64,000 nucleotides of DNA from an uncultured Thiotrichaceae bacterium (GTDB lineage Bacteria > Pseudomonadota > Gammaproteobacteria > SZUA-229), in the NCBI GenBank assembly GCA_964531165.1, contig CAZHEA010000007.1, forward strand, positions 2,956 to 66,955, written 5' to 3'. Of the stretch, positions 1-64,000 are shown one piece after another. Both the position numbers and the translations under genes were made by a program. Every line of letters begins with the position of its first letter. Position 1 is the stretch's first letter. Below the pieces are notes generated by a model. That model was not told where the DNA came from. It was given only the letters and a program-made list of their open reading frames with translations, and made no database searches.

Positions 1-160
1 TGTTTCTCCTCGTTAATGGTGCAGTTACGGGTGGTTGTTTTTTGTTGCCATAATTAATGATGGCAGATAAATGGCGGTGCCAGCTAATGTGTTTATATTT
101 CCATAGCTAATCTACGGGTATTAGCCGGTTTTTGCCACTCATAATTAATCAAATTTAAAG

Positions 161-220
161 TTGTATATTAGATGTATCTTATGTATAGTCCGTATTATAG
201 TATATTTTAAATACATCTTT
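161..220 (+). promoter_or_regulatory. Putative sigma70 promoter with overlapping NsrR-type operator half-sites upstream of the globin gene
   Basis: -35 TTGTAT (161-166) and -10 TATAGT (184-189), 17-bp spacer. AGATGTATCTT lies in the spacer at 170-180. TAGTATATTTTAAATACATCTT at 198-219 resembles the gammaproteobacterial NsrR box half-site AAATRCATCTT. It is a degenerate palindrome. Confidence 0.35.
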
Positions 221-235
221 AAAGGAAATCTTTTT

Positions 236-601
236 ATGAGCACTTTATTTGAACGCATTGGTGGTGAAGCCGCTGTAGATCAGGCCGTTGATATATTCTA
301 CCGTAAGGTATTAATGGATGAGCGGGTTAACGGCTTTTTTGATGGCGTTGATATGGATCAGCAGATCAACAAACAAAAAGGTTTTCTGACCATGGCATTT
401 GGTGGCCCCAATAACTATACCGGTAAAGATATGCGCGAAGGTCATAAGCATCTGGTTGCTCGGGGCTTAAATGACAGCCATGTTGATGCCATTGTTGAAT
501 TATTAGGCGCTACGTTGCAGGAGTTGGGTGTGGCGGCAGAGGATATTCAGGAAGTGGCGGATATTGCTAATGGCGCCCGCAGTGACGTGCTTAATAAATA
601 A
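236..601 (+). CDS. glbN: Group I truncated hemoglobin (trHbN/cyanoglobin-like)
   Basis: ~120 aa. Contains the trHb signature F-L-T-M-A-F-G-G-P-N-N-Y-T-G-K-D-M-R-E-G-H-K-H-L (FxxxxGGPxxYxGxxMxxxH). ATG at 236 follows AAAGGAAA. The 161 start in the ORF track adds a low-complexity leader and is unlikely. Confidence 0.8.
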   Translation: MSTLFERIGGEAAVDQAVDIFYRKVLMDERVNGFFDGVDMDQQINKQKGFLTMAFGGPNNYTGKDMREGHKHLVARGLNDSHVDAIVELLGATLQELGVAAEDIQEVADIANGARSDVLNK

Positions 602-633
602 TAAATAGGTAATCCTGTTAAGGAAATATAGTG

Positions 634-1641
634 ATGACGCATATTATTTTTGATGACAAAAAAATTGAGATAGAAGATGGGCAGAGTGTATTGTCTGCGC
701 TGTTAAATCATAACTATGAAATTCCTAATAGTTGTCAGGCAGGTGTGTGTCAAAGTTGTATGTTGCAGGCGGTTGAGGGTGACATACCCGCTACCGCACA
801 GGCTGGGCTAAAAGACACGCTTAAGGCGCAGGGCTATTTTCTGGCCTGCAGCTGCCAACCAACATCACCTCTGAGGGTGGTTGCTGCCAATGATGCTGAG
901 ACACATAGTATGGCAACGGTGATTGAACATGAGCTTTTAAATCAGCATATTTTGCGATTGCGTTTAAAGCCTGCTGCTGATTTTAATTATAAAGCCGGGC
1001 AGTTTATTAATATCTGCAAAACCGACACACTTTCCAGAAGCTATTCACTGGCAAGTGTGCCTGGGCTGGATAATTTACTAGAGCTGCATATTCGACGTAT
1101 TACGGAAGGTAAACTGAGTTCGTGGTTACACGATGAGGTTCACCCCGGTGATGAATTGAAAATTCAACAGGCCAGTGGTGACTGTTTTTATGTGCCGGGT
1201 AACTCACAGCAAAAGCTGTTGTTAGCTGGCACCGGCACCGGTTTGGCACCGCTGATCGGTATTGCCCGTGATGCAATTGCCGGTGATGACGGTGAGGGGC
1301 ATTGTGGCGAGATTCATTTGATTCATGGCGCTAGAACCGAGCAGGATTTATATTTGCACCAGACATTACAGGCAATGGCGAAAAAACATAGCCAGTTTCA
1401 CTATCACACGAATGTGCTTGAAACTATGTCCAATGATGACAGTAGCGGCCAGACATTGCAGCAGCAAATTATGCAGATTATTGTTAATCCTGAAGAATGG
1501 AAAGCCTATCTGTGTGGTGATGCAAAGATAGTTAATCAACTGAAAATGCAGATATTTCTAAAGGGGGTCGCCATGAATCAGATTTATAGTGACCCGTTTG
1601 TGGTATCTGGTGTGGTATCTGGTGTGGTAGCCGGCGAATAG
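634..1641 (+). CDS. [2Fe-2S] ferredoxin-NAD(P)H oxidoreductase (Fd + FNR-like FAD/NAD module)
   Basis: The N-terminus carries a plant-type ferredoxin Cys cluster (CQAGVCQSC...LACSC). It has an RSYSLAS (RxYS) FAD motif and an LLAGTGTGLAPL (GTGxAP) NAD(P) motif. The start could be GTG 631 or ATG 634. The C-terminus ends in a VVSG tandem repeat. Confidence 0.7.
   Translation: MTHIIFDDKKIEIEDGQSVLSALLNHNYEIPNSCQAGVCQSCMLQAVEGDIPATAQAGLKDTLKAQGYFLACSCQPTSPLRVVAANDAETHSMATVIEHELLNQHILRLRLKPAADFNYKAGQFINICKTDTLSRSYSLASVPGLDNLLELHIRRITEGKLSSWLHDEVHPGDELKIQQASGDCFYVPGNSQQKLLLAGTGTGLAPLIGIARDAIAGDDGEGHCGEIHLIHGARTEQDLYLHQTLQAMAKKHSQFHYHTNVLETMSNDDSSGQTLQQQIMQIIVNPEEWKAYLCGDAKIVNQLKMQIFLKGVAMNQIYSDPFVVSGVVSGVVAGE
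1597..1632 (+). repeat. 12-nt tandem repeat (x3) at the 3' end of the reductase CDS
   Basis: tttgtggtatct ggtgtggtatct ggtgtggtagcc encodes VVSGVVSGVVAG. Confidence 0.8.
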
Positions 1642-1747
1642 CCGGCGCTATAAATATATAAATAACGGTAATACAGCATCAGGGATTTGAATTGAATTTT
1701 TTCAAAGTGTGGTTACCTTATTGCAGCGCATACGTTATAGTTTACTT

Positions 1748-2182
1748 ATGCAATTAACACACTACACAGATTATAGCCTGCGTGTACTTATCTTCCTGTC
1801 CCTGCAGGAGCCTGATCAGCGAGTCACTATTTCTGATATCGCCGAGCACTTTCAAATTCCCCGTAACCATCTGGTGAAGGTGGTACACAAGCTGGGCATT
1901 CTAAAAATTATCAATACCACCCGTGGTAAATATGGCGGTATTCGGCTGCAGATGTCAGCCAGCCAGATTTATATTGGAGATGTGGTCCGTAAGATGGAAG
2001 CACGTCTGGATATAGTCGATTGTAACTCGCCGTCACCTTGCCCGATCAAACCCGGTTGCCAGCTAAAATCTATTTTACAGCAAGCCGGAGATGCTTTTTT
2101 AGACGTGTTAGATAATTATACAATTGCAGACCTGCAGCAAAAACCAGATGAACTTAAAACGTTGTTACACTGGTCAGCATAG
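1748..2182 (+). CDS. nsrR: Rrf2-family transcriptional repressor, NsrR-like (NO-responsive)
   Basis: The N-terminus MQLTHYTDYSLRVLIFL matches the Rrf2/NsrR wHTH. The C-terminal region has the three Cys (CNSPSPCPIKPGC) typical of the Fe-S cluster ligands. It sits immediately downstream of the globin/reductase pair. Confidence 0.75.
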   Translation: MQLTHYTDYSLRVLIFLSLQEPDQRVTISDIAEHFQIPRNHLVKVVHKLGILKIINTTRGKYGGIRLQMSASQIYIGDVVRKMEARLDIVDCNSPSPCPIKPGCQLKSILQQAGDAFLDVLDNYTIADLQQKPDELKTLLHWSA

Positions 2183-2228
2183 AATTTGCTGACTGTGGTT
2201 ATGGTGCATGTAACCTGGAGGAAGCAGT

Positions 2229-3059
2229 ATGTCAGATGAACAGGCGGTTGCCTCACATTATGAACATGGCGATTTACTGAATGCGATTAAGCTTTCCCTG
2301 AAAAAACTTAATAAAACGCAACACGATGTCAGTATTGATGATCTGGCGGCAGTTGATGAATTTCATATCGGCGGGCGCATCGCCACACAAAATCTGCTAT
2401 CTCAGTTCGACATTGCTCAGCACCATCATTTGCTTGATATTGGCTGTGGTCTTGGGGGTGCTGCACGCTATGTTGCACAAAAGCATCATAACCGGGTGTC
2501 GGGAATTGACTTAACCGACGAGTTTGTTGCCACTGGAAACGAGCTTTGTGCCTGGGCTAATCTACAGCATAATATAAAACTTTATCACGGCAGTGCGCTA
2601 TCAATGCCATTTGAAAATGCCTCATTCGACGGTGCATACATGATGCATGTAGCAATGAATATTGAAGATAAAGCCGGTTTATTTAAAGAGATTCACCGGG
2701 TGCTGGATAGTGGAGCATGGCTGGGGGTTTATGACGTTATGCGGGTACAGGCGGGCGATTTGTTATACCCGGTCCCCTGGGCGGGTGAGGCGTCAACCAG
2801 TCATTTGGCGAGTCTGGAAAATTATAAACAGGTTATAGAATCTGCGGGTTTTGAGGTGTTATCACAACACAATCGACAGCAGTTTTCGCTGGACTTTTTT
2901 AAACAGTTACAGGAAAAAAATCAGGCAAACGGCGGTCCGCCAGCTTTAGGCCTACATACGCTCATGCAGGAGTCCACCGGTATAAAAATTAAGAATATGA
3001 TTGAAAATATTAGCCGGGGATATATTGCACCGTTTGAATTAACCGCGAGAAAGATATAA
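2229..3059 (+). CDS. Class I SAM-dependent methyltransferase
   Basis: Motif I LLDIGCGLGGAARYV with an acidic residue downstream (GIDLTDEF). Fold-level call only. Confidence 0.6.
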   Translation: MSDEQAVASHYEHGDLLNAIKLSLKKLNKTQHDVSIDDLAAVDEFHIGGRIATQNLLSQFDIAQHHHLLDIGCGLGGAARYVAQKHHNRVSGIDLTDEFVATGNELCAWANLQHNIKLYHGSALSMPFENASFDGAYMMHVAMNIEDKAGLFKEIHRVLDSGAWLGVYDVMRVQAGDLLYPVPWAGEASTSHLASLENYKQVIESAGFEVLSQHNRQQFSLDFFKQLQEKNQANGGPPALGLHTLMQESTGIKIKNMIENISRGYIAPFELTARKI

Positions 3060-3151
3060 AAATCAAATGTGCCATAACCGGCAGCTTTGGTTGTTTATAA
3101 TGGATTGAAAATAAATGGAACCTTTTCGCCTGCTCAAGCGTGTACATATAT

Positions 3152-3730
3152 ATGAACGTGAAAAAACTATGGACTACCCAGCCCTCAGAACAGGATCAGT
3201 TTGAAGCGCTAATTCAGCCGCATCTTAAACAACTTTATAAACTGGCCTATCGCTTTAGCGGCCAACAGCATGATGCAGAAGACCTGGTGCAGGACATTCT
3301 GCTCAAACTCTACCCGCGACTCAAAGAAATGCAGACCATTGAAAAATTGGGTCCGTGGCTGGCCCGTGTGCTGTACCGTCACTTTGTTGATAAATTACGC
3401 AGTAAGCAGCGTGCACCATTACAGCTGGTGGGTGATGATGACGAGAAAATTCTCGAAGACTATAGCGAGCAGTCGCCAGGGCCGGCGGGCACTAAAGAGC
3501 GGAACCTGTTACAGCAGCAATTACAGGAATCTCTGGGTCAGTTGAATGAAGATCAGCGTGTTCTGGTCATTCTGCATGACGTAGAAGGCTACACTCTGCA
3601 GGAAATTCACACAATGTATGACGTATCAATTGGTACGTTGAAATCCCGTTTAAACCGTGCCCGTAGTCGCTTAAGAGAATCATTAAAAAAAATGGAACCT
3701 TTTGAGGCCGGGAGTCGTGTAAATGAATAA
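3152..3730 (+). CDS. ECF (group IV) sigma-70 family sigma factor
   Basis: It has a sigma-2 region (DAEDLVQDILLKLY) and a sigma-4 HTH (LQEIHTMYDVSIGTLKSRLNRAR). It is ~190 aa. Its stop overlaps the downstream anti-sigma start by 8 nt. Confidence 0.75.
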   Translation: MNVKKLWTTQPSEQDQFEALIQPHLKQLYKLAYRFSGQQHDAEDLVQDILLKLYPRLKEMQTIEKLGPWLARVLYRHFVDKLRSKQRAPLQLVGDDDEKILEDYSEQSPGPAGTKERNLLQQQLQESLGQLNEDQRVLVILHDVEGYTLQEIHTMYDVSIGTLKSRLNRARSRLRESLKKMEPFEAGSRVNE

Positions 3731-4415
3731 CAGGATAAGAATTATGAACTGCACAGACATAGACACATTACTTGATGACTACCTTGATCACGATTTGCTG
3801 GTACATGAGCAAAGATCGGTCGAGCTGCATATCAACAACTGCACAGCTTGTCAGCAAAGTTTGAAAGAAGCACAGGCGGTACGTGAAGCATTAGCATCAT
3901 TGCCGCTGGTTGAAGCCTCAGACAACTTTGAAAGCCGGGTGTTTGCTGAAGTGCGTAAACAACATCAGGGTGGTCAGCATGACCGTCGATTTCTAAATGG
4001 TTTTGTTACGGCATTAGCCGCAAGTGTGTTTTTATGGGTAGCTGTACCAATGATTTTTGCACCGCAAGAGTCACTGTCAGGTAGCAATACCATCTCTGTA
4101 GCAATGAATGAAACTCGTCCTGTCAGATTGTTGTTTGAAGCGCCTGATGCAATTGAACAGGTAACGCTAAGTATAGAGTTACCTGCCAATGTTGAACTGA
4201 AAGGTTACCCCGGTCGCAGTCAGCTAAGCTGGAGCACCAGTCTGAAAAAAGGTCAGAACGTTTTGGCGTTGCCGATAAATGCAATAGAGGCGGGTAAGGG
4301 AGAACTAGTTGCCCACCTTAGCTATGGTGACAAAACCAAAACCTATCGATTAATTTTAAAAACTACAGATAACGGCGTGATGAGCTATCAGATTCAGCCA
4401 GTGACATCTGCTTAA
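3723..4415 (+). CDS. Membrane-spanning zinc-binding (ZAS-type) anti-sigma factor
   Basis: Translationally coupled to the ECF sigma. It has an N-terminal H-x3-C-x2-C motif (HINNCTAC). It has a single TM helix (FVTALAASVFLWVAVPMIFAP) followed by a ~110-aa periplasmic domain. An alternative start is ATG 3744. Confidence 0.6.
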   Translation: MNNRIRIMNCTDIDTLLDDYLDHDLLVHEQRSVELHINNCTACQQSLKEAQAVREALASLPLVEASDNFESRVFAEVRKQHQGGQHDRRFLNGFVTALAASVFLWVAVPMIFAPQESLSGSNTISVAMNETRPVRLLFEAPDAIEQVTLSIELPANVELKGYPGRSQLSWSTSLKKGQNVLALPINAIEAGKGELVAHLSYGDKTKTYRLILKTTDNGVMSYQIQPVTSA

Positions 4416-4434
4416 AAAACTTTGGAGAAATATT

Positions 4435-5010
4435 ATGAAAACATTAAGCAAAGCAATTATTTTAGGGCTGGGCATGACATTGCCTTTAGGCGCAATGGCC
4501 GCAGCTGACGACGTAACGATTCGTGTAATGGAGATGAATGAAGCTTCTTCAGATCATGTTATGGAAAATATTGAACTGCCGGAAATGGCTCGTGAGCGTG
4601 CAAAAGAAAGTGCTCAGCATGGTTTAGAGCATGCGAATGACAAGGCGGCAGAGCATAAAGAAAAAATGGATCATGCTGATGAAGATGAAGAGCATGCCAT
4701 GAATAAAGATCGTGACATGGATAAAGAGCATGACATGGATCAGGATCGAGAAATGGACCAGGATCGTGACATGGAACGCGAAATGGAAGAAGATCGTGAA
4801 ATGGAACGTGAGCATGAAGGCGATCGTGATGATAGCGATGTGAATGATCGTATTAATGAAGAGCGTGAAGAGCATGAGCGTCGTGGTGAAGATGGTCCGA
4901 ATAGCCCGGATGATATTGAGCGACCTGAGTTCGACGCTCCGGAAATAGACGTTCCAGAGTTCGATTCGTCTGTTCAGGAAAGACCTGAGCTACGTGGTGG
5001 ACAACGTTAA
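4435..5010 (+). CDS. Secreted, highly acidic His/Met/Asp/Glu-rich repeat protein (function unknown; possible metal-binding)
   Basis: Sec signal peptide (MKTLSKAIILGLGMTLPLGAMAAADD). It is a low-complexity D/E/H/M/R-rich protein. It contains roughly seven tandem DRDME-like pentapeptide units encoded by a 15-nt DNA repeat (4708-4830). A strong terminator follows. Confidence 0.55.
   Translation: MKTLSKAIILGLGMTLPLGAMAAADDVTIRVMEMNEASSDHVMENIELPEMARERAKESAQHGLEHANDKAAEHKEKMDHADEDEEHAMNKDRDMDKEHDMDQDREMDQDRDMEREMEEDREMEREHEGDRDDSDVNDRINEEREEHERRGEDGPNSPDDIERPEFDAPEIDVPEFDSSVQERPELRGGQR
4708..4830 (+). repeat. 15-nt tandem repeat array (about 7-8 units) inside the acidic-protein CDS
   Basis: Units of the form GATCGTGACATGGAA / GATCAGGATCGAGAAATGGAC encode DRDME/DQDREMD pentapeptides. 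Confidence 0.8.
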
Positions 5011-5061
5011 TCTGAAAGCATATGATTTTTAGTTTTTATTAAAAATTGAGCTATGAATAAA

Positions 5062-5093
5062 CCTCCCCCTGCAAATGCAGGGGGAGGTTTATT
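5062..5093 (+). terminator. Rho-independent terminator
   Basis: Perfect 11-12 bp GC-rich stem CCTCCCCCTGCA-AAT-GCAGGGGGAGG followed by TTTATT. Confidence 0.75.
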
Positions 5094-5146
5094 AGTGTAT
5101 GGAAAATCATTTACAGGTAGATGGTATGTTTGGATGTAAAAAGAAT

Positions 5147-6481
5147 ATGAGTCGCTGGTTGTTAATCGCATTACTGTTTGTTTCTATGCAACTAATTGCG
5201 GCGGAAGAAGAAAGTTCAGTGAACAAAAATTTTGCACAGGGTATTAGTTATTTTAAGCAGGCTAATTATAGCAGTGCAGTTAAAAAGTTCGAGTTGGCAC
5301 GTCAACAGGGAAATCGCAGTACCGCACTCTATTACAATCTGGGAAGTGCGTATTATAAATTAGAGCAGTATAAAAATGCCGAACGTTATTTTAGTGCGTT
5401 GATTAAGCAACCGAAGATGAAATCTCTGGCCGAGTACAATCTGGGTCTGATCGCGGTTAAACAAAAAGATTCGCTAACCGCTAAAAAATATTTCCAGTCG
5501 ATTGTAAAAACCAGCCGGGATAAAAAAGTGGTATATCTGGCCAGTCAGCAGTTATCATCATTAGATAGCAAAAGTCTGCCACAAAAAAAATTATCATCAA
5601 AAAAAACCAGGGGTTCAGTCTATCTGAGTGGTAGTCTGGGCTATGACAGTAATATTAATTTCGCGCCTGTAGATATAGGTTCGGAAGAGTCAGGTATGTT
5701 TTTTGATGCGTTGTTATCGGCAGACTATTTGTTTTCCGGTAAGTCTACTGATGGCTGGAGTGTTGAGGGTCTGTTATATACGATTCGTTACGAAGATACA
5801 GGTAACCCTTTAATTCCAAAGGGTGCATTTGATCAGGACGAATATGGTGTCAGTTTGAAGAAAACTCAGAAATTAGCCGGTTGGAATACTCATTTCAAAC
5901 TGGGTTTAGATAAGCTAACCTATGGGGCGAGAGACTATCAGTCAATTCTTAAGCTGGAAGCCCGAGGCCGGCATAGACTTTCAAACACAGACAGAGTTTA
6001 CTTGCGTTATCGCTATGAAGATATTAGTAGCGACGATGTGGTGTTTGATTATACCGAAGGCTGGCGTCAGAAAATCAGAGGCGAGTTTCGTCGTTATCAT
6101 AAAAATAATTATTTTCAGCTTTATTATGAACTGGAGTTGAATGACAGAAATGATCTGGTCAGAGTTGATGCCGTTGATGGCAGTATTAGTGAGTTTAGTT
6201 ATTCACCTACCCGTCATACATTACGTGGAAAATATAATTTAAAATTAAATACCAAATGGGATCTAACCGCCGATCTTGCCTATCGCAAGAGTGATTATCC
6301 TTCAACCAGTACTCAAAATCGTAATGATGATCGTTGGAAAGCTATAGCTTCTGCAAATTATAAACTTGATAAAACAATGAAGTTAAAGCTTAAGCTGGAG
6401 TATACGGACAATGCATCATCAGATGATTTATATGTTTATGACCGGCAGGTTGTTGCGGTTAGTCTGAATAAATTGTTTTAA
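5147..6481 (+). CDS. Outer-membrane protein: N-terminal TPR domain + C-terminal beta-barrel (Slam/DUF560, type 11 secretion-like; tentative)
   Basis: Signal peptide MSRWLLIALLFVSMQLIAA. There are about three TPR units (AVKKFELARQQGN...YYNLGSAYYKLEQYKNAERYF...). A K-rich linker follows. The last ~285 aa show an alternating amphipathic beta pattern and end in the aromatic residue F (..VSLNKLF). Its size (~445 aa mature) and architecture match Slam proteins. The ORF-track start 5099 leaves no room after the terminator, so 5147 or 5126 is preferred. Confidence 0.5.
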   Translation: MSRWLLIALLFVSMQLIAAEEESSVNKNFAQGISYFKQANYSSAVKKFELARQQGNRSTALYYNLGSAYYKLEQYKNAERYFSALIKQPKMKSLAEYNLGLIAVKQKDSLTAKKYFQSIVKTSRDKKVVYLASQQLSSLDSKSLPQKKLSSKKTRGSVYLSGSLGYDSNINFAPVDIGSEESGMFFDALLSADYLFSGKSTDGWSVEGLLYTIRYEDTGNPLIPKGAFDQDEYGVSLKKTQKLAGWNTHFKLGLDKLTYGARDYQSILKLEARGRHRLSNTDRVYLRYRYEDISSDDVVFDYTEGWRQKIRGEFRRYHKNNYFQLYYELELNDRNDLVRVDAVDGSISEFSYSPTRHTLRGKYNLKLNTKWDLTADLAYRKSDYPSTSTQNRNDDRWKAIASANYKLDKTMKLKLKLEYTDNASSDDLYVYDRQVVAVSLNKLF

Positions 6482-6708
6482 AGAGAACCGGCTGAGACCG
6501 GCTACTAAATATATCCCGGTTTATTTTGTCCCTATTAGCCATTCGCACTCAGCGAGTGGCTAAAAAATACACGATGACCATTAATATGGGAAATGGCACT
6601 GAATTGGTTTATGACAGAGTATGAAGAGCGACTGACGGATTATATTTAATCCGGGCAGTTGCACAGAATTGATGCCCCAACTTTTTAGCCAGTCTGCTTT
6701 GGTTAGCG

Positions 6709-7188
6709 TTATTTACAGCTTTTAGAGAGCGTGGCTTTGCTTTTGGTAATACGCGCCTGTTTCTCTTTGTCAGACAGATAGGTTATATTTCCATCAGCAT
6801 CTTTGCTTCTAATTCGTCCACGGGATTCCATAGATGCCAGGTTGTTACGAATTTGTTCGCAGTCTGCCATGCGTTGTTTCTTTTCAGCACGGGTTTCTTT
6901 TTCTTCCTCAGGTTCATCCTCTTCTGCTTTAGGTGACTTGGCGGTCTGGGTGTCACTACTTTTAAAGCTTGGACGTTTATAGGATGATGTATCTTTAGGA
7001 GCATATTGCTGCACTTTCATTCTTTCAGAAGATGTGTTGGCAGGGCGCTGCTGAGAATAATGCACGTTTCCTTCATCATCTACCCACTTATATATGCCTG
7101 CATTGCATACTGAAACCAGTAGCATCAGTGTGCTAATAAATATAATTTGACGGATGAAGTGCTTAAAATGTAGCTGATTTAAAATCAT
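6709..7188 (-). CDS. DUF4124-domain secreted protein
   Basis: N-terminal TM/signal peptide then the GIYKWVDDEGNVHYS motif characteristic of DUF4124. The C-terminus is low-complexity and charged. Confidence 0.5.
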   Translation of the reverse strand: MILNQLHFKHFIRQIIFISTLMLLVSVCNAGIYKWVDDEGNVHYSQQRPANTSSERMKVQQYAPKDTSSYKRPSFKSSDTQTAKSPKAEEDEPEEEKETRAEKKQRMADCEQIRNNLASMESRGRIRSKDADGNITYLSDKEKQARITKSKATLSKSCK

Positions 7189-7528
7189 AGTGATTCACTT
7201 TTTATTGAAAATTAAAACCACGTTCTAAAGTTAAGTGGTGTGGTTTGATGCTATGCATTAATACTTTTGAGCTTTCGAGTATAAGTATCGAGCATGATAT
7301 CTTCTTATTGTTTTTATACACCTTTAATAGAGAGGAATCAAAATTAGGTTATTAAAATGTGATTGTTTATTTTATGTTGTTTGTTGATTTTATAGTAGTT
7401 TTGCTTTGATTTGTACATTTCTACTGTGTCAAATCAACTATTCAATCGATATATGACAACATAATCTTTGCATATAGCCAATTGCTTGGTACTATAACGC
7501 CTCCCTAGAGTCCGTATAAGTAAATGTT

Positions 7529-8428
7529 ATGGCAGATCGACGACTAAAAGTATTTCATACGGTAGCCAAGCTACTGAACTTTACCAAGGCAGCGGATGCT
7601 CTACATATGACTCAACCGGCGGTGACATTTCAAATTCGTCAGTTAGAAGAATATTTTAACACCCGTTTATTTGACCGTACACATAACCGTGTCAGCCTCA
7701 CTGAAGCGGGCCTGCGAGTGTATAGTTTCTCTGGCCGTATCTTTGAACTCTATGATGAGATGGAGCATTCAATACGTGAGATGACCGGTGATGTTAGTGG
7801 TGTCGTTACCCTTGGGGCGAGTACCACCATTGCTGAATATATGTTGCCGTTTTTGCTGGGTGACTTTAAAGCTAAAAACCCGGAAGTAAATATTCGCCTG
7901 AAAGTATCTAATACCGATGGTATTGTTTCGATGGTGGAAAACAATATTATTGATCTGGGTATAGTTGAAGCATCGGTCAGTAATAAAAATTTACAGGTTG
8001 ATGTCTGTCGTATGGATCAGCTGGTCGCGATTATGCCACCTGATCATGCGTTGGCAAATAATGAAACCATAGCTGCGCAGGAAATTGTATCGCACCCTTT
8101 TATCTGTCGCGAAGAGGGTTCGGGCACCCGTGAAGTGATTGCCGAGTATTTACTGGAAACCGGCATTAAAGACGAGCCTAATATCTGTCTTGAGTTAGGT
8201 AGCCCGGAATCAATTAAGAGTGCTGTAGAAGCTGGAATGGGTATTTCTATCATGTCCCTGTCAACGGTGCAGAAAGAAATTAAGCTTAATACCTTAAAGG
8301 TAATTCCACTGGACCCACCACTGGAGCGTCCATTCTCATTTGTTCATCAGCGCCATAAGTTTAAAGTGCGGGCAATGGAAGAGTTACTTGAATTTGCCAA
8401 GCAGTATTGCCAGTCACACCCGAAATAG
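7529..8428 (+). CDS. LysR-family transcriptional regulator
   Basis: N-terminal HTH (LKVFHTVAKLLNFTKAADALHMTQPAVTFQIRQLE) plus a LysR substrate-binding domain. It is divergent from the DUF4124 gene. Confidence 0.8.
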   Translation: MADRRLKVFHTVAKLLNFTKAADALHMTQPAVTFQIRQLEEYFNTRLFDRTHNRVSLTEAGLRVYSFSGRIFELYDEMEHSIREMTGDVSGVVTLGASTTIAEYMLPFLLGDFKAKNPEVNIRLKVSNTDGIVSMVENNIIDLGIVEASVSNKNLQVDVCRMDQLVAIMPPDHALANNETIAAQEIVSHPFICREEGSGTREVIAEYLLETGIKDEPNICLELGSPESIKSAVEAGMGISIMSLSTVQKEIKLNTLKVIPLDPPLERPFSFVHQRHKFKVRAMEELLEFAKQYCQSHPK

Positions 8429-8564
8429 TTCGCTTAGTGTTAGTGTGACGTTGTATTTATTCAGTGCAAAGTTACGCTAATCTAAGCATTTAGCTGATTC
8501 TCAAAGTAAAACCTGCACAACTTTCCTGTTACAATAAAAAAATTAAATATTCAGGAGTGCAATT

Positions 8565-8927
8565 TTGAACCCTTCATCCCAGTCTTTAGCTGATATTTTC
8601 AACGACCTACCTGAGAAAGATCAAACTACGTTATTTGAATTCGCTGAATTTTTAAAATCTCGTGCACCCGCTCCTATATCAAAAATAACGGAACCATTGG
8701 GTATTCTCAGACCGGAAGAAGAAAGTGTGGTTGCGGCCATTAAACGCCTGAAGAAAAACTATCCGATGATTCCACAAAAAACATTATTAAATGAAACATC
8801 TGAATTTATGATGCAACACATGATGCAGGGTAAAAAGGCAAAAGATGTTATCGATGAAATGGAGATGCTTTTTGAAAACAAGTTTCAAATGTCAATGGGT
8901 ACAACTCAGTCAGGCGATACACAGTGA
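8565..8927 (+). CDS. Hypothetical protein
   Basis: 120-aa ORF. Its stop overlaps the start of the downstream transporter gene. No recognisable motif. Confidence 0.35.
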   Translation: MNPSSQSLADIFNDLPEKDQTTLFEFAEFLKSRAPAPISKITEPLGILRPEEESVVAAIKRLKKNYPMIPQKTLLNETSEFMMQHMMQGKKAKDVIDEMEMLFENKFQMSMGTTQSGDTQ

Positions 8928-9982
8928 TTGATGTATTACGCGGTTGGTATAACAAGCATTTTTCAGATCCGCAGGCGGTTATTCTTGCATTAATGCTGAT
9001 ATTTGGTTTTATGCTAATAGCTTTTATGGGAAATGTATTAACACCGGTCATTGCAGCGGTAGTGATTGCCTATGTGCTTGAAGGTGTAGTACGTAAACTC
9101 TGCCATTTCAAAATTCCACGTTTATTATCAGTCACAATTGTTGTTGTTGGTTTTGTGGTTTTACTATTGATATTAATGCTCGGCTTGTCGCCATTAATTT
9201 ATCAACAGTTATCGCAATTTTTTACCGAGTTTCCCAATATGCTAAGCAAAGGGCAGACCTTATTAATTAGCCTGCCGGAAGATTATCCGTTTATTTCCGA
9301 GTCACAGATAGAAGATATCGTTTCATTGATTAATACAGAATTAGCCTCTGCGGGGCAGGTGGTCGTTTCGCGTTCATTATCTTCAGTGGTTAATTTATTT
9401 ACGCTAATGGTGTATATGGTGGTAGTGCCATTACTGGTATTTTTCTTTCTCAAAGATAAGCAAAGTATTTTACAGTGGTTATGCCATTTTTTGCCTCAGG
9501 AAGATGGTCTGGTTACTAAAGTCTGGCAGGATGTAGATAGAAAAATCGGTAGTTATATTCGCGGTAAATTACTTGAAATTGTGGTGGTGGGTATTGCTAC
9601 TTATATCCCTTTAAAAATACTCGGCTTACAATATGCGGCGTTGCTTTGTCTGTTTGTTGGCCTGTCGGTTATTATTCCTTATGTGGGAGCGATAGCTGTC
9701 ACCATTCCAGTTGCAATACTGGCTTATTTTCAGTTTGGGTTCGGTTATGAGTTTTTATACATTATGCTGGCCTATTTGGTTGTGCAGTTTTTAGATGGCA
9801 ATATTTTAGTACCATTATTGTTTTCCGAGGCGGTAGATATGCACCCGGCGGCAATCATTATTGCAGTGCTGGTATTCGGTGCATTATGGGGGGTGTGGGG
9901 TGTATTCTTTGCGATTCCATTAGCGGCATTAATTCAGGCGGTGATTACGGCGTGGCCTATGCCTGACAGGGCTGTTGAGTAA
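8924..9982 (+). CDS. AI-2E family transporter (UPF0118/PerM/TqsA-like permease)
   Basis: It has 7-8 predicted TM helices. The length and hydrophobic pattern are typical of PF01594. GTG start at 8924. Confidence 0.7.
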   Translation: MIDVLRGWYNKHFSDPQAVILALMLIFGFMLIAFMGNVLTPVIAAVVIAYVLEGVVRKLCHFKIPRLLSVTIVVVGFVVLLLILMLGLSPLIYQQLSQFFTEFPNMLSKGQTLLISLPEDYPFISESQIEDIVSLINTELASAGQVVVSRSLSSVVNLFTLMVYMVVVPLLVFFFLKDKQSILQWLCHFLPQEDGLVTKVWQDVDRKIGSYIRGKLLEIVVVGIATYIPLKILGLQYAALLCLFVGLSVIIPYVGAIAVTIPVAILAYFQFGFGYEFLYIMLAYLVVQFLDGNILVPLLFSEAVDMHPAAIIIAVLVFGALWGVWGVFFAIPLAALIQAVITAWPMPDRAVE

Positions 9983-10240
9983 ATGCTTTGCGGTTATTTA
10001 GTGCGAGACAGGCAATTAAAATAAAATTATTGATGAGCTAAATGTGCAGCGTAATTGTTGCTGGGGCAGGTATCTGGAGCTATTTAATTTCGCCTCTAAA
10101 GCATACCGCGATGATAGTGAGCTTAGTAAACTAAGCTATTTCATCTGTAGGTTCGACGTCATTCGAACCAATTCCGTGGGTTTACTTTGTTGTGTGAATA
10201 AATTTGCACATACATGTTTTACGGGCATTCGGGAGGCGAG

Positions 10241-11005
10241 TTACAATCGTTTTTTTATTCGCTTTTTTTGTTGTTTCAAGCGTCGCTGCCACCACATCCA
10301 TAAACCACTCAAGCTTAAAAATATCATCAGTATAGCAACACCATCCATAACGTATACACCGAACTTTCCAAAGATGCGACCGCTGTGAATGTCCAGAATA
10401 ATTCGCTCTAGTGGTAAACCTTCGCCCCGGTATTGTTTAAGTAAATCCTGTTTTAAGTTTTCACCTGGCTGAATGTGTGGTGACCATGTCATCTGTATGG
10501 GGGCAATGGCCTGCCAGTTAATAATATCTTCATCAGCCTGCCACATACTCTGATCCATCATTTTTATAATGGCTTTGTTTTCGAGCATGCCGACGTGTTC
10601 TATTTCAGTGTTTTGTGCCAGCGGGTAACGATCAATTAGTTCACCGTCGCGGCTGAGCAAAATAACATCGCGGGACAATACCAGTATGATAATTTCACCT
10701 GCATTGGTCACGCCTCTAATCTGTTGTTTATCGTTGAGAAGTTTTTTATTGTCGAAATAAATTTGTTGATCGAGCTGGGTGAAAATATGTTTTTGCGTTC
10801 GATAACTGATAGCTGCTTGTTGCGGGTTAATTTCATACAGGCTAAGCACCAGCGCATTATTGATTTTAGTTTTGTTGAGTTGTAAACCGTCAGTGTGATT
10901 AAGCATAATGCCGGTCACGGCCAGTAATATAATAAACAGTACCAGTAGCAGGCCAAATCGCCTGTGCCATAAAAACGCCGGAAATTTCTTTTTATGGCGG
11001 GTCAT
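10241..11005 (-). CDS. PepSY-associated TM helix protein
   Basis: N-terminal WHRRFGLLLVLFIIL (PepSY-TM HRW-G motif) and a C-terminal second TM with DIHSGRIFGKFGVYVMDGVAILMIF. It overlaps the upstream FMN-binding gene by 4 nt. Confidence 0.55.
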   Translation of the reverse strand: MTRHKKKFPAFLWHRRFGLLLVLFIILLAVTGIMLNHTDGLQLNKTKINNALVLSLYEINPQQAAISYRTQKHIFTQLDQQIYFDNKKLLNDKQQIRGVTNAGEIIILVLSRDVILLSRDGELIDRYPLAQNTEIEHVGMLENKAIIKMMDQSMWQADEDIINWQAIAPIQMTWSPHIQPGENLKQDLLKQYRGEGLPLERIILDIHSGRIFGKFGVYVMDGVAILMIFLSLSGLWMWWQRRLKQQKKRIKKRL

Positions 11006-11520
11006 TGTTTGGCACGCAGTTGTTGGTCGAGGTAAAGTGCAATGCGGGAAATTTTGGTAATGGCTCGTACTGAAAGTGTAGCACCTGAAATCCCATCTAT
11101 GTGGCGATCCAGCTGTAAGTCATTATTTATGCTTGCCTGTAGAAATTGTTTGGTGAAAAAGTCATGACGTATTTCATCGCCGCGGCTTTCACGAAACGCC
11201 AGAACTTTTATGCTTTCAAGTTTGCCGTGGTTGATAACAACGCCAATGGTAATGGGTTTTTCTTTACCAATTTCATCTAATATCCAGGCGGTTTTTTGCT
11301 GCTGTTTCCAGTAGCGTAAACGCAGTTTTCTAAAATCATGTGCGAGAATTTGTTTAATATTTTCACGGTCAGTTTTGGTGAGCCAGAGTGCTTTGGCTTT
11401 AGGTTGATTCTCTGCAAAGGCTAACTGGATAAATGCATCAGGCTGAAGATACTGACCACCAGCGTAAGCCGGTAGTTGTAAGCAGCACAGAACAATAAAA
11501 ATAAAGCGTGTAAAAATCAT
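11002..11520 (-). CDS. Exported FMN-binding domain protein (ApbE-flavinylated type)
   Basis: Signal peptide. It has the GISGATLS motif (the Thr in S-G-A-T is the covalent FMN attachment site in NqrC/RnfG-type FMN_bind domains). Confidence 0.6.
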   Translation of the reverse strand: MIFTRFIFIVLCCLQLPAYAGGQYLQPDAFIQLAFAENQPKAKALWLTKTDRENIKQILAHDFRKLRLRYWKQQQKTAWILDEIGKEKPITIGVVINHGKLESIKVLAFRESRGDEIRHDFFTKQFLQASINNDLQLDRHIDGISGATLSVRAITKISRIALYLDQQLRAKQ

Positions 11521-11599
11521 GGGGGCGCATCATACCAGTTGTTGGCGAAGTGAGAAACCTACGTGAGCATAATGCATTCGCAGGTTTCTCAGTCGGCAT

Positions 11600-12850
11600 T
11601 TAGAACTGGTAGCCGACTCCCAGCATAAAGCCATCGTCATCCGTGCCTGCCTTATCCAGTAACTGATAGTTTGCTTTCACAACCACATCTTCATGGGGCC
11701 AGTAGCTAAAGCCAAAATCGGTCTGATTGCGCTGTGTATCATTCGCGCTGTTAACCATATTATCCCAGCTGCTCTGGCGTGCATATATACCCCACTGAGA
11801 CGTAAATTTGTAAGAGGGCTCTACATACCAGCCGCTTTGCTCGTCAGAGCCTAGGCTTTTCGGTCCGTTACCGCTTAAGTCCCAGCTCGCATACAGAGCG
11901 CGTAATGCAAACGGTCCGGTTAGCCAAACCGCATGAGTCTCCAACAGGCTCGCACTTCCCGCAGCGGCATCGGTGCTTTGAGTAATATCACGTTGGTACT
12001 GCATAGTCGCGCCCAGTTCTACGCCTGCTGCACCCGTCCATTTCAGGCGTGCTGTGTAGGCAGGGTCCTGCATTGGCGCTTTGCTTACACTGGTACGACC
12101 ACCACGAACAGTATAGTCATCGCCAACCTGTAAGCCGGAATGCATGGCCAGATCATAGCTAAATGCGTCGCCAAAACGGCCGCTGAAGCTCACGCCACCT
12201 TCACGCCAGGTGGTGGGAATAATGTACTTTTCTACATTATTACGCTCAACACCGTAAAAAGTGGGTGGCTCGTGGGTTTCGTTAACCATTCCAACAGGGA
12301 CCAGAATAATACCTGCACGGACTGAGTTATTGTCACTTACATCAAATTCAAGAAAAGCCTGTTCCATGGAAACTTCGCCAGAGCCTTCACCTTCCGTTTT
12401 AACTTGTGAGTGCTCAATTTCCAGTTCTGACCAGAAGCGAATTTTGTCACTGAACTCATGACCCATGAATAAAATAAAGCGATGCAAGTTAATTATTTTG
12501 GTGCTGTCAGTGTTGATGTAATGCAGTTCACCATAACCACCAATCGTAGTATTGCCTTTAGAGCCATGAGTGCCAAAGGTTTTATCGCGTGCTGTTTCTG
12601 CGCTGCTATGACTGTGTGAAGATTGTTCACCTGACGTATTTTGAGTGGGAGATGTATTTATATTACCTGATTCAAGCATATCTGCTGTGGCTTCCAGACG
12701 CTCTAAAATAATTTTGTTTTCTGCTTTGAGGGCATCAAGCTGTAGTTGAAGACTGTCTGATTCTGCTGAAATGGCATTCGTTGATGCCAGTAATAGTGCG
12801 CTGGCAATGGCACTTTTTAAGGTAGATGATACAAATTTACGGCTTTTCAT
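11600..12850 (-). CDS. Outer-membrane porin with N-terminal coiled-coil (DcaP-like family; tentative)
   Basis: Signal peptide. A ~45-aa coiled-coil (LQLQLDALKAENKIILERLEA) is followed by a beta-barrel ending in ..GVGYQF. Confidence 0.5.
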   Translation of the reverse strand: MKSRKFVSSTLKSAIASALLLASTNAISAESDSLQLQLDALKAENKIILERLEATADMLESGNINTSPTQNTSGEQSSHSHSSAETARDKTFGTHGSKGNTTIGGYGELHYINTDSTKIINLHRFILFMGHEFSDKIRFWSELEIEHSQVKTEGEGSGEVSMEQAFLEFDVSDNNSVRAGIILVPVGMVNETHEPPTFYGVERNNVEKYIIPTTWREGGVSFSGRFGDAFSYDLAMHSGLQVGDDYTVRGGRTSVSKAPMQDPAYTARLKWTGAAGVELGATMQYQRDITQSTDAAAGSASLLETHAVWLTGPFALRALYASWDLSGNGPKSLGSDEQSGWYVEPSYKFTSQWGIYARQSSWDNMVNSANDTQRNQTDFGFSYWPHEDVVVKANYQLLDKAGTDDDGFMLGVGYQF

Positions 12851-13080
12851 GGGGAAATAGCTCCACTCTATATTATTGGGTGAGCCCAGTTATCAGCAAA
12901 TCAATGTTGTGCTGATGGCCTGTTCTCTAAATCTGAGTGGAGTATACATGATGATGATGCGAATGCAAATGATTCTCATATAGAAACACAGTAAAGTTGA
13001 TAGAGATTAATACTTTTGTTTATTATGCAGAGGTAAAGAGCTGGGCGCTTAGCATGTAAAGAAGGCATGGACTGTTGATG

Positions 13081-13103
13081 CCCCTGTTAGAAAAAGAGGG
13101 GCC
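13081..13103. repeat. REP-like family B element (partial, hairpin only)
   Basis: CCCCTGTTAGAAAAAGAGGGGCC downstream of bcp. Confidence 0.5.
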
Positions 13104-13128
13104 ATTCCAGCCGGGAAAAATTTAAAAG

Positions 13129-13602
13129 TCATTCTGGTTTAACGTGTTTAGCTGCCGCCAGTACTTCTTCAACATGTCCCTTAACGCGTACTCCGAGCCA
13201 CTGTTCTCTGAGTACACCGTTAGCATCGATTAAAAAAGTGCTGCGGACTATGCCCATATACTCACGGCCATAATTTTTCTTTAGCTGGATAACGCCAAAT
13301 AAATTGCAGACGCTTTCATCCGCGTCGGAAAGTAAATCAAATGGAAACTCATGTTTACTTTTAAAGTTAGTGTGAACGCGCACTGAGTCGCGGGACACAC
13401 CAACAACAACGGTTTTAGCGCGTTTAAATTTCGCATAGTGATCGCGAAAGTCCTGGCCTTCCTGGGTGCAACCCGGCGTGTTGTCTTTCGGGTAAAAATA
13501 AATAATGAGGTTTTTACCTTTAAAATCTTTCAGACAAAGTGTTTGTTCGCCCGTCGCCTGTGAACAGAAGGCGGGGACTTTTTTATTTAACGTTACAGGC
13601 AT
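13129..13602 (-). CDS. bcp: Thiol peroxidase Bcp (peroxiredoxin Q)
   Basis: IIYFYPKDNTPGCTQE active-site motif. Conserved bcp-gcvR neighbourhood. Confidence 0.85.
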   Translation of the reverse strand: MPVTLNKKVPAFCSQATGEQTLCLKDFKGKNLIIYFYPKDNTPGCTQEGQDFRDHYAKFKRAKTVVVGVSRDSVRVHTNFKSKHEFPFDLLSDADESVCNLFGVIQLKKNYGREYMGIVRSTFLIDANGVLREQWLGVRVKGHVEEVLAAAKHVKPE

Positions 13603-13632
13603 GATTATCTCGGTGAAAATATTTAAGGTTAT

Positions 13633-14160
13633 TTAATCAGCGGGTTTAAATTCCACGTCCATGCTGAGCTCATCGCAAAGCTCGCCAAAATCATTTTCCA
13701 GTTGTGTGATATCTAATTTATCTGGAATATCAACCCGCATATTTACACTAAACATCGGTGTACCTGTATGCGGTGCATGGTTACTTGCAGTATGCATATT
13801 GACAATATTAATGCTGTGTTGAGAAAAGTAACGTGCGAGTTTATGCACAATCCCCGGATTATCCATGCCTTCTACAGTAACCTGATAACTGAGGTGGTTG
13901 TCATTGTTGCTGCGTCTGGTAGTCGGCTTAATCAGCAAATTTAAATTCAGTGTTGCTGCCAATGAGTCTTTTTGCTGTTTGATTGAATCAATCGAAGACG
14001 CGCTACCGGTAACCAGCAGCATTACTACAAACTCACCGCCGAGTACGCTCATGCGACTGTCTTCGACATTTAAACTGGCATTAAGTAAAACTTCGGTGAG
14101 TTCATTAACAATACCCGGGCGGTCGTCCCCAATGGCGGTAATAACAAGTGACTGATTCAT
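13633..14160 (-). CDS. gcvR: Glycine cleavage system transcriptional repressor GcvR (tandem ACT domains)
   Basis: LVITAIGDDRPGIVNELT ACT motif with a second ACT repeat. It is divergent from dapA as in E. coli. Confidence 0.8.
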   Translation of the reverse strand: MNQSLVITAIGDDRPGIVNELTEVLLNASLNVEDSRMSVLGGEFVVMLLVTGSASSIDSIKQQKDSLAATLNLNLLIKPTTRRSNNDNHLSYQVTVEGMDNPGIVHKLARYFSQHSINIVNMHTASNHAPHTGTPMFSVNMRVDIPDKLDITQLENDFGELCDELSMDVEFKPAD

Positions 14161-14424
14161 TTTTTATCTCGCTGATTAATTTTATGCTGTCATGTTTATA
14201 TCATATCAGTGCTGTGGCGTTAACTTAAAAAGAATCGTTGTTTCTGTTGAAGACGCTAATCCAATGATGCCGACAGGCACTGAATACCTGTCTTCGCAGG
14301 TAAGACAATGTCTCTTTATAGTGGAAAAAAATAAATATCACCGGAGTATAGCGGGGTGCAAAGACTAACTAGTAATAGTTAACAGCAAGCTACTGATTTG
14401 TATCTGTAAATGTAAGGGTGTCTT

Positions 14425-14476
14425 AGAGCAAAAGCTTTAAGCTTTTATTTGCGTACTTCGCGTTCATTTGCGGATA
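14425..14476. repeat. Family C element, solo right end
   Basis: GCAAAAGC...TTTTATTTGCGTACTTCGCGTTCATTTGCGGATAA matches the right arm of family C. Confidence 0.5.
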
Positions 14477-14507
14477 ATAGATTTTGATTATTTATCTACC
14501 TGTATCT

Positions 14508-15707
14508 TTATCGGCCCCAGGCAGACCCTGCAGTAATATAAAACACTGTATCCTCCGGACCGCGGGCGATATCTATACCCATATCAAATCCGTAACGTCG
14601 TGCAACCTGGTAACGAAAGCCCAGCCCCTGCGTGACGCGAGTGCTAGCATCAGCAAATGAACCGGTGTTATTACTGGCGCGCCCGGCACCAATAAACCCA
14701 AGCAGACTCCAGCGTGAATCTACCAGCCAGGTTAGTTCAGTTTCAAGCACACCAATCAACTCACCCTGATAACGTCTTGCGGGAATGCCGCGAAGCGTTA
14801 TCGACGGCGTTGCAAAGGGCGGTAACAATTTATTACTGTTGGCATATTCGCTGTGCAGTCTTAAGCCTGCACGCCAGTGATTATTGAGTGACCAGTAATT
14901 CAAACCTTTGAAAGTCGTGAGTTCATATTCAATATCGCTGCCAAAACTTTCACGATACCAAAATTGTTCAATACCATATTGGTAGCCTTCAGTGGGGGAG
15001 AAAATATTATCACGGTTATCAAATTCTAAATTTAATCCCAGTGCTGAAGTGGTGATATTGCGAGACAGTAAGGCTTTTAATTCGTCTTCAAATTCCGGTG
15101 GTAGCGTGCCGTCTAAAGTGCCCGTAGAAGCCGGTGAGATTCGGGCGTTAATATAACGTTGTGCAACCCCCCAGAAAAAGTTGCTGGAAGCGAGCTTAAA
15201 TTTAAGTGTTTGAAAAAGTCCGGAAGCCTGAGTGTTAATTTCAACGGGATCGGCCAGGCTAATATCGCCAGTGCCGTAAAAATCTAAATTCACATCGCCA
15301 TAACCAGCACCACCTAAATAGCGAATACGGCCCTGTTTAAAAAATCCCATGTGCCCACCACCGGCAAACCAGGATTGATTACCCGTTGCTGCAGCGGCGG
15401 CAACCGATATGCTGGGCGGTAATAGGTGTCTGGCCGCGCCACTGTCGGCTTTTTTCATGGCCTTTAAGCGTTTGAGTTTCTCGTCTTCGGTTTCGTGAAA
15501 AAACAAACCCATCATGCCTAAACCGCCATCAACCGCCGGGTCGGTAATAATGATCGGTACGGGTAAAAAACCATAGGCGTTTTTTGACAGGTAATCTGAA
15601 GCATCGAAACGCCCGTCTAGCATATCAATAAATTGAGAGGCACTACTGCGACTGTATGCATTGGAGCTAAGCAGGCAAAGCATACTGAGAAAAATGCTGC
15701 TTTTCAT
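14508..15707 (-). CDS. Outer-membrane beta-barrel protein (Omp85/Bac_surface_Ag-like; tentative)
   Basis: Signal peptide. It has long alternating beta patterns, and LRGIPARRYQGE resembles the Omp85 loop-6 RG[FY] motif. No POTRA is evident. Low certainty. Confidence 0.4.
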   Translation of the reverse strand: MKSSIFLSMLCLLSSNAYSRSSASQFIDMLDGRFDASDYLSKNAYGFLPVPIIITDPAVDGGLGMMGLFFHETEDEKLKRLKAMKKADSGAARHLLPPSISVAAAAATGNQSWFAGGGHMGFFKQGRIRYLGGAGYGDVNLDFYGTGDISLADPVEINTQASGLFQTLKFKLASSNFFWGVAQRYINARISPASTGTLDGTLPPEFEDELKALLSRNITTSALGLNLEFDNRDNIFSPTEGYQYGIEQFWYRESFGSDIEYELTTFKGLNYWSLNNHWRAGLRLHSEYANSNKLLPPFATPSITLRGIPARRYQGELIGVLETELTWLVDSRWSLLGFIGAGRASNNTGSFADASTRVTQGLGFRYQVARRYGFDMGIDIARGPEDTVFYITAGSAWGR

Positions 15708-15732
15708 TGGTTAATACCCATCTGAATAGTGA

Positions 15733-17973
15733 TTAACGTCGTCTACCACCACCCGCTCTCGCCCGGTTAAATTGCTGACGGCGTTGTGCACCCTGCTGGC
15801 GCGACTGGTAACTGCGCTGTAATTGTTGTCGATTGTAGCCACTTCCGGCTTTATTTGCGGGGCGTTGCTGGGCGGGTTTCTGCCAGTCGTTATTGTTTCT
15901 GTTCTGCCAGCCACTATTGGTTTTACGATGCAGATTGCCCTGTTTGTCGGCATACACATTATTTTTACGGTTGGTTGCCGGGCGTGCTTTTGCCAGTTTG
16001 TTGGCAGGTGTAATGCGTGCCGCGTTACGGCGATTTTTATATAAATTGCGTGATGCTTGAGCCTTTACGGGCTGAATTGAAGGACTTTTACCGGGTCGGT
16101 TAATGGGTCTGTATCCGGGTCTATATCCAGAGTAAACACCACGGCGATAACCGTGATAATAAGCATGTCGATAGCCATAATAATGATGAGGGCCCCACCA
16201 GCCACCACCGTACCAGCCGCCGTAACCAATACTAAAAGTGAACGGGCCACTGCTGTAACTCATGCCATAACCCCAGCCCATATAGGGGTTCCAGCGAGCG
16301 TAATAACCATAGGTTGCCGGGTAAGGGTAGTAGGCGTGCTGGTACCAGCCGGGATAGTAGTAACCGGTGCCATAAACAATGGTTGAGCCATAAACATAGG
16401 TGTTGGTATAACCGGGGGTGTAACCCACATAAACCACTTCCGGCTCAGCCTTGTATATTTTTACAAAGGTAATGTTATACATGGGAGAGTCGGCGGGGAT
16501 GGTGTAAATTTCATCGGGCACCGAGGTGGCAATGGTCCATTTGCCTTTGGGCGACGTGGCAGCAAACCACACCGCGTTATCCACTGCATAAAATAAATTT
16601 TGAGAAACCTTAATTACTGGGGTGGCGGTATTCACCGCATAACTTAAGGCGGTGCTGAGAATAGGCTGAAAAATCGGTTCGCCATCATACTCAACGGTTA
16701 AGGAGGCGAGGCTACGATTAATGGCTGCAGTTTGTGGGATTTGAGCATTGAGTACCGCTTCTTTGGCAATCTCAGTGCCGGGTACGGCATACAGCACCGT
16801 ACCCATGTGTGATTTCTCCGGGATTTTTGCAAATGCGGCGGGTAGTGATTTTCCCGCGACATATTTCCATGGTCCCTGCATTTTATCACTGTTGTACCAG
16901 CGCCCCGCGAGTAGTACATAGTATTTTTGATGACTAATGTCGAGCAGCACATCACTTTCAGTGTTGCTCATGTAAAGTAAATCTTTGACGTCATCAACCG
17001 GTTTAAACTCAGCTTTGCCGGTTGCAGAAATTAGCTCTGCGGGTTTGGTTCTAATAATAATTTTGGGTGGTGGTGCGTCTTTTTTGGTTGCGGCTGTTGT
17101 GTCGGCTTTCTTTTTATCAGACGATTTTTTACTGGCTTGATCTTCATCGGCCGATTTTTCAGCAATATCCTTTTCGCTCGGCTTGGGCTCCAAATCGGTA
17201 ATCGCACGGGGCACTTCTTTTGTAATGCTCCAGTCAGCATTTAAATCACTGGTGGTGTACCAGACTTTTTTATCCGCATTTAAATAATAAAGTTTTTCTG
17301 TGGGACTGAAAATAAGTGTGTACGGGGTGTTAACGACGCGTTTTAAACTGCGTTGCGGTATATCCTGCAGCTTAGGCTCGCCATCAATGGTAATTAAAAT
17401 AGCGGGCTCTTCTATAAAAATAATTTCCGGTGGCGCAGTGTTAATTTTTTTCGAGGAGTTGTGTAGCTGGTCCTCCAGCTTTAAGGTCGCGGTTAGTTGC
17501 GACATAGAAATTTCCATATTCCATTTTGGAATTTCCCGTTCCATTAGTTTTTCAAGCTTGCTGAGATTCTGGTCACCGGCATCGGGGATGCGGACATTGG
17601 TTATTTTGACATCAGCAATGGTGGCGGAGCGCTCAGCCCGGTTGACTTGTAAACGGGCATCAAACCAGATGGCACCGAATACGGGTTTGTCAGCATCGTT
17701 GAGTTCAACAGAAATTGCAGCACGGGCTTTTAACTGGTCGCCCTTTAATGATTCAGGCTGTGGCTGGTAGATGATGACCACGCCCTTACTGGTTTTGATT
17801 TCCTGAGGCCATTGCTTGGTTGCAGGGGCGATTTTTTCAGAGGATGTTTTTTCTAGCTTGTCTTTTTTCGCGGTATTTTTTTTATCAGTACCTTCATCAA
17901 GCGCATAAGCATGTGTACTGCTTAAAAGAATAATTGTGCAGAAAAAAAATCGACTGATGATATTGTATGACAT
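15733..17973 (-). CDS. Large secreted protein with a Tyr/Gly/Trp-rich low-complexity domain and a Q/R/N/K-rich basic C-terminal tail (function unknown)
   Basis: Signal peptide (..SSTHAYALDEG). Residues ~505-635 are extremely Y/G/W/P-rich (YYYPGWYQHAYYPYPATYGYYARW...GYGGWYGGGWWGPHHYYGYRHAYYHGYRRGVYSGYRPGYRP). The final ~110 aa are Q/R/N/K-rich and end GGGRRR. No known domain was recognised. Confidence 0.5.
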   Translation of the reverse strand: MSYNIISRFFFCTIILLSSTHAYALDEGTDKKNTAKKDKLEKTSSEKIAPATKQWPQEIKTSKGVVIIYQPQPESLKGDQLKARAAISVELNDADKPVFGAIWFDARLQVNRAERSATIADVKITNVRIPDAGDQNLSKLEKLMEREIPKWNMEISMSQLTATLKLEDQLHNSSKKINTAPPEIIFIEEPAILITIDGEPKLQDIPQRSLKRVVNTPYTLIFSPTEKLYYLNADKKVWYTTSDLNADWSITKEVPRAITDLEPKPSEKDIAEKSADEDQASKKSSDKKKADTTAATKKDAPPPKIIIRTKPAELISATGKAEFKPVDDVKDLLYMSNTESDVLLDISHQKYYVLLAGRWYNSDKMQGPWKYVAGKSLPAAFAKIPEKSHMGTVLYAVPGTEIAKEAVLNAQIPQTAAINRSLASLTVEYDGEPIFQPILSTALSYAVNTATPVIKVSQNLFYAVDNAVWFAATSPKGKWTIATSVPDEIYTIPADSPMYNITFVKIYKAEPEVVYVGYTPGYTNTYVYGSTIVYGTGYYYPGWYQHAYYPYPATYGYYARWNPYMGWGYGMSYSSGPFTFSIGYGGWYGGGWWGPHHYYGYRHAYYHGYRRGVYSGYRPGYRPINRPGKSPSIQPVKAQASRNLYKNRRNAARITPANKLAKARPATNRKNNVYADKQGNLHRKTNSGWQNRNNNDWQKPAQQRPANKAGSGYNRQQLQRSYQSRQQGAQRRQQFNRARAGGGRRR

Positions 17974-18042
17974 TGAAGAGCCTTAAATAATAGAAGAATA
18001 ATGAATTTGAAAACATTTTCGAATTCATTATTTCAAGAGAGT

Positions 18043-18729
18043 TTAAAACATTAAGCCGACATCAAAGCGAAAATTAGTAAAGCCAGAAGAGCTAGAGGCC
18101 TGACTATAATCAATCCATTTTTTGCCTGCGGTAAAGCGTAAGAATACATTGTCTTTTACGTCAAATCGAAACCCGGCACTGGCGCCGTAGGTGAATTCGG
18201 TTGAAGTGAGGGTTGGCTGAAATGTGTCGCAGATATAGCCCCACCACGGGTCATACCAGCAGCCGGTTTGTGGCGGGCCGGTTGGGATATTAGTGTCGAT
18301 ATAAGTCAGACCCGCAGAAACACCAACGAAGGGCGTAAAGCGTTTTTTCATGAAATTATAAATGCCGGTAAATACCATGCTATTGGAGTACAGGTTGCCA
18401 TAGACTGTTTCTTTATTACCGTTTTCCAGCACCCGCGTGCCCGAATAGTTAACATCGCCCCAGTTAAGGTCAAAATCTAATGCCCAGTGTTCATCGAAAT
18501 TGTAGCCAACACCAAAACCGAAAGCATAATCCTCATTAATGGTTGCATCAGAGCCACCATCAAAATTAATTTGCTTTGATTCGATATACTTGGTCTGAAA
18601 TGAAATCTCCCAGCGATCTTTACGGTCGCTTAATGACATAATGTCCGCACTGAATGCGACACCAGAAAAAGCCATTAAAAACAGATAAAGGATTGGGCGT
18701 TGTAATGATGAGTTTAAAAAATGTTTCAT
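18043..18729 (-). CDS. Small outer-membrane beta-barrel protein (OmpW/OmpA-barrel-like)
   Basis: Signal peptide and a ~200-aa alternating beta pattern ending ..DVGLMF (C-terminal Phe). Confidence 0.5.
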   Translation of the reverse strand: MKHFLNSSLQRPILYLFLMAFSGVAFSADIMSLSDRKDRWEISFQTKYIESKQINFDGGSDATINEDYAFGFGVGYNFDEHWALDFDLNWGDVNYSGTRVLENGNKETVYGNLYSNSMVFTGIYNFMKKRFTPFVGVSAGLTYIDTNIPTGPPQTGCWYDPWWGYICDTFQPTLTSTEFTYGASAGFRFDVKDNVFLRFTAGKKWIDYSQASSSSGFTNFRFDVGLMF

Positions 18730-18925
18730 TGGTGTAAAACCTGCGATGTGTCAGTGTTAATAAAAAGCGCATATATCGCCCATCATATCAGACGTCAGTA
18801 TACCTTAAATTTACAGCGGGTGGACTTTACAGGTGTTTAAATTTATTATTGAAATTCAACTGCTTTTTATTCTATACCCATAAAAAGCGTCGGATTATGA
18901 TTGATAAAAACAACAGGCTTTTTAT

Positions 18926-19498
18926 ATGTTGAATACAGTAGCAAAAATATTATTTATACTCTCCTCAGCATTGTTTGTGTTCTCGTGCAGTAATGTTAAA
19001 AGCACTTATGACTATGATCGCGATGTTGATTTTGCAGCAGTTAAAACCTATCAGTGGGACAGGCAGCCATCTAAGGCGTTTACTCAGGCAAACCCGCTAA
19101 TTGCAAAACGAATTGTGAAAGCGATTGAAGCTAACCTTAAAAGAAAAGGCCTGATAGAAGCTGAAGCGGCGGATATTAAAATCAGCTATCAGGTGAGTTT
19201 TGAGAAAAAACTCAGTAGCAGTAATGTTACAGGTGGTATTGGCATGAGTGTGGGGCGTTATAACCGCGGCTCAATAGGTATTAGCAGCGGTAATAGTATA
19301 CGTGAGACCACCGAAGGCACGTTGATGATCGATATGGTTTCGGCTAATCGGCAGAATTTAATCTGGCGCTCAATAACGACCAAGCCGGTATCGGCTAGAG
19401 ATGCGACACCGCAGGAGTCTGAGAAGCGTATTGGTCAGCTTATTTACAGGGTGTTTGATAATTTTCCGCCGGAACAGAAGCCAGCAGGAAGTGACTAA
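18926..19498 (+). CDS. Lipoprotein (DUF4136-like; tentative)
   Basis: Lipobox LFVFSCS. 190 aa. It is divergent from the OM-barrel cluster. Confidence 0.45.
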   Translation: MLNTVAKILFILSSALFVFSCSNVKSTYDYDRDVDFAAVKTYQWDRQPSKAFTQANPLIAKRIVKAIEANLKRKGLIEAEAADIKISYQVSFEKKLSSSNVTGGIGMSVGRYNRGSIGISSGNSIRETTEGTLMIDMVSANRQNLIWRSITTKPVSARDATPQESEKRIGQLIYRVFDNFPPEQKPAGSD

Positions 19499-19505
19499 TT
19501 TTTAT

Positions 19506-19541
19506 TCCCTTTCTTAGTAAAAGAGAGGTTTTGGGAGATTC
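19506..19541. repeat. REP-like family B element
   Basis: TCCCTTTCTTAGTAAAAGAGAGGTTTTGGGAGATTCA. Confidence 0.55.
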
Positions 19542-19607
19542 ATTCATTACAAGGCTTTTAGTCTCTTTGTGATTATTCCTATGCAATATGCACGGCATTA
19601 GAACTCA

Positions 19608-19642
19608 AATCCCTCTCATCAGCCCTTTTATTAAGGGGGAAG
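19608..19642. repeat. REP-like family B element (inverted orientation)
   Basis: AAATCCCTCTCATCAGCCCTTTTATTAAGGGGGAAG is the reverse-complement form of the family consensus. Confidence 0.5.
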
Positions 19643-19798
19643 TCTGGTTAATGCTGATTACGCTCTTTCAAGTCAGTTTAATGCGCGGTTTATCTTGTAA
19701 ATAAGGCCCCTACAAAGTACTATTTCCGGCCTGATTTAACCAGCCTGCCGTCTTATTGGCCGGCTGGTTTCAACTCTAATATATTAAAGGCAATAAAC

Positions 19799-20674
19799 AT
19801 GTTTCGTGGCAGTATGGTGGCGCTGGTAACACCCATGCACCCAGATGGGTCAGTCGACTTTGATAGCCTGAGTCAGCTGATTGAATTTCATATAGAAAAT
19901 GGCACCAGTGCGATTGTGTCGATGGGCACCACCGGTGAATCAGCAACCTTAGATGAAAAAGAACATTGCGAGGTTATTCGGCGTACGGTTGAAATGGTAA
20001 ATCAGCGGATACCGGTTATTGCCGGTACCGGTGCAAATTCCACCACTGAAGCCATTACTTTGACCCGATGTGCGATGCAGGCCGGTGCTGATGCCTGTCT
20101 GCTGGTGACACCTTATTATAATAAGCCGACTCAGGAAGGCCTGTATCTGCATCACAAGCTAATTGCGGAAACCGTTCCTGTACCGCAAATTCTTTATAAT
20201 GTACCCGGACGTACCGCCTGCGATATGCTGCCGGAAACCGTGGCACGTTTGTCAAAAGTCTCTAATATTATTGGCATTAAAGAAGCCACCGGTGATTTAT
20301 CACGGCTCACGCAAATTCGTGAATTATGCGGTGATAACTTTGATGTTTTTTCCGGTGATGACGATACCGGCACAGAGTTTATGCTGCAGGGTGGTAATGG
20401 GGTGATATCGGTTACTAATAACGTTGCGCCGAAAGCGATGGCTGAAATGTGTGCCGCGGCGCTGGCTGGTGATCGTGAGAAAGCGTTGGAACTTAATCAG
20501 CCTTTAACCGGTCTGCATAATGACCTGTTTGTTGAGGCTAACCCCATTCCGGTGAAATGGGCGCTAACCGAAATGGGGAAAATGCCCGCGGGCATTCGTT
20601 TACCACTCACCCCATTATCTGAGCAATATCATGAAACACTGCGCGCGGCGATGCGTCAGGCGGGTGTGCTGTAA
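19799..20674 (+). CDS. dapA: 4-hydroxy-tetrahydrodipicolinate synthase
   Basis: [13 protein letters not shown]...[20 protein letters not shown] closely parallels E. coli DapA. Confidence 0.9.
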
Positions 20675-20677
20675 ATT

Positions 20678-21853
20678 ATGTCTATGAAATTATTATCTAA
20701 AATATTATCCATCAAATATTTGTCGGCTTTACCTGTGGCGATGTTGTTATCGGTTGTACTGGCAGGTTGCAGTTCAGATGGCGATGAGCGTCCCGGCTAC
20801 ATGGATGCTGCTACCGTTAAAAGTCTGGAAATTCCGCCTAAGCTGAGTATCCCTGATACTCAGGGCGCACTGCGTCTGCCAGAGCCTTCTCAGCAAACAG
20901 CTCAACAGTCCGCTTCCGCTATGCGCAATACCCCCATAGCACCGACCTTTAGTGGATTTGATCTAAAACAGGATTCAGGTCTCTACTGGCTGGAAATTGA
21001 TATGCCGGTAGCGGATGTATGGAAAACATTACCGGATTTTTTAGCCTCTGAAGGTATTGAAGTTGACCGAGTTGAAAAACTGTTGGGTTTTCTAGATACA
21101 GCCTGGATGAGTGAATATAAAGTCACTTACAATTCAGAAGCCTCGGGCGGCTGGTTCAGCAGCTTTTCGCCGGATTATAAAGATCGTTTTAGAATTAGAG
21201 TCGAGGCGATTGATGGTACAAATAAAACCCGCTTGTTTGTTAATCACCGTGGCTTACAAATTAGCGTTGCCAATGATGTAACCGCCTGGACACAACGTGA
21301 TTCCGAGCCATTTTTAGAGCGCGAAGTTCTTTATCGTTATGTGTTGTTTAGTGGTATTAATAAAACCGCTGCTACCGAATTGCTTGCCTCGTATCACGGC
21401 TATCAACCCCGGGTTGATAAAATTACTGATACCTCAGACAGCTTTTCTGTAAAAGGCGAAGCTGATACTATTTGGATGCGATTACAAATTGCAATGGATC
21501 GTTTAGGTGTTGATATCGTGAAAAGCGACAAGGCCTCACGTAGCATGCAGGTGTTAGTCGGTAGCATGCACGTGGAAGAGCAACCGCCGGAAGATGATAG
21601 TGGCTGGTTTGGTGGTTTGTTTAGCGGCAAAAAAGTTGTGGTTGATGAGGGTGATGATTATGAAGATGATGATGCGGGCAATGACAGCCGTAAAGTTATT
21701 AAAGTGGCACCGCAAGATCGTATAACTCTGCAGTTGCAGCAAATTGTGGGTGAAGGTTCGAGTGAAATTAAACTCAGTAATATTGATGCCAGCCCGTTAA
21801 CAGGTGACCTTGTCTGGCAGTTTCGTGATGCCGTATTAGCTCAGCTTAAATAA
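20678..21853 (+). CDS. bamC: Outer membrane protein assembly factor BamC (NlpB) lipoprotein
   Basis: Lipobox LAGCSS. It is immediately downstream of dapA as in E. coli. Size and architecture are consistent. Confidence 0.7.
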   Translation: MSMKLLSKILSIKYLSALPVAMLLSVVLAGCSSDGDERPGYMDAATVKSLEIPPKLSIPDTQGALRLPEPSQQTAQQSASAMRNTPIAPTFSGFDLKQDSGLYWLEIDMPVADVWKTLPDFLASEGIEVDRVEKLLGFLDTAWMSEYKVTYNSEASGGWFSSFSPDYKDRFRIRVEAIDGTNKTRLFVNHRGLQISVANDVTAWTQRDSEPFLEREVLYRYVLFSGINKTAATELLASYHGYQPRVDKITDTSDSFSVKGEADTIWMRLQIAMDRLGVDIVKSDKASRSMQVLVGSMHVEEQPPEDDSGWFGGLFSGKKVVVDEGDDYEDDDAGNDSRKVIKVAPQDRITLQLQQIVGEGSSEIKLSNIDASPLTGDLVWQFRDAVLAQLK

Positions 21854-22018
21854 TAATAATATTTATTAGCGGTAATGTTATAAACATTATCGTTAATCTA
21901 TTTTCAGATCTGTAATTTAGATCGAGTTCAGCAGAAATATAGGGATATTTTAATGGGTGTGGATAAAACCATACCTGATTCGTTATTTCTCATTCACTAA
22001 TTAAATAAAGAGTTTTCC

Positions 22019-22963
22019 ATGAAGTACATGTTTTTACTGTTCATTCTATTAACCAGTTCTTTCAATTTAATGGCCGATGCATTTCTTGACGGCTTTAAGG
22101 CTCAAAAAATTAATTCGACGGTTTATGTCATTCATGGTCCCCGTGAATTACCCAATGCAGCCAATCGCGGTTTTATGAATAATCCGGCTTTTATTATTGC
22201 GGATAAAAGTGTCATTGTTGTTGATCCCGGTTCAAGTCAGCAAACCGGTAAAATGCTAATGCGTGAAATTAAAAAAGTAACAGATAAGCCCGTCTCGCAT
22301 ATTTTCAATACCCATGTTCATGGCGATCACTGGTTAGCAAATGATGTTATTAAGCAGAGCTATCCGAAGGTAGAAATTATTGCTGATTCGCGGATGATAA
22401 AAAAAGCCAGAGCCGGTGCAGCGCAATCATGGATAGATACGATGATGAAAATGACAGAGGGTGCAACCAAAGGCACTAAAATAGCGTATCCGAAAACCGG
22501 TGTTAGTGATGGTAACCAGTTAAATATCGCCGGCTTAACATTTAATATTCATACTATCGGTGTTTCCCACAGTGATTCGGATATTATGATTGAGTATGTA
22601 GAAGGCTCGACTTTTTTCACCGGTGATAATGTCGGTAACTTAAGAATATTGCGTATGAGCGATGGTAGCTTTAGAGATATTATTAAGGCGCTGGATCGAG
22701 CAATTAGTTTGAAGAAACAGTTTTACGTTCCAGGGCATGGCCCAAGTGGCGATGTTAAACTGGTTGAATTGCAGCGTGAATATTTTAATACGCTGTACAC
22801 CATGGTTGAAACATTCTATGAAGAAGGTCTGGAAGACTTTGAAATGAAGCCGAAAATCGAAGCGGCGTTAAGCAAATTTAAAGGTTGGTCCGGTTTTGAG
22901 CATGAACTGGGCAAACATATCAGTCTGGCGAAGCTGGAAGTAGAGAAGGCGGAGTTTGAGTAA
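22019..22963 (+). CDS. Periplasmic MBL-fold metallo-hydrolase
   Basis: Signal peptide. HxHxDH motif (NTHVHGDHW) plus downstream His/Asp ligands. Confidence 0.6.
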   Translation: MKYMFLLFILLTSSFNLMADAFLDGFKAQKINSTVYVIHGPRELPNAANRGFMNNPAFIIADKSVIVVDPGSSQQTGKMLMREIKKVTDKPVSHIFNTHVHGDHWLANDVIKQSYPKVEIIADSRMIKKARAGAAQSWIDTMMKMTEGATKGTKIAYPKTGVSDGNQLNIAGLTFNIHTIGVSHSDSDIMIEYVEGSTFFTGDNVGNLRILRMSDGSFRDIIKALDRAISLKKQFYVPGHGPSGDVKLVELQREYFNTLYTMVETFYEEGLEDFEMKPKIEAALSKFKGWSGFEHELGKHISLAKLEVEKAEFE

Positions 22964-22977
22964 CAGGTAAGCTATTT

Positions 22978-23026
22978 ACCGCTAATAAATGTAAATGAAA
23001 TCATGAACATTTATTAGCGGTAAAAT
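22978..23026. terminator. Bidirectional hairpin between convergent MBL and folE2 genes
   Basis: 15-bp stem TACCGCTAATAAATG...CATTTATTAGCGGTA with A/T tracts on both sides. Confidence 0.5.
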
Positions 23027-23028
23027 TT

Positions 23029-23823
23029 TTAAGCATCTTTGTCATGTTCAATCAGTGCATAAGCTGAGTGATTATGAATTGACTCAAAGTTTTCAGATTC
23101 TAACGTATAAGATCGAATGCGATCATCTGCATTTAAACGTGCTGCAACATCGCGCACCATGTCTTCCACAAATTTAGGGTTATCATAAGCGCGTTCCGTC
23201 ACCACTTTTTCATCTGGACGTTTTAGTAATCCGTACAGCTCGCAGGATGCTTCCTGCTCAACAATATCAATTAAATCTTCAATCCAGATAAAATCATCAG
23301 CTTTAACATTAACCGTTACATGTGAACGCTGATTGTGCGCACCGTATGCTGAAATTTTCTTCGAGCAGGGGCACAGACTGGTAACCGGTACAACGACTTT
23401 AACCGTTACGTGATTCTTAGCGTCAACCCGGTCACCGTAAAAAGTCACTTCATAATCGAGTAAGCTTTCTACACCTGAGGCAGGCGCTTTTTTATTAACA
23501 AAATATGTGAAGCTCATTTCGATGTGACCGTTTTCTGCATCCAGTTTTTCAGTCATTTCAGACAGCATAGTGCGTAAAGATTTAACGGTGATTTCGTGAT
23601 CGTGGCTATTTAAAATTTCCACGAAACGTGACATGTGGGTGCCTTTAAAATTATGCGGTAAATCCACATACATATTAAAGTTAGCCACTGTGTGCTGGAC
23701 ATGGCCTGAGCGATCTTTTACCTGAACCGGATGGCGAATATCTTTAATGCCGACTTTGTTAATGGCAATATGACGTTTGTCCTGGCTGTTTTGTACATCG
23801 GGCATTGATGTTGCATCGGTCAT
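23029..23823 (-). CDS. folE2: GTP cyclohydrolase FolE2 (type IB, MptA/FolE2 family)
   Basis: Conserved SLCPCS motif ([22 protein letters not shown]). ~260 aa. It is co-oriented directly downstream of queD. Confidence 0.75.
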
Positions 23824-23841
23824 TGTCTTTTCTTCGCTTCG

Positions 23842-24219
23842 CTATTCGCTATAGGTTACACAGGCGCGCTCGGTTTCCCATAAGGTGAGGGAGCTGACGC
23901 GCAGGGTGTCTGTATTAAGTTTTTGACCAATTTCCTGAAATATCCAGGCTGCCATATTTTCCGCAGTGGGATTAATCTCGGTGAATGGTTCAATTTCATT
24001 TAAGTAACGGTGATCGAGCCGGTCACATACGTCATTGGTGGCTTTTTTCATGGCTTTAAAATCAATTGCCATGCCTACCTTGTCGAGTTGGGTGGATTCC
24101 AGCTCCAGCTCGACTTTCCAGTTATGTCCGTGCATACGGCTACAGGCTCCGGGATAATCACGGAGTGTATGGGCCGATGCAAAGTCGGTAACAATTTTCA
24201 GGGTATATTTGGCTGGCAT
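23842..24219 (-). CDS. queD: 6-carboxy-5,6,7,8-tetrahydropterin synthase QueD (PTPS family)
   Basis: 125 aa. CxxxHGH motif (CSRMHGHNW) and the E..DHRYLN catalytic region. Confidence 0.8.
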   Translation of the reverse strand: MPAKYTLKIVTDFASAHTLRDYPGACSRMHGHNWKVELELESTQLDKVGMAIDFKAMKKATNDVCDRLDHRYLNEIEPFTEINPTAENMAAWIFQEIGQKLNTDTLRVSSLTLWETERACVTYSE

Positions 24220-24330
24220 AATTAAGGTTGAGAGTATATATGAAAAAGGCCCGGTAAAAACCGCAGAATTTTATCGGTTTTTCGACTTATTAGCAATCTC
24301 TAATGACGGATGGGTTTAGTTGAGTTGAAA

Positions 24331-24406
24331 GGGGGCGGAGTCAAATTTGATATTAGGGGTCCATCAAATTCTGAAGCAAAGCTAGATCAAAATTGACTCC
24401 GACCCC
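24331..24406. repeat. MITE-like family A core element (inverted repeat GGGGNCGGAGTCAAATTT ... AAATTGACTCCGACCCC)
   Basis: 18-bp terminal inverted repeats read directly. Same core as the copies at 41454-41530 and 41639-41717. Confidence 0.7.
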
Positions 24407-24430
24407 GGTGATGATTGCATCTGGTGATTT

Positions 24431-24471
24431 TTTGCTCCTCTCTTAGAAAAAGAGGGGCCGGGGGAGATTTA
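24431..24471. repeat. REP-like family B element
   Basis: TTTGCTCCTCTCTTAGAAAAAGAGGGGCCGGGGGAGATTTA. Confidence 0.65.
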
Positions 24472-24512
24472 GTGAGCAAGATAATGAAGCCCAGTCACAG
24501 ACAAAATACGGT

Positions 24513-26366
24513 TTAATGGCTACCGATAGCCTTAATAATCCCAGCCGCATCCAGACCGCATTCTGCCAGTAACTGATGGGTCGCACCATGCTCAACAAAG
24601 CGGTCTGGCAGGCCTAAGTTAATCACCGGGTTGTTGAGTCTGTTTGCTAGCAGCCACTCATTTACGCCACTGCCCGCGCCGCCCGCCACCACATTTTCTT
24701 CAATAGTGACGATTAACTCATGGGAATCAGCGATGCTTTGCAGCATATCCGCATCCAGAGGCTTAACAAAGCGCATATTGACGACGCTTGCATCGATTTC
24801 CTCAGCGGCTTTCAGCGCCTCGCTCAACATGCTGCCAAAGGCAAGAATGGCGACTTTCTTGCCCTGACGCCGTCGCTCGGCTGTACCTATTTCGATGACT
24901 TTAAATGTCGGATCAATTGTCGCGCCGGGTCCCTGTCCGCGAGGGTAGCGTACCGCCGCCGGGCCATTGTGCTGGTAGCCGGTGGTGAGCATTTGACGAC
25001 ATTCATTTTCATCCGATGGTGTCATTATCAACATATTCGGCACACAGCGTAAATAACTTAAATCCAGATTGCCCGCATGAGTCGGGCCATCAGCTCCGAC
25101 TAGTCCAGCCCGGTCTATGGCAAACAGTACAGGCAAATTTTGAATTGCTACATCGTGTACTAGCTGGTCATAGGCGCGCTGTAAAAAAGTTGAGTAAATG
25201 GCTACCACCGGTTTTGCCATTTCGCAGGCCATGCCCGCTGCCAGCGTTACCGCGTGTTGTTCTGCTATGCCTACATCATGGTAGCGGTCGGCAAATTTTT
25301 CTGAAAATTCAACCAAACCGGAACCCTCGCGCATGGCGGGGGTGATGGCAACTAGCCTGTCATCTTTTTCGGCCATGTCACAGACCCAGTCAGAAAAAAT
25401 CTGAGTGTAGGTAGGTTTGTCGGAAGAGACGTCAAGCTTGTCGCCGGTTTCCGGGTCGAAGCTGCCGAGGCCGTGATACAGGCAGGGATTATCTTCAGCA
25501 GGTTTGTAGCCCTTGCCCTTTTTCGTAATTACATGCAGTAGCATCGGCCCCGATTGGGCGCGTAAATTTTGTAACATGGTAATGAGGGTAGGAATATCAT
25601 GACCATCAATCGGGCCATAATAGTTAAAACCCAGCTCTTCAAACAGGGTACCGGGCATCATCATGCCTTTGACGTGTTCTTCGGTGCGCTGGGCCAGATC
25701 CCACATAGAAATTTTTTCCAGCACGCGTTTCGAGCCACTGCGCATGGTCGAATACATTTTGCCTGACATGATTTTCGACAGGTGTTTCGATAATGCACCA
25801 ACATTCGGTGATATTGACATTTCATTGTCATTTAAAATCACTAACAGATCGGTATCGGTATCACCACCGTGGTTTAGGGCTTCAAAAGCCATACCCGCAG
25901 ACATCGCACCATCGCCGATAACCGCCACGGTTTTTTGCAGACTGCCGCGCATTTTAGCGGCCATGCTCATACCCAGTGCCGCACTGATGGAGGTACTGGA
26001 ATGGCCGACACCAAAGGTGTCGTAAGGGCTTTCGCTGCGTTTCGGGAAGCCTGCCAGGCCATGGTGCTGGCGAATGGTATGCATTTGCTCGCGCCGGCCG
26101 GTAATGATTTTATGGGGATAAGACTGGTGGCCTACATCCCACACCAGCTTGTCATCAGGAGTGTTGTAAACGTAGTGCAAAGCGATGGTGAGCTCAACCG
26201 TGCCTAGTCCGGCGGATAAATGGCCACCGGTTTGTGCCACCGATTGAATGACAAACCGGCGTAATTCATCCGCCAGCTGGTTAAGTTGTGTTTCCGGTAG
26301 AGCCCGCACATCTTCTGCAGATGAGATGGTTTCCAGCAGAGGGAATTGATTGTCTTGTTCACTCAT
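24513..26366 (-). CDS. dxs: 1-deoxy-D-xylulose-5-phosphate synthase
   Basis: Full-length collinearity with E. coli Dxs ([12 protein letters not shown]-binding [13 protein letters not shown]). xseB-ispA-dxs order. Confidence 0.9.
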
Positions 26367-26387
26367 TTTTTAATCAACACTTCCGGT

Positions 26388-27293
26388 TTAGTGTTCACGT
26401 TCAATAATATAGGCGGAAAGCTGGCGTAATACATTTGCAGAGTCATCAAAATGTTCCAGTGCTTTGATGGCACGCTGGTGTAATTCCTGTGCTCTTTCTT
26501 TGGCGCCTTCCAGACCTAACAGGCTGGGGTAGGTCGGTTTGTTCTGCAGAGCGTCAGAGCCCTGGGGTTTGCCGAGGGTTTTGGTATCGGCGGTAACATC
26601 GAGTACGTCATCGTGGATTTGAAACGCCAGACCAACGCAGCGTGCATAGGTATCCAGAGCTTCGAGTTTGGCGGCCTGAATATTCGGGCTGCACATGGCG
26701 CCCAGTAAAACACTGGCGCGAATCAGAGCGCCGGTTTTCAACAGGTGCATATTTTCCAGCTGATCAAGGTTCAGTGATTTGCCCACGGCTTCAAGATCAA
26801 TTGCCTGCCCACCAGCCATGCCTATCGAACCACTGGCCTGTGCCAGTAATTTTATCATTTCAATGCGATTGCCGGCGCTGGTTTGCATAGCTTCGTCTGC
26901 TGCCAGCACTTCAAAGGCAAAGGCCTGTAAGGCATCGCCGGCGAGGATGGCGGTGGCGTCATCATAAGCTTTGTGGCAGGTGGGACGTCCGCGACGTAAA
27001 TCATCATTGTCCATTGCCGGCAGGTCATCATGTATTAGTGAATAGGCGTGAATGATTTCAACGGCGCAGGCGCAGGCATCAAGTTGTGCGAGATCGACAT
27101 TCAGTGCCTGTCCTGCCGCGTATACCAGCACCGGGCGTACGCGCTTGCCACCACCGCCCACTACCGAGTAGCGCATGGCTTGTTGTAGCCGAGCTTCCGG
27201 GCCAGCAGGTGCTGGTAGCCACAGGTTCAGGTGTTGGTCTACACGCTTGCAATAGTCTTTCAGTAGCGCTTTAAACTGTGAATCGTCAGGCAT
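26388..27293 (-). CDS. ispA: (2E,6E)-farnesyl diphosphate synthase
   Basis: FARM LIHDDLPAMDNDDLRRG and SARM FQIHDDVLD motifs. Confidence 0.9.
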   Translation of the reverse strand: MPDDSQFKALLKDYCKRVDQHLNLWLPAPAGPEARLQQAMRYSVVGGGGKRVRPVLVYAAGQALNVDLAQLDACACAVEIIHAYSLIHDDLPAMDNDDLRRGRPTCHKAYDDATAILAGDALQAFAFEVLAADEAMQTSAGNRIEMIKLLAQASGSIGMAGGQAIDLEAVGKSLNLDQLENMHLLKTGALIRASVLLGAMCSPNIQAAKLEALDTYARCVGLAFQIHDDVLDVTADTKTLGKPQGSDALQNKPTYPSLLGLEGAKERAQELHQRAIKALEHFDDSANVLRQLSAYIIEREH

Positions 27294-27296
27294 TCT

Positions 27297-27530
27297 TTAA
27301 TCGTCAATCTCGAATGGCTTTTCCAGTAACTCACCGTTTTTTTCAATCAGCTGAGTGACCTTCTGTTCGGCTTTGCTGAGTGCCTGTTGGCAATCAGCCG
27401 CCAGCGCTATGCCTTTTTCAAAGTGCTTGAGTGCATCTTCCAGAGGCAGTTCGCCCTGCTCCATATCATCGACCAGCTCTTCCAGCTGTGACATGGCTTT
27501 TTCAAAATTGACTGGTGATTTACGTGCCAT
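27297..27530 (-). CDS. xseB: Exodeoxyribonuclease VII small subunit
   Basis: 77 aa. FEKAMSQLEELVDDMEQGELPLEDALKHFEKG is typical XseB. It is upstream of ispA. Confidence 0.85.
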   Translation of the reverse strand: MARKSPVNFEKAMSQLEELVDDMEQGELPLEDALKHFEKGIALAADCQQALSKAEQKVTQLIEKNGELLEKPFEIDD

Positions 27531-28006
27531 AAAAGCGTTTCATAATGGTTATATTTAGACCTTGTATATTACTGGTTTCAATGGCGTTGTGCTAGCTATA
27601 GAGCGGAGTTTATTAACAATGATGATCTGCGGGAAATTTGCGGCTGACTATGTGCAGGTGAAATGCGGCATTAACATAGCTGTCTTTCAGCTCATTTGAA
27701 TATAGGTTTGTTTCTTCAGCTGGAGCGGGATTAATTAATATAGACGAACTTTTGAAAACATATATCCTTTGATTTTAAGTGGTTGTTAATATCAATGAAT
27801 TTAGCTATTAAATTCCGACTTCTGACTGGCTTTGGTGCTTCGGAAGTATGCATTATCAGAAAAATTGTCGGGTAAATTTATAGTTTTTTTGAATAGTTGT
27901 TCATTGTTAATAAAGTTAATCCATGTGAAGTAATTCTAAATATGGATTTAATCACAATATGTACTATTCTTTTTTAAGTGATTTATAAAGTCAACCTACT
28001 GGAGTT

Positions 28007-28861
28007 TTGTTAATGAGCTTTTTACGTGTGCATACACTAATTATCTGGTTTGCTGCTATGACAAGTAGCTTACCTGTTCTGGCAGATATTAAAATGGGCG
28101 TGTTTCCTCGCCGACCCATTGCAGTTACAAATAAAATTTTTAAACCACTGGCTAAACAGTTGTCAAGTGAGTTGGGTGAGCCGGTTCATCTCGTTGTAGC
28201 TAAAAACTTTAAAGCATTCTGGAAAGGAGTCGAAAACAAAGAATATGATCTTGTGCATTTTAATCAGTATCACTATTTATTAAGTCATAAAAATCAGGGC
28301 TATAAAGTGATCGTGGTAAATGAAGAGTTCGGTAGTAGTAAAATAGCGGGTTCACTATCAGTGCGAGTAGACAGTGGTATTAATAGTGTGGCGGACTTAA
28401 AAGGTAAGACTATTCTGTTTGGCGGTGGTAAGAAGGCTATGGGTAGTTATATTGCGCCAACGTCTATTCTCAAAAAAGCGGGGTTGGTTGCGGGTCAGGA
28501 TTATACGGTGAAATTTTCCAAAAACCCACCAAGTGCAGTGATAGGTGTATTTAATAATGCAGCAGAAGCAGCGGGAGCTGGTAATGTTATTTTGAAGGTT
28601 AAAGGAGTGCAAAAAAAGATTGATGTCTCGCAAATAAAGATTTTGTCTGAGAGTGAGTCGTTTATTCAACTACCCTGGGCGGTAAGAGATGATATGTCTG
28701 CAGATAAAGCCAGCAAGATCCAGGCTATTATGACGTCATTAAAAGGCACTAATGATGCATTACTGAAATCTAGTCGAGTCACTAATTTTATTAAAGCGTC
28801 GGATGGCGATTTTGATAAAGTTAGAGAAATTGTTAAAAATACATTAGGTGAAAGCCTGTAA
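28007..28861 (+). CDS. Periplasmic substrate-binding protein, PhnD/SsuA-like (phosphonate/phosphite-type PBP fold)
   Basis: Signal peptide. PBP type-2 fold resemblance (Phosphonate-bd family). No ABC permease or ATPase genes are adjacent. Confidence 0.6.
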
Positions 28862-28910
28862 TAAAATAATTAACCCACTGTTTAAAATCAGTGGTTTTTT
28901 TCAAGGTTTA

Positions 28911-30545
28911 ATGATGTTCAACTTATTAAATGGTTTAAGTCTTTCTGTAAAATTTTCACCACCTATACTCGCCGCAACGTTAATTATTCTTGTAATAGGT
29001 TCGGTTTTTTTAGTCGATGTGGTAAAGAAATCGACAATACAGCAGACAGATATTGCACGTAATGCACTTTTAAAAGAGCAAAAAGTGGCGGAAGAAAATC
29101 AGCTTAAAGCCTTGCTTTCAAAAGCGGATAGTTTAGGTGTGTTTATGTCTAAAACTGCACCTGACTTGATACTTTCTTATGATTTTTCTAGTCTTCAAAG
29201 CTATCAGGAAAGTGTTATTAAAGATCCAGATGTTGCTTATGCCGCTTATATTAAACCGGATGGTGAGGCTTTTATAAAATACATCTTGCCTGATGATAAA
29301 ACGGATATTATTGAAAAAAAATATAAAGTTATATCTGACGATGAGCATATTGGTACGGTATTGCTCGGCATGTCGAAAGCGGGTTTGTTAGCAAATATAA
29401 ATTTGAGTAATCAGCGAATACAAACGGCTGTTGAGAATGTTGAAGCACATGCTGATGAAGGTATTTCAGAATTTATTTCAGTAATTTTTGTTAATGTTAC
29501 GGTAGTTCTTTTTACAATTTCAATTATTGTATATATGTTATTTCGTTTTTTAGTGCTCATTAGATTAAAAGAAACTAAAGATTTGATATTGCAATTATCG
29601 GATGGTAACGGAGATTTAACACAGCGCTTGCCGGTGACAAATAACGATGAAGTCAGTCAGCTTTGTCTTGCTGTTAACCAGTTCATTGCACAGTTGCAGG
29701 ATATGATTGCCAGTATAGCTGAGGGTGTCCAGACATTGACTCACGAGTCTGAGTTGCTGAGTCAAAATGCCAGTGAGTTATCGATAAGTTCTGACACACA
29801 GAACATGGAAACCTCACAGGTGGCAGCCGCGATGAATCAGATGACGGCGACGGTACTTGAGGTGGCAAACAATGCTAGTAATGCAGCGACTGCCGCTGAA
29901 GATTCGGAAAATGAAACCAGTTTGGGAAAACAGGTTATTCAAAAAACCATGTTGTCTATTAATGAACTGGTATCAGAAGTTGAAAATGCATCTCAGGTAA
30001 TACACACACTTGAATCTGATACGGATAGTATTGGTGGTGTTCTGGATGTTATTCGAGGTATAGCAGAGCAGACAAATTTACTGGCACTTAATGCTGCTAT
30101 CGAAGCGGCGCGTGCGGGCGAACAAGGTCGTGGTTTTGCCGTGGTTGCTGACGAAGTTCGTGTCTTAGCGAGTCGTACACAAGTGTCAACAGCTGAAATA
30201 CAGGAAATGATAGAGAAACTACAAAGTGGTTCTCAACACGCGGTGAGTGTAATGGAAGCCAGTAGTATTAAAGCGCATAACACAGTTGAACAAGCGTCTC
30301 GGGGTGGCGTTTCGTTAGAAAATATATCTGTTTCAGTTGGTGCAATTAATGAAATGAATACTCAAATTGCGATTGCTGCTAAAGAGCAGACGGAGGTAGC
30401 AGAAGAAATTAATCATAATATAGTCACCATTAAAACAATTAGCGAGAAAACCTCTGAAGGTGCTCAAAAAAGTGCACTATCAAGTAAAAGTCTATCTGAA
30501 CTGGCTGTGCATCTTAATAGTCTGGTTAATCAGTTTAAAATTTAA
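28911..30545 (+). CDS. Methyl-accepting chemotaxis protein (two TM, ~160-aa periplasmic domain, HAMP, MA domain)
   Basis: Highly conserved MCP signalling hairpin [35 protein letters not shown]. The ATG at 28911 has an AAGG RBS. The ORF-track GTG at 28848 overlaps the SBP gene. Confidence 0.8.
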
Positions 30546-30771
30546 GTAAACTAGATAATATAATTTGCGGTTATTGCTGTCTATTAACTAATAGATAGGC
30601 TCTATTATCAATGTCCTGATTTCATCTAATCAGTGATTCCTATGCTTCTAAAGGTATTCTCGAGGCGTTGTTCATAATGTACGACGCTTCTTTTGATTGG
30701 CTTTCACAAAATCGTAACAATTTTGACGTACTTTATATCTACCGGTTAATTTTCTCAGTGGATATATAGTA

Positions 30772-32082
30772 ATGCGATGTGTTTTTATTTTAGTTTCCTT
30801 ATTTTTGATTCAGCCAGCACAGGCTGATGAAAACCTGTTCAGGCTGCATGGTTCAAACACTATTGGTGCAAAGCTGGCTCCGGCTCTGGTACGCGGCTGG
30901 TTACAGGATAACGGCTTTACCCAAATTCATACGCTGGAAAATAACCGCCAGGAAGTGACTATTGTGAGCCGTAATAAAGCGGGTGAGCGAAAAGTGGTTG
31001 AGATTAAGTCTCATGGATCTGCTACGTCTTTTGATTCACTAAAAAGGCAGGCTGCCGAAATTGGGATGTCGTCACGGCCGATCAAAAAAAAGGAAAACAA
31101 CACACTGAAAGCATTTGGTGAAATGACGCGTCAAGGTGTGGAGTTTGTTATTGGGCTGGATGGGATTGCGGTGATTGTGCATTCGAAAAATCCACTCATG
31201 CAGCTGGAAAAAAGTGTAATTAGAAAAATTTTTAGTGGTGAAATCACCCGCTGGAAAACGATTGATAAAAATCTTGATGGAAAAATACAGGTGTATGCCA
31301 GAGATAATAAGTCGGGTACTTTTGATACATTTAAAGCACTGGTAATGGGTAAAAAAACATCATTAGTAAAAACAGCTTTGCGTTATGAGTCAAATGATAA
31401 ATTATCAGATGATGTTGCTAATGATCGTTATGCTATTGGATTTGTGGGTCTGCCTTCGGTGCGCCATGCAAAATCACTGGGTGTCGCTGAGTCAGGTACT
31501 GAGGCTAAGCAGCCGCTAAAATTTGATGTGGCAACTGAAGATTATGCGTTAGCACGGCGACTATTTTTATATGTGCCTGCGCTAAATTCCAGTCTGCATG
31601 TTAAGTCATTTATTGATTTTTCTGAGTCTGCGGCGGGGCAGACAATTGTCGATGAAAATGGATTTATTTCTCAAAATTTAACGCTGAAATCAGTTAAGTC
31701 CGATAGTCGGTTTCCAGAAGAGTATTTAAAATTAACCCAAAATAGTCAGCGCCTGTCGTTAAATTTTCGATTTAAAAAAGGCACAACTAAGCCGGATAAT
31801 AAAGCCATGCGTGATATTCAACGGCTGGTTGAATTTTTATCCAGAAAGGAAAATAAAAGAAAGCGAATTATGTTGTTTGGATTTGCAGAATCAAGCGAGT
31901 CGCATCCCGCATTCAGTATTGATCTGTCTACATACCGGGTCGACTGGGTTGCCGATTTACTGGTGCACAATGGGCTCGATCCGGTGCGCGTACGCGCTTA
32001 TGGAGATGCTATTCCGGTGGCATCAAATGAAGATGCCGGCGGTCGCCATAAAAATCGTCGGGTTGAAGTGTGGTTGCGTTAA
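30772..32082 (+). CDS. Fusion protein: PstS-like phosphate-binding (PBP) domain + C-terminal OmpA/MotB peptidoglycan-binding domain
   Basis: Signal peptide. N-terminal LHGSNTIGAKLAPALVRGW matches the PstS/PBP_like_2 family. The C-terminus (RVDWVADLL...AYGDAIPVASNEDAGGRHKNRRVEVWLR) is OmpA_C-like. Confidence 0.6.
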   Translation: MRCVFILVSLFLIQPAQADENLFRLHGSNTIGAKLAPALVRGWLQDNGFTQIHTLENNRQEVTIVSRNKAGERKVVEIKSHGSATSFDSLKRQAAEIGMSSRPIKKKENNTLKAFGEMTRQGVEFVIGLDGIAVIVHSKNPLMQLEKSVIRKIFSGEITRWKTIDKNLDGKIQVYARDNKSGTFDTFKALVMGKKTSLVKTALRYESNDKLSDDVANDRYAIGFVGLPSVRHAKSLGVAESGTEAKQPLKFDVATEDYALARRLFLYVPALNSSLHVKSFIDFSESAAGQTIVDENGFISQNLTLKSVKSDSRFPEEYLKLTQNSQRLSLNFRFKKGTTKPDNKAMRDIQRLVEFLSRKENKRKRIMLFGFAESSESHPAFSIDLSTYRVDWVADLLVHNGLDPVRVRAYGDAIPVASNEDAGGRHKNRRVEVWLR

Positions 32083-32103
32083 GTTCGGCTGCATTAAGTG
32101 GGG

Positions 32104-32397
32104 CTATGGGTTTTCGCCGGCAGGATGGCTTATCCAGCCTTGGTTTTTATCCATCCAGATAAGGCTAATAATATACCAGAGAGTTATGGGAACCATCATC
32201 GCAATCCAGCTCCAGTCGTCAATCAGCAGTATTTGTTTACCAAGTTCACCAATAGCATCGCCAAGCATCAGCACCCAGGGAAGGGAGTAAACAGTAAAGG
32301 CGGCACTTGCCCAGATTAAAATTAATGCACCTTTGCGGGTTTCGATGGAAGAAAAAGCAAGAAAGACCCAAAGTGGGGTGTTTTTTGTTTTGATCAT
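32104..32397 (-). CDS. Small hypothetical membrane protein
   Basis: Three hydrophobic segments. AGGAA RBS upstream of the internal ATG. No family recognised. Confidence 0.3.
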   Translation of the reverse strand: MIKTKNTPLWVFLAFSSIETRKGALILIWASAAFTVYSLPWVLMLGDAIGELGKQILLIDDWSWIAMMVPITLWYIISLIWMDKNQGWISHPAGENP

Positions 32398-32650
32398 TTT
32401 TAGAGTTCCTGAGCGATTAATTAAAGTATGGCTATAAAGATTACGGGAGAAAAAGCGGCTTTGAAAAAATAAGCCTTCCCTGTGTTCGATCATATCATAA
32501 GCAAATATTTTGCCAATGGGATAAAAATCTTAAGGCGGTTAAGGGGATAGATGCATGAGGTAGCGAGGTGTAGTGTCACTGCACCGGGATCTGTTAAAAA
32601 TATCGACGATCATAGTGTGATGAAGTCGTTGTTTTTCAATGAAGGTGTTT

Positions 32651-32691
32651 TTGCTTTCCCCTTAGAAAGAGAGAGGCCTGGGGGAGATTTA
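32651..32691. repeat. REP-like family B element
   Basis: TTGCTTTCCCCTTAGAAAGAGAGAGGCCTGGGGGAGATTTA. Confidence 0.65.
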
Positions 32692-32787
32692 TTACCGTCG
32701 GAGTATTCTCCTGGTTGGGTCCGGGTCAAATGTTTTCTATTATCAAGGGACTCCTTACATTCCCTCTCACTTACCCGGAATAAACCA

Positions 32788-34152
32788 CTAAATATCCAGC
32801 AGCTCACTCACCCGGCTCACTGCAATGATTTCCATATCAGCAGGCATATCCTGGGCTTTGGGCATGTTGCCTTTGGGAATCACCGCATGGGTAAAGCCGT
32901 GTTTGGCGGCCTCTTTTAGACGTTCCTGTCCATTTGGCACTGGCCGGATTTCACCCGCCAGACCGATTTCACCGAAGGCAAAAAGTTTTTGCGGCAGTGG
33001 CTTATCGCGAAAACTCGATAAAATAGACAACAGCATTGCCGCGTCCGCCGCAGTTTCGGTAACCCGTACGCCGCCGACAATATTAATAAACACATCCTGA
33101 TCATGCATGGGAATGCCGCCATGGCGATGCAGTACCGCCAGTAGCATGGATAGCCGGTTCTGATCCAGCCCTAAAGTGACTCGTCGGGGATTGCCTAAAT
33201 GGGATTCATCCACCAGTGCCTGCACTTCGACTAATAGCGGGCGATTGCCTTCACGGGTAACGGTAATCATGCTGCCGGCTACCGGTTCGTCGTGGCGCGA
33301 TAAAAAGATGGCAGACGGGTTGCTGACGGTTTTCAAACCGGTTTCGGTCATCGCAAACAGCCCCAGTTCATTGACCGCGCCAAAGCGATTTTTAATCGCA
33401 CGAATCATGCGATAACGTTCGCCTGAATCGCCCTCAAAATACAGCACCGTATCTACCATATGCTCAAGTACCCGCGGGCCGGCAAGGGTGCCTTCTTTGG
33501 TGACGTGGCCCACCAGAAATAATGCGGTATTGGTTTGCTTGGCAAAGCGCACCAGTTGCGCTGCACTCTCTCTTACTTGCGCCACAGCACCCGGTGCAGA
33601 TTGTAATAACTCGGTGTAAATGGTCTGAATTGAGTCGATCACCATTACCTGTGGTTTAGCCTGTTTGGCGAGTTGTAAAATACGTTCGACGCAGGTTTCC
33701 GCCAGCAGCTGAAATTTATCATCGCCTAAATTTAAACGCCGTGCGCGTAGCGTTACCTGTTGTAACGACTCTTCACCGGTGACGTATAATGCGTTCATCT
33801 TGTCGCCTAATGTGGCGAGGGTCTGGGTGAGCAATGTGGATTTGCCGATGCCCGGATTCCCCCCCATTAATACCACCGAACCCGGTACCAAACCACCGCC
33901 CAAAACCCGGTCTAATTCACTAATGCCGGTGGGGGTGCGCAGCTCCTCCTGTAGTTCGATGTCCGCCATATTCTTAACGGCGGCTTTGCCTGCATAACCA
34001 GTAAATCGGGAGCTAGTTGTGCTGGCGGTGTCTTTTTCGTAAACGCTTTCGATTAGCGTATTCCATTCACCACAGTCGCCGCATTGTCCGGCCCATTTAT
34101 TGTGTACTGATCCGCAGCTGCTGCATAAATATTGAAGTTTGGTTTTCGCCAT
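32788..34152 (-). CDS. radA: DNA repair protein RadA/Sms
   Basis: N-terminal C4 zinc finger (CSSCGSVHNKWAGQCGDCGEWNT), Walker A GNPGIGKST and a Lon-like C-terminal domain. Confidence 0.9.
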   Translation of the reverse strand: MAKTKLQYLCSSCGSVHNKWAGQCGDCGEWNTLIESVYEKDTASTTSSRFTGYAGKAAVKNMADIELQEELRTPTGISELDRVLGGGLVPGSVVLMGGNPGIGKSTLLTQTLATLGDKMNALYVTGEESLQQVTLRARRLNLGDDKFQLLAETCVERILQLAKQAKPQVMVIDSIQTIYTELLQSAPGAVAQVRESAAQLVRFAKQTNTALFLVGHVTKEGTLAGPRVLEHMVDTVLYFEGDSGERYRMIRAIKNRFGAVNELGLFAMTETGLKTVSNPSAIFLSRHDEPVAGSMITVTREGNRPLLVEVQALVDESHLGNPRRVTLGLDQNRLSMLLAVLHRHGGIPMHDQDVFINIVGGVRVTETAADAAMLLSILSSFRDKPLPQKLFAFGEIGLAGEIRPVPNGQERLKEAAKHGFTHAVIPKGNMPKAQDMPADMEIIAVSRVSELLDI

Positions 34153-34220
34153 TTATCTGTTCCTGTTTTTAAAGTTTGCCATGGTGTATCGATTTAAACT
34201 TTTGTAGATGCGAAAAGCAT

Positions 34221-34341
34221 GTTGTTCGCAAATGAGCGCGAATCAACGTTAATAAAAGCAAAAGCATTAACTGCAAATATACTCGTGAGCTGCGGGTTCA
34301 AAAAATATAAAATTTGCGTGTTTTGCGTTCATTTGCGGACA
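34221..34341. repeat. Family C MITE-like element (~120 bp)
   Basis: Left arm GTTGTTCGCAAATGAGCGCGAAT, internal AATAAAAGCAAAAGCA and right arm TTGCGTGTTTTGCGTTCATTTGCGGACAA. The arms are inverted repeats. Confidence 0.6.
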
Positions 34342-34353
34342 ATATGCTTTTGT

Positions 34354-35658
34354 TTAGTTTGTGTCTGAGGAAGATTCAACCTCAGTATTATCTTCATTTG
34401 AGATTAATCGAGGCATCAATCGCGCCATCTGCACTGCATTGTTTTGGGTTTTTATTACTTCTATTGGATGTCTGGCAATTAAAAAACTGGTGCCGGTGGT
34501 GGGAATAGATTGTAGATGTTCCAGAATTAAGCCGTTTAATGTTTTCGGGCCGTCAGTGGGCAGGCTAATATCGAGGCTGCGATTAATTTCCCGAATATGG
34601 GTGTTGGCGGAAATTAAATAGCTGCCATCATCCTTCGCAATTATATTGCTGTTATTAATAGGGGAGTCGGTGGTGAACTCGCCGACTACTTCTTCGAGAA
34701 TGTCTTCCAGTGTCACCAGCCCCTGAATATCGCCATATTCATCTACTGCTAAAGCCGTGCGTCGTTTGTTTTTCTGAAAGTTAATTAATTGTTGATACAG
34801 TGATGTGCCTTCCGGAATAAAGTAGGCTTCGCGAATCTGGGTTTCTAAATTTTCTTTAGTGAGTTCGTTACGACTTAATAAACTGATGACCCGGCGCATG
34901 TGAATAATGCCCAGAATATTGTTGATATCGTCGCGATAAACCGGCAGACGTGTGCGCTGGCAGGTAGTTAAATCATCGACAATATCATCCCAGTTTTCAT
35001 TCAGATCCAGTGCGGTGATTTCATTACGTGGCACCATAATATCATCGACGGTAGCGTGTTCCAGGTTGAGCAGGCCCAGTAGCATGTCCTGGTGTTTTTG
35101 AGGCACCAGCTGTTTGGCTTCCATGACTACGCTGCGCAACTCTTCAACGCTGACACCTTCGTCCTCAGTTTTTTCCGGGTTAACGCCAAAGGCTTTTAAT
35201 AGGGCATTGGCAATTAAGTTTACGACATACACTAATGGATAAATGGCTTTTAATAGCGGGGTGTAAACGTAAGCGGCAGGAAAGGCGATGCGTTCCGGGT
35301 GCAAAGCGGCCAGTGTTTTGGGTGCAACCTCTGCAAAAATCAATATTACAAAAGTCAGTGCTCCGGTGGCGATTGCTATGCCGGCTTCGCCGAAATGCCG
35401 TAGTGCCAGAATGGTTGCAATTGCGGACGCTAGAATATTTACGAAGTTATTGCCGAGTAAAATCAGACCGAGTAAGCGGTCTGGTCGTTCCAGCAAACGC
35501 ATCGCGAGCTTAGCGCCGCGGCTGCCTTTATCAGCGAGAAATTTCAGGCGATATCGGTTCAGTGACATCAGCCCGGTTTCGGAGCTGGAGAAAAATGCGG
35601 AGAGTAAAATCAGCAAACCCAGAATAATATACAGGGTGCCGTCAGAGAGATGGCTCAT
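34354..35658 (-). CDS. yfjD: CNNM/DUF21 + CBS pair + CorC_HlyC transporter (E. coli YfjD/CorB-like Mg/Co efflux family)
   Basis: DUF21 TM domain (FSSSETGLMSLN), a CBS pair and a CorC C-terminal domain. Conserved ypjD-yfjD | ffh neighbourhood. Confidence 0.8.
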   Translation of the reverse strand: MSHLSDGTLYIILGLLILLSAFFSSSETGLMSLNRYRLKFLADKGSRGAKLAMRLLERPDRLLGLILLGNNFVNILASAIATILALRHFGEAGIAIATGALTFVILIFAEVAPKTLAALHPERIAFPAAYVYTPLLKAIYPLVYVVNLIANALLKAFGVNPEKTEDEGVSVEELRSVVMEAKQLVPQKHQDMLLGLLNLEHATVDDIMVPRNEITALDLNENWDDIVDDLTTCQRTRLPVYRDDINNILGIIHMRRVISLLSRNELTKENLETQIREAYFIPEGTSLYQQLINFQKNKRRTALAVDEYGDIQGLVTLEDILEEVVGEFTTDSPINNSNIIAKDDGSYLISANTHIREINRSLDISLPTDGPKTLNGLILEHLQSIPTTGTSFLIARHPIEVIKTQNNAVQMARLMPRLISNEDNTEVESSSDTN

Positions 35659-35665
35659 GTTATTG

Positions 35666-36472
35666 TCAGTTGAGTACGATGAATTCGAGAACGAACTTAC
35701 TGCCGAAATACGCCAGCATTAAGCTGACAAAGCCACTTAATGTCCAGCGAATGGCGGTGCGTCCACGCCAGCCAATAGTAAACCGGCCAATCAGTAACGT
35801 CGCAAACACCAGCCAGGCAATAATGCTGAGCACAGTCTTATGTATGAGATGTTGTGCGAATAAATCTTCGAGAAAAATAAAGCCACTGAAAAGCGCCATT
35901 GTTAAGCCAATAAAACCTGCCAGAATAAAATCAAACAGTAGCTTTTCCATGACCTGTAAAGGCGGTAGCTTTTTCATTAAACCACCGGGGTGGTGATTGT
36001 GCAGCATGCGATTTTGCAGTGATAACACAATTGACATGCAAGCGGCGAACCCCAGCAGGCTATACGCAACAATTGATACAAGGACATGAATTTTCAAACC
36101 CTGTGGTGCATTATATGCCAGCATGTAACTGGAGGGCGTCATGCTTTGTAATAAAAGAGTAATGCCTGAAATGGGTAAGATAACCACTGCTAATATTTCA
36201 GTGCGCCGCTGTATTGATATCAATAATACCAGCCAGCTGATAATCATGGCGACAGAGGATGCAGCATCGAAAAAACCAAACTGAAAACCATTCACGCCAA
36301 ATAAGTTTTTATAAAGAATAAAGCCATGCAGAATCACCGCGGCAAAACCCGGCAATAGTAAATAGGCAATGGGTTTTTGATTGAAAAAAGTATCACCCTT
36401 CAGGCGCAAAAAAAGCCCCAGTGTGGATACCAGATAAAGGGTAAAAGCGATAAGCCCGGTGATTGCGTTCAT
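35666..36472 (-). CDS. ypjD: Cytochrome c assembly family inner-membrane protein (YpjD-like)
   Basis: 8-TM CcsA/CcmC-like hydrophobic protein. Conserved position divergent from ffh. Confidence 0.65.
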   Translation of the reverse strand: MNAITGLIAFTLYLVSTLGLFLRLKGDTFFNQKPIAYLLLPGFAAVILHGFILYKNLFGVNGFQFGFFDAASSVAMIISWLVLLISIQRRTEILAVVILPISGITLLLQSMTPSSYMLAYNAPQGLKIHVLVSIVAYSLLGFAACMSIVLSLQNRMLHNHHPGGLMKKLPPLQVMEKLLFDFILAGFIGLTMALFSGFIFLEDLFAQHLIHKTVLSIIAWLVFATLLIGRFTIGWRGRTAIRWTLSGFVSLMLAYFGSKFVLEFIVLN

Positions 36473-36759
36473 TAAATTTAGCGGTGACTCATTTTAATTA
36501 TTTAGTGCGGACATTATAGGGTAAAGCAGTGAGCGGTGGAAAGGCAATAATATTTAGTATCACATGAATAAGGGTTAAATATTGCCCGCTCGGGGTTTTT
36601 GTATGCCAATCAAAGCGGGTAATGTACAAAAAACCGTTAAGTTCATCAATTTACTGCGTTTATTTAACGGTAATTCTCTATAGCCGTGCTAGCATCTAAT
36701 ATAAATGCTGGGTATTTTATTCGGCTGTTGAAGTAATAAGGTCTTTCGGGAGACCAAAA

Positions 36760-37530
36760 ATGAAATTACGTGTTCTGGGGTGTAGTGGCGGCATCGGTAA
36801 AGGTCTGCATACTTCAACTTATATGATCGATGACGATATTTTGCTGGATGCGGGTACCGGCGTGGGCGATCTGTCGCTGTATGAAATGCATAAAATCAGG
36901 CACGTGTTCATTACCCATAGCCATATGGACCATGTATTAAGCATTCCGTTACTGGTGGACACTCTGTTTGCTGAGTTGCAGGAACAGCCGTTACGGGTTT
37001 ATGCCCGAACCGAAACGATTGAGGTGCTTAAAAAGCATATCTTCAACTGGCAGCTCTGGCCGGACTTTACCGAATTGCCGTCTAAAGAAGCGCCTGCGCT
37101 AAAACTCATCGAAATGAATCCCGGCGAGTCGTTAACGCTTAATGGCCGGACCATAGAGATGGTGGATGTTAACCATACCGTACCGGCTTCGGCATATATA
37201 ATAGAGTCAGCACAAAAAGTGTTTGCCTATTCCGGCGATACCACCACCAATGATAATTTGTGGGCACGTCTTAATCAGTTCAAGCAGCTGGACTTTATGG
37301 TGATAGAAACCGCCTTTGCCGATGAGGAAATTGAGCTGGCTAAGCTGGCTAAGCATTATTGCCCGAGTTTACTGGCGCAGGATCTGAAAAAACTAAAACA
37401 TAAAGCATGCATCGGCATATCCCATTTAAAGCCGGGAGATGAAACGCGTATCTTTCAGCAGTGTCTCGATGCAGTAAATGCCGAACAGGACTTACGTCAG
37501 TTAACCAGTGATGACCATTTTCAGATATAA
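36760..37530 (+). CDS. MBL-fold hydrolase, class II 3',5'-cyclic-nucleotide phosphodiesterase-like
   Basis: FITHSHMDHVLSIPLL resembles the class II cNMP PDE signature HxHLDH. No signal peptide. Confidence 0.5.
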   Translation: MKLRVLGCSGGIGKGLHTSTYMIDDDILLDAGTGVGDLSLYEMHKIRHVFITHSHMDHVLSIPLLVDTLFAELQEQPLRVYARTETIEVLKKHIFNWQLWPDFTELPSKEAPALKLIEMNPGESLTLNGRTIEMVDVNHTVPASAYIIESAQKVFAYSGDTTTNDNLWARLNQFKQLDFMVIETAFADEEIELAKLAKHYCPSLLAQDLKKLKHKACIGISHLKPGDETRIFQQCLDAVNAEQDLRQLTSDDHFQI

Positions 37531-37565
37531 TCCCCACTTTCTAATAGCCGAATTTTTTAAATACC

Positions 37566-38924
37566 ATGTTTGATAGCCTAAGCGATCGCCTTTCCAGAAC
37601 CATCAAAAACCTGCGTGGCCAGGGTCGAATTACTGAAGATAATATAAAAGAGACGATGCGTGATGTGCGCATGGCATTGCTCGAAGCCGATGTAGCGCTA
37701 CCAGTGGTGCGTGATTTTGTTGACCGGGTGAAGCAGCGAGCTGTCGGCCAGGAAGTGATGAGCAGTCTGTCGCCAGGTCAGGCGCTGATCAAAATAGTCA
37801 ATGACGAGCTGGTTGCGACGATGGGTGCGGCCAATGAAGAATTAAATCTGGCGGCGCAGCCACCGGCAGTTGTATTAATGGCGGGCTTGCAGGGTGCGGG
37901 TAAAACTACCACTGTAGCCAAGTTGGCAAAGTTGCTGCAGGAGCGTCATAAAAAGAAAGTCATGGTGGTGAGTTGCGATGTGTATCGTCCGGCGGCGATT
38001 AAGCAGTTGCAGACACTGGCCGATCAGGTGGGTGCAACATTCTATCCCAGCGAAAAAGAACAGAATCCGGTAGATATTGCAACAGCCGCCCTCGATGCGG
38101 CTAAAAAGCAGTTTCAGGATGTGCTGTTAGTGGATACTGCCGGTCGATTGCACATCGATGAAGAAATGATGGGTGAGATTCAGCAGATTCATCAGGCGGT
38201 GAACCCGGTGGAAACCCTGTTTGTGGTCGACAGTATGACGGGTCAGGATGCGGCAAATACGGCTAAAGCCTTTAATGAAGCCTTAGAGCTGACCGGTGTT
38301 GTATTAACGAAAACCGATGGTGATGCCCGGGGTGGCGCCGCTTTATCGATTCGCCAGATCACCGGCAAGCCGATTAAGTTTTTGGGCGCCGGCGAAAAAG
38401 TCGATGCATTGGAGCCATTTTATCCCGATAGATTAGCTTCAAGAATTCTTGGCATGGGTGATGTACTCAGTCTGGTAGAAGAAGTACAGCGTTCGGTAGA
38501 TGTAAAAGAGGCTGAAAAGCTCACCGCCAAATTCAAAAAAGGTGCGGGTTTTGATTTCAATGACCTGAAATCACAGATGGAACAGATGATGAATATGGGT
38601 GGTCTCACCGGTTTAATGGACAAGATGCCGGGCATGGGAGGCAAAATGGCCGCCATGAAAGACAAGGTAGGAGATAAAGATGTAAAGCGATTGATTGCGA
38701 TTATTCAGTCAATGACCCCGCAGGAACGCTCTTTCCCGGATATGATTAAAGGTTCACGTAAAAAACGTATCGCTGCTGGTGCTGGTGTGCAGGTGCAGGA
38801 AGTGAATAAGCTGATGAAACAGCAGATGCAGATGAAAAAGATGATGAAGAAAATGAAAGGCGGCGGCATGAAAAAAATGATGCGGATGATGCAGGGAAAG
38901 ATGCCGCCGGGTATGGGGATGTAA
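37566..38924 (+). CDS. ffh: Signal recognition particle protein Ffh
   Basis: N/G domains (GLQGAGKTTT, DTAGR) and a Met-rich M domain at the C-terminus. Confidence 0.9.
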   Translation: MFDSLSDRLSRTIKNLRGQGRITEDNIKETMRDVRMALLEADVALPVVRDFVDRVKQRAVGQEVMSSLSPGQALIKIVNDELVATMGAANEELNLAAQPPAVVLMAGLQGAGKTTTVAKLAKLLQERHKKKVMVVSCDVYRPAAIKQLQTLADQVGATFYPSEKEQNPVDIATAALDAAKKQFQDVLLVDTAGRLHIDEEMMGEIQQIHQAVNPVETLFVVDSMTGQDAANTAKAFNEALELTGVVLTKTDGDARGGAALSIRQITGKPIKFLGAGEKVDALEPFYPDRLASRILGMGDVLSLVEEVQRSVDVKEAEKLTAKFKKGAGFDFNDLKSQMEQMMNMGGLTGLMDKMPGMGGKMAAMKDKVGDKDVKRLIAIIQSMTPQERSFPDMIKGSRKKRIAAGAGVQVQEVNKLMKQQMQMKKMMKKMKGGGMKKMMRMMQGKMPPGMGM

Positions 38925-38945
38925 GGTTAAATTCAAAAGCAGTTT

Positions 38946-39070
38946 TTGTCCGCGAATGAACGCAAATGAACGCGAATAAAAGCAAAAGCAGATGAATTTA
39001 TATAGAGGTGTGGTGTGCATTAGGCACACAAACCAAAACTTTGCGTTTATTTGCGTTCATTCGCGGACAA
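38946..39070. repeat. Family C MITE-like element (~125 bp)
   Basis: Left arm TTGTCCGCGAATGAACGCAAATGAACGCGAAT, internal AATAAAAGCAAAAGCA and right arm TTGCGTTTATTTGCGTTCATTCGCGGACAA. It lies between ffh and rpsP. Confidence 0.65.
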
Positions 39071-39208
39071 CCTGCATCTTAAAAAAACCTAAATTAGGGC
39101 TTGCTACTATCCCTAAAAACCACTAAAATCCCGCTTTTCCCGAGACCCGAATTACTATTTCGGCTCTTTGAGTGGAACACAGATTAACTAATTTAGAGAT
39201 TGATACTA

Positions 39209-39466
39209 ATGGTAACGATTCGTTTATCACGCGGCGGCGCTAAGAAAAAACCTTTTTATCATGTAGTTGTAACAGACTCACGTATGCCACGTGACGGTCG
39301 TTACATCGAACGTGTAGGTTTCTTTAACCCTATGGCTAAAGGCGCAGAAAAGAACCTTGAAATAAGCATTGATCGTATTGATCATTGGGTTGGCCAGGGT
39401 GCAGGTACGTCTGATCGTGTTGCGCAGCTGGTTAAGCAAGCACGTAAAGCGGCTACTGCTGCCTAA
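39209..39466 (+). CDS. rpsP: 30S ribosomal protein S16
   Basis: [21 protein letters not shown]. Confidence 0.9.
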
Positions 39467-39477
39467 AACCTTTTTGT

Positions 39478-40026
39478 GTGGCAGGCGGGCTAATGGCTGA
39501 GCAGGCTACAACAAATGGTTTGGATGAAAATCAACTAATTTCGCTGGGTAATATATCCGGCGTTTTTGGTGTGAAGGGCTGGGTAAAAGTACATTCTTTT
39601 ACCGACCCGCGAGAAAAAATAGTTAAGTACGACAGCTGGCAGGTTAAATACCAGGGTAAGTGGCAGGAAGTTAAGCTGAGTGGCGGTAAACGCCAGGGTA
39701 AAACTGTTGTCGCTAAAATTGTCGGGCTTGATGACCGTGATGAAGCGATTCTTTATCAGGGGGCTGAAATTGCGATTTATCCGCGGCAGTTAGATACGTT
39801 GCAAGCGGATGAGTACTACTGGCACCAGCTTACAGGTCTAAAAGTCATTACTGTTGAAGGTGTTGATTTAGGTACGGTACATCACTTGCTGGAAACCGGT
39901 GCGAATGATGTACTGGTAGTGAGGGGTGATCGGGAACGCCTGATTCCATTTACTATGGGTAATGCAGTAACCGCGGTAGACCTTTCAACAGAGACGATTA
40001 CGGTTGACTGGGATCCTGAGTTTTAA
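39478..40026 (+). CDS. rimM: Ribosome maturation factor RimM
   Basis: rpsP-rimM-trmD-rplS order. PRC-barrel C-terminal region. The start may be ATG 39493. Confidence 0.8.
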   Translation: MAGGLMAEQATTNGLDENQLISLGNISGVFGVKGWVKVHSFTDPREKIVKYDSWQVKYQGKWQEVKLSGGKRQGKTVVAKIVGLDDRDEAILYQGAEIAIYPRQLDTLQADEYYWHQLTGLKVITVEGVDLGTVHHLLETGANDVLVVRGDRERLIPFTMGNAVTAVDLSTETITVDWDPEF

Positions 40027-40157
40027 AAGAGAATATGAGAATGAAATTTCTCATATTCGTCATCCCCGAATGTTTGTGTCGGTGATCCAGTGACTTAAAG
40101 GCGCTAGATTCCCGACCAATGATATAAACATGGGCATTCGGGAATAACGGAAAGAAC

Positions 40158-40901
40158 ATGAAATTTGATGTCGTAACTCTTTTCCCCGAAATGGTAGAAA
40201 GCGTTGCGAATATCGGTGTACTGGGCAGGGCGATTAAAAACGGCCAGATTCAGCTAAACAGCTGGAACCCCAGGGACTACACAACAGATAAGCATCGCAC
40301 CGTCGACGATCGCCCCTACGGAGGTGGTCCCGGCATGCTAATGAAAGTGCAACCACTGAAGTTAGCAATAGAGGATGCGAAACAGGCGGCTCCACAAAGC
40401 CGAGTGATCTACATGAGCCCGCAGGGCAAAACAGTCACTCAGCAGGATGTGATAACGCTCGCCGAGCAACCGGGCTTGATTTTAATCGCCGGTCGCTACG
40501 AAGGAATAGATGAACGCATCATCGAAACCCATGTTGACGAAGAATGGTCAATCGGGGATTACGTACTCAGCGGCGGCGAATTACCCGCGCTGGTATTGAT
40601 AGATGCGATAGCGCGGATGATTCCCGGGGTACTGGGAGATGCACAATCCGCGCAACAGGATTCGTTTATGCAGGGCTTGTTAGACTGCCCGCATTACACG
40701 CGACCGGAAGAGATTGACGGTCGCAGCGTACCCAGCGTGTTGCTTAGTGGAAACCATCGGGATATTGACCGCTGGCGATTACAGCAGAGTCTGGGGCGAA
40801 GCTGGTTAAGGCGAGCGGATTTAATCGACGCCTTAAACCTGACAGAAGAACAGAAGCAGTTGTTGGAAGCCTTTAAACAGGAACATGACAATGCTGAATA
40901 G
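40158..40901 (+). CDS. trmD: tRNA (guanine37-N1)-methyltransferase
   Basis: Conserved TrmD SPOUT motifs ([20 protein letters not shown]). Confidence 0.9.
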
Positions 40902-40936
40902 TATTAATAAATTTACATTATTGGTGGAGTAAGACC

Positions 40937-41281
40937 ATGAGCAACATCATTGCAGAGCTTAATGCAGAGCAAATGAAATCGGATATCCCTACGTTTTCGT
41001 CTGGTGATACGGTTATCGTGCAGGTAAAAGTAAAAGAAGGTGATCGTGAGCGTTTACAGGCATTTGAAGGTGTTGTAATTGCCAAGCGTAACCGTGGTTT
41101 ACATTCTGCATTTACGGTGCGTAAAATTTCTAACGGTGAAGGCGTTGAACGTGTTTTTCAAACACACAGCCCGATGATTGGAAAAATTGAAGTTAAACGT
41201 CACGGTAAAGTCCGTCGCGCTAAACTTTATTATCTGCGCGGTCTTACTGGTAAGGCAGCTCGTATTAAAGAAAAGTTATAA
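40937..41281 (+). CDS. rplS: 50S ribosomal protein L19
   Basis: Typical L19 sequence ([27 protein letters not shown]). Confidence 0.9.
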
Positions 41282-41311
41282 GTCGTTTTTATATACGATT
41301 TGTAATAAAAA

Positions 41312-41338
41312 AGGGGTGCTTATGCACCCCTTTTTTTA
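41312..41338 (+). terminator. Rho-independent terminator after rplS
   Basis: AGGGGTGC-TTAT-GCACCCCT followed by TTTTTTT. Confidence 0.8.
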
Positions 41339-41356
41339 TGGCGATAATAGACTGTC

Positions 41357-41545
41357 GGCGTTAGTTTTAGCTGACGATATAATATGTGATGCGCAGCGAG
41401 CAGTGGACGGGGTATGACCGGGGTTGATTTCTAATTTCCGGGGTTAATTTCCGGGGTCGGAGTCAAATTTTATATTATAGAGTGAAGTATCCGTTCATCA
41501 TTGCGCGGTATAAAATTTGACTCTGACCCCTAACTATCGAAATAA
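41357..41545. mobile_element. MITE-like family A element, copy 1 (has the left outer TIR and the inner IR but lacks the right outer TIR)
   Basis: It starts with GGCGTTAGTTTTAGCTGACGA and contains the GATGCGCAGCGAGCAGT box. The inner inverted repeat is CCGGGGTCGGAGTCAAATTTTATA...TATAAAATTTGACTCTGACCCC. Confidence 0.6.
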
Positions 41546-41553
41546 AGTGTGCA

Positions 41554-41767
41554 GGCGTTAGCTTTAGCTGACGAGAAATCATGCATGCGCAGCGAGCAGT
41601 ATTTCTGGGTGCGGTGTCAGATTTTCGGGGTTATTTCCGGGGTCGGAGTCAAATTTTATATTATAGAGTTGAAGTATCCGTTCTTCATTGCGCGGTATAA
41701 AATTTGACTCCGACCCCGAATAATACCGACCCCTAATAATAAAAGGTCGTCAGCTAAAGCTAACGCC
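41554..41767. mobile_element. MITE-like family A element, copy 2 (complete: 21-bp perfect outer TIRs nested around the inner inverted repeat)
   Basis: Left TIR GGCGTTAGCTTTAGCTGACGA (41554-41574) and right TIR TCGTCAGCTAAAGCTAACGCC (41747-41767) are perfect reverse complements. The inner IR GGGGTCGGAGTCAAATTTTATA...TATAAAATTTGACTCCGACCCC is in tandem with copy 1 (~200-bp unit). Confidence 0.7.
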
Positions 41768-41794
41768 TACAAATTAATAATATATTGTTATCTT

Positions 41795-43642
41795 ATGAAG
41801 ATATTAAACCTGATTTTTTTTATTATTTATTTACTGATTCAGCCCCTGCATGCTGACGATAATGTCGAGAGTAAAATAAATGAACAACAGGCAAAAATTC
41901 AGGCGCAAAGAGATGCTCATTTTAAAAATATTGATGAGCTAGTTGGGCTGCGCGCACCGGAGCTTGCATTAAGTTATATCCGTCGAGAGCAACCACAATA
42001 CAATAAAGACGAGCCAACTGAATGGTTGTACTGGGAACAGAAACACATATCATTATTAAAATATATGCATCGTTGGCAGGGTGTCGTTCAGCGGGTGACT
42101 AAACAAACTGAAAACCTGAACAGTTTTAGAATCGCCACAGCAGATAGGAACTGGTTTTTAACCGCACAGTTGCAGGCTTTAATTGAACTGAAACAATATG
42201 ATGTTGTGCTGAGGAAAGTGCGACATTATTTATGGAATGCCAATGACCTGGTACGCACCGATACCTATGCAGCATGGCGGCGTATTATTATTCAGGTCTA
42301 CTTAAATCAGTCAAATATCAATGATGCACAAATAGCTATGCGCCGTTATCAGCAGGATTATGGTGAGTTGCAAAATGAAGATGGTTTAAGCTGGTTGCAG
42401 TTGCAGGCTGAATTACTCATACAGTTAAACCAGCATGTAGAGGCCGTCGCCTTATTAAAGCAAATTAAAAAGCCCGAAGCGCAGGCACTGGTTTTGCTGG
42501 CAAAAATAAATGCCAGAATGATATCACCGCTAAATGCGCTGGACAGTGCACAGTTGGTGCTGGCCAGTATAAATGAAGATGATGTGCGTAAATATCTATT
42601 TCAATATGTGGCGCTGGTATCAGCGATTGCTGCTGACGATACAGAGCAGGCAATTTTGTTATTGGAAGTTTTATTATCAGAGCAACATCGCGGGCTTTCT
42701 AATTCAGTGTTGCGAATTGGTGGAGTTAATGTCAATGCAGATACACTGTGGGAATTATATTTACAGAAAGGCAATTTAGAAGCCAATAAAAAAGGTCTGC
42801 TAAAAGGTAATGATGTTAGCTGGTATGCATTAGGTAGTAACCGGTTTCAAACTGATCCACTTACCGCTAAATCGATTTTTGCAGTGCTGTCATTAAAGGC
42901 TGCTGAAGCACAGCATCGAAAAATGGCGATGCGTCAGCTGGTTAAATTAATGGATATTAATCAGCAGCCATTAGAACTGGTGAATCATTTATTTACTGAG
43001 TCCAGTTATATCACCAGCATGTCAGAAGTGGTGCCGGAGGTTCGTTATCGTTTAATTGATTTTAATCTTGCACACTCAAATGTAAAAGCTGCCGCGGTAT
43101 TAATGGCTGATCTTAAACAGCCGCCTGAGGATCAGCCACAGTTCGACTGGAATTTGCGTCGCGCACGGGTACTGATTTTAAGTGGCTCGTTTGAGCAGGG
43201 TGCTAATGTACTGCGTAATATGCTAAGCGGTGAGGAAGTCGAAACACTGCAGGCGGATAAATATTTACAGGTGGTTTTTGATTTACAGGCGGTTGAGCAG
43301 CATCAGATAGCACTGGATTTATTTAATCAGCTACAGCTGCGGGTTGAAGATGTCAGGCTGGTGCGGGAGTTACTGTTCTGGAAGGCTGAGTCATATCATG
43401 AACTACAGCAATTTGAGCGGGCAGCATTTTTATTTTTGAAATCGGCGCGTTCACCGGAAAAGGTGTATGACCCCTGGTATCACACTGCCACCTTCCGTGC
43501 GGCTGAAAGCATGTTCGAAGCTAAATTATATGAGGATGCCAGGCAGCGTTATCTGCATCTACTGAAAATCACTCAGAATGCGGCACGACAAGCGGTGATC
43601 CGACAGCGTTTGCAGGCTATTCAGCTTAAACGGCAGATATAA
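41795..43642 (+). CDS. Secreted alpha-helical (TPR-like) repeat protein, function unknown
   Basis: Signal peptide (..LIQPLHADDN). It is a Leu/Gln/Ala-rich helical-repeat protein of 615 aa. The gene looks AT-rich by eye relative to its neighbours. Confidence 0.5.
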   Translation: MKILNLIFFIIYLLIQPLHADDNVESKINEQQAKIQAQRDAHFKNIDELVGLRAPELALSYIRREQPQYNKDEPTEWLYWEQKHISLLKYMHRWQGVVQRVTKQTENLNSFRIATADRNWFLTAQLQALIELKQYDVVLRKVRHYLWNANDLVRTDTYAAWRRIIIQVYLNQSNINDAQIAMRRYQQDYGELQNEDGLSWLQLQAELLIQLNQHVEAVALLKQIKKPEAQALVLLAKINARMISPLNALDSAQLVLASINEDDVRKYLFQYVALVSAIAADDTEQAILLLEVLLSEQHRGLSNSVLRIGGVNVNADTLWELYLQKGNLEANKKGLLKGNDVSWYALGSNRFQTDPLTAKSIFAVLSLKAAEAQHRKMAMRQLVKLMDINQQPLELVNHLFTESSYITSMSEVVPEVRYRLIDFNLAHSNVKAAAVLMADLKQPPEDQPQFDWNLRRARVLILSGSFEQGANVLRNMLSGEEVETLQADKYLQVVFDLQAVEQHQIALDLFNQLQLRVEDVRLVRELLFWKAESYHELQQFERAAFLFLKSARSPEKVYDPWYHTATFRAAESMFEAKLYEDARQRYLHLLKITQNAARQAVIRQRLQAIQLKRQI

Positions 43643-43716
43643 AACAGACAGTAGGTTCGAATTTATTCGAACAATCTCCAAAGTAATGTAGAGGGGACTG
43701 TAGCAGGGGTAATGCT

Positions 43717-43757
43717 GCGGGGTCGGGGCAGAATAAAGCATCGGGTCCGACCCCGGG
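43717..43757. repeat. Family A-related GC-rich hairpin (CGGGGTCGG ... CCGACCCCG)
   Basis: Shares the GGGGTCGG/CCGACCCC arms with family A. It lies between the TPR-like gene and htpG. Confidence 0.45.
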
Positions 43758-43939
43758 ATTTGTTCCGGGAGTTGAAATATCGAGAGTAAATCTGGAAATT
43801 TAAATAATCCCCAGCCATACCGGCGAAGGCAGGTATCCAGTGTCTGTATCTTTTAATCTTTAACCCTTGAAATCTCTCCATTACCCCCCATCTGAGAACG
43901 CAGAATTTATATTTTCACCCAATTTTGACGGAGACCCCG

Positions 43940-45859
43940 ATGAGCGTAGAAGCCTACAAAGAAACCCTTGAATTTCAGGCTGAAGTGAAGCAGTTGTTAA
44001 AACTGATGATTCACTCCCTGTATTCCAATAAAGAAATATTCCTGCGTGAGCTGGTCTCCAATGCATCAGATGCCTGTGATAAGTTGCGCTTTGAAGCGTT
44101 GGGCAGTGATGATATTTATGCGGGTGATTCTGAGTTAAAAATTCATATTGAGTTTGATAAAGACGCTAAAACACTGACTATTTCAGATAATGGCATCGGC
44201 ATGTCGCGGGAAGAAATTGTTGATAATATCGGCACCATTGCTAACTCAGGCACTAAAAAATATCTGGATTCCTTAACCGGCGATCAGATGAAAGACTCTC
44301 ACATGATTGGTCAGTTTGGTGTGGGATTCTACTCAACTTTTATTGTTGCAGATAAAGTGACGGTGAAATCACGTCGTGCCGGACAGGCTGCCGATCAGGC
44401 GGTTTTATGGGAGTCTGAAGGTGAGGGTGATTACACTCTGGAAACCATAGAAAAAGATTCACGTGGTACGGATGTTATTTTACACATCCGTGAAGGCGAA
44501 GAAGAGTTTCTGGATAGCTGGCGCTTAAAGACTATTATTCACACTTATTCTGATCATATTTCATTACCGATTACGATGCCAAAAGATCCGGAACCGGTTG
44601 ATGAAGACGCTGAGAAAGCAGATGCCGGAAAAGATGAAATTGTGGTACCAGAAAATGAGGTCGTGAATAAGGCATCCGCATTATGGGCACGCGCAAAAAG
44701 TGAAGTCAAAGAAGAAGAGTATAAAGAGTTTTACAAGCACATCGCTCATGATTTTGAAGATCCGATGACCTGGGCTCATAATAAAGTTGAAGGTAATCAA
44801 TCGTATACATCACTGTTATATATTCCGGCAAAAGCACCGTTTGATTTATATGAGCGTGAACGCAAGCAGGGTATCAAGCTTTATGTAAAACGTGTTTTCA
44901 TTATGGAAGATACCACGCATATTATGCCGCAGTACTTACGCTTTATTCGTGGTGTAGTGGATTCAGATGATCTGCCACTGAATGTGTCCCGTGAAATTTT
45001 ACAGCACAATAAAGTCATTGATAAAATTAAATCTGCATCGGTTAAAAAGGTGTTGGGTTTACTGGAAAAAATGGCTAAAAACAATACTGAGCAATATGCG
45101 ACATTCTGGAAAGCCTTCGGTAATGTGATGAAAGAAGGCCCGATTGAAGACTTTGCTAATAAAGAACGTATTGCAAAATTATTCCGGTTTGCAACAACTG
45201 AAAATGACAGTGCCGAGCAGAATGTATCATTAGAAGATTATGTCGGGCGTATGAAAGATGAGCAAAAGCAGATCTTTTACATCACCGCTGACAGTTATAT
45301 TGCGGCAAAAAACAGCCCGCATCTGGAAGTATTCAAGCGTAAAGGCATTGAGGTTTTACTGCTGTCCGATCGCATTGACGAATGGCTAGTGCAACACCTG
45401 ACTGATTTTGATGGCAAGCCATTGCAGAATATAGCCAAGGGTGATCTTGATCTGGGTAGCTTTGAAGACGAAGAAGAAAAGAAAGCCCAGAAAGAAGCAG
45501 AAGGTGATTTAAAAGGTGTAGTTGAGCTGATGAAAGACAAGCTCGAGGGTAAGGCTAAAGATGTGCGCATTACTCATCGTCTGACTGATTCACCATCATG
45601 CCTGGTGCTGGATGCCAATGATATGGGCTTACAGATGCAGCAAATTATGCGGGCAGCGGGACAGGAAGTTCCACCAAGCCAGCCGATTCTGGAAATTAAC
45701 CCGGAGCATGACCTGATTAAACAGCTAAAAGATATGGCAGATCAGCAGAAGTTTGAAAACTGGGCGCATATTCTGTTTGATCAGGCGATGCTTGCCGAGG
45801 GTGGGCAGCTTGAGGATCCTGCCGCTTATGTTAAGCGGGTTAATGATATGCTTAACTAA
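43940..45859 (+). CDS. htpG: Molecular chaperone HtpG (Hsp90)
   Basis: [34 protein letters not shown] plus the GHKL ATPase motifs. GGAG RBS 7 nt upstream of ATG 43940. Confidence 0.9.
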
Positions 45860-45860
45860 T

Positions 45861-45916
45861 CCCTGCATGTCAGTCTGTAAAAAGCGCCCCTGTTGATGCA
45901 GGGACGCTTTTTTTTT
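45861..45916 (+). terminator. Rho-independent terminator after htpG
   Basis: GC-rich inverted repeat (CCCTGCAT...ATGCAGGG / GCGCCCCTG..CAGGGACGC) followed by T9. Confidence 0.6.
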
Positions 45917-46076
45917 GCGCGTGATTTGAGTCGGTTAATTGATATAGTGGTTTCGGTATGCACGGTGGATTTGAAGTTGTTTCAACAGGTCTTTTGTAAT
46001 AGGTCAATGAAGTGAGATATCGATCATAAATATTATATTTTCAGCATCTATTTCAGCATGATTCAGCTACTATCAG

Positions 46077-47120
46077 GTGACTACTTTAAGATCTGTACAC
46101 ATGCGCAATAATTCACTTTTCAGTACACCATTTAAAACAGGCCTGTATGGCTTGCTGGTCTTTTGTCTGTTGCTTTCGTTTAGTGCTGGCGCAGCTAGAT
46201 TTAATGCGCAAAAACGTTACTTATATATTCAGCCCGGTCAGAGTGTTTTTAGTATTGTTAAGGTTTTATATCCGAATCAACAGGAGCAGTGGTCACAAAT
46301 AGTAAAAAAAGTGGTTAAAATTAATCCGCATGCATTTGAAAATGGAAATGCAATAAAAATCAGAGCCGGTCAACGTATTGAGTTGCCGGCTATTCGCACA
46401 AAGGCTAAACCAGCCGTAGCTTATAAACCCGTGGTGGTTAAAGCCGTTGCTGTCGGACAGGTTATTAAACGTCGTGGAAAAACCTTTACGATAGCTGAAA
46501 AAGACAAGATTAAGCGTGTGAAGAGAAATCTCGATGTCGGCAGTGAAATTTATGTTGGTGATCGGGTGTTTACTGGTGTGAATGGTTTCATTCGTTTGAA
46601 CATGGTTGATAATGCGAAAATAGATTTGCGTTGTAATAGTGAAATGTTAATTGAAGATTATCAGCTTTTACGGGGCGGCAACCGGAGTGTGATTCATTTA
46701 ATTAAAGGCAGTGTGAAGAAAATTACCGGCACTATTGGTAAAATGGCCGACGATATTTACGAGATGCACACGCCGTTAGCCACCGTTGGTGTGCGTGGCA
46801 CAGAATATGCGATTCGTGTGCTGCAGCAGCATGGTTGTGACGGTAGTCTGGATGTAAATAGTAAAGGGCTTTTTGTTAAAGTTAATCGTGGCGCCATTGA
46901 TGTGAAAACTAAAAAAGAAAAACGTGAAGTTAAGCAGGGAGAAGCGGCTCATCTCGCCGATGATAAAAGTAAAATTATCAGTATAAAAATACAGGACGGA
47001 GTGTTTGATAAGGTTCGTCCGCAAGAAAAGAAAAGTGGATTATTCGGTTCGATTTTATGGCTGATTTTATGGCTACCGGTTATTGTTTCAATGAGAAGAA
47101 TTTTCAGAAATGCAGGATGA
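46077..47120 (+). CDS. Membrane protein with LysM-like domain and FecR domain
   Basis: N-terminal TM, a LysM-like segment (YLYIQPGQSVFSIVKVLYP...IRAGQRIELP), a FecR-family core (TPLATVGVRGTEYAI) and a C-terminal TM. The start may be ATG 46101. Confidence 0.5.
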   Translation: MTTLRSVHMRNNSLFSTPFKTGLYGLLVFCLLLSFSAGAARFNAQKRYLYIQPGQSVFSIVKVLYPNQQEQWSQIVKKVVKINPHAFENGNAIKIRAGQRIELPAIRTKAKPAVAYKPVVVKAVAVGQVIKRRGKTFTIAEKDKIKRVKRNLDVGSEIYVGDRVFTGVNGFIRLNMVDNAKIDLRCNSEMLIEDYQLLRGGNRSVIHLIKGSVKKITGTIGKMADDIYEMHTPLATVGVRGTEYAIRVLQQHGCDGSLDVNSKGLFVKVNRGAIDVKTKKEKREVKQGEAAHLADDKSKIISIKIQDGVFDKVRPQEKKSGLFGSILWLILWLPVIVSMRRIFRNAG

Positions 47121-47502
47121 TGATCAGCAAAGGCTGGATAAGTGGTTGTGGGCCGCACGATTTTTTAAAACCCGACCGCTGGCTGCGCAAGCGATTAGTG
47201 GCGGCAAAGTACACTTAAATGGTGAGCGGGTTAAACCATCAAGAAATGTAAAGCCGGGTGATCAGTTGCAAATTACCCGCGGGCAGTTTGAGTTTAAATT
47301 AACCATTGTCGGCTTAAATAAAAACCGGCGTCCAGCGGTGGAGGCGCAGGCATTATATTTAGAGGATGAAACAAGTGTAGAAAAACGCAAACAGCTTGCC
47401 CAGTCACTAAAAATTCTGAATGCCAATATGCCGCATAGTGAAAAACGCCCAAGTAAAAAACAGCGGCGTCAGATTGTTAAGCTTAAGCGGGTTGAGGGAT
47501 AG
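47110..47502 (+). CDS. hslR: Ribosome-associated heat shock protein Hsp15 (S4 RNA-binding domain)
   Basis: RLDKWLWAARFFKTRPLAAQAISGGKVHLNGERVKPS S4 motif and a basic C-terminal tail. Near htpG. Confidence 0.75.
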   Translation: MQDDDQQRLDKWLWAARFFKTRPLAAQAISGGKVHLNGERVKPSRNVKPGDQLQITRGQFEFKLTIVGLNKNRRPAVEAQALYLEDETSVEKRKQLAQSLKILNANMPHSEKRPSKKQRRQIVKLKRVEG

Positions 47503-47511
47503 TCGCGAAGC

Positions 47512-47634
47512 AAATCCCCCTCAGTCCCGCTTTTACTAAGGGGGAGGCAATGCTTAAAAGTCCCTCTTTAGCAAAGAGGGGTTGGGGAGATTTGTGGGGT
47601 CGAAGTAAATCTCCCTTTTTAAAGGGAGAAGTCC
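47512..47634. repeat. Cluster of three REP-like family B elements in alternating orientation
   Basis: CAAATCCCCCTCAGTCCCGCTTTTACTAAGGGGGAGG (inverted), GTCCCTCTTTAGCAAAGAGGGGTTGGGGAGATTTG (direct) and GTAAATCTCCCTTTTTAAAGGGAGAAGTC (inverted, partial). Confidence 0.6.
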
Positions 47635-47656
47635 TGCCGATGGTTAACTAAGTTAA

Positions 47657-48547
47657 TCAGGGAATACACCAGAACTTAACATCCTGGGCTTGTAGAAACT
47701 CGACTGCACCGTCACCCTGTAACATGGCAAAGGTTGATAGCATTCCGGCTTCCAGGCAGGTGTTGGCGATTACGCTGACTGAGCGAGGTGCATCCGGTAC
47801 CGGGTAGCCGGTTTGTGGGTCAAGTATATGGCTGTATCTCACGCCATCTTTTAGCAGGTAACGCCTGGCATCTCCTGATGTGGCAAGGCCACCCTGAAAT
47901 AATGTGATGTGTCCGGCAGAATTCTCACCGGTGTGTTCCGGGTCGTCGACACCGATGACCCAGGGGGTGCCGCTTTTACGGGGTTTCGGGCAGGTAATGT
48001 CGCCACCAAAATTAACCAGAAAACTTTCGTTGGTATGTTGCTTTAAAATGTTGCCAGTTGAGTCGACTGCGTATTCTTTGCCAATACCGCCCAGATCAAT
48101 TTCCATGTCCTGCGGTAAGTGAATCGATGGTTTGTTCCAGCTGACTTTATTCCAGCCGATTAGAGGTTTTATTTTCTCAACCTGCTGCGAGTCGGGAATG
48201 TTGTTGCTGCCATCAAACTTCCAGATTTTACGTAAAACACCGGAAGTGATATCAAATTTTCCGTCACTTAAATCATAGCACTGGTTAGCAAAATCGAGCA
48301 TCAGTGCGGTTTCATCATCGACCTGTATTTCAGTTCCGTTTGAATGATTGATTTTAAAAATAATATTATCTTCGCGATAACGACTGAATTTTTTTTCAAT
48401 GCGCTTTGCTTCTTTATAAGCAAGACTGGTGATGTGATTAATGAGTACGGGGTCAGGAGACTCCAGTAATATTTCACAGGGGCAGGCCATCGCAGAGAAG
48501 CGGCCGATACTGTAGTCTTTTTTAATTTCAGTGGTTATATCAGGCAC
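47657..48547 (-). CDS. apbE: FAD:protein FMN transferase (ApbE family)
   Basis: ApbE-like core (YDLSDGKFDITSG, GGIGKEYAVD, HILDPQTGYP). GTG start. No obvious signal peptide in the called ORF. Confidence 0.7.
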   Translation of the reverse strand: MPDITTEIKKDYSIGRFSAMACPCEILLESPDPVLINHITSLAYKEAKRIEKKFSRYREDNIIFKINHSNGTEIQVDDETALMLDFANQCYDLSDGKFDITSGVLRKIWKFDGSNNIPDSQQVEKIKPLIGWNKVSWNKPSIHLPQDMEIDLGGIGKEYAVDSTGNILKQHTNESFLVNFGGDITCPKPRKSGTPWVIGVDDPEHTGENSAGHITLFQGGLATSGDARRYLLKDGVRYSHILDPQTGYPVPDAPRSVSVIANTCLEAGMLSTFAMLQGDGAVEFLQAQDVKFWCIP

Positions 48548-48664
48548 AAATTTTCATTCAGAGTATAAAAGTTAATCCGCAAACGGCTAACTATAATATC
48601 GCGAATCAGCACAAAGTAGCAATTACCTACGTGATTTGTGCTGATCGCTATATGAGCAGAATGT

Positions 48665-49156
48665 CTATTTTTTATTCAGTGTTTTAACAATCATTTTTTC
48701 AAGATCGGCCGTCTGGTTTTTCTTGAAGCCTTTATGCACTTTAACTAAATTGCCCCGGCGATCAATCAGGTAGGATGTCGGCATTACTTTTAATTGATAT
48801 AAATTAGGTGTTTTACCTTCCTCATCATAAGCAATGGTAAAGGTTGCCGGATGTTTCTTTAAAAAAGATTTAGCCGCAGAGCGATCGCTATCCAAGTTAA
48901 TCGCAATAATTTTGAAGCCTTTCTTACCGTAGCGGGCTTCCATATCGTTCATAAATGAAAATGATTTCTGACAGGGTTTGCACCATGAAGCCCAGAAATC
49001 TACATAAACAACTTTGTTTCTATAATCGGATAGCTTAACTTTTCCATTATCACCGTCGAGTGTAAATGCCGGGGCTTTTTGTGCAAAAGCGGGTGATGAT
49101 AAAGCAATGAGTAACAGGGTAATAAGGCTAATAAGTTTTTGAGTCGACGTGAGCAC
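48665..49156 (-). CDS. Periplasmic thiol:disulfide oxidoreductase, TlpA/ResA-like thioredoxin fold
   Basis: Signal peptide. WCKPC active site in the context FWASWCKPCQ. Confidence 0.7.
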   Translation of the reverse strand: MLTSTQKLISLITLLLIALSSPAFAQKAPAFTLDGDNGKVKLSDYRNKVVYVDFWASWCKPCQKSFSFMNDMEARYGKKGFKIIAINLDSDRSAAKSFLKKHPATFTIAYDEEGKTPNLYQLKVMPTSYLIDRRGNLVKVHKGFKKNQTADLEKMIVKTLNKK

Positions 49157-49631
49157 GAATGATTCTCCATAATAAGGTCACAAAAGGCAAAGCAGTTTTT
49201 ACTGCAGTTTTGATATTTTAGTTTAGTTTTTCTTAAGGTTTCATTAAATGATGCAATTAACTAAATTACAACCGATGGTCGGGAAAATGTGATGCTTTCC
49301 TCAATTATTGCTGCTGGCGTTCTATGCAAATTAAATTTTAGTTTCATAAAGTTGATTAATTTATAGTCAATTTTTGATTTTATATAAAATTGTAGCAGAT
49401 ATGGTGCAGTTACTTGTAGATGTAAATTTCTAATGCAAATGCTTAATTTACGCTATGTTTAGGAATACGCTATAAGAATCAATAATATAGATATATCTGT
49501 TTTGGGTAAAAATTGGCTTTTTATTAAAAATCTGTTAGATTTCGCTGATCCTGTAATATTATAGTGCAACTGTATTTTAATGGTGCGGCCAGCGCTGTGA
49601 TTTGGTGCGTTGAATAAGTAAATAAAAATAA

Positions 49632-49979
<348 letters not shown>

Positions 49980-50043
49980 TGTTGTGGCTGACGACATGTT
50001 GGCTGGTAAACCGATTATGTAATTGTTTGGGGTTAATTAAAAA

Positions 50044-51342
50044 ATGAAAAGAATGTTCTCACGCCTGATGGCAGCTGGCTTGCTGGTGTTATTACCGTTA
50101 ACCGCCTCTGCACAAGATGCGATAAATGGTGCGGATACTGGTTGGATAATGGCGTCCACTGCACTGGTTTTATTTATGACACTTCCCGGTTTAGCGCTGT
50201 TTTACGGCGGCCTGGTGCGCTCACGTAATGTGCTATCGATATTGATGCAATGTTTTGCTATTGCCGGTGTCTCCTCCATTCTCTGGTTAACATTTGGTTA
50301 TAGTCTGGCGTTTGGCGAGGGTAATAACTGGATCGGTGATTTTAGTAAGGTAATGATGTCCGGTATTGGCAGGGATACGGTTTCCGGCACGATTCCTGAG
50401 TCTCTGTTCATGATGTTTCAAATGACCTTTGCCATTATTACCCCGGCATTGATTATTGGTGCCTTTGCAGAGCGTATGAAATTTTCCGCAATGCTACTGT
50501 TCAGTGCAATTTGGCTGATGCTGGTATATGTACCGGTTACCCACTGGGTGTGGGGCGGCGGCTGGCTGGCAGATATGGGCCTGTATGATTTTGCCGGTGG
50601 TACGGTCGTGCATATCACTGCCGGAGTAGCGGCGCTGGTGTCGGCTATGGTGCTGGGGCCGCGTCGAGGTTTTCCGCAAAAAACCATGATGCCACATAAT
50701 ATGACCATGACCATTGCCGGTGCCGGCATGCTGTGGGTAGGCTGGTTTGGCTTTAATGGTGGTAGCGCATTGGCGGCTGATGGTAATGCCGCAATGGCAA
50801 TACTGGTAACGCATATCTCTGCTGCCACCGGTGCCATGACCTGGATGGCAATTGAATGGTTCCGCTATGGCAAGCCCAGTGCGCTGGGTGTAGTCACCGG
50901 TATGGTGGCGGGTTTAGGTACAATTACACCGGCATCAGGCTTTGTTGGGCCCGGTGGTGCGCTAATTATTGGCTTACTGGCCGGTGGTGTATGCTTCACC
51001 GCAACTCAATACATAAAACGGGTATTGAAAATTGATGATTCACTGGACGTATTCCCAGTGCATGGTGTCGGCGGTATTTTAGGTACGTTACTGGCAGGTG
51101 TGTTTTCGGCAACCAGCCTGGGCGTATTTAGCGGCTATGGCTTTGCCGATGGTATTAGCAGCATGGCGGGGCAACTTAAAGTGCAGATGATTGGTGTGGT
51201 TGCGACAGTGGTTTTTACTGCGGTGGTGACCTGGATTATCTTAAAAGTGGTAGATGCTCTTATCGGTCTGAGAGTGACTGAAGAAGAGGAAATTGAAGGT
51301 CTGGATATCGTGTTACACGAAGAGCGTGGTTATGACCTTTAG
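50044..51342 (+). CDS. amtB: Ammonium transporter AmtB
   Basis: Signal peptide plus 11 TM. Amt signature region with the twin-His pore. glnK-amtB operon. Confidence 0.9.
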   Translation: MKRMFSRLMAAGLLVLLPLTASAQDAINGADTGWIMASTALVLFMTLPGLALFYGGLVRSRNVLSILMQCFAIAGVSSILWLTFGYSLAFGEGNNWIGDFSKVMMSGIGRDTVSGTIPESLFMMFQMTFAIITPALIIGAFAERMKFSAMLLFSAIWLMLVYVPVTHWVWGGGWLADMGLYDFAGGTVVHITAGVAALVSAMVLGPRRGFPQKTMMPHNMTMTIAGAGMLWVGWFGFNGGSALAADGNAAMAILVTHISAATGAMTWMAIEWFRYGKPSALGVVTGMVAGLGTITPASGFVGPGGALIIGLLAGGVCFTATQYIKRVLKIDDSLDVFPVHGVGGILGTLLAGVFSATSLGVFSGYGFADGISSMAGQLKVQMIGVVATVVFTAVVTWIILKVVDALIGLRVTEEEEIEGLDIVLHEERGYDL

Positions 51343-51382
51343 TTTATAGTGTTAGCCTTTGGTGATTGGCTAAAAGCAGTTC

Positions 51383-51410
51383 TCGTTGTTGGGAGCTGCT
51401 TTTTTTAATT
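51383..51410 (+). terminator. Probable terminator after amtB
   Basis: Short stem AGCAG..CTGCT followed by TTTTTTT. Confidence 0.4.
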
Positions 51411-51540
51411 GCGTATCTAATTCATGTGGATGGAAGGCGTTCCGGTGTCACCATACTTTATCGCTGAGGTCGTTAGCAAAGAGCAGCGAATGGTGACTTT
51501 CTATGTTAATATTGTTAAAAATAATTTTAATTAAAAAACA

Positions 51541-52845
51541 GTGACTATCTCTCAAGCAAACACCCAGCCAACCATTATTCCCCGGTCCGAGCACTCGATC
51601 TCCCGAGATAATATCGACGATACTGCATTGCGGGTTTTATATCGTCTGCATAAGGCCGGTTTTCGTGCCATGCTGGTGGGTGGTGGCGTGCGCGATTTAC
51701 TGTTAGGACATGCCCCCAAAGATTTTGATATTGCCACCGATGCGCATCCCGAACAGGTCAAAAAGTTATTCAGTAATAGTCGCCTAATTGGTCGGCGCTT
51801 TCGTCTGGCGCATGTGTTTTTTGGTCGTGAAATTATAGAGGTCGCAACTTTCAGAGCGTCACAGACTGATGAGCATCACAACGATGATGACTCAGATCGA
51901 GCTCATGATACCAGCGGGCGAATTTTACGCGATAATGTTTACGGTCAGTTAGACGATGATGTGTGGCGTCGTGACTTTACCGTTAATGCGTTGTATTACG
52001 ACATTGCGGATTTTTCGATTGTTGATTACACCAACGCCATGGATGATGTTAAGAGCAAAGTCATGCGTTTGATTGGTGATCCGCAAACCCGCTATCGCGA
52101 AGATCCGGTGCGTATGCTACGGGCTATTCGTTTTGCCGCAAAACTGGGATTTACGATACATCCTGATTCAGAGCAGCCTATTTATGAACTCGGGCATTTA
52201 CTCGCCGATATTCCACCGGCACGTTTATACGAAGAAGTTTTAAAGTTGTTTCACTCGGGGCAGGGTGTGCTGACTCTGCAGTTATTGCGTAAGTATGATT
52301 TATTGCAATACTTATTTAAAGCGGCGGACGACACCCTCAAACAGGGCAGTGAAACCTTTGAAGCATTTATTCATCTGGCACTGGAAAGCACCGATAAACG
52401 AATTAATCAGGACAAACCGGTAACCCCTGCATTTTTATTTGCAGCGATGTTGTGGGGCGTTGTTGATAACTTTTTTGAAGAGTTTAAGCGCGATGGAGAG
52501 CCAGTGTCGATTGCCATGCAAAATGCCAGTTCGTTAGCATTGTCACAGCAAATTCGTAGCATATCTATTCCCAAGCGCTTTAGTATGGTAGTGCGGGATA
52601 TCTGGCACATGCAGCACCGCTTTCAGTTTCGCCATGGCCGTCGTGCCAAATCATTATTGATGCACAAAAAATTTCGGGCGGCGTATGATTTTATGTGCAT
52701 TCGAAGCCAGGCGGGTGAAGTCAATGATGATAGTTGTGAATGGTGGACGCGAATCCAGACACTGGGGCCGCAGGAGCAGGAAATTTTATTAAAGCCGGCT
52801 AAAGCCAAACCTAAAAAAAAGAAAAACACCCCGAAACAAACATGA
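51541..52845 (+). CDS. pcnB: Poly(A) polymerase I
   Basis: Nucleotidyltransferase head (GGGVRDLLLG...DFDIAT) and a K-rich C-terminus. The start codon is uncertain. Confidence 0.85.
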   Translation: MTISQANTQPTIIPRSEHSISRDNIDDTALRVLYRLHKAGFRAMLVGGGVRDLLLGHAPKDFDIATDAHPEQVKKLFSNSRLIGRRFRLAHVFFGREIIEVATFRASQTDEHHNDDDSDRAHDTSGRILRDNVYGQLDDDVWRRDFTVNALYYDIADFSIVDYTNAMDDVKSKVMRLIGDPQTRYREDPVRMLRAIRFAAKLGFTIHPDSEQPIYELGHLLADIPPARLYEEVLKLFHSGQGVLTLQLLRKYDLLQYLFKAADDTLKQGSETFEAFIHLALESTDKRINQDKPVTPAFLFAAMLWGVVDNFFEEFKRDGEPVSIAMQNASSLALSQQIRSISIPKRFSMVVRDIWHMQHRFQFRHGRRAKSLLMHKKFRAAYDFMCIRSQAGEVNDDSCEWWTRIQTLGPQEQEILLKPAKAKPKKKKNTPKQT

Positions 52846-53360
52846 ATGCCGGCTTAATCGTCGATTGCTATATTGGTCTGGGTAGTAATCAGGCTGAGCC
52901 TCTACAGCAGCTTAATATGGCCCGGGAAAAAATTGCGGCACTTCGCGCAACCCGTTTGCTGCAAAGCTCATCTATTTATCAGAGCGAAGCGTTTACACTG
53001 GATGATGAGCCGCAAAACGATTATTTAAATGCGGTACTGAAAGTTCAGACGCAACTTAGCGCCATACAACTGTTGGATGCTCTGCAGCAACTTGAAAATG
53101 AGCAGGGCAGGATACGTGAAAAACGCTGGGGTGCGCGCACACTGGATCTGGATATATTGCTATACGGCGATCAGAAAATTAATGTTCCGCGTTTAACGGT
53201 TCCACATATTGAAATGCAGAATAGAAACTTTGTTTTATTGCCATTACAGGAAATTTCACCGCAGATAAAAATTTCCGGTAATGTAGCGATACAACAACTA
53301 ATAGAAAATAATCGTAATCAGGTATTGCAGAAAGTGAAAGAGTTTAATGGAACAGCCTGA
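52842..53360 (+). CDS. folK: 2-amino-4-hydroxy-6-hydroxymethyldihydropteridine pyrophosphokinase
   Basis: HPPK motifs (YIGLGSN, RWGARTLDLDIL). pcnB-folK order. Confidence 0.8.
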   Translation: MNAGLIVDCYIGLGSNQAEPLQQLNMAREKIAALRATRLLQSSSIYQSEAFTLDDEPQNDYLNAVLKVQTQLSAIQLLDALQQLENEQGRIREKRWGARTLDLDILLYGDQKINVPRLTVPHIEMQNRNFVLLPLQEISPQIKISGNVAIQQLIENNRNQVLQKVKEFNGTA

Positions 53361-53991
53361 ATTTATTGTAGTTGAAGGTCCAATTGGTGTGGGTAAGACT
53401 ACCCTGGCAAAGAAACTCGCACAGAGTTTTGGTAGTGAGCTGTTATTGGAGGGTGCTGCAGAAAATCCGTTTATGTCGCGCTTTTATGAAAATCCCAGGG
53501 CCGCTGCTCTGTCTACCCAATTGTTTTTTCTGTTACAACGTGCCAGACAAATGCAGGAAATACGCCAGGCGGATATGTTTAATCCGGTGCGTATTGCAGA
53601 TTTCCTAATGGAAAAAGATCGTCTGTTTGCGGAGTTAACTTTAGACGAAGATGAGTTAATACTATACGAACAGGTATATGATCAGTTAACTCTTGATGTG
53701 CCTGAACCAGATCTGGTGGTTTATTTACAGGCACCGGTCGAAGTGTTACTGGGAAGAATTGAAAATCGCGGCATACAGTATGAGCGTTTAATTGAGGCGG
53801 CGTACCTGCAGCGGTTGTCAGATGCGTATGTAGAGTTTTTTTATCACTATACCGATGCGCCATTATTAATTGTAAACGCAGCGGATATTGATTTCGCCAA
53901 TAATGAAAAAGATTATCAGCAATTACTGGGACGACTTAAGACAATGAAAAGTGGCCGGCATTATTATAATCCGCAGCCGGAATTAATTTAA
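53347..53991 (+). CDS. Deoxynucleoside kinase family protein
   Basis: P-loop VVEGPIGVGKTT and the dNK-like ERL/DRY region. Pseudomonas-type position between folK and panB. Confidence 0.6.
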   Translation: MEQPEFIVVEGPIGVGKTTLAKKLAQSFGSELLLEGAAENPFMSRFYENPRAAALSTQLFFLLQRARQMQEIRQADMFNPVRIADFLMEKDRLFAELTLDEDELILYEQVYDQLTLDVPEPDLVVYLQAPVEVLLGRIENRGIQYERLIEAAYLQRLSDAYVEFFYHYTDAPLLIVNAADIDFANNEKDYQQLLGRLKTMKSGRHYYNPQPELI

Positions 53992-54020
53992 AAAATTCTA
54001 TTTATTAAAGTCATACTTAA

Positions 54021-54059
54021 GAGTCCTCTCTTAGAAAATGAGGGGCTGGGGGAGATTTA
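54021..54059. repeat. REP-like family B element
   Basis: GAGTCCTCTCTTAGAAAATGAGGGGCTGGGGGAGATTTA, upstream of panB. Confidence 0.65.
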
Positions 54060-54105
54060 AAACCTGCCAGATTATGATACTTTTTTATAGCATGAGCATA
54101 TTCAA

Positions 54106-54924
54106 ATGAGTACACAACCTAAAAAATCAAACAAAGTCACTATCAATACATTGCGTGAAATGAAAGCTGGCAATGAAAAAATTGCCTGTCTTACTGCTTA
54201 TGATATGAGCTTTGCAAAGGTGCTGGATGATGCCGGTGCCGATATTGTTTTAGTTGGTGATTCACTGGGAATGGTTATTCAGGGCTTAAACTCCACAATA
54301 CCTGTGACTATGGATGAAATGGTTTATCACGGAAAAATTGTATCCCGGGGCTTAAGCCGTGCATTATTGATTTTAGATATGCCATTTATGTCGGATGCTT
54401 CAACGCATCAGGCCGTTGAAAATGCCGGGCGCTTTATGAAAGAGTGTGGAGCCAATATGGTGAAGCTTGAAGGTGGCGCCGATCAAAAAGAGTTAGTTGA
54501 AACGCTCACGCGTTTAGGTATTCCGGTGTGTGCACACTTAGGTTTACAGCCGCAGCGGGTACATAAGCTTGGTGGTTATAAAGTGCAGGGACGTGATAGT
54601 GCAGTGGCGAAAAAGATGCTCAATGATGCAAAAGTTTTAGAGCAGGCAGGCGCTGATTTATTGTTGCTGGAGTGTGTGCCTGATGCGTTGGCTAAGAAAA
54701 TAACCGGTCAGGTAAGTATTCCGGTGATTGGAATTGGTGCGGGTAGAAATACTGACGGGCAAATTTTAGTGCTGTATGACATACTTGGAATTTCAGCTGG
54801 TCATGTGCCAAAATTTTCTAAAAATTATATGCAGCAAACAGACTCAATTCAGCACGCTATAAAGTTATATATAGAAGAAGTGAAGTCGGTAGCCTTTCCT
54901 GCGGATGAGCATACGTTTAACTAA
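54106..54924 (+). CDS. panB: 3-methyl-2-oxobutanoate hydroxymethyltransferase
   Basis: Typical PanB (ACLTAYD, VGDSLGMV). Confidence 0.9.
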   Translation: MSTQPKKSNKVTINTLREMKAGNEKIACLTAYDMSFAKVLDDAGADIVLVGDSLGMVIQGLNSTIPVTMDEMVYHGKIVSRGLSRALLILDMPFMSDASTHQAVENAGRFMKECGANMVKLEGGADQKELVETLTRLGIPVCAHLGLQPQRVHKLGGYKVQGRDSAVAKKMLNDAKVLEQAGADLLLLECVPDALAKKITGQVSIPVIGIGAGRNTDGQILVLYDILGISAGHVPKFSKNYMQQTDSIQHAIKLYIEEVKSVAFPADEHTFN

Positions 54925-55165
54925 CCGGGCTCAGGGGTTACAAAGTTACTTATCGTGTTCGGTTTATGTCGTTTTTGATGATGCTTATGCCGTCATCCCA
55001 GCATGCCTGTAGCGGGTCCAGTGACTTTATTAAACCTGAGACACTGGATTTCGGCTCAAAAGCATACAGTAATGACAGTTAAATTATTGGCTTTTGCTTT
55101 AAGTTATTGTGTACGACAAAATATTTAGTTTTCTCCAGAAGCACAATTTATTATAAATATCTAAT

Positions 55166-56011
55166 ATGAAAATTTCAAAGACACTTAATGATTTAACCCG
55201 CATAACTCAGCAATGGAAGATAGATAATCTGACTATTGGCTTTGTACCCACTATGGGGCATCTGCACGCCGGACATATCGAACTGGTTAATCAGGCGAGA
55301 GCTCAATGCGATAAGGTAGTGGTGAGTATTTTTGTAAACCCATTGCAGTTTAATCAGGTTAGTGACCTGCAAGCTTACCCAAAAACATTGCCGCAAGATA
55401 AAGAAAAATTATCAGCAGCGAATGTTGATTGTCTATTTTTACCCGCTACCGAAGCAATGTATCCACAAGGTCAGTCAGTGACCACAAAAGTTTGTGTGCC
55501 GGGGATAACCCGAGAGTTGGAAGGTGAGCACCGACCGGGACATTTTGATGGCGTGTCTACGGTGGTCAATAAACTGTTTAATCTGATACAGCCGCAGTTT
55601 GCTTATTTCGGGGAAAAAGATTTTCAGCAATTATTGCTGATTAAACAAATGGTGAAGGATTTGAATATACCGGTTGAAATTCGGCCGGTTGCAACTTACC
55701 GTGAAACCGATGGGCTGGCGATGAGCTCAAGAAATTCGCGATTAACTGAAGCTCAGAGATTAGTTGCCCCGCAGTTATTCAGGGTTTTGCAGGACGTGGC
55801 CCGGCAGGTCAGCGAGGGGCAGCTGACACTGACAGATATTGAGCAGCAGGCCGGAGAAAGCCTGCTGCAAAAGGGCTTCGAGGTGGAGTATGTGTCAGTG
55901 CGTGATGATGAAAATTTAGTACCGGCGACAAATAGCACGACTAACCGGCTGGTGCTGTCAGCGGCTCGCCTTGGTGAAGTGCGCTTAATTGATAATTTAC
56001 GCATTGATTAG
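55166..56011 (+). CDS. panC: Pantoate--beta-alanine ligase
   Basis: GFVPTMGHLHAGH HIGH motif. Confidence 0.9.
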   Translation: MKISKTLNDLTRITQQWKIDNLTIGFVPTMGHLHAGHIELVNQARAQCDKVVVSIFVNPLQFNQVSDLQAYPKTLPQDKEKLSAANVDCLFLPATEAMYPQGQSVTTKVCVPGITRELEGEHRPGHFDGVSTVVNKLFNLIQPQFAYFGEKDFQQLLLIKQMVKDLNIPVEIRPVATYRETDGLAMSSRNSRLTEAQRLVAPQLFRVLQDVARQVSEGQLTLTDIEQQAGESLLQKGFEVEYVSVRDDENLVPATNSTTNRLVLSAARLGEVRLIDNLRID

Positions 56012-56191
56012 CGTGGTGCGGGCGACGCTTAATTATGGCTGACTATGACTACCTCATGATTAAGCATGTTCGGTGGAATGTGATATAAAAGGCAATATAT
56101 CCACTATATCAGTAATATCTTAACTTGATACCCGTTGCAGATTCCATCATAATTACAGTTTCGTTTTTATTAAGCCCGAACAGGAAGATCT

Positions 56192-56572
56192 ATGCATTTA
56201 ACTATGCTTAAAGCCAAGCTGCATCAAGCCCGCGTCACACTCTCTGAGCTGGAGTATGAAGGCTCCTGCGCGATTGATGGAAAGTTACTGGATGAGGCGG
56301 GAATTCATGAATACGAACAAATTCAGATATATAATCTGGCAAACGGCAACCGGTTTACCACCTATGCGATTCGTGGTGAAGATGGCAGCGGCATGATTTC
56401 GGTTAATGGTGCGGCAGCACATAAAGCCAGCCCGGGTGATCGTGTCATTATTTGCAGCTATGTGCAGCTGGATCAGAAAGAAGCAGCGTGTTTTAAGCCT
56501 AAGCTGGTATATCTGAATGAGTTGAATCAAATTACGCATACAGGGGATCAAATTCCGGTACAGGTGGCTTGA
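56192..56572 (+). CDS. panD: Aspartate 1-decarboxylase
   Basis: Collinear with E. coli PanD including the YEGSCAID self-processing site. Confidence 0.85.
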
Positions 56573-56626
56573 TGATGGTTAACAATAACTCATCAATGTC
56601 ATAGCTATTATTTAAACACCACCGGC

Positions 56627-57628
56627 TCAGTTCTCAGAAGCCAGCTCAATTCGATTCCGGCCATTTTCCTTAGCTTTATAAAGCGCTTTGTCCGCATATT
56701 CAATTAATTGTTTAATATTGTATTCGCTACCCTTGTCATAGGTAGCAACACCCATACTGACGGTTACACATTCAGCAGCGGTGGAGTGATTGTGTTCAAT
56801 ACAGGCCTCTCTTAATGACTTTTCAAAACGACTTGCAACTTTAAGCGCATTGTTTTCAGTCGTGCCGGGCAACAGTATCACAAACTCTTCGCCGCCATAT
56901 CGAGCGGCCATATCATGTGGGTTGAAACAGGCGTCATCTAATAGCTTAGCGACTTTTTTTAAACACTCATCCCCTAACTGATGACCATAGTTATCATTAA
57001 AAAATTTAAAGTAGTCTATATCGATTAAGATCAAAGTGATGGGAGTCTGGTTGGTTCTGGCATTCTCCATTTCCATCTCTAGTTGTTCATCAAAGTGACG
57101 ACGATTCGAAATACCGGTTAAACCATCCTGCATAGAAAGTTTGTGAAGTTTTTTATTGCTGGCTTCAAGTTGTTTTTTGAGCTGGCTCAGTGCATAAAAA
57201 GCAGAATCACGTTCTTGTTGTAGAATATAGTTTTTGGCATGGGCTCGAATGCGTGCAATCAGTTCAATTTCATCGGGTAGCTTAACCAGGTAATCGCTGG
57301 CACCGTAACTGAATGCTTCGCTCTTGGTGATTGCATCATCCTTAGATGAGAGGACGATGACGGGAATATCGCGAGTTTCATTATTGGCTTTATAAAACCT
57401 TAACAGAGTCATGCCATCAGCATCCGGCATAACCAGATCCTGTAAGATAATAGTTGCATCAAGTTTTACTGCGCTTTCAATTGCCAGAGTAGGGTCTTCA
57501 ATATAAGTTAGTTCCATGTCTGACTCACTGGCGAGCATGCGCCGGATGCCTTCAGCAATGATAGGCTGGTCATCAACCAGTATTATGCGAATACTCTTAT
57601 CTACATGCGTGTTATTTTGATTGCTCAT
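56627..57628 (-). CDS. wspR: Response regulator-diguanylate cyclase (REC + GGDEF), WspR-like
   Basis: REC domain (ILVDDQP...DLVMPDADG) and a GGDEF domain with GGEEF and an upstream RxxD I-site candidate. It is the last gene of a wsp-type operon. Confidence 0.75.
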   Translation of the reverse strand: MSNQNNTHVDKSIRIILVDDQPIIAEGIRRMLASESDMELTYIEDPTLAIESAVKLDATIILQDLVMPDADGMTLLRFYKANNETRDIPVIVLSSKDDAITKSEAFSYGASDYLVKLPDEIELIARIRAHAKNYILQQERDSAFYALSQLKKQLEASNKKLHKLSMQDGLTGISNRRHFDEQLEMEMENARTNQTPITLILIDIDYFKFFNDNYGHQLGDECLKKVAKLLDDACFNPHDMAARYGGEEFVILLPGTTENNALKVASRFEKSLREACIEHNHSTAAECVTVSMGVATYDKGSEYNIKQLIEYADKALYKAKENGRNRIELASEN

Positions 57629-57710
57629 AATTCATTTCTGTATAAAAGTCCGTGATTAAAAAAATCATATTTACAACTTGACTGGGCATTTCCTGATATC
57701 CAGTTTAAGG

Positions 57711-58703
57711 TTATGATGACGGTATATTTTTAATTATTTCATCAGCTATTTTTTCTATATCCAGCTCAACTCTAACTGCATTGAGTTCATTAGCGGCTTT
57801 AGGCATCCCATAAACGGCACAGCTTTTCTGATCCTGTGCAATCGTTAACATACCCCGGTTATAAAAAGATAATAGACCATTTGCACCATCTCGTCCCATG
57901 CCGGTAAGTAAAACACCGATTAATTTATTAGGCCAGTGGGTCACTGCGCTTTCAAAAAACACATCGACCGAGGGGCGGTACGGATAATCGACAGGAATAT
58001 CCGTATATTCAAAGCAGCCTGTCTTATTAATAATAAGGTGGTCGTTGCTGCATGCGATATAAACATGGCCGGGTTTTGGTACTTGTTTATTAATAGCAAT
58101 TTCAACGTTTATATCAACCTGAGCATCTAACCATTGTGCCATGCCCTGGCTAAACTGATTATCCATGTGTTGAATAACAACCCAGATAGCCCGTGTATTA
58201 ACCGGTAGTGTTTTAAGTATAGTCAGTATCGCAGCCGGTCCGCCAGAAGATGAGCCAATAGCCACTAGCGGTAAATTCTTTAGAGAGTCGGCGAGTTTTA
58301 TCTTATCTATGCGGTTAGAGCTTTCGTGTAATTTTTTTATATTTAAAATTTTCCTTTTAAGTTCTAATATTTTTTCAGGCTGTTGGTTTGAAGGCTCTGT
58401 AAATACGTCTAATGCACCCGCAGACATAGCATTAAATATCTCTGATGTATTATATGTGTCAGGTTGGCTGGTAACAATAATAGTGGTTGGCGTAGTGTTC
58501 ATTATGTTTTTAATGGTTTCACTGGCTTTGGTGTTTTTTTGCTTCAGCTGTACCAATAACAGGTCGGGATGATCGGTGGAGCACAGCGCTAATGCCTCTT
58601 TTTCGTTATTGGATGTCCAGCAAGTGATGTAACCCAGATCATTAATTAAAAGATTAAAAAGGCGGATGACATCAGGGTCAGTATGTAAAATCGCAATGCG
58701 CAT
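57711..58703 (-). CDS. wspF: Chemotaxis response regulator protein-glutamate methylesterase (CheB/WspF-like)
   Basis: REC + CheB methylesterase domain. Confidence 0.75.
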   Translation of the reverse strand: MRIAILHTDPDVIRLFNLLINDLGYITCWTSNNEKEALALCSTDHPDLLLVQLKQKNTKASETIKNIMNTTPTTIIVTSQPDTYNTSEIFNAMSAGALDVFTEPSNQQPEKILELKRKILNIKKLHESSNRIDKIKLADSLKNLPLVAIGSSSGGPAAILTILKTLPVNTRAIWVVIQHMDNQFSQGMAQWLDAQVDINVEIAINKQVPKPGHVYIACSNDHLIINKTGCFEYTDIPVDYPYRPSVDVFFESAVTHWPNKLIGVLLTGMGRDGANGLLSFYNRGMLTIAQDQKSCAVYGMPKAANELNAVRVELDIEKIADEIIKNIPSS

Positions 58704-58749
58704 AATATTTATAATTCAACCTGATGATATCGTGTCTTTAATCGTGTTG

Positions 58750-61467
58750 TCATAATGGTGAACCGATTAAGTCAAATACAGCATCTAGTAACGTATCGTC
58801 ATGAAAGCTGCCTTTTGTTAAGTAGTAATCGGCGCCAATTTCCAGCCCCATCTGTTTATCTTCCGGGCGATCTTTATAAGAAACCATCATCACTGGAATA
58901 TTACGGAATGTTGAATCATTTTTTATCAGGCGGATTAGCTCAAAGCCGTTCATGCGAGGCATATCTATATCAGATATTATCAGGTCATAGTTACCGCTTC
59001 GTATGGCATTCCATCCATCAACACCGTCAATGGCAATATCCACAAGGTAACCTCTGGATTCAAGTAGTTTCTTTTCTATCTCTCGTACTGTTAATGAATC
59101 ATCAACAACCAGTACGCGTTTATATGACTTATTATCAAGCTTGTTGTCTGTTCCAACTTTATATAAATCTCTACCGTTGATGATGTCCTGAATACTCTGC
59201 TGTAAATCGTCAATATCAAAAACTAATACCGGCTCCCCGTCATCGGTGATGGCAGCAGCACTGATGTCTTTTATCTTTCCTAGCTTTTTGTTTATCGTGC
59301 GTAGCGCCAGTCCTCTCTCGCCAATTATTTTATCGACTACCAGGCCATAGCTGATATTCCAGTCACCAATAATAATGATGGGTATTTGCTGGTTTTCGGT
59401 GGTACATTGTGAAATTTCTAGAATTTGAGCACAGTGAATGAGGCCGATATGTTTGTCATTTATCGTAATGTATTGCTTGTCTTCGAAAATACTGATGTCC
59501 TGCCGGTCAATTGTTACCAAACTTTGAATTTTAGCTAGTGGAAAGGCATAAAGCTCGTCATTGATACTGACCAGTAAACTGCGGATAACTGAAAGCGTCA
59601 GCGGCAGTTCCATACTTATTTGCATGCCCTGGTCTAATTCGGTGTCAGCATGCAGTTTGCCGCGCACGTCCTGCAGTGCACTGTGCACAATGTCCAGACC
59701 TACACCACGTCCTGAAATTTCAGTGACTTCATTGCGGGTTGAAAAAGACGGTAAAAATAAAAAGTCCAGTAACTCAGATTTAGATAAGTTATCAGCCATA
59801 CTCGAGCTGACCAGTTCTTTTTCTAAAATTTTATGGCGTAAATTTTCAATATCAACACCACGGCCATCGTCTTTTACCTGAATGCTTAAGCGACCGGACT
59901 GATGGCTGGCACTGACGGTAATCGTACCGGTTTCATCCTTGCCTTTCTGACGGCGCACCTCAGGCGTCTCAATTCCATGGTCGATTGCATTACGAATAAT
60001 ATGATTAAGTGGAGCATCAAGTTTTTCTAAAATTTCTCTATCAACAGGTGTATCTTCGCCCTTTATTTCAAGTTTAACTTTTTTATTTAACGAATTTGCT
60101 ATATCACGAATAAGGCGTTTATACCCCTGGGTACTATCACTGAATGGGCGCATTCGACTGGCTATGATTTCGAAGTTAATTTGTGAATTGATGCTGGATG
60201 AGCGTCGTTCAAAATTATCAATGCTAATCAGGTTCGATGTGATGTCATCTCGATATACCTGTGCATTATGTTGAATATGTGTAATTAGTTTGTTTTCAAG
60301 TTCAGAATGCCGGCCGTCATCAATAATGCTGCGCAAACGATCTATTTGAGACAGCATATCATTATGCTTTCGTTTAAGTACTAGCATTGACTCAGCGTAT
60401 TGGCGTATCCAGTTTGAAGAAACCGTGAGCTCACCGGCAAGACTGACTAGCTTGTTAATACGTTGAGTGCTGACGCGTACCATATTGTCAGTGTTGGCGC
60501 TCTTGTGCTCAGCGGGTTGATCATCGGTTGTTTGAGTTGAGTCTAAAGTAACTAGCTCAAAATCATTGTTATTTTGAATAAGGTCAAGATTGGTAATGAA
60601 TTGATTCAGGTAGTCGGTGCTGTCCTGAGTCCACTGAGCGATAGCCTGAGGCGCAATACTTTCAATTTGTTTTAACAGATCAACGCAGTTTAAAATTTGA
60701 TCGATAATTTTTTTATGTAGAACAATAGTATGCTGCTGCGCTACAACAAACACATCTTCCATGGCATGAGCGAGCTTAACGACTCCATCAATGCCTATCA
60801 TTCTCGCCGCTCCTTTTATAGAGTGTGCGGCACGCATCAATGCCTCTAGTTGTCCATCAATATGGTTAGTTGCTGATTCAATTTCCAGCAAATTGTAATT
60901 AATAAGCTCCAGGCTGTTATGTAACTCTGTGCAAAATAAGCCAAACATATCTACGTCGATTGATTCAGCAGTTGTAAAAAATAGCGGTTGAGCTATTTGT
61001 TTATCAGTTATATCGTGTTTAGCTTTCAGGGAGTCGGTATCTGTAGCGCTTAGCGTTAAGTTACTTGATAATTGGTCAAGATTGTCGATGCAGGTTTTTA
61101 TATGGTTAATGATGTTTTGTTCTGGTGTTGTAAGTTCAGCGGCTGATAACTGAGATAACTCGATAAACAGTTCGATGGTCTGATTGAGTGTTGTTGTATC
61201 AGATTGTTGCAATGGGTAAGTACCACTTTGCATGCTCGATAAAGTGCTTTCCAGCGACTTTATGAGAGGAAGAATAATATCGATATGTACAAGGTTAGCT
61301 GCGCCTTTAATGGCACGAATGTGGTTGATTATCAACTCATAGTCGTTTAACAGGTCATTGCTGTTATGCATGACCTGTAGAGTTTTGGTTATTTTATCTG
61401 ATTGAGTGATAACTTCAGACTTAAATAAATCCAGCATTGACTCATTAATTGTATTTTTTTTATTCAT
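58750..61467 (-). CDS. wspE: Hybrid chemosensory histidine kinase CheA-CheY (WspE-like)
   Basis: Hpt domains, an HATPase_c domain, a CheW-like domain and a C-terminal REC domain (VLVVDDSLTVRE...DIDMPRMNG). Confidence 0.8.
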   Translation of the reverse strand: MNKKNTINESMLDLFKSEVITQSDKITKTLQVMHNSNDLLNDYELIINHIRAIKGAANLVHIDIILPLIKSLESTLSSMQSGTYPLQQSDTTTLNQTIELFIELSQLSAAELTTPEQNIINHIKTCIDNLDQLSSNLTLSATDTDSLKAKHDITDKQIAQPLFFTTAESIDVDMFGLFCTELHNSLELINYNLLEIESATNHIDGQLEALMRAAHSIKGAARMIGIDGVVKLAHAMEDVFVVAQQHTIVLHKKIIDQILNCVDLLKQIESIAPQAIAQWTQDSTDYLNQFITNLDLIQNNNDFELVTLDSTQTTDDQPAEHKSANTDNMVRVSTQRINKLVSLAGELTVSSNWIRQYAESMLVLKRKHNDMLSQIDRLRSIIDDGRHSELENKLITHIQHNAQVYRDDITSNLISIDNFERRSSSINSQINFEIIASRMRPFSDSTQGYKRLIRDIANSLNKKVKLEIKGEDTPVDREILEKLDAPLNHIIRNAIDHGIETPEVRRQKGKDETGTITVSASHQSGRLSIQVKDDGRGVDIENLRHKILEKELVSSSMADNLSKSELLDFLFLPSFSTRNEVTEISGRGVGLDIVHSALQDVRGKLHADTELDQGMQISMELPLTLSVIRSLLVSINDELYAFPLAKIQSLVTIDRQDISIFEDKQYITINDKHIGLIHCAQILEISQCTTENQQIPIIIIGDWNISYGLVVDKIIGERGLALRTINKKLGKIKDISAAAITDDGEPVLVFDIDDLQQSIQDIINGRDLYKVGTDNKLDNKSYKRVLVVDDSLTVREIEKKLLESRGYLVDIAIDGVDGWNAIRSGNYDLIISDIDMPRMNGFELIRLIKNDSTFRNIPVMMVSYKDRPEDKQMGLEIGADYYLTKGSFHDDTLLDAVFDLIGSPL

Positions 61468-61482
61468 TAGTTTTATACATAT

Positions 61483-62142
61483 TTAAATATTTTTATGTAA
61501 AGCGCTAAAAACCAGATCGCTGTTCAGTATTCCGACGTCGGTGTTTTTATGACGAATGATGCCCTTTATAAAACAGGATGTGTTTTCGTTTATTGTAGAT
61601 GGTGTGGTTTGTATCTCATCTATATCGTAGTGAATGATTTCTTTTACTTCAGTTACCGGAAAAGCAAATGACTCACCGTCGTCCTCAATTACGATATATC
61701 TTTCATTGGTATATTTGCTGGATACCTCACTTTTGTTTATTTTAAATAAATAGCCAAGTGAAACATTAAGAATAAGCTCACCGTTAACGTTTACCAGTCC
61801 GCGTAGAACATTGTTGTTTATATGCGGTAGTGAATGATGTTTGTCACAATGAGTGATCTCTTTAACGAATTTTGATGGCAGTGCAAACCACTCATCACCC
61901 ATGCGAAAAACCAGTGCAGATTTAAGATCAATGTTCTTATCAAATCGTCGCTGCTCCAGATTGGCTTGCCATTCATCCAGATAGCTCTGTTCTGCTGGTC
62001 GGTCAAGAATTCGACTTCCAGCCTGACTAAAAATATCGCAGTTGTGACAATGTGTTAGTTCTTTTAGTCGTTCACAACGTGGTATCTGGTCTCCCCAAAC
62101 ACCTTTTTTATTCCAGCAGTCATCTATATTAATTGTAGTCAT
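61483..62142 (-). CDS. wspD: CheW-like coupling protein (WspD-like)
   Basis: CheW domain (FAFPVTEVKEIIHYD). It overlaps wspC by 4 nt. Confidence 0.7.
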   Translation of the reverse strand: MTTINIDDCWNKKGVWGDQIPRCERLKELTHCHNCDIFSQAGSRILDRPAEQSYLDEWQANLEQRRFDKNIDLKSALVFRMGDEWFALPSKFVKEITHCDKHHSLPHINNNVLRGLVNVNGELILNVSLGYLFKINKSEVSSKYTNERYIVIEDDGESFAFPVTEVKEIIHYDIDEIQTTPSTINENTSCFIKGIIRHKNTDVGILNSDLVFSALHKNI

Positions 62143-63407
62143 GTTTTATTTTCATTAGCAGTAAATACCCGATTTGCTCTTTGCTTGAGTAGTGCTGAGT
62201 TTTTTAAGTCACCAATGTCTTCCAGTAAAAGTGCGAGATACATTAGTGACTCATAGTGTTTCGGGTCAAGAAAAAGGCATTTTCTAAAATATGCCTCAGC
62301 ATTTTTTTTATCATCCTGCTGGCTGAAAACTAATCCAGACAAAAACAGCACGTCTGCATTCTCACCATTGGTTTTTATATAGAGTTGGCAGGCATCTTGT
62401 GCCTGTGAAAGCTTATCCGCATCAGCTAGACATTTTATGTCTGTTAATGATATGTTAAGAGCCCGCTGATTGCTTGATATAGTGTCTTTTTCAGTCTTTT
62501 GTATCAGCGACTCAAAGTTGACTTTTTTAACCGGAATTTTAATTTTGGGTTCAGGTTTGGAGTGGATTTCACCTTTAAGGTCTGTTGTTGGTGCATCTGT
62601 GAAATCAGGATGACTGTGCTTAATTAAGGCAAAGGCCTGCTCGCAGCCGGTGTTCTTAAATAGTTCTGTTGGTACAGCGCCAAATTCAGAGTGGCCTATA
62701 AATAGATAACCATCTGAGCTTAAAAAATCAGCAAGCTGATTGAATGCAATTTTTTTAGTGTCCATATCAAAATAGATCAATAAATTTCGACATAAAATAA
62801 AATCAAATTTATTATGTAATTCAGCATTTTTGTGTAAAATATTTAGACGATAAAATTTTACTTTCTCACGTATGCCCTGATTTATTTCATAGGTACTGCC
62901 ATTGTATTTAAAATGTACTTTTTGGTAACGAGGGTAATGTTTTCCGCGAAATGAATTATTTCCATATATACCCTGTTGTGCATGTTGTAATGCGCTGTTG
63001 CTGATATCAACGGCATCAATTTCAAATGTGGATTGAATAATGCCTTTGTCTATAAGAAACATAGCTAAAGAGTAGGGCTCTTCGCCAGTTGAACTCGGCA
63101 GGCTTAATATTTTAAATCGTTTTGACCTGTTTATTAATAATTGTTGTTGTATTTTATTATAGATTATTTCAAATGGACGAATGTCGCGAAAAAACCAGGT
63201 TTCTGGAATGACGGTGATTTCCAGTAATTCATTTAACTCATCTTTATTGTTATTTATCAGGCTTAAGTAATGCTCACAATCATCAATGCCACACTGGTGC
63301 ATACGCTGATGAATGATGCTTTCAATCGTATTGTCACCAATCGTACTGCTATCCAGTCCAATTTGGTTTTTAATAATCTGCTTGATTTTAGTGAGCGGCG
63401 TTCGCAT
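62139..63407 (-). CDS. wspC: Chemotaxis protein methyltransferase CheR with C-terminal TPR (WspC-like)
   Basis: CheR SAM-MTase core (ETWFFRD, ILSLPSSTGEEPYSLAM) and a C-terminal TPR. Confidence 0.75.
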   Translation of the reverse strand: MRTPLTKIKQIIKNQIGLDSSTIGDNTIESIIHQRMHQCGIDDCEHYLSLINNNKDELNELLEITVIPETWFFRDIRPFEIIYNKIQQQLLINRSKRFKILSLPSSTGEEPYSLAMFLIDKGIIQSTFEIDAVDISNSALQHAQQGIYGNNSFRGKHYPRYQKVHFKYNGSTYEINQGIREKVKFYRLNILHKNAELHNKFDFILCRNLLIYFDMDTKKIAFNQLADFLSSDGYLFIGHSEFGAVPTELFKNTGCEQAFALIKHSHPDFTDAPTTDLKGEIHSKPEPKIKIPVKKVNFESLIQKTEKDTISSNQRALNISLTDIKCLADADKLSQAQDACQLYIKTNGENADVLFLSGLVFSQQDDKKNAEAYFRKCLFLDPKHYESLMYLALLLEDIGDLKNSALLKQRANRVFTANENKT

Positions 63408-63418
63408 GTTTAAATGAT

Positions 63419-63874
63419 TTAAGTAAGCGGTTTACTTAGCTGATTACTAATTGCATCAGGTAAAATATGTTTTGTATTGATCAGTTGAATCAAATCATTA
63501 TTGTGTTTATATACCTGCCCAAGAAGATAGCTGTTTTCTGACTGAACACCGCTATCGGTTATTTTATTGACTTCGCATTTCATTACGTCGGTTACTCTTT
63601 CGGCAATTAAACCAATCGGGCGTGATTTATCAGACACGGTCTGATCATTGATAATAATGATGCGTGTACCTAAAGTATTGCTGCAGTAGCGACTTTCAAA
63701 TAGTTGGCATAAATCAATCACCGGAGTCGAGGTGCCGCGATAATTAAAGATACCTTTAATAGCTATTTCAGTTAATGGAACTTTTTTTAGTTTTATTAAC
63801 GGTACAACTTCGATGACGCGGGTGGCTTCAATGCCGTAGCGTTCTTCTCCGATATTGATTCCTAAAATAAGCAT
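63419..63874 (-). CDS. wspB: CheW-like coupling protein (WspB-like)
   Basis: 151-aa CheW domain (ILGINIGEERYGIEATRVIEVVPL). Confidence 0.7.
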   Translation of the reverse strand: MLILGINIGEERYGIEATRVIEVVPLIKLKKVPLTEIAIKGIFNYRGTSTPVIDLCQLFESRYCSNTLGTRIIIINDQTVSDKSRPIGLIAERVTDVMKCEVNKITDSGVQSENSYLLGQVYKHNNDLIQLINTKHILPDAISNQLSKPLT

Positions 63875-64000
63875 TAGTCGGTCACTTTAAAAGTGGAAAC
63901 CCCTTGTTGCAGGCCCCGTGCCGCCTCTTTTAACTGTTCTACAGACTGGCTCGATTGTTTTAGCGTCTCGGCGGTTTGCTGTGCCATTTCATTCAGTTGA
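63874..64000 (-). CDS. wspA: Methyl-accepting chemotaxis protein, 3' fragment (WspA-like), truncated by window edge
   Basis: Reverse-strand translation ends ..EQLKEAARGLQQGVSTFKVTD*. The TAA overlaps the wspB ATG (TAATG). It is a typical MCP C-terminus. Confidence 0.5.
   Translation of the reverse strand, partial: QLNEMAQQTAETLKQSSQSVEQLKEAARGLQQGVSTFKVTD

Follow-up and report, generated by a model that had tools for sequence, protein, structure and literature searches.

The closest described counterparts of the locus presented here are the Slam, or type 11 secretion (T11SS), systems, in which an outer membrane (OM) protein consisting of a periplasmic N-terminal TPR domain and a 14-strand β-barrel is encoded beside its secreted client and operates with no dedicated ATPase; membership of the family is defined by a match to PF04575 (DUF560) (PMC8406197). 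Slam/T11SS and related systems still pose the question of how proteins get across the OM with no energy source. In AlgE, an electropositive lumen is matched to a polyanionic, unfolded substrate, and in the cases of RcsF, which passes through OmpA/C/F, and of the curli pair CsgG-CsgA, a disordered segment occupies or crosses a barrel lumen without ATP. On the regulatory side, the locus can be compared to SigW-RsiW of Bacillus subtilis, an ECF sigma factor paired with a membrane ZAS anti-sigma that is under regulated intramembrane proteolysis.

We analyzed a 64,000-nt stretch of DNA from an uncultured Thiotrichaceae bacterium (GCA_964531165.1, contig CAZHEA010000007.1, positions 2,956-66,955, forward strand), referred to below as the window. 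ORF analysis of the window confirmed that region 3152-6481 carries, as the original prediction had proposed, a module of four co-oriented genes on the + strand, coding for a sigma factor, an anti-sigma factor, an acidic secreted protein (g3) and a TPR-barrel OM protein (g4). The features of the region are the following:

3117..3143, +: P1, candidate ECF-type promoter, GGAACCTTTT-N12-CGTGT; motif conserved before the sigma gene
3152..3730, +: ECF (group 4) sigma factor, 192 aa; matches to Sigma70_r2, Sigma70_r4_2 and Sigma70_ECF
3694..3720, +: P2, second copy of the P1 motif, GGAACCTTTTGAGGCCGGGAGTCGTGT, embedded in the last sigma codons
3733-3736, +: Shine-Dalgarno sequence (SD) of the anti-sigma gene, AGGA
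3744..4415, +: RsiW-like membrane ZAS anti-sigma, 223 aa; zf-HC2, TM and periplasmic sandwich
4435..5010, +: g3, ORF for a secreted polyanionic disordered protein, 191 aa; no Pfam family
4435-4500, +: g3 signal peptide, with the cleavage site between AMA and AADD
4513-4581, +: g3 conserved 23-aa N-terminal motif, VTIRVMEMNEASSDHVMENIELP, present in 50/54 orthologues
4582-5007, +: g3 acidic low-complexity tail, which contains the 6-aa repeat array
4698-4808, +: g3 18-nt tandem array (6-aa repeats)
5056..5093, +: perfect 17-bp GC-rich stem-loop followed by UUUAUUA (-33.7 kcal/mol, z -7.1)
5147..6481, +: g4, OM protein, 444 aa; signal peptide, TPR domain, barrel and C-terminal Phe
5213-5575, +: g4 periplasmic 3-TPR domain, residues 23-143
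5612-6478, +: g4 14-strand β-barrel, residues 156-444 (289 aa)

The four genes form a conserved cassette of marine Gammaproteobacteria. Their order is kept in 53 of 68 assessable loci from different species, and the sigma and anti-sigma genes lie directly upstream of the barrel gene in 53/68, a linkage that is far beyond chance; the flanking genes are unrelated from locus to locus. This strong co-occurrence answers the concern, raised with the original prediction, that homologues of the four genes might never occur together. Among 939 ORFs at 82 loci, the only recurring neighbor families were the barrel, the sigma factor, the anti-sigma, g3 and HHP, another small acidic secreted protein; no TonB or TonB-dependent receptor (TBDT) family and no Cop, Cus, Sil or other metal gene recurred near the cassette, and no protease gene was conserved in its neighborhood. 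Glycosyltransferase or synthase genes did not recur at the approximately 80 loci inspected for them. HHP takes the place of g3 beside the barrel in one derived subclade, where g3 is gone along with the sigma and anti-sigma genes, a joint loss that may point to a functional link between g3 and the regulators as well. In loci L068, L071 and L078, g3 and g4 remain paired without an adjacent sigma gene.

The first gene encodes an ECF sigma factor, as initially proposed, judging both by its domains, with sigma-2 and sigma-4 being the only ones found in the profile search (Sigma70_r2, 54.6 bits; r4_2, 46.9 bits), and by its score against TIGR02937 (99.8 bits, cutoff 42.9); no equivalog model (SigE, SigW, SigM etc.) matched it at its cutoff. 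The second gene product likewise displays the zinc motif, single TM and periplasmic domain attributed to it. Residues 1-75 make up a cytoplasmic domain that matches zf-HC2 (24 bits, cutoff 22.2), and are followed by one TM (~85-107) and by a periplasmic Ig-like β-sandwich (116-208). The zinc ligands are C3, H29, C33 and C36, of which the last three are invariant and C3 nearly so, and an N-terminal anti-sigma domain with this H-x3-C-x2-C motif places the protein in ZAS class I; both its fold and its profile are similar to those of RsiW.

A candidate autoregulatory promoter of the AAC...CGT type precedes the sigma factor's own gene; upstream of 3152, where an AAC-N16-17-CGT-like motif had been looked for, it has the form AAC-N17-CGT. 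This motif, P1, is found before sigma in 38/53 loci, versus about 1 expected. The T of its CGT is located 11 nt before the sigma ATG, with no SD, and the CGT-to-ATG distance amounts to 10-12 nt in 21 loci; since P1 thus abuts the start codon, we infer that the sigma mRNA is leaderless. The second copy, P2, occurs in 37/53 loci, versus about 0.5 expected. Its offset to the sigma stop codon varies in frame, and in three loci (L054, L058 and L065) it is intergenic, which indicates that P2 is conserved at the DNA level. P2 would drive the anti-sigma gene, g3 and g4. P1 and P2 are the only occurrences of the full motif in the 64-kb window, and the regulon appears to be confined to the cassette itself.

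These observations modify the original description of the module in several respects. The promoter sought upstream of 4435 is absent, and the motif scan across loci detected none before g3 or g4; the second copy lies instead in the 3' end of sigma, upstream of the anti-sigma gene. The anti-sigma had been assigned a start at 3723, overlapping sigma, and its translation had been considered as coupled to that of sigma. Because P2 would drive the anti-sigma gene from within the sigma 3' end, we place its start at 3744, where MNCTD opens the protein in all orthologues, and in this arrangement the gene does not overlap sigma and has its own predicted promoter. Further downstream, g3 and g4 are separated by 136 nt that harbor a strong hairpin. 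This stem-loop is unique within the window, and in 45/47 loci g3 is followed by a hairpin with a folding energy of -12 kcal/mol or below, with T-runs behind it in many. We interpret it as a putative terminator or attenuator; its conservation leads us to expect less read-through into g4, and hence much g3 and little g4.

The description of the third gene product as a secreted, highly acidic repeat protein of 191 aa is borne out by its signal peptide, composition and tandem array. At this locus the mature protein contains 37% D+E, 5% H and 7% M, carries a net charge of -39 and displays (D/E)(R/H)(D/E)M repeats. What is conserved among orthologues is the signal peptide, the 23-aa N-terminal motif, which is the sole conserved sequence block, and the disordered acidic tail. 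Tails reach up to 222 aa and vary widely in length and repeat type; none contains Cys, hydrophobic residues account for a median of 8%, and 43/48 are predicted to be disordered from their position in the charge-hydropathy plot. Neither Pfam nor NCBIfam has a match for g3. Its tail is of low complexity and, as had been remarked, there is no canonical C-terminal 8-strand T11SS barrel.

The AF2 model of g4 (pLDDT 91.5) has 7 helices spanning residues 2-143 and, after them, 14 strands spanning 156-443, and agrees with the proposed N-terminal TPR domain and C-terminal barrel; the two are joined by a basic linker. The strand count, together with the TPR domain, is as in Slam. The best structural matches are the 14-strand proteins CymA and OmpG, with BcsC, PgaA, PelBC and AlgE also among the fold matches, and lumen-facing residues sum to a net charge of +12 in the predicted model. 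At the sequence level, g4 matches BBP2_2 (PF10082, putative beta-barrel porin 2) with 30 bits (cutoff 23.7), the alignment covering only its last 66-70 residues and positions 309-374 of the 378-position model. BBP2_2 matches 53/53 barrel family members, and a literature search on this family returned nothing relevant.

The assignment of g4 to Slam/DUF560 did not survive these comparisons. PF04575 gave no match to g4 of this locus at E up to 1 (hmmscan), does not figure in the 25 families most often matched by the 53 barrel members, and is absent from the precomputed domains of the 120 homologues listed. The TPR_Slam profile (PF24575) scored 18.4 bits against g4, below its cutoff of 35.2, and its sub-threshold matches in 32/53 members are no stronger than the matches of generic TPR families. 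Slam cargo is folded and ends in an 8-strand TbpBBD barrel, whereas g3 is a disordered polyanion whose conserved element is N-terminal. Since DUF560 does not match, the partner lacks a T11SS cargo domain and TonB or receptor genes do not recur nearby, we do not regard g4 as a T11SS member, and consider it very improbable that it is a true but divergent one with g3 as non-canonical cargo, even if the modeled architecture, the adjacent gene for a secreted partner and the weak TPR_Slam matches could be read in this way. The cassette also differs from Slam/T11SS (Slam1/2, NilB, HrpB) in being ECF-regulated and in its occurrence in free-living and symbiotic marine Gammaproteobacteria, Slam being found mainly in host-associated pathogens. 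By analogy, its architecture and logic would nevertheless work like those of Slam/T11SS, in that a TPR domain and a 14-strand barrel would serve the exported protein encoded next to them, with no dedicated ATPase.

The original prediction had also named a BcsC/PgaA-type polysaccharide porin as an option that would overturn it. AlgE, BcsC, PgaA and PelB, as TPR-associated OM pores for (poly)anionic polymers, share with g4 the combination of TPR domain and barrel, but they have 16-18 strands instead of 14 and g4 has only 3 TPRs, TM-scores to BcsC are low (0.33-0.38), and glycosyltransferase/synthase genes are missing from all of the approximately 80 loci. We thus regard an exopolysaccharide porin with an unrelated g3 as extremely improbable; the putative substrate of g4 is a polypeptide.

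The relationship between g3 and g4 was explored through their charges. Over 48 species, the charge of the g3 tail is anti-correlated with that of the g4 lumen, whose residues were assigned by strand parity in a single predicted g4 model (Spearman rho -0.77, p 2e-10; independent contrasts -0.50, p 0.001), and with that of the TPR domain (rho -0.52; contrasts -0.38). Among the controls, lipid-facing residues, periplasmic turns, the anti-sigma periplasmic domain (rho -0.21; contrasts +0.09) and sigma yielded nothing significant. This is a correlation over related loci, and instead of direct contact between the two proteins it may stem from a common adaptation, to local ionic conditions for instance, which the null controls make less probable. 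We consider it strongly supported that the g3 tail co-evolves in charge with the lumen and TPR domain of g4, and not with the anti-sigma, and this covariation supports the dedicated barrel-partner relationship proposed at the outset.

We propose, with a probability of approximately one half, that the locus is an autoregulated envelope-signaling cassette with its own two structural genes as conserved output, and in which g4 serves g3 as a dedicated conduit or holder matched to it in charge. The sigma factor would recognize both GGAACCTTTT-N12-CGTGT copies; from P1 it would produce its own leaderless mRNA in a positive feedback loop, and from P2 it would add transcription of the RsiW-type anti-sigma, as negative feedback, and of g3, with the hairpin keeping g3 high and g4 low by reducing read-through. 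Exported by Sec as a Cys-free, disordered polyanion, g3 would dock through its N-terminal motif on the g4 TPR domain, and its acidic tail would thread into, and probably through, the barrel, after which g3 may be surface-exposed or released as a cation-binding polyanion. Induction would follow regulated proteolysis of the anti-sigma in response to an envelope signal, as for RsiW. In contrast to SigW-RsiW, the cassette is Gram-negative, its anti-sigma carries an Ig-like periplasmic domain, two sigma-dependent promoters are predicted, of which P2 lies within the sigma gene, a leader is probably missing from the sigma mRNA, and the regulon seems not to extend beyond the cassette. Overall, the original interpretation is partly supported: a self-contained, signal-regulated module combining an ECF/ZAS pair, an exported acidic protein and a TPR-barrel OM protein stands, while the T11SS membership and, as discussed below, the link to metal handling do not.

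The alternatives to a conduit or holder differ in what they make of g3. If it buffered metal in the periplasm in the manner of SilE/PcoE (Cu/Ag bound via His/Met, hard cations via Asp/Glu) and g4 were a co-regulated porin for metal or efflux with no g3-g4 contact, which was the fallback of the original prediction, one could account for the acidic Met/His repeats of this locus, reminiscent of SilE, PcoE and the CopB N-terminal regions, for the EMEQEHE-type repeats in many orthologues, for the HHP proteins (10-14% Met, DMxxDM repeats, N-terminal HH) and for hosts from metal-rich vent and sediment habitats. The His/Met richness that had suggested metal handling is, however, lineage-specific (orthologue medians of 4% H and 2.5% M, with some tails rich in Pro or built from DDK or DEP repeats), g3 belongs to no Pfam family, copper/silver resistance and other metal genes do not recur nearby, and neither the lumen- and TPR-specific covariation nor an N-terminal motif as the only conserved sequence would be explained; we thus consider this reading unlikely. 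It is also doubtful that g3 acts as a ball-and-chain gate, anchored by its motif on the g4 TPR domain and reversibly plugging a cation- or anion-selective pore from the periplasm with its tail, so that g3 would not be exported and g4 would be a regulated channel. The covariation and TPR evidence would fit such a gate equally, a 14-strand pore is narrow and could be gated or plugged rather than a translocon, and no energy source for g3 export is evident at the cassette; the conserved hairpin, however, implies a large excess of g3 over g4, which is odd for a 1:1 plug, tails of up to 222 aa extend far beyond what a pore about 4 nm long would need, and tail length and repeat type vary strongly.

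A role of g3 as periplasmic co-regulator of the anti-sigma, comparable to RseB on RseA or CpxP on CpxA, with the motif binding the β-sandwich, the tail sensing cations and g4 as stress-response output, appears quite improbable. The sandwich is a well-conserved Ig/cohesin-like domain of protein-binding type, g3 is predicted to be co-transcribed with the anti-sigma from P2, and g3 was lost with both regulators in the HHP subclade; nonetheless, its charge does not covary with that of the anti-sigma domain, and g3 and g4 persist in the three loci that have no adjacent sigma/anti-sigma genes.

If g4 is indeed a conduit or holder, g3-g4 and HHP-g4 may represent an undescribed OM pathway for disordered polyanionic proteins, a proposal that we make tentatively and with the odds against it. 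The TPR domain would capture the N-terminal motif, and an electropositive 14-strand lumen tuned to its client would pass or hold the chain without ATP; seawater Ca/Mg bound on the outer side might ratchet it outward. Such a pathway would have an origin separate from that of DUF560 T11SS and be under the control of its own ECF circuit, in which the sigma mRNA lacks a leader and the second promoter is intragenic. RcsF-Omp and CsgG-CsgA are unrelated to this pair in sequence and fold; g3, unlike RcsF, is not a lipoprotein, and the g4 barrel is dedicated and carries a TPR domain. With a client as simple as an unfolded polyanion, and a pore charge that tracks that of the client, the pair would lend itself unusually well to the study of passive or ratcheted threading. 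To this is added an unusual ECF circuit design, with a sigma mRNA that is probably leaderless, a second predicted promoter inside the sigma gene and a putative attenuator that would set the partner:pore ratio.

Low-complexity partner proteins like g3 evade family-based annotation. The family is widespread, with approximately 700 clusters at 50% identity, and its carriers are free-living and symbiotic marine Gammaproteobacteria, with host lineages in metal-rich vent and sediment habitats. Cultured Microbulbifer species also have the cassette, which makes these hypotheses directly testable.

The four co-oriented open reading frames were confirmed in the window, together with two copies of an ECF-type promoter motif:

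3117-3143, + strand: P1, promoter before the sigma gene, GGAACCTTTT-N12-CGTGT
3152-3730, + strand: sigma factor gene, Sigma70_r2 and Sigma70_r4_2 domains
3694-3720, + strand: P2, second copy of GGAACCTTTT-N12-CGTGT, inside the 3' end of the sigma gene and before the anti-sigma gene
3744-4415, + strand: anti-sigma gene
4435-5010, + strand: g3, encoding a secreted acidic protein with a signal peptide cleaved between AMA and AADD
5147-6481, + strand: g4, encoding the TPR and beta-barrel protein (the barrel), with TPR matches and a BBP2_2 (PF10082) match

With 99.8 bits the sigma factor clears the 42.9-bit cutoff of TIGR02937, the model for the ECF superfamily, but it reached the cutoff of no equivalog model, and the anti-sigma gene carries a zf-HC2 domain (24 bits, cutoff 22.2). 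No Pfam or NCBIfam family matched g3, whose mature product has a net charge of -39 (37% D+E, 5% His, 7% Met); an imperfect tandem array with an 18-nt unit occupies 4698-4808 of its DNA. The BBP2_2 match of g4 is confined to its last ~70 residues, and a literature search for PF10082/BBP2_2 returned nothing relevant.

The barrel protein is one of a large family that lacks annotation, with 231 relatives in a word-index search and 705 representatives of 50%-identity clusters (E <= 1e-30) in an exhaustive profile search. When one genome per species was scanned, 80 loci were recovered, mostly from uncultured marine, vent or symbiont Gammaproteobacteria, but also from cultured Microbulbifer and Woeseia. 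Cultured carriers of the cassette include M. harenosus CGMCC 1.13584, M. thermotolerans DSM 19189 and M. yueqingensis. Among the 68 loci with sufficient upstream sequence, 53 carry sigma and anti-sigma genes directly upstream of the barrel on the same strand, and a g3-type ORF fills the gap in nearly all of these. The four-gene cassette is thus conserved, and the co-occurrence implied by the original prediction of a single module is confirmed in other genomes. Flanking genes vary from locus to locus, and clustering of 939 neighbouring ORFs yielded only five recurrent families, namely the barrel (81 loci), sigma (55), anti-sigma (54), g3 and HHP (15), the latter being a small secreted acidic protein that adjoins some barrels.

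Several other genes were seen near the cassette in the window. Those immediately upstream (161-3059) encode a truncated bacterial globin, a 2Fe-2S/FAD/NAD reductase, an Rrf2-family regulator and a SAM methyltransferase, and together resemble a module for nitrosative or oxidative stress; a convergent DUF4124 gene (6709-7188, - strand) encodes a secreted product with a Lys/Glu-rich tail. Neither is conserved beside the cassette in other species. PepSY_TM and FMN_bind genes, and after them an ORF for a porin-like product of 416 aa that has a signal peptide (10241-12850, - strand), bear no relation to the cassette as far as checked.

The cassette contains two conserved sigma-type promoters. In the 53 cassette loci, the strict form of the motif was observed 38 times upstream of sigma, against ~1.0 expected (P1), and 37 times at the 3' end of sigma or shortly before anti-sigma, against ~0.5 expected (P2). 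An ECF-type promoter had been anticipated before both sigma and g3; the former is present at P1, whereas no such motif precedes g3, or g4, in any of the loci scanned. P2 is conserved as DNA and not as protein, since it stands at different offsets from the stop codon of sigma (36, 27, 45, 54, 37, 31, 52 and 29 nt) and is wholly intergenic in L054, L058 and L065. P1 and P2 are the sole full matches to the motif in the 64-kb window; a weak third, promoter-like match at 22463 was rejected, being inside an ORF with a metallo-beta-lactamase fold.

In the window, the sigma ATG lies 11 nt past the T of the -10 CGT of P1, with no Shine-Dalgarno (SD) sequence. This distance is 10-12 nt in 21 loci, where the intervening bases are variable and lack an SD; leaders measure 20-100 nt in more distant clades. 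Such spacing and variable, SD-less bases are what a leaderless mRNA would be expected to show, which suggests that the sigma transcript is leaderless, beside an SD-led anti-sigma. The conserved MNCTD start of the anti-sigma follows P2 by 24-28 nt, with an AGGA/GAGG SD in between; the window anti-sigma therefore starts at 3744, and the overlap with sigma that had been proposed is not borne out.

The spacer between g3 and g4 holds a perfect 17-bp stem-loop (-33.7 kcal/mol, z -7.1), and a strong hairpin, often followed by a T-run, is found at the equivalent position in 45 of the 47 loci whose spacer was usable. Its conservation implies that production of g3 exceeds that of g4. The stem-loop is unique within the window and is not a dispersed REP element, and no Rfam family reached threshold (best ncr1175, 27.7 bits, cutoff 60). 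Upstream of it, at the end of g3 (4998-5026), there is a sigma-70-like promoter match (TGGACA-17-TATGAT, 10/12); in this region such matches are no more frequent than in shuffled sequence.

The anti-sigma is RsiW-like: in its AF2 model a helical anti-sigma domain (1-75) and a TM segment precede a periplasmic beta-sandwich (116-208) predicted with confidence, and H29, C33 and C36 are invariant, with C3 nearly so. Its C-terminal tail, YQIQPVTSA, was considered as a TPR ligand or degron and dropped, being conserved in the closest clade only.

The g3 orthologues share a signal peptide and the motif [VILAF]-T-[ILMV]-x-[VLIM]-[MILV]...[ILV]-x-[LV]-P (50 of 54; VTIRVMEMNEASSDHVMENIELP in the window), followed by tails of 58-222 aa made of lineage-specific low-complexity repeats (DEP, DDKDD, EMEQEHE, PE/PA types). 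Tails have median contents of 32% D+E, 4% His, 2.5% Met and 8% hydrophobic residues, none contains Cys, and 43 of 48 fall within the disordered region of the charge-hydropathy plot. The g3 family is therefore characterised by its polyanionic, predicted disordered nature and not by His/Met richness; metal handling, which had been put forward for the module as a whole, does not extend to the family, and a metal sponge is possible for the window g3 and for HHP. A word-index search with the N-terminal 74 aa of g3 found nothing. The exact window protein is absent from a collection of 15 billion proteins in which its three neighbours are present, and its gene was called on Logan contigs; low-complexity partners of this kind appear largely invisible to standard protein resources.

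The AF2 model of g4 (pLDDT 91.5) predicts seven helices forming three TPRs (2-143), a low-confidence basic linker, and a barrel of 14 strands (156-443); the periplasmic turns are short and the C-terminal residue is Phe. In its TPR part g4 is similar to peptide-binding modules of three repeats, for example those of YbgF, IpgC and HOP; the barrel has no sequence-related solved structure, and no Slam structure was among the PDB matches listed. According to PMC8406197, the defining features of T11SS are PF04575, a barrel of 14 strands, cargo with TbpBBD and neighbouring TonB/TBDT genes. The cassette shares the architecture alone: the predicted TPR and 14-strand barrel agree with the Slam/DUF560 assignment of the original prediction, but g4 has no DUF560 match and its TPR_Slam score of 18 bits is below the cutoff of 35. 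TonB, TonB-dependent receptors and copper/silver genes are likewise not recurrent among the 939 neighbouring ORFs, nor are polysaccharide synthases, so that a BcsC/PgaA-type exopolysaccharide porin does not apply. The g3-g4 system would work like a Slam/T11SS pair, yet lacks the sequence, cargo and context features that define that family.

The TPR domain and the lumen-facing strand residues of the barrel, assigned from a single predicted model, are basic (net +14 and +12 in the window, respectively; family median +6 for both), and lipid-facing residues are approximately neutral. Net charge of each region was compared with that of the g3 tail.

Charge of cassette regions against g3-tail net charge (48 loci; contrasts on the sigma + anti-sigma tree; n.s., not significant)
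Lumen-facing residues: rho -0.77 (p 2e-10), -0.79 per residue; contrasts r -0.50 (p 0.0012)
TPR: rho -0.52; contrasts r -0.38 (p 0.010)
Linker: rho -0.47; contrasts r -0.33 (p 0.022)
Lipid-facing residues: rho -0.25 (n.s.); contrasts r about 0 (n.s.)
Periplasmic turns: rho -0.23 (n.s.); contrasts r -0.24 (n.s.)
Anti-sigma periplasmic domain: rho -0.21 (n.s.); contrasts r about 0 (n.s.)
Sigma: rho -0.11 (n.s.); contrasts r about 0 (n.s.)

Barrel and partner therefore covary in charge. This specific, compensatory covariation is correlative, and is the pattern expected if the TPR domain and lumen directly accommodate the g3 tail. In the mechanism that we propose, proteolysis of the anti-sigma would induce the cassette, the N-terminal motif of g3 would dock on the TPR domain, and its tail would thread into or through the g4 pore, g3 possibly ending as a surface or released cation-binding polyanion.

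Barrels without the sigma cassette adjoin HHP, an unannotated family with the mature N-terminus HHPAADIVDPEVYAMIEEN...FDDMG followed by acidic repeats (DMTRDMAGDM; 10-14% Met), a composition that recalls sequences which bind Cu(I) or scavenge oxidants. HHP genes occur in two settings:

L018:5468-5794 (-), L035:5379-5825 (-), L049:5481-5807 (+): HHP beside sigma-less barrel paralogues
L017:3405-3635 (-), L019:882-1289 (-), L046:3582-3905 (-): HHP divergently upstream of sigma

An ECF-like motif lies 61-81 nt before the HHP ATG in the second group and was not found at HHP genes of sigma-less loci. The barrel tree makes the full cassette the ancestral state and places loci with both cassette and HHP basal to a derived HHP-only subclade; HHP has therefore replaced g3, and the converse idea, an ECF pair added to an older unit of barrel and small protein, is reversed. 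The g3 and HHP cores have no detectable homology (hhalign probability 0.1%).

Variants of the cassette were also observed. L068, L071 and L078 carry g3 and the barrel without adjacent sigma or anti-sigma, and in L077:3176-7203 the barrel gene is divergent from sigma, anti-sigma and g3 on the opposite strand. The cassette of L045, a MAG labelled Verrucomicrobiae, is nearly identical to that of the gammaproteobacterial MAG L047, which may reflect a binning error or horizontal transfer; g3 tails in both are Pro/Thr/Gly-rich (RPDTTG repeats) and not acidic. In Microbulbifer yueqingensis (L076:1225-8946), the whole cassette is present in two tandem copies, each with its promoter motifs.

Follow-up and report, generated by a model that had tools for sequence, protein, structure and literature searches.

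The 5.6 kb of DNA between gcvR and dapA in an uncultured Thiotrichaceae bacterium carries four cell-envelope genes that form a cluster conserved within one lineage, a clade of Gammaproteobacteria from marine and vent habitats, and the central gene encodes a 746-aa protein that belongs to a very large unnamed exported family with a single architecture. The cluster was analyzed within a window of 64,000 nucleotides, from whose first letter all coordinates are counted. Both flanks of the cluster are conserved genes. On the minus strand, bcp (13129-13602) lies beside gcvR (13633..14160; ACT-domain glycine cleavage repressor, Pfam ACT_6 and NCBIfam PRK11589), and on the plus strand dapA-bamC occupies 19799..21853 (dapA, TIGR00674, E 6.6e-113; BamC, PF06804). 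From the start of gcvR (14160) to that of dapA (19799) there are 5,638 bp, whereas the two coding regions are 145 bp apart in E. coli K-12, and the extra DNA relative to E. coli that had been reported in a preliminary description is thus real. Three of the four genes are co-oriented on the minus strand: a small outer membrane (OM) beta-barrel gene (18043..18729, 228 aa) heads the trio and is followed after 69 bp by the putatively Sec-exported 746-aa protein gene ("big", 15733..17973) and after a further 25 bp by an Omp85-like barrel gene (14508..15707, 399 aa). A DUF4136 lipoprotein gene (18926..19498, plus strand, 190 aa) diverges from them. The coordinates of the four ORFs and the two spacings are exactly those given previously.

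The same cluster was found at the same position between dapA and gcvR in six related contigs (L086, L087, L100, L101, L102 and L104), all of which also keep the gcvR flank, in the shared order dapA, DUF4136, (small barrel), big, (Omp85-like), gcvR, where parentheses mark the facultative members. In these contigs the identity amounts to 92-94% for DapA and 66-75% for the 746-aa protein. Because the six relatives share the position, and because the base composition of the cluster, including GC3, is native, we reject the earlier proposal of an accessory insertion; the cluster was not recently inserted. The insert had also been described as bounded by repeats. A single arm of a dispersed repeat family does lie on the gcvR side (14447..14482; families D6, D10 and I1 of the repeat search), with full inverted-repeat copies at 34222-34347 and 38946-39075, and there is a REP-like copy at 19507..19542 (family D2, five copies within the window); for the second REP-like element (19608-19642), no family membership was recovered at the repeat-search thresholds used. 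Since such elements are present in many intergenic regions, they do not mark insertion boundaries.

Counting the six related contigs and the window as a clade of seven genomes, the DUF4136 gene is beside the big gene in all seven, and it is also beside it in L103; in L103 and L090, the two genes are found together at two other genomic positions. Three of the seven lack the Omp85-like gene (absent from L086 and L100, decayed in L101) and one lacks the small barrel gene (L101, remnant only). In L101, what is left of the two barrel genes lies next to a big gene that is intact. The small barrel gene adjoins the big gene in L086, L087, L100, L102 and L104, and also, at a different locus, in L090. 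The DUF4136 lipoprotein is the sole constant neighbour of the big gene in the clade; the small barrel and the Omp85-like protein are optional.

The central protein fits none of the named families or systems, and no sequence match was obtained for it in Pfam, NCBIfam or PDB. One search found more than 2,908 homologues and another more than 5,015. At E<=1e-30 the family comprises 1,994 clusters at 50% identity, and it is present in 481 GTDB species and in at least eight phyla, many of the members coming from sediment, vent and soil organisms.

The predicted architecture of the protein (all segments on the minus strand) begins with a signal peptide, read from the sequence at residues 1-24 (…THAYA|LD; 17902..17973). 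A hydrophobic N-terminal segment followed by AxA is conserved among the homologues (alignment A1), and the putative signal peptide shows export across the inner membrane only. Domain 1 (residues 54-176; 17446..17814) is predicted to form a curved beta-sheet against which helices pack. It is followed by R1 (residues 178-262; 17188..17442), R2 (residues 301-380; 16834..17073) and R3 (residues 414-490; 16504..16734), which are three copies of a new beta repeat of about 75 aa: in hhalign comparisons R1 matched R2 at 98.7% (E 2e-16) and R3 at 98.3%, against less than 2% for the controls with domain 1. Next come an aromatic module, PEVVYVGY…TIVYGTG…YYP (residues 500-584; 16222..16476), and, overlapping it, a Y/G/W-rich tract (residues 521-625; 16099..16413; Y 27%, G 21%). 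Conservation in this tract was scored over 240 homologues from two phylum-level sets, and 28 of its columns are at least 90% conserved, with a mean column conservation of 0.66 versus 0.54-0.65 in the folded domains. As the tract is conserved position by position like the folded domains, it is not low-complexity filler. The composition of the tract and the GGGRRR tail are as formerly described, but the label "low-complexity" is misleading.

AF2 gave no confident fold for residues 521-665; the pLDDT in the Y/G/W tract was 40-63 even with 131 sequences, and the aromatic tract was predicted, at low confidence, as beta-hairpins. The tract is single-copy, with no tandem amyloid repeat, and comes after some 470 residues of conserved globular domains; overall, about 70% of the protein is globular and conserved. 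A basic low-complexity linker connects it to a small beta motif, NNVYADxxGNxHRKTxxGWQxR (residues 669-700; 15874..15969; alignment A1, pLDDT about 92), and the protein ends with a Q/R-rich helical tail (residues 701-746; 15736..15873; Q 24%, R 24%, pI 12) terminating in GGGRRR. In this tail a helix is predicted at 713-739, along which the pLDDT drops from 89 to 53.

Two likenesses could be recognized for parts of the protein. For domain 1, YceB was first among the single-domain matches by two independent methods and was followed by other TULIP proteins, with modest scores. The predicted fold of this domain resembles those of YceB (DUF1439) and of the TULIP lipid-binding superfamily (BPI/LBP, SMP, OrfX/P47, Takeout), but the identity is 4-8%, with no sequence similarity, and YceB is a small single-domain lipoprotein, unlike the 746-aa protein. 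The second likeness is to DUF3300 and makes the 746-aa family a distant relative of E. coli YacH. In a profile-profile comparison with hhalign (A3 against A5), window residues 500-584 aligned with YacH residues 231-298 with a probability of 97.2% (E 3.5e-11, 68 columns), a value to be read with the facts that the comparison with a single sequence reached only 33% and that the 68-column region is compositionally biased. Both proteins have a signal peptide, a C-terminal aromatic segment of the form P[DE]VVY[VI]..Y.PT[VI]VYG…YPP and, downstream of it, a Gly-rich stretch, N/R/Q-rich low complexity and a G/R C-terminus (e.g. …GGGRGGRR). They differ in the N-terminal "APIALYPD" helical region of DUF3300, about two thirds of the Pfam model, which was not aligned by hhalign; where DUF3300 has this region, the 746-aa protein has the TULIP-like domain and the three beta repeats. 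The Pfam model PF11737 spans YacH residues 75-333, and at E<=1 it matched neither the window protein nor 33 relatives nor seven Bacteroidota relatives. Among the proteins without a match is one that NCBI names DUF3300. Moreover, a DUF2950 partner gene follows DUF3300 in four of six loci and there is none at the window locus; the 746-aa protein itself was unrelated to DUF2950 in the comparison made. YacH is regulated by CpxR, and deleting it changes how cells survive the cationic peptide protamine (PMC9600279).

The three neighbours of the big gene could be assigned to families. The 399-aa protein, previously called Omp85-like, passes the Omp85 model PF01103 weakly (26.6 bits, cut-off 24), its L079 orthologue scores 35.2 bits, and its C-terminal end matches NF047779 (NCBIfam Omp85_fam). 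At least 1,787 proteins of about 400 aa are homologous to it. An invariant LRGIPxRRYQG is present; the L6 signature sought, for a 16-stranded barrel, was (V/I/L)RG(Y/F). No POTRA domain was matched in Pfam, the conserved, barrel-like part of the sequence starts around residue 45 of 399, and no solved structure in the PDB was matched by the family profile. With its weak HMM scores, the protein is probably a POTRA-less ("noNterm") OM barrel of the Omp85 superfamily. Proteins of this subgroup, described by Heinz and Lithgow (2014, PMC4104836) and also represented by Leptospira paralogues (PMC11358297), similarly have about 400 aa and a signal peptide, with no room for POTRA domains. The 228-aa protein matches OMP_b-brl (PF13505, E 2e-11), with PagL, Opacity and Autotransporter below threshold, and not OmpW (PF03922), so that the term "OmpW-like" holds loosely, for a small barrel, and not for the OmpW family. 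The 190-aa protein was correctly named DUF4136-like, as it matches PF13590 (E 3.6e-32, 112 bits versus 32.8) and has a lipobox, …LFVFSC|SN, read from the sequence. For none of the four proteins did Pfam give matches other than those named here.

The associations of these families were also surveyed outside the clade. Among 80 GTDB loci, 9 (Desulfobacterales, Gemmatimonadota, Bacteroidota and Thermoanaerobaculia) have a DUF4136 gene no more than 8 kb from the big gene, an enrichment judged against a rough expectation for what is a common lipoprotein family; in L090 and L098 the distance is within 4 kb. Only 2-3 of the 80 loci have barrels of the two types in the vicinity of the big gene. All four families nevertheless cluster again, in different orders, in two Chitinophagaceae genomes at about 38% identity: L079 (Omp85-like, DUF4136, OMP_b-brl_2 and big) and Flavihumibacter L098 (OMP_b-brl_2, Omp85-like, big … DUF4136). 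L014 has an Omp85-like gene 129 bp upstream of its big gene. The recurrence in Chitinophagaceae, together with L014, leaves room for a real function of the barrels.

The explanation that we tentatively favour, and consider plausible if still short of probable, is that the cluster is an OM-associated envelope module in which the 746-aa protein acts with the DUF4136 lipoprotein and the barrels are not dedicated to exporting a fibre. The protein would remain associated with the OM after Sec export and work with the lipoprotein. Its TULIP-like domain may bind lipid or another hydrophobic ligand, and its aromatic and basic C-terminal half may attach to the membrane, to LPS or to some other anionic polymer of the envelope. 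The protein would serve the structure or homeostasis of the envelope, a role that has also been suggested for YacH. Any barrels present would be envelope partners regulated together with it, without being required for translocation.

It is unlikely, in our estimation, that there is no functional link at all and that four independent envelope genes have gathered at a permissive intergenic site, to be co-inherited by synteny alone. Such a reading would agree with the finding that no neighbour gene is conserved family-wide across 84 loci of the 746-aa family, with the large size of all three neighbour families and their occurrence in other contexts, and with the loss of single members while others stay. 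Against it stand the pairing of DUF4136 with the big gene throughout the clade and at the L103 and L090 positions, its recurrence near the big gene in several phyla, and the re-formation of the full set of four families in Chitinophagaceae.

There is little chance that the 746-aa protein instead belongs to a matrix outside the cell or on its surface, to which it would be released by a general route (vesicles or T2SS, for example) and where its C-terminus, rich in Tyr, His and Arg, would bind polyanions or minerals (eDNA, polyphosphate, metal oxides). The extreme Y/G/H/R composition, the pI of the tail and the sediment, vent and soil origin of many members are in line with this, as is the appearance of "Extracellular" among the predictions for YacH (PMC9600279), but the signal peptide supports export only as far as the periplasm, the neighbourhood survey of the family gave no conserved link to any secretion genes, and the TULIP-like and repeat domains would be left unexplained.

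We regard as similarly improbable the dedicated surface or secretion system suggested in the preliminary description, in which the aromatic C-terminal region would be an amyloid-like or adhesive fibre subunit exported by one or both barrels. The tight co-orientation of the trio, the clusters in L079 and L098 and the neighbour in L014 speak for it, and low-confidence beta-hairpins would be expected of a tract that folds only on assembly. As in curli, Fap (FapC with FapF) and two-partner secretion (TPS), the gene of a beta-rich exported protein adjoins OM barrel genes; unlike in those systems, the barrels are facultative and the exported protein is mostly globular, without tandem amyloid repeats. 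A curli- or Fap-like export is unsupported because the barrels are lost or decayed in sister genomes in which the big gene is intact, because they are so rare at the GTDB loci, because Omp85-like homologues occur without the big protein (in three distinct contexts), and because most of that protein is globular, its single-copy aromatic tract standing behind the globular domains; furthermore, the Omp85-like protein has no POTRA domain to receive a substrate. Curli proper (CsgA/B with CsgG/E/F) and two-partner secretion (TpsA with a TPS domain, TpsB with two POTRA domains) were both rejected, as the Pfam matches of the four proteins include no Curlin repeat, CsgG or CsgE/F and no TPS, Haemagg_act or POTRA. 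The idea that the barrels and the 746-aa protein belong together retains some support from the re-clustering in Chitinophagaceae, but not with the barrels as dedicated exporters.

A bolder reading, which we consider a long shot, is that the aromatic VVY…VYG module and the Gly/Arg C-terminus common to the 746-aa family and DUF3300/YacH constitute an unrecognised device for OM attachment or insertion of exported proteins, or for their regulated self-assembly there, with DUF4136 lipoproteins and noNterm Omp85 barrels as facultative receptors or insertases. If true, this would provide the first substrate class for noNterm Omp85 proteins.

It is also worth mentioning that the divergent intergenic region between the small barrel and DUF4136 genes (18730..18925) contains blocks conserved in six relatives. 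In the MAFFT alignment of these sequences, the blocks read, on the operon strand, AAAGTC[C/T]ACC … TGAGGTATACT.

The positions and lengths of the four open reading frames located between gcvR and dapA, together with the 69-bp and 25-bp gaps, were exactly as placed in the preliminary description of the window. According to Pfam and NCBIfam, the locus is flanked by bcp-gcvR on one side and by dapA-bamC on the other. The start codons of gcvR and dapA are 5,638 bp apart in the window; in E. coli K-12, 145 bp lie between the dapA and gcvR coding regions. Pfam assigned the 399-aa protein (14508-15707, minus strand) to Omp85 (PF01103; 26.6 bits, cut-off 24) and the 190-aa lipoprotein (18926-19498, plus strand) to DUF4136 (112 bits). 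The 228-aa protein (18043-18729, minus strand), previously called OmpW-like, is indeed a small barrel, but its Pfam family is OMP_b-brl (PF13505) and not OmpW. The central gene (15733-17973, minus strand) encodes an exported protein of 746 aa. A scan for promoters and terminators gave counts at or near shuffle expectation and was uninformative, and Rfam detected no RNA families across the window. Two blocks, AAAGTC[C/T]ACC and TGAGGTATACT, are kept in the divergent intergenic region between the DUF4136 and small-barrel genes (18730-18925) and in the equivalent regions of L086, L087, L100, L102 and L104, the six relatives being otherwise divergent there; these blocks may represent a promoter and a regulator site.

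The cluster had been regarded as an accessory insertion, and its presence at the same position in related genomes had been named as the observation that would argue against this. Exactly this was found: six related contigs (L086, L087, L100, L101, L102 and L104) carry the cluster between dapA and gcvR, with identities of 92-94% for DapA and only 66-75% for the 746-aa protein. The GC and GC3 values of the four genes (0.42-0.46) are inside the range of the flanking genes, and recent horizontal transfer was rejected on composition as well as on synteny. Within this lineage, the cluster is thus not an accessory insertion. L090 and L103, which are more distantly related (60-68% identity), have the gene elsewhere in the genome. 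Relatives that carry a name and come nearest are uncultured Gammaproteobacteria, labelled Thiohalomonadales and Ectothiorhodospiraceae, and a metagenome from a hydrothermal vent. The repeats that had been taken as insertion boundaries (14447-14482 and 19507-19542) are members of dispersed families with further copies elsewhere in the window, and they are therefore ordinary intergenic elements that mark no boundary. The family of the 19507-19542 copy is REP-like (CCTCTCTTAGAAAAAGAGGGGCC…GGGGGAGATTTA) and has five copies in the window, at 13080, 19507, 24436, 32655 and 54024, one of which had served as a boundary. The other has 31-nt inverted arms (TTGTCCGCGAATGAACGCAAATGAACGCGAA) 63 nt apart at 34222-34347 and 38946-39075, and a lone arm (14447-14482) that adjoins the Omp85-like gene. 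Additionally, two tandem units of about 186 bp at 41441-41727, each with the inverted repeat GGGGTCGGAGTCAAATTTTATA / TATAAAATTTGACTCCGACCCC, look like a MITE or REP-type element; the arm also occurs at 24331-24355.

The 746-aa protein belongs to a large family. One word-indexed search returned more than 2,908 hits and another more than 5,015, and an exhaustive scan yielded 1,994 clusters at 50% identity (E<=1e-30); nearly all of the best-scoring 150 of these 1,994 clusters are near-full-length, with about 650-1,000 aa. The family is present in at least 481 GTDB species from at least eight phyla of Gram-negative bacteria, including Gammaproteobacteria, Desulfobacterota, Gemmatimonadota, Acidobacteriota, Bacteroidota, Verrucomicrobiota, Campylobacterota and others (GTDB), and its cultured carriers include Pseudoalteromonas, Algoriphagus, Chitinophaga, Flavihumibacter and Desulfosarcina. 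As proposed in the preliminary description, the protein fits no named system: neither it nor its relatives matched Pfam, NCBIfam or PDB sequences, by single sequence or by profile. No Pfam or NCBIfam model covers the family, nor has its structure been solved. Database names carried by some members ("carbohydrate-binding family V/XII", "fibroin heavy chain", "DUF3300") are unsupported by any HMM match; in publications, the name "carbohydrate-binding V/XII" denotes the chitin-binding CBM5/12, which has no relation to this family. The present annotations are misleading.

A signal peptide (residues 1-24), which indicates export by Sec, is followed by a predicted YceB/TULIP-like domain (residues 54-176) and three beta repeats of about 75 aa each. 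An aromatic region begins at about residue 500, with a basic low-complexity linker on its C-terminal side, a conserved beta motif, NNVYADxxGNxHRKTxxGWQxR (pLDDT about 92), and a Q/R helix with the C-terminal end GGGRRR. The richness in Tyr (27%) and Gly (21%) noticed earlier was confirmed for residues 521-625, but the tract is not generic low-complexity sequence: among 240 homologues drawn from two phylum-level sets, column conservation in the tract averages 0.66, level with that of the folded domains, and it reaches 90% or more at 28 positions. With 131 aligned sequences, the AF2 pLDDT of residues 521-625 stayed at 40-63, and no gain in confidence was obtained over residues 521-665. Since confidence is low despite the conservation, the fold of the tract may depend on a partner, a membrane or self-association.

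In profile-profile comparison, residues 500-584 aligned with the C-terminal part of DUF3300 (E. coli YacH 231-298) with a probability of 97.2% and an E value of 3.5e-11; significance was reached only profile against profile, as single-sequence searches with YacH gave E values of about 1 at best. DUF3300 proteins of E. coli, Cupriavidus, Paraburkholderia, Sinorhizobium, Bosea and Rhizobium also have N/R/Q-rich low complexity after an aromatic segment, and, except for YacH, those examined end in G/R runs (e.g., …GGGRGGRR). The 746-aa family nevertheless does not qualify as DUF3300: it lacks the N-terminal "APIALYPD" region and does not match PF11737, and the DUF2950 gene that follows DUF3300 in four of six loci examined has no counterpart beside it; kinship of the 746-aa protein itself with DUF2950 was rejected (0.9%). 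Judged by these profiles, the C-terminal module is related to that of DUF3300, the relation to the Pfam DUF being partial. With the architecture defined, this module offers a common handle on two orphan families. For YacH, the only functional data found are regulation by CpxR and a change in survival under protamine upon deletion (PMC9600279); the link suggests envelope phenotypes, e.g., cationic-peptide sensitivity, for the 746-aa family. A Bosea sp. plasmid (NZ_CP102773.1, 1122-4951) has the gene order OMP_b-brl, DUF3300, DUF2950; this was the only one of the six loci with such a barrel, and a general pattern was rejected.

The most consistent neighbour of the 746-aa gene is DUF4136, which lies beside it in all seven clade members and in L103, within 4 kb in L090 and L098, and near it in 9 of 80 GTDB loci, these 9 spanning four or more phyla. 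The barrel genes behave differently. In the clade, L086 and L100 lack the Omp85-like gene, and L101 has both barrel genes only as remnants, on either side of a homologue of the 746-aa gene that is itself intact, which is direct evidence of gene decay: what is left are residues 204-228 of the small barrel (about 7800-7875) and frameshifted residues 18-64 of the Omp85-like protein (10396-10535). The barrels are thus dispensable. Among the 80 GTDB loci, the Omp85-like gene was near the 746-aa gene in three and the small barrel in two. The Omp85-like protein has a family of its own, comprising 1,787 or more proteins of about 400 aa that lack POTRA and corresponding to the "noNterm" class of Heinz and Lithgow (PMC4104836), and three of its homologues (58-64% identity) are found in unrelated contexts with the large protein absent. 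One noNterm homologue (64% identity; L091, 5666-8215) directly follows DUF3943 and the gene of a 182-aa OMP_b-brl protein, the reading frames overlapping or abutting; this is a different small-barrel/noNterm-Omp85 pairing, where the 746-aa family is absent.

Altogether this is strong evidence against the barrels as dedicated partners, although there is some evidence for linkage. A Chitinophagaceae MAG (L079) and Flavihumibacter rivuli (L098), whose large proteins are about 38% identical to that of the window, have the same four families in different orders (Omp85-like, DUF4136, OMP_b-brl_2, large gene; and OMP_b-brl_2, Omp85-like, large gene … DUF4136), and in L014 an Omp85-like gene is 129 bp upstream of the large gene. 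The best-supported reading is an envelope module with the exported family protein and the DUF4136 outer-membrane lipoprotein as its core and the barrels as facultative companions. Sec export (from the signal peptide), the domain architecture, the breadth of the family, the conserved synteny, the dispensability of the barrels and the relation to the DUF3300 module are established; the protein would associate with the outer membrane, its TULIP-like domain might bind lipid, its C-terminal half could dock to a membrane or a polyanion, and it may have a role in envelope homeostasis. A purely coincidental neighbourhood seems unlikely given the recurrence in L079 and L098, even though no neighbour family is shared throughout, either in all-against-all clustering (largest cluster, 7 of 84 loci) or when Pfam families were counted over 138 upstream neighbours. 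The curli- or Fap-like secretion locus proposed from the two flanking barrels is very improbable, as these are lost or decayed beside an intact large gene and rare near it among the GTDB loci. An extracellular binder of a polyanion or mineral is likewise very improbable.

The envelope module is no new secretion system, and an undescribed one inserted as accessory DNA is unsupported, given the synteny in relatives and the dispensable barrels. What is undescribed is the existing family to which the protein belongs, and also the way in which it joins a TULIP-like domain to three new repeats and a DUF3300-C-like module. This large, broad and mis-annotated family links three orphan families (itself, DUF4136 and noNterm Omp85), and their recurrent neighbourhood makes all three approachable by genetics.

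Two other features of the window should be mentioned. A 191-aa signal-peptide protein (4435-5010, plus strand), in which 18-nt periodic repeats (4684-4805) encode the D/E/R/M/H-rich tract DRDMDKEHDMDQDREMDQDRDMEREMEEDREME, may be a metal-binding periplasmic protein; its gene lies between a 230-aa ORF (3723-4415, anti-sigma-like by eye) and a 460-aa ORF (5099-6481, resembling an outer-membrane barrel). The region 11002-12850 encodes a phosphate-porin-like barrel (PF07396, 416 aa), unusual in its Ser/Thr/His-rich N-terminal extension, and then an FMN_bind protein, an arrangement beside bcp that is kept in L086 and L101; in L086 (13735-16344), a PepSY_TM gene comes next.

Follow-up and report, generated by a model that had tools for sequence, protein, structure and literature searches.

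The window analysed here, a stretch of 64,000 nucleotides, carries on its minus strand a gene (15733..17973) that encodes a 746-aa Sec-exported protein; all features described below lie on this same strand. Directly upstream is the gene for a 228-aa small outer-membrane beta-barrel (OMP_b-brl; 18043..18729, PF13505, E 2e-11). On the downstream side, a 399-aa barrel of the Omp85 superfamily (14508..15707, PF01103, 26.6 bits), in which no POTRA domain was detected, follows after a 25-nt gap that contains no terminator-like site. Judging from this arrangement, the Omp85-like gene is probably co-transcribed with the 746-aa gene here. No ORF overlapping the 746-aa gene in another frame exceeds 82 aa.

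The protein begins with a type I signal peptide without a lipobox, as read from the sequence (aa 1-24, 17902..17973; ending in ...SSTHAYA and followed by LDEG). A hydrophobic N-terminal region is likewise present in 106 of the 112 full-length homologues; just 7 show a lipobox-like motif. Outside the signal peptide there is no transmembrane-like segment; the best 19-aa Kyte-Doolittle mean, 1.34, lies within it. Next comes a lineage-specific linker rich in Lys, Thr and Glu (aa 25-54, 17812..17901), missing or gapped in most homologues and with an AF2 pLDDT below 50. AF2 models the N-terminal domain (aa 55-178, 17440..17811) as a curved beta-sheet with long helices, at a pLDDT of mostly 76-95 that falls to about 69 at aa 171-180. 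When this model was compared with the PDB by Foldseek, YceB was matched (3l6i; probability 1.0, E 0.02, TM 0.37), and the list of weak matches comprised YceB, LBP, BPI, BPIFA1, CETP, JHBP, P47 and SMP along with unrelated folds. Like the TULIP binders (YceB/DUF1439, BPI/LBP, SMP, JHBP), the domain appears to place a long curved antiparallel sheet on long helices; its scores are low (E 0.007-0.5, TM at most 0.37), and it shows no sequence similarity to them. The modelled domain bears a weak resemblance to TULIP/YceB, restricted to aa 55-178 and not extending to the Tyr-rich region, and might possibly bind lipids. It is followed by three beta repeats of about 75 aa (aa 179-258, 301-380 and 411-490; 16465..17439 including the connecting segments), recognized from the sequence and the family alignment by the pattern P..I....PA.LI..DG.P......L.Y..NT...V.....YY.L..G.WY......G.W..V..P. 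A variable acidic/Lys linker (aa 259-300, within 16465..17439) lies between repeats. AF2 gives this region a pLDDT of mostly 80-97, and Foldseek returned no significant PDB fold match for it. Family members from rhizobia carry an extra bacterial SH3 domain at the N-terminus.

The remainder of the protein is of a very different composition. Residues 514-623 (110 aa, window 16105-16434) consist of 27% Tyr, 21% Gly, 8% Pro and 5% Trp, with no Asp, Glu or Lys at all. The mean Tyr content over the 60 ORFs of the window is 2.9%, the binomial probability of at least 30 Tyr in 110 residues is about 1e-20, and the second most Tyr-rich 110-aa stretch among these ORFs has 11% Tyr. The following 123 residues (aa 624-746, window 15736-16104) contain 16% Arg, 14% Asn, 13% Gln, 12% Ala and 8% Lys, with two Asp and no Glu, which makes a net charge of +28. 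Shannon entropy is 3.28 bits for the Tyr-rich part and 3.60 bits for the tail, compared with 4.02 bits for the N-terminal domains, and both parts show the biased, low-entropy composition of phase-separating and prion-like domains. The composition does not stem from a DNA microsatellite, because Tandem Repeats Finder gave only two trivial two-copy matches. A preliminary description had pointed to this region (15733-16460, that is, aa 505-746 plus the stop codon) as extreme for an exported bacterial protein, and the computed amino-acid percentages bear this out; the ORF, coordinates and peptide strings that it quoted are all present. Its figures for the two parts were essentially right, although slightly off, as it had given ~130 residues at ~30% Tyr for the Tyr-rich part (here 110 aa at 27%) and ~110 residues for the Q/R/N/K tail (here 123 aa). 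The Tyr/Gly/Trp-rich stretch and the arginine-rich tail are thereby confirmed as real.

The same description had named a frameshift as the event that could create a spurious tail of this kind. Indeed, the tails of four metagenomic homologues (P0132, P0133, P0217 and P0246) run into unrelated sequence, and therefore such errors do occur in this region of odd composition. At the present locus, however, the chance that a frameshift or assembly error produced the low-complexity C-terminus is practically negligible. In comparison with the homologue L082, nucleotide identity in the Tyr-rich part is 0.87, 0.92 and 0.46 at codon positions 1, 2 and 3, and with L084 it is 0.85, 0.86 and 0.41; the tail gives 0.75/0.76/0.49 and 0.68/0.69/0.35, respectively. 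The N-terminal domains display the same codon-position pattern in both comparisons. Because divergence at third positions greatly exceeds that at the other two, the reading frame through the Tyr-rich part and the tail is real and under purifying selection. This frame is common to more than 1,000 cluster representatives, the whole C-terminus is collinear residue for residue with hundreds of homologues up to the RR-COOH end, there is no long ORF in an alternative frame, and an identical 746-aa protein turned up independently in a sequencing run assembled by Logan. Homologue alignment, C-terminal profile matches, codon positions and the Logan copy thus refute an artefact.

Within the Tyr-rich region, alignment conservation, AF2 and hhalign delimit a segment of Tyr, Gly, Trp and Pro that we call the Y-core (aa 504-584, 16222..16464), with the consensus VVYVGYTPGY...YVY..T.VYGTGYYYPPWYG.YYYPRP.TWGFHV.YNPWTGW.FG.S.S.G.F.F. 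Across 74 genomes from at least eight diderm phyla, no other segment of the protein is as well conserved; the Y-core is free of gaps (0%), has a mean top-residue frequency of 0.72 compared with 0.51-0.66 for the folded domains, and includes about 40 invariant or nearly invariant Tyr, Gly, Trp and Pro positions. Modelled by AF2 as part of a C-terminal fragment, for which the alignment was more diverse than that of the full-length model and drew on proteins from the representative search, the Y-core is predicted to form beta-strands at aa 503-509, 514-519, 554-562, 566-574 and 579-584; pLDDT for the block is 50-83, and the beta-hairpins reach 70-83 given the diverse alignment. The full-length run assigned a pLDDT of 25-49 to aa 521-646, and because these values lie below 50, the Y-core may need oligomerization or a partner in order to fold, or may not fold at all. 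Foldseek found no structural match in the PDB for either the Y-core or the tail.

The Y-core is followed by a G/W motif (GGWY.GGWWGP) and GYRx repeats of period 4 (aa 585-623, 16105..16221; alignment and AF2), for which the family consensus reads GYRRGYRHGYRRG..AGYRAGYRAG. This stretch is moderately conserved (0.52) with indels, has a pLDDT of 41-48 in both AF2 runs, and is missing or replaced in members from Pseudoalteromonas and Agrobacterium. Positional drift is confined to aa 585-666 and 699-714, and the Y-core shows neither the drift nor the indels of low-complexity domains. True low-complexity behaviour is seen only in the G/W and GYR stretch (aa ~585-623) and in the linkers of the tail. 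The earlier view of a generic adhesive, phase-separating or amyloid domain was not supported: conservation across phyla peaks, without indels, in the first ~80 residues of the Tyr-rich stretch, AF2 predicts beta-hairpins in them at a pLDDT of 70-83, and they have a probable homologue in DUF3300, considered below.

The cationic tail is itself divided into four parts. Alignment places a variable polycationic linker first (linker 1, aa 624-666, 15976..16104; top-residue frequency 0.33, gaps 23%), in which a small conserved motif, NLY....N..R, is embedded; close homologues show no variation at N643, Y645 and R653. A beta mini-domain (aa 667-698, 15880..15975) with the consensus R.NNVYADR.GNV.R....GW..R....W is kept in every family member inspected, close or distant; AF2 predicts a sheet of 3-4 strands at a pLDDT of 93-96 (confident core aa 673-698), and no PDB fold match with E below 4 was found for it. 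A second variable linker, rich in Q, N, K and P (aa 699-714, 15832..15879; alignment), has a top-residue frequency of 0.16 and large indels, and is much longer in many homologues. The protein ends in a basic helix and a Gly-rich terminus with RR(R)-COOH (aa 715-746, 15736..15831), as delineated by AF2 and by the ends of homologues. The helix has the consensus L.RS.Q.RQRG.QR... and is predicted at aa 715-740 with a pLDDT of 78-94; RR(R) terminates 104 of 108 homologues in the close set and 50 of 61 in the distant set (154 of 169 in total). Neither an LPXTG, a PEP-CTERM nor a GlyGly-CTERM sorting signal is present, the protein ending in RR(R) and having no hydrophobic segment beyond the signal peptide. 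While the sequence and length of the linkers vary, the net charge of the tail stays between +13 and +38 across homologues, with medians of +21 to +23. Conservation of charge family-wide without conservation of sequence would fit a tail that anchors the protein to anionic material, which we consider the most plausible reading of it.

Homologues of the protein are numerous, at least 2908 at E<=1e-3. The best 120 share 46-100% identity; in 99 cases the alignment covers 90% or more of the length, and Pfam domains are absent from all 120. A profile of the C-terminal region, for which the preliminary description had suggested a homologue search, retrieved 1121 matches at the 50%-identity level from 1.84 billion representatives, 559 of them at E<=1e-10; among the best 150 matches, every one inspected belonged to the same family or was a fragment of it. 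The 281 genome loci belong to Gammaproteobacteria, Desulfobacterota, Bacteroidota, Gemmatimonadota, Acidobacteriota, Verrucomicrobiota, Campylobacterota and Planctomycetota, and further members occur in Pseudoalteromonas, Paraburkholderia and rhizobial chromids. Most homologues come from marine-sediment and hydrothermal-vent samples. Scans of the 746-aa protein with Pfam and NCBIfam (the latter at E<=1) gave zero matches, as did the family profile against PDB sequences; Rfam yielded nothing relevant, and a literature search found nothing on this family. What emerges is a widespread, so far unnamed family of soluble, Sec-exported envelope proteins of diderm bacteria.

Database names attached to the family proved misleading. 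The PGAP/RefSeq name 'carbohydrate-binding family V/XII' appears to be a legacy superfamily-level assignment. The chitin-binding CBM5/12 domains are, like domains of this family, small beta units with exposed Trp and Tyr; however, no carbohydrate-binding Pfam model (CBM_5_12/chitin-binding type 3 included) was matched at E<=1 by any of 16 members, namely the window protein and 15 diverse homologues, and an NCBIfam match is absent as well, which leaves the name unsupported. A homologue from a vent metagenome (P0010) is called 'fibroin', a compositional mis-annotation: the Gly/Tyr-rich composition is all that the family has in common with the silk fibroin heavy chain, whereas GAGAGS-type repeats and sequence similarity are absent and the protein is an exported bacterial one.

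A relationship of another kind was seen with DUF3300, a group of exported proteins that includes E. coli YacH and rhizobial and Burkholderiales proteins encoded beside DUF2950 genes. When the Y-core region was aligned by hhalign with the C-terminal region of DUF3300, the score was 52.1 (probability 91.4%, E 9e-7), as opposed to 11.8±1.8 for column shuffles and 18.3±5.2 (maximum 36.3) for block shuffles; the Y-core alone gave a probability of 85% and E 6e-6, with 39% identity over 59 columns. Since the score lies far above the shuffles, the similarity depends on residue order and not on composition alone. We conclude from the sequence that the first ~60 residues of the Y-core probably share ancestry with the C-terminal third of DUF3300/YacH, a homology based on ~60 columns of compositionally biased sequence and on an 8-sequence template profile, which was made from plasmid and chromid tblastn hits with the mis-framed ORF L089 left out. 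Both families begin the aromatic, Pro- and Gly-rich core with P.VVYV..Y.P..VYG...YP.YYYP, and the pattern P.VVYVP.Y.P..VYG.. from the C-terminal third of PF11737, the model that covers the aromatic core region in YacH, is found in our family. In both, a long basic tail rich in N, Q, R and G follows the core; rhizobial DUF3300 proteins share the GGGRGGGGRR-COOH ending with this family, and those of Caballeronia, Cupriavidus and Qingshengfaniella likewise end in RR.

The likeness has clear limits. YacH and three other DUF3300 proteins scored 158-300 bits to PF11737 (gathering threshold 25 bits), whereas in the same library the window protein and the 15 diverse homologues produced zero matches to it at E<=1. 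The helical LAPIALYPD...W repeats that make up the N-terminal two-thirds of the DUF3300 model are absent; this family has the TULIP-like domain and the three beta repeats instead, its N-terminal 500 aa are beta-rich and unaligned, and the aromatic core is the first place at which hhalign reports similarity. The stretch GPF.F.IG.GGWY.GGWWGP of this family is replaced in DUF3300 by a hydrophobic segment of Gly and Ala. The tail mini-domain, whose NNVYADR.GNV.R...GW motif is specific to this family, scored 9.8 against DUF3300 tails, equal to the shuffle mean. For the last 75 residues against DUF3300 ends, the score of 15.2 compares with a shuffle maximum of 13.6 and was judged not significant; the similarity of the terminal GGGRR in both families is statistically not separable from composition. 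In view of these two scores, homology of the tails is not claimed. DUF2950 follows DUF3300 in three loci (L091, L092 and L094); for our family, 32 downstream neighbours on the same strand were considered, and the 25 families listed for them (of 28) do not include DUF2950. For DUF3300/YacH, the literature search found only incidental mention; yacH is Cpx-regulated, and E. coli cells from which it is deleted survive better in protamine, a polycation (PMC9600279). Because DUF3300 itself has no known function, the link transfers no mechanism.

Genomic neighbourhoods gave little further guidance. Neither tblastn of the window neighbours against 80 related loci, nor all-against-all clustering of 712 neighbour ORFs, nor Pfam scans of same-strand neighbours (34 upstream, 32 downstream) revealed an operon partner conserved family-wide. 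In 5 of 34 related loci an OMP_b-brl protein is encoded next to the family gene, upstream and on the same strand, and enzymes of lipid metabolism (OMPLA, patatin, PLD, CTI) occur anecdotally. The closely spaced Omp85-like gene raises the idea that the 746-aa protein is the cargo of this POTRA-less barrel, exported to or inserted at the surface as in a two-partner-secretion-like pair, with the aromatic core and the tail serving for targeting, as a plug or as an anchor. Besides the short, terminator-free gap, this idea draws on the arrangement being kept in 69%-identical relatives, on a homologous barrel about 3 kb away in Colwellia (L076) and on the recurrence of small outer-membrane barrels beside family genes. 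We nevertheless hold it to be improbable. The adjacency is gone at 59% identity and tblastn found an Omp85-like homologue in only 2 of 80 related loci, whereas the C-terminal module is universal in the family; the Omp85 match of the barrel is weak; and the hallmarks of two-partner secretion, a TPS (haemagglutination-activity) domain in a cargo that has no other Pfam match either, a TpsB with two POTRA domains and conserved adjacency, are lacking. The Omp85 link is thus local, and we rejected it as a feature of the family.

The reading that we favour, if only tentatively, is that the C-terminal module of this exported family combines a structured aromatic Y-core with an electrostatic tail that would tether the protein to anionic components of the envelope. 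The Y-core, a set of short Tyr/Gly/Trp/Pro beta-hairpins whose positions are strongly constrained, would offer a rigid aromatic surface, probably self-associating or interface-seeking. The electrostatic half would run from the GYRx repeats through the charge-conserved polycationic linkers, the beta mini-domain and the basic helix to RR-COOH, and would attach to polyanions of the envelope, for example peptidoglycan, acidic exopolymers or the head groups of phospholipid or LPS. Together, both halves may hold the N-terminal part, with its TULIP-like domain and three beta repeats, at the envelope. As hints in favour of such anchoring we counted the rhizobial SH3 addition, the TULIP-like fold matches, the recurrent outer-membrane barrel neighbours and the protamine phenotype of yacH; against it we counted that no conserved operon partner indicates a pathway and that the TULIP resemblance is weak. 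A bolder and rather unlikely extension holds that the Y-core and the polycationic RR-COOH tail constitute a previously unrecognised portable envelope module common to at least two large families of exported diderm proteins, this one and DUF3300/YacH, whose hairpins would self-assemble or insert at the membrane or peptidoglycan interface while Tyr-Arg repeats and tail condense with anionic polymers.

Two other readings regard the same residues differently. The Tyr/Gly/Trp/Arg region could be a sticky disordered domain that, through multivalent Tyr-Arg and aromatic contacts, assembles in the periplasm or at the surface into a hydrogel, a condensate, an adhesive coat or an amyloid-like mesh, the tail recruiting eDNA, LPS or EPS, which we think unlikely although it deserves real weight. 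Its attractions are the 27% Tyr and 21% Gly, the GYRx repeats of period 4 with an RGG-like Gly/Arg end after them, and a pLDDT of 25-49 at aa 521-646 in the full-length model and 41-48 at aa ~590-630 in the fragment; the origin of homologues from marine sediments and vents would fit particle attachment. Extreme Tyr and Gly contents likewise characterize the YG domain of PEX13 and the Tyr/Arg 'stickers' of FUS type, and in our protein GYRx lies beside an RGG-like Arg/Gly stretch. YG-rich segments in the EL3 loop of Bacteroidetes BamA and in peroxisomal import have been proposed to form a mesh (bioRxiv 10.1101/2025.01.31.636011), and the BamA loop resembles our region in its extreme Tyr plus Gly and in partly low structure-prediction confidence. 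In contrast to such domains, the Tyr-rich stretch here is mostly position-conserved across phyla and predicted to be beta; its core is the most position-conserved part and free of indels, the opposite of sticker-and-spacer drift, and only about 40 residues (GW/GYR) are repeat- and low-complexity-like, which distant members dispense with. Imperfect repeats of the amyloid type, as in curli CsgA or Fap, are absent beyond GYRx at both the protein and the DNA level, no csgEFG- or fapF-type export families occur among the window neighbours or the same-strand neighbours of related loci, and no route across the outer membrane is evident. The protein might instead be an extracytoplasmic binder of nucleic acid or polyphosphate, with a tail specific for eDNA, RNA or polyP and a Y-core stacking on bases, as its RGG-like end and its net charge of +28 might suggest; the best Foldseek matches of the sheet-plus-helix unit are dsRBD, PUR-repeat and SSB folds, and a PPK2 gene lies downstream in one related locus. 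This is very improbable: every one of these structural matches has E > 4 and is noise, the protein is exported and DNA-uptake or biofilm-matrix genes are not recurrent nearby, and charge alone cannot discriminate DNA from LPS, phospholipid or peptidoglycan.

The family spans more than 1,000 50%-identity clusters across most diderm phyla and is covered by neither Pfam, NCBIfam nor the PDB, while the names it bears in databases ('carbohydrate-binding V/XII', 'fibroin', 'SH3') mislead, and its best-conserved part looks like junk low-complexity sequence. A defined and delimited module linked to DUF3300/YacH offers a target for a new domain model and for envelope-tethering experiments. Self-assembly of the module, or binding to LPS or peptidoglycan, would if confirmed amount to a new anchoring principle and make the module a useful Tyr-rich adhesive or affinity tag. 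Should it prove to be a portable module shared with DUF3300/YacH, it would be an extracytoplasmic bacterial equivalent of the YG/RGG assemblies of eukaryotes and would help to organise the envelope or to tolerate cationic peptides. We also observed that masking filters conceal the Tyr-rich region, tblastn matches ending at aa ~545.

The 746-aa protein that carries the Tyr-rich stretch is the product of a real, exported and widely conserved gene. Its ORF occupies window positions 15733..17973 (-) and contains every string quoted in the preliminary description. Over the 110 residues 514-623 (window 16105-16434), Tyr occurs 30 times, Gly 23 times, Pro 9 times and Trp 6 times, and Asp, Glu and Lys are absent, while residues 624-746 (15736-16104) consist of 16% Arg, 14% Asn, 13% Gln, 12% Ala and 8% Lys, with two Asp and no Glu, for a net charge of +28. 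Mean Tyr content over the 60 ORFs of the window is 2.9% and the runner-up 110-aa stretch reaches 11%; the enrichment at aa 514-623 has a binomial P of ~1e-20. Even for the family the window protein is extreme, its 27% Tyr lying above the 95th percentile (median 19%, 5th-95th percentile 14-25%). Since Tandem Repeats Finder detected nothing beyond two trivial two-copy matches, this composition is not a microsatellite product.

The preliminary description had named a frameshift as the circumstance that would make the C-terminus spurious. That check was negative. At least 2908 homologues match the protein at E<=1e-3; the best 120 of these are 46-100% identical, and 99 of the 120 cover at least 90% of its length. 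The C-terminus aligns with homologues residue by residue right to its end. In comparisons with two homologues, the Tyr-rich part has identical nucleotides at fractions of 0.87/0.92/0.46 and 0.85/0.86/0.41 for codon positions 1/2/3, and the tail at 0.75/0.76/0.49 and 0.68/0.69/0.35, a pattern also seen in the N-terminal domains. Furthermore, an independent Logan assembly yields the identical 746-aa protein, and the longest ORF in any other frame across the region is 82 aa. The homologues, the third-position divergence, the independent copy and the short alternative-frame ORFs thus rule out an artefact. In four metagenomic homologues (P0132, P0133, P0217 and P0246) unrelated sequence begins within or after the basic tail, probably through frameshifts or assembly errors; these switches arise in compositionally unusual DNA, and the window copy is free of such a frameshift.

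The protein begins with a type I signal peptide (aa 1-24, cleavage at ...AYA/L) that lacks a lipobox, and no further hydrophobic segment follows. Among 112 full-length homologues, 106 have an N-terminal hydrophobic region and 7 a lipobox-like motif. An AlphaFold2 model built from a 120-sequence alignment is confident for aa 55-520. It predicts an N-terminal domain (aa 55-178) of a curved sheet and long helices, whose PDB fold matches are weak only, many of them TULIP-type lipid binders (YceB, LBP, BPI, BPIFA1, CETP, JHBP, P47 and SMP). Three beta repeats of ~75 aa each come next, sharing the motif '...YY.L..G.WY......G.W..V..P'. Pfam, NCBIfam and PDB yielded no sequence match, whether the query was the window protein, a set of 16 diverse members or the profile of the family.

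We scored the conservation of each segment as the share of the most common residue in an alignment column, averaged over its columns, for 74 homologues taken from genomes of at least 8 phyla (identity 36-53%). The maximum for the whole protein, 0.72 without any gaps, falls in the core of the Tyr-rich stretch (Y-core, aa 514-580), where ~40 positions occupied by Tyr, Gly, Trp or Pro vary hardly or not at all; the folded N-terminal domains score 0.51-0.66. Values are 0.52 for the GGWY.GGWWGP motif and the period-4 GYRx repeats (aa 581-623), 0.33 for a first linker (aa 624-666), 0.57 for a tail mini-domain, R.NNVYADR.GNV.R....GW..R....W (aa 667-698), 0.16 for a second linker with large indels (aa 699-714), and 0.53 for the C-terminal L.RS.Q.RQRG.QR...GGGRRR (aa 716-746). 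A second AlphaFold2 model, which covered aa 490-746 and drew on 149 sequences of greater diversity, places beta-strands at aa 503-509, 514-519, 554-562, 566-574 and 579-584 (block pLDDT 50-83), so that the module is probably beta-structured. In the tail it predicts a sheet of 3-4 strands over aa 673-698, with pLDDT 93-96, and a helix over aa 715-740, with pLDDT 78-94; the GW/GYR stretch again scores poorly (pLDDT 41-48). Foldseek found no PDB match to this model at E <4.

The Tyr-rich part is therefore a position-constrained module and not a drifting low-complexity region. Of the low-complexity view in the preliminary description, the extreme composition stands, whereas the gap-free conservation and the modelled strands speak against freely drifting sequence. 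What is conserved in the tail is a pair of small structured elements, a net charge of +13 to +38 across the family (median +21 to +23) and the RR-COOH end: RR(R) terminates 104 of the 108 close homologues and 50 of the 61 distant ones. Distant members from Pseudoalteromonas and Agrobacterium retain core, mini-domain and helix, without the GYR repeats and sometimes without the GGGRRR end.

We took the Y-core to resemble the region behind the helical repeats of DUF3300 proteins (Pfam PF11737), which are exported and include E. coli YacH. Indeed, YacH aligned with the family C-terminal profile, weakly, exactly behind these repeats. When that profile was compared by hhalign with one built from eight DUF3300 C-termini (Cupriavidus, Ralstonia, Ensifer, Rhizobium, Sinorhizobium, Qingshengfaniella, Caballeronia and E. 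coli), the match had a probability of 91.4%, E 9e-7 and a score of 52.1, against 11.8+-1.8 for full column shuffles, 18.3+-5.2 (maximum 36.3) for 40-column block shuffles and 18.4 for the reversed template. The Y-core alone gave a probability of 85% at E 6e-6, with 59 columns aligned at 39% identity. PF11737 spans aa 75-333 of YacH, including the core-like region, and had no match at E<=1 in 16 members of the present family. Homology of the first ~60 Y-core residues to DUF3300 is probable from these profiles, and we limit the claim to them because the mini-domain and the terminal 75 residues resemble DUF3300 in composition only. DUF3300 tails are basic too, rhizobial ones finishing GGGRGGGGRR-COOH and those of Caballeronia and Cupriavidus RR; for the tails we claim analogy. 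The module would be a divergent relative of part of DUF3300, itself an uncharacterised Pfam DUF. The yacH gene is Cpx-regulated and its deletion raises survival in protamine (PMC9600279); we found nothing else in the literature on DUF3300. At the DUF3300 loci L091, L092 and L094, on rhizobial and Rhodobacterales replicons, a DUF2950 gene follows; the rhizobial L091 and L094 proteins have the GGGRGGGGRR-COOH end and that of L092 (Qingshengfaniella) ends ...GGKIKRR.

Among representatives of clusters at 50% identity, a HMMER profile built on the last 242 residues had 1121 matches at E<=1e-3, of which 559 reached E<=1e-10; the matches inspected, among the best 150 of the 1121, all belonged to the same family or were fragments of it. 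Family loci occur in Gammaproteobacteria, Desulfobacterota, Bacteroidota, Gemmatimonadota, Acidobacteriota, Verrucomicrobiota, Campylobacterota and Planctomycetota, and further in Pseudoalteromonas, Paraburkholderia and rhizobial chromids. Among cultured bacteria, orthologues are present in Pseudoalteromonas donghaensis (D0907_RS19835), Agrobacterium tumefaciens (G6L16_RS24025), Algoriphagus, Gilvimarinus and Desulfosarcina widdelii. We found no domain model, structure or literature for the family or its C-terminal module, which are thus undescribed. RefSeq names members 'carbohydrate-binding family V/XII' or, in rhizobia with an added N-terminal SH3_3 domain, 'SH3 domain-containing protein', and 'fibroin heavy chain' is the label of one member from a vent metagenome; no profile test supported any of these names. 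The rhizobial members with the additional bacterial SH3_3 domain are ~855 aa long (L087:3752-6316, Agrobacterium tumefaciens pAtAF1_95); behind their core, a series of hairpin-like 'YNP.TG' repeats takes the place of the GYR repeats. Two Gemmatimonadota loci each hold two tandem paralogues (L026:1973-6510 and L029:41-3752). A 3.6-kb contig binned as 'Promethearchaeota archaeon' (L006, JAIWHJ010000288.1) encodes a diderm-bacterial family protein of 53% identity, probably through bin contamination.

As a sequence feature the Tyr-rich module is striking and very widespread, and any role for it is proposed from sequence and models. Our tentative suggestion, possible rather than probable, is that the module would tether the N-terminal domains electrostatically to anionic envelope material, and that the aromatic core may be a rigid element, possibly self-associating or interface-seeking. 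The module echoes the composition of known YG/RGG low-complexity domains; the condensate, adhesive or amyloid function envisaged in the preliminary description seems rather unlikely and would concern mainly the GYR/RGG portion. We give very little credence to specific binding of nucleic acid or polyP.

The protein might instead be cargo of an adjacent Omp85-superfamily barrel (399 aa, no POTRA match; 14508-15707, (-)), whose gene starts 25 nt after its stop. No terminator-like site was found in this gap, and because it is so short the two genes are probably co-transcribed; the arrangement is kept in 69%-identical relatives. Yet adjacency is gone at 59% identity and only 2 of 80 related loci have an Omp85-like homologue, making the cargo reading most improbable as a family property. 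Whatever probability these readings and electrostatic tethering leave falls to something else. A conserved partner gene is absent: neither clustering of 712 neighbour ORFs nor Pfam scans of same-strand neighbours revealed a family-wide partner, the commonest neighbour family being OMP_b-brl (5 of 34 upstream positions).

The 746-aa gene of the window lies between the Omp85-like gene and a small OMP_b-brl barrel gene (18043-18729, (-)); a DUF4136 gene (18926-19498, (+)) flanks it as well, and dapA adjoins them. In L082, a syntenic relative, this cluster of envelope genes includes bamC too; L084, a relative at 59% identity, still has OMP_b-brl and DUF4136 close by and is missing the Omp85-like gene. 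Lipid-active enzymes lie directly beside family genes in unrelated taxa, namely an outer-membrane phospholipase A1 (L002:4356-5405), a patatin family protein (L086:3139-3975) and a PLD-like protein together with a fatty-acid cis-trans isomerase (L084:1-2991); these anecdotal neighbours would fit a TULIP-like N-terminal domain. Rfam found no family at its gathering score over the whole 64 kb. A porin O/P-like gene (11600-12850, (-)) coincides with a GC bump of 0.50-0.53 at window 11500-12250, in surroundings of ~0.42. The window DapA (19799-20674, (+)) shares 95% identity with its counterpart in the 'endosymbiont of Galathealinum brachiosum', a siboglinid tubeworm endosymbiont; by this measure the window belongs to a marine lineage of Gammaproteobacteria that is related to symbionts of tubeworms.

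Follow-up and report, generated by a model that had tools for sequence, protein, structure and literature searches.

Do a phosphonate-type binding protein, a chemoreceptor and a PstS-like protein that are encoded one after another form a single system for sensing phosphorus compounds? This was proposed in an earlier note on the locus, and the proposal was followed up here in the window, that is, the whole 64-kb stretch of DNA that was analysed. The three open reading frames are present at the coordinates claimed earlier, lie on the same strand and adjoin one another: a binding protein (SBP), a chemoreceptor (MCP) and a fusion of a PstS-like domain with an OmpA-type domain (PstS::OmpA). Their neighbours in the window are housekeeping genes. 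We consider it likely that the region consists of two independent units, a bipartite SBP–MCP receptor and an ancestral PstS-like protein. Unit A (about 27.9–30.55 kb) would comprise a secreted, transporter-less SBP of the PhnD/PtxB/AioX fold followed by the chemoreceptor, and Unit B (30772–32082) would be a peptidoglycan-tethered PstS-like protein that has kept its ancestral chromosomal position and its own upstream region. The features of the region are as follows.

27604–30640, no strand assigned: segment missing from syntenic relatives, carrying SBP–MCP and the upstream region; boundaries approximate (blastn and DNA alignment)
28007–28861, + strand: SBP open reading frame, PF12974 binding protein
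28013–28861, + strand: SBP from its probable start ATG, 282 aa, with Sec signal peptide, PF12974 (PhnD/PtxB/AioX) fold and remodelled pocket
28848–30545, + strand: MCP open reading frame, 565 aa, with HAMP and MCPsignal
28875–28901, + strand: intercistronic hairpin CCACTG-N8-CAGTGG followed by T7 (terminator-like site scan and direct sequence reading)
28911–30545, + strand: MCP from its probable start ATG, 544 aa, with TM1, periplasmic sensor, TM2, HAMP and signalling domain
29019–29477, + strand: periplasmic sensor domain of the MCP (~150 aa), predicted reduced PAS/Cache (PDC)-like fold and proposed SBP docking site
29565–29702, + strand: HAMP domain of the MCP (Pfam PF00672, residues 240–285 of the 565-aa frame)
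29976–30440, + strand: core of the MCP signalling domain (Pfam PF00015, residues 377–531 of the 565-aa frame)
30772–32082, + strand: PstS::OmpA, a separate unit of 436 aa, with a secreted PstS-family domain and an OmpA_C-like peptidoglycan-binding domain

The SBP probably starts at ATG 28013, because its homologues have 282 aa, and the MCP at ATG 28911, because its orthologues have 541–544 aa. The start/stop proximity described earlier was therefore retained only in part: the two genes adjoin, but the revised starts leave a gap of 49 nt and no overlap. The gap contains a hairpin (MFE = −8.9 kcal/mol), and many orthologues also have a hairpin at this place. It probably acts by stabilising the mRNA or by terminating part of the transcripts, so that the SBP outnumbers the receptor.

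Loci of other genomes were retrieved using the peptide patterns KAMGSYIA and [YF]D[LI]VH[YF]NQ. Directly 3' of the SBP orthologue (56–77% identity), 28 of 34 species encode an MCP whose periplasmic domain is homologous, and the sensor domains of these paired MCPs share 37–50% identity. The downstream MCP is missing at 6 of the 34 loci, one of which (L003/L004) keeps only an MCP fragment. Since the pairing recurs in unrelated contexts without ABC genes, it bears out the earlier suggestion that an orphan SBP acts as an indirect sensor for the adjoining MCP. The genes around the pair vary from locus to locus, and the SBP and MCP are a self-contained conserved cassette. In addition, at 38 more distant loci the gene 3' of the SBP matches HAMP (32 loci), GGDEF (21), EAL (20), HisKA/HATPase (12–13) or MCPsignal (3) in Pfam. 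Partners with GGDEF or GGDEF-EAL are confined to these distant clade members (21 of the 38 by Pfam, 22 loci by motif), and at some distant loci the N-terminus of the downstream gene resembles the MCP sensor domain at 24–34% identity. One relative (L036) carries a fused version of the PhnD-like domain. Most of the clade's hosts are sulfur-oxidising Gammaproteobacteria (Chromatiales, Thioalkalispiraceae, Ectothiorhodospiraceae, Sedimenticolaceae and Thiomargarita).

Judged from the sequences, a dedicated SBP most likely feeds its signal to the adjacent MCP, and the best reading of the pair is a bipartite receptor of the AioX/AioS or XAC2383/XAC2382 style with a chemotaxis output. As in AioX–AioS (and also ArxX/ArrX), a transporter-less SBP of the PF12974 fold is encoded beside a transmembrane sensor, and the SBP has ArrX and AioX among its neighbours in sequence or structure. 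In the known system, AioX is the ligand sensor and the AioS periplasmic domain is unannotated and sCache-like (PMC8050422; PMC5908839). The pair in the window differs in that its output is an MCP and not a histidine kinase, in that the SBP shares only 12% identity with AioX, and in that aio, arx and arr genes were not found nearby. XAC2383 (5ub3/5ub7) was matched to the SBP in Foldseek (E 5e-15 to 1e-14, TM about 0.7, 14% identity), and the sequence profile gave no match to it at E ≤ 1. This PhnD-like periplasmic protein reportedly partners the transmembrane receptor-cyclase XAC2382 (2018, J Biol Chem 293:10767). The arrangement of a PhnD-like SBP in tandem with a transmembrane signalling protein is thus shared, and distant members of the SBP clade likewise stand 5' of GGDEF-EAL proteins, although the partner in the window is an MCP and that of XAC2383 has a GGDEF output.

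Chemoreceptors that sense indirectly through a binding protein also include BasB–BasT and CosB–CosT of Halobacterium salinarum, Tar–MBP and CtpL–PstS, and the architecture of such receptors (a transmembrane MCP with periplasmic domain, HAMP and signalling domain) is present here. The genes of BasB and CosB adjoin those of their transducers, whereas in the characterised bacterial SBP-dependent chemoreceptors the SBPs serve transport and are encoded together with the transporters (PMC8050422). The bacterial receptors characterised so far have 4HB, HBM or dCache sensors and SBPs of other Pfam families, in contrast to the reduced single PAS-like domain found here. In a receptor of this kind, the SBP would take up a small periplasmic ligand and close, and the closed SBP would dock on the periplasmic domain of the MCP. 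The resulting conformational change would then travel via TM2 and HAMP to the signalling domain, and from there to CheA and swimming behaviour.

The nature of the ligand was addressed through the family and the pocket of the SBP. The domain search agreed with the previous PhnD/SsuA-like assignment, giving PF12974 Phosphonate-bd at 8e-48 and a weak NMT1/SsuA-like match in Pfam; a weak NCBIfam match to the TtrS N-terminal domain was also obtained (1e-9). Both NCBIfam PhnD-type cutoffs were missed (TIGR01098, 102.3 vs. 112 bits; TIGR03431, 92.5 vs. 261 bits). PtxB, HtxB and PhnD are closest to the SBP by sequence and fold. The nearest solved structure is that of PtxB, with 23% identity and an E-value of 1.7e-24 by sequence profile and with an E-value of 5e-21 and a TM of 0.70–0.75 in Foldseek, and the ligands of the nearest solved relatives (PtxB, HtxB, PhnD, GpxB and ArrX) are without exception oxyanions of P or As.

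PtxB holds its ligand with D16, Y49, Y94, S124-T125-S126, H155 and Y203 (PMC5700983). In the alignment with the SBP, these residues are changed by D16R, Y49F, Y94I, STS to K/A-A/M-M/G, H155P and Y203L, so that the corresponding SBP residues are R33, F66, I111, K/A-A/M-M/G, P172 and L220. These changes remove the Y-Y-STS-H motif as well as the capping Tyr/Asp that PtxB, HtxB and PhnD have. The pocket of AioX consists of Y88, C106, Y131, S161, S163, H192 and D210 (PMC5908839), and it is not kept either: the SBP positions equivalent to Y88 through H192 are F66, N84 (for C106), I111, K/A, M/G and P172. Every canonical residue that coordinates phosphite, phosphonate or arsenite in PtxB, PhnD and AioX (for AioX, Y88 through H192) is therefore replaced in the SBP. 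Because the SBP model is poor at residues 172–203, the pocket geometry is taken from the sequence alignment only.

The replaced positions are invariant or nearly so in the clade, as seen in 62 SBPs belonging to three output classes. The clade-invariant set comprises R33, F66, H82, N84, Q85, H87, Y88, A142, M143, P172, P173, L220 and W222, with the qualification that invariance at H82, N84, Q85, A142 and M143 is partly by construction, because the retrieval patterns cover some pocket positions; R33, F66, H87, Y88, P172, P173, L220 and W222 lie outside the patterns. Since MCP, GGDEF-EAL and hybrid-kinase partners all go with one and the same pocket signature, one ligand class is probably read through three signalling modes.

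Two suggestions as to this ligand were weighed, and both are doubtful. The clade may recognise a ligand without phosphorus that is important to its mostly sulfur-oxidising hosts, and the analogy of the PhnD-like domains in ThsS and TtrS would make a reduced sulfur oxyanion, for example thiosulfate or tetrathionate, a candidate; we regard this as unlikely. In TtrS and ThsS (tetrathionate and thiosulfate sensing), a PhnD-like module is likewise used for signalling and not for transport, but in them the module is fused to the kinase, unlike the free-standing SBP of the window. PhnD-like sensor domains have been described in 838 kinases (PMC5408782). If true, the pair would be the first case of a bacterial chemoreceptor that senses a reduced sulfur oxyanion through a dedicated binding protein, and paralogous cassettes would connect the same sensor to c-di-GMP and two-component outputs.

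The other suggestion, which we hold at a similarly low probability, is that the bipartite SBP–MCP chemoreceptor binds a P oxyanion (phosphite, phosphonate or phosphate ester) in a non-canonical manner. The ligands of the nearest solved relatives are consistent with this, the clade-invariant Arg, Lys and His of the pocket would suit an anion, and the signalling relative XAC2383 was crystallised with ATP (5ub7 entry). However, the P-oxygen ligands of PtxB, PhnD and AioX are all gone, including the STS-H motif and both tyrosines, both PhnD-type cutoffs were missed, and phn, ptx, htx and pst genes are absent from the window and from the orthologous loci inspected. Moreover, a search with the enterobacterial consensus only (CTGTCAT-N4-CTGTCAT-like) revealed no Pho box at up to three mismatches upstream of 28007 or 30772 (27532–28012 and 30546–30771), where the earlier note had advised looking; the 11 matches at this threshold in the window all lie outside the two upstream regions. 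The substituted residues and the missed cutoffs speak against the phosphate, phosphite or phosphonate ligand that had been suggested for the SBP, and nothing supports phosphorus as the signal detected by the SBP–MCP pair.

With the canonical ligand residues lost, the SBP may bind no small molecule at all, and the sensor domain of the MCP bears on this point. HAMP (1.5e-7) and MCPsignal (1e-39) were identified in the MCP by Pfam, and CtpM-type MCPs align over the full length of its cytoplasmic part (6e-105, under the equivalog cutoff). The N-terminal ~215 aa gave no Pfam match, and relatives showed weak sCache_3_2/CHASE8 matches. The model places a periplasmic domain of ~150 aa between two TM helices, close to the ~160 aa estimated before. 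The AF2 model of this domain (pLDDT 96.5) runs from a long and a short helix through three strands to a second long helix, and in Foldseek it comes closest to the extracellular domain of WalK and to the periplasmic domain of CdgS9, which is of the LapD type (TMt 0.70). According to the model, the domain is a small reduced PAS/Cache (PDC)-like module that belongs to no Pfam family, and it was matched by only 210 representative clusters among 1.84 billion proteins. WalK and LapD-type domains are known for docking proteins and not small molecules. These closest structural matches, the presence of only three strands and the loss of the canonical SBP pocket would all fit an SBP-like protein that has no small ligand and serves as a constitutive or redox/pH-responsive accessory of the MCP, comparable to YycH/YycI–WalK or LapG–LapD. 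We nevertheless consider such an accessory distinctly unlikely, since the substituted pocket positions show no variation and many of them are polar or charged (R33, N84, Q85, H87 and Y88), as in a working site and not a decayed one.

An ordinary transport SBP with ABC partners elsewhere, which moonlights for the MCP or is merely co-regulated with it as in MBP–Tar and PstS–CtpL, is very unlikely. The SBPs of characterised bacterial chemoreceptors are mostly transport proteins (PMC8050422), and the part of the genome inspected is 64 kb. However, no ABC ATPase or permease gene occurs in the window, as had been stated for the surroundings of the SBP, so that the phnCE, ptxAC or htxCDE partners of PhnD, PtxB or HtxB are lacking there, and 30 orthologous loci (375 kb in total) contain only one plausible ABC ATPase. 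Furthermore, in each of the three output classes the neighbour of the SBP is always a transmembrane sensor with HAMP, and a gene position beside signalling genes is a usual mark of SBPs dedicated to signalling (PMC8050422).

Returning to the bipartite SBP–MCP receptor, its relation to the third gene was examined by synteny. No PstS or OmpA matches were detected at the 82 other SBP loci (L002–L083), nor at L088 or L089. In two syntenic relatives (L084, 76% identity; L085, 68%), PstS::OmpA lies directly beside xseB, at a distance of about 210 nt and without SBP–MCP in between. Their gene order is that of the window minus SBP–MCP: bamC, lactamase_B, folE2, PTPS, dxs, ispA and xseB, then PstS::OmpA, then radA, CNNM and ccsA through to ffh. 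The blastn homology to these relatives ends at ~27603 and starts again inside the PstS::OmpA gene. In the DNA alignment, the block on the xseB side is kept to about 27610, and a conserved block of ~35 nt upstream of PstS::OmpA, common to both relatives, starts at about 30640–30700. Because these two relatives have xseB and PstS::OmpA without the pair, SBP–MCP is taken as an insertion of ~3 kb beside an ancestral gene, and PstS::OmpA adjoins it only because the cassette was inserted between PstS::OmpA and xseB. PstS::OmpA is a chance neighbour of SBP–MCP. No terminator was detected by the terminator-like site scan in the 226-nt gap between MCP and PstS::OmpA; read-through transcription is therefore possible. 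A single module of all three genes for sensing or retaining phosphorus compounds under Pho control is thus extremely improbable and already largely refuted by the comparative data, for the shared strand, the Pfam names Phosphonate-bd and PBP_like_2, the gap without a detected terminator and one distant PstS::OmpA orthologue 2.4 kb from phoB-phoR-pstS are opposed by SBP loci without PstS::OmpA, syntenic PstS::OmpA loci without SBP–MCP, upstream regions without a Pho box at up to three mismatches and an SBP without phosph(on)ate-binding residues.

The PstS::OmpA fusion itself was recognised correctly: PBP_like_2 (PF12849) was matched at 2e-24 (87 bits vs. a cutoff of 27), OmpA (PF00691) at 5e-10 (40.1 bits vs. 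27.2) and the PstS-family model TIGR02136 of NCBIfam with 154 bits, under its cutoff of 206.6. The protein belongs to a large, already-named, separate family, with 2959 homologues of like architecture at E ≤ 1e-10 that carry the NCBI name 'phosphate ABC transporter substrate-binding/OmpA family protein'. It agrees with this family in architecture, length (about 436–445 aa) and motifs, and is an ordinary member with no notable difference. The family appears uncharacterised, no characterisation having been found in the literature searched, and pstCAB genes were detected neither in the window nor in four PstS::OmpA orthologue contexts. The motifs GSNT, HGSxT, SR and RxxxSGT are invariant in 22 family members and presumably correspond to the ligand residues of E. 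coli PstS. In the OmpA part, R389, D391 and N428–E432 (NRRVE motif) are invariant, and where the Asp of 'GHTD' usually stands, the family has E or D. From these motifs, it is plausible that PstS::OmpA tethers a phosphate-binding domain to the peptidoglycan.

Domain searches of the three ORFs agreed with the layout described in the earlier note, start-codon details excepted:

28007-28861, plus strand: substrate-binding protein (SBP); Pfam Phosphonate-bd (PF12974, 8e-48) and a weak NMT1 match
28848-30545, plus strand: chemoreceptor (MCP); Pfam HAMP and MCPsignal
30772-32082, plus strand: PstS-like domain fused to an OmpA_C-like domain (PstS::OmpA); Pfam PBP_like_2 (2e-24) and OmpA (5e-10)

NCBIfam placed the SBP under both PhnD-type cutoffs (TIGR01098, 102 vs. 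112 bits; TIGR03431, 92.5 vs. 261), and matched a putative selenate SBP and the N-terminal domain of TtrS more weakly. Over its full length, the cytoplasmic portion of the MCP aligned with CtpM-type receptors (6e-105), and from this gap-free alignment we infer that it belongs to an F6-like length class. PstS::OmpA matched the PstS family along with numerous OmpA-like anchors. Judging from the lengths of SBP homologues (282 aa) and MCP orthologues (541-544 aa), the SBP probably starts at ATG 28013 and the MCP at ATG 28911. With these starts the two genes are separated by 49 nt, which contain the hairpin CCACTG-N8-CAGTGG followed by T7, an intercistronic element that may act as a partial terminator or stabilise the mRNA. 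A small hairpin with a G-rich loop, different from the hairpin and T-run of the window, recurs in the SBP-MCP intergenic regions of six orthologous loci (L002, L009, L010, L011, L012, and L033; for example, GCCAAGGATGGC, GCCATGGATGGC, and GGACAGGGATGTCC).

The SBP had been described as lacking ABC transporter genes nearby, and indeed neither an ABC ATPase nor a permease was found across the whole 64-kb window. The conservation of this arrangement was evaluated in other genomes. The SBP family is well conserved and comprises more than 120 clusters of at least 62% identity; scanning one genome for each species yielded 79 SBP loci with 42-77% identity. An MCP lay immediately 3' of the SBP in 28 of the 34 usable loci (SBP at least 56% identical); these MCPs were 37-50% identical to that of the window in the N-terminal sensor region and 48-63% identical in the signalling domain. 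Only 1 in 30 loci of this type (375 kb in total) contained a plausible ABC ATPase. The 28/34 adjacency and the near absence of ABC genes support the proposal that an orphan SBP signals to the adjacent MCP. Moreover, the flanking genes were wholly different among the SBP-MCP loci (PBP1B; Mfd; RND efflux with leuCDB; aconitase with purB), and therefore the SBP-MCP pair, hereafter the cassette, is the travelling unit. At L003/L004, an MCP signalling-domain fragment of ~63-78 aa (9158-9406) is all that remains beside a 62%-identical SBP, and the partner gene there appears to have decayed or been interrupted.

The N-terminal 214 aa of the MCP matched no Pfam family, and a word-indexed protein search with this region returned no match. 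When 1.84 billion representatives were searched exhaustively with phmmer, only 210 matched it at E ≤ 1e-3, most of them MCP-sized. The AlphaFold model of the sensor region built on these matches (pLDDT 96.5) showed a long periplasmic helix continuing from TM1, then a short helix, three strands, and a long helix leading into TM2. By Foldseek, the domain falls among single PAS/Cache (PDC) sensor domains; it matched best the extracellular domain of WalK and the periplasmic LapD-type domain CdgS9 (TMt 0.70), and next KinD and DctB. WalK and LapD dock periplasmic proteins through such a domain (YycH/I and LapG, respectively), and a role of the MCP sensor domain in docking the SBP would be compatible with this precedent.

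The SBP clade is also coupled to other outputs. At 38 more distant loci (42-53% identity), the following gene usually begins ~10-40 nt past the SBP match and encodes a transmembrane protein of 600-1000 aa, for which classification of each locus by motif agreed with the Pfam counts.

Pfam domains in the gene after the SBP at the 38 distant loci
HAMP: 32/38
GGDEF: 21/38
EAL: 20/38
HisKA/HATPase: 12-13/38, mostly hybrid kinases
MCPsignal: 3/38

Several of these partners carry an N-terminal region 24-34% identical to the MCP sensor region, with weak Pfam matches to sCache_3_2 or CHASE8. Furthermore, paralogous cassettes with different outputs occur within single MAGs, for example JAJDNG01 (L022, MCP; L067, kinase) and JASFLF01 (L034, MCP; L079, kinase). 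The same sensor front end is wired to three different outputs. In a Desulfuromonadales MAG (L036:8742-11729), an SBP orthologue of 59% identity precedes a 995-aa protein with its own Phosphonate-bd domain fused to PAS-GGDEF-EAL, which represents the bipartite arrangement in fused form, as in TtrS. A Pfam scan of 56 neighbouring ORFs at 12 kinase-type loci revealed no recurrent gene hinting at the ligand (at most 3/56).

The earlier note had proposed a phosphorus-compound ligand for the SBP, and the binding pocket was compared with those of characterised relatives. The closest solved relative is PtxB (E 1.7e-24 by sequence; 23% identity and TM ~0.7 by fold). In Ps_PtxB the oxyanion is bound by Y49, Y94, the S124-T125-S126/H155 'STS-H' motif, and a cap residue, Y203, held by D16 (PMC5700983); in AioX the ligands are Y88, C106, Y131, S161, S163, H192, and D210 (PMC5908839). 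Residue equivalences were the same in pairwise and profile alignments.

Ps_PtxB residues and their aligned equivalents in the SBP
D16: R33
Y49: F66
Y94: I111
S124-T125-S126: K/A-A/M-M/G
H155: P172
Y203: L220

The position of the AioX cysteine is occupied by N84. These replacements are invariant or nearly so in a 26-sequence family alignment, and most are also invariant among 62 SBPs spanning the three output classes, the invariance of H82, N84, Q85, A142, and M143 being partly by construction as these residues lie within the retrieval patterns (KAMGSYIA and [YF]D[LI]VH[YF]NQ). Outside the patterns, R33, F66, Y88, P172, and P173 are identical in 62/62 SBPs, H87 in 60/62, L220 in 58/62, and W222 in 61/62. 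Since near-invariance extends beyond the retrieval patterns, the pocket looks remodelled and under selection rather than decayed. With the PtxB and the mapped AioX oxyanion-ligand positions replaced and the PhnD-type cutoffs missed, a phosphorus-compound ligand is unsupported. The family name gives no basis for inferring the ligand, and the label 'phosphonate ABC transporter substrate-binding protein' misleads for this clade. Residue 144 (28442-28444) is G in 28/28 MCP-linked SBPs and M, Q, or I in GGDEF- or kinase-linked ones, and it may be a determinant of partner or ligand specificity. Residues 172-203 (28526-28621) have an AlphaFold pLDDT below 50, yet are highly conserved in the family; the segment starts at the P172-P173 pair, where the canonical His is replaced, and either a shallow alignment or real mobility of a lid may explain its low confidence.

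A bipartite chemoreceptor is the model with the best support: the SBP would be dedicated to binding the ligand and would signal through the MCP encoded next to it. The SBP would dock on the MCP, the signal would pass from SBP to MCP, and the output would be chemotaxis. One known analogue is AioX/AioS, which combines a PF12974 SBP and an sCache-like sensor (PMC8050422), and the cassette would carry this type of logic over to chemotaxis. Other analogues are XAC2383/XAC2382 of Xanthomonas, the XAC2383 structure being a Foldseek neighbour of the SBP, and the archaeal pairs BasB/BasT and CosB/CosT. According to a 2021 review, the SBPs that bacterial chemoreceptors use are for the most part encoded together with transporters, and characterised cases borrow transport SBPs (PMC8050422). 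SBPs dedicated to signalling have been described chiefly for histidine kinases and c-di-GMP enzymes. Therefore, an MCP served by a co-operonic SBP without a transporter is a less-charted variant, and the new elements are the pairing of a PF12974 signalling SBP with MCP output, the remodelled pocket, and the unannotated sensor domain. The family is compact, conserved, and tractable (an SBP of 282 aa whose non-canonical pocket is invariant, plus a sensor domain of ~150 aa), and the identity of the ligand would show what many uncultured sulfur-cycle Gammaproteobacteria navigate towards.

The earlier note had also joined PstS::OmpA to the pair as a three-gene phosphorus module. Neither the PstS nor the OmpA part was found at 82 other SBP loci (L002-L083, tblastn 1e-5) or at L088 and L089. 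PstS::OmpA belongs to a large family of its own (2959 homologues at E ≤ 1e-10, ~436-445 aa), named by NCBI 'phosphate ABC transporter substrate-binding/OmpA family protein'. Two orthologues, 76% and 68% identical, share the syntenic block of the window (bamC, lactamase_B, folE2, PTPS, dxs, ispA, and xseB on one side of PstS::OmpA; radA, CNNM, ccsA, ..., and ffh on the other), where PstS::OmpA adjoins xseB (~210 nt) with no SBP-MCP. Nucleotide homology to these relatives (L084 and L085) ends at ~27603 and restarts inside the PstS::OmpA gene; the xseB-side block and a ~35-nt block 5' of PstS::OmpA are conserved. The synteny and homology breakpoints thus indicate a ~3-kb insertion or translocation of the cassette into the xseB-PstS::OmpA intergenic region. 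With PstS::OmpA missing at the other SBP loci searched and the cassette missing at the two syntenic loci, the three-gene module did not hold, and on synteny PstS::OmpA is an independent, ancestral neighbour. The ~35-nt block, within 30640-30771, is AT-rich (TTTCACAAAATCGTAACAATTTTGACGTACTTTAT), bears no resemblance to a Pho box, and is a candidate for PstS::OmpA's own promoter or operator.

Neither direct repeats flanking the inserted segment nor other signs of a mobile element were found. GC content is 37.3% in the cassette, 40.5% in PstS::OmpA, and 47-49% in the flanks; low GC was rejected as a sign of horizontal transfer and is not decisive because the ancestral PstS::OmpA gene is also GC-low. 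A perfect 14-nt inverted repeat (TTTATTAACAATGA / TCATTGTTAATAAA; 27609-27622 and 27901-27914, 278 nt apart) lies between xseB and the SBP and begins exactly where synteny breaks, and a third copy with one mismatch (18751-18764) lies just upstream of ORF 18043-18729 (3 matches vs. 0.09 expected). Either an operator or the termini of a small inserted element could account for the repeat.

The family-invariant motifs of PstS::OmpA comprise GSNT, HGSxT, SR, and RxxxSGT in the PstS part, which we take to correspond to E. coli PstS residues, and R389, D391, and NRRVE in the OmpA part. These motifs fit a genuine phosphate-binding domain that would be tethered non-covalently to peptidoglycan, and direct reading of the sequence showed a type-I signal peptide and no lipobox. 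A literature search on PstS-OmpA fusions found nothing relevant. A 50%-identical orthologue (L087:10678-13743) lies 2.4 kb upstream of phoB-phoR-pstS, the sole Pi-regulon hint for the family among four orthologue contexts examined. An ORF at 11600-12850 (minus strand) matches Porin_O_P, the phosphate-selective porin family (8.6e-9); it lies 15 kb from the SBP-MCP/PstS::OmpA region, and no link was seen.

Pho control, the remaining element of the earlier proposal, is likewise unsupported, as a search for CTGTCAT-N4-CTGTCAT with up to 3 mismatches found no site upstream of 28007 or 30772. In addition, no sigma-28-like site was found upstream of the SBP on the plus strand, a generic promoter/terminator scan was not above shuffles, and Rfam had no match anywhere in the window. 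Since no terminator was detected in the gap from the MCP to PstS::OmpA, read-through transcription is possible.

A Wsp-like chemosensory cluster occupies 56627-63407 (minus strand), and its own MCP would lie past the window end:

62139-63407, minus strand: CheR
61483-62142, minus strand: CheW
58750-61467, minus strand: hybrid CheA with Hpt, CheW-like, and receiver domains
57711-58703, minus strand: CheB
56627-57628, minus strand: receiver-GGDEF protein
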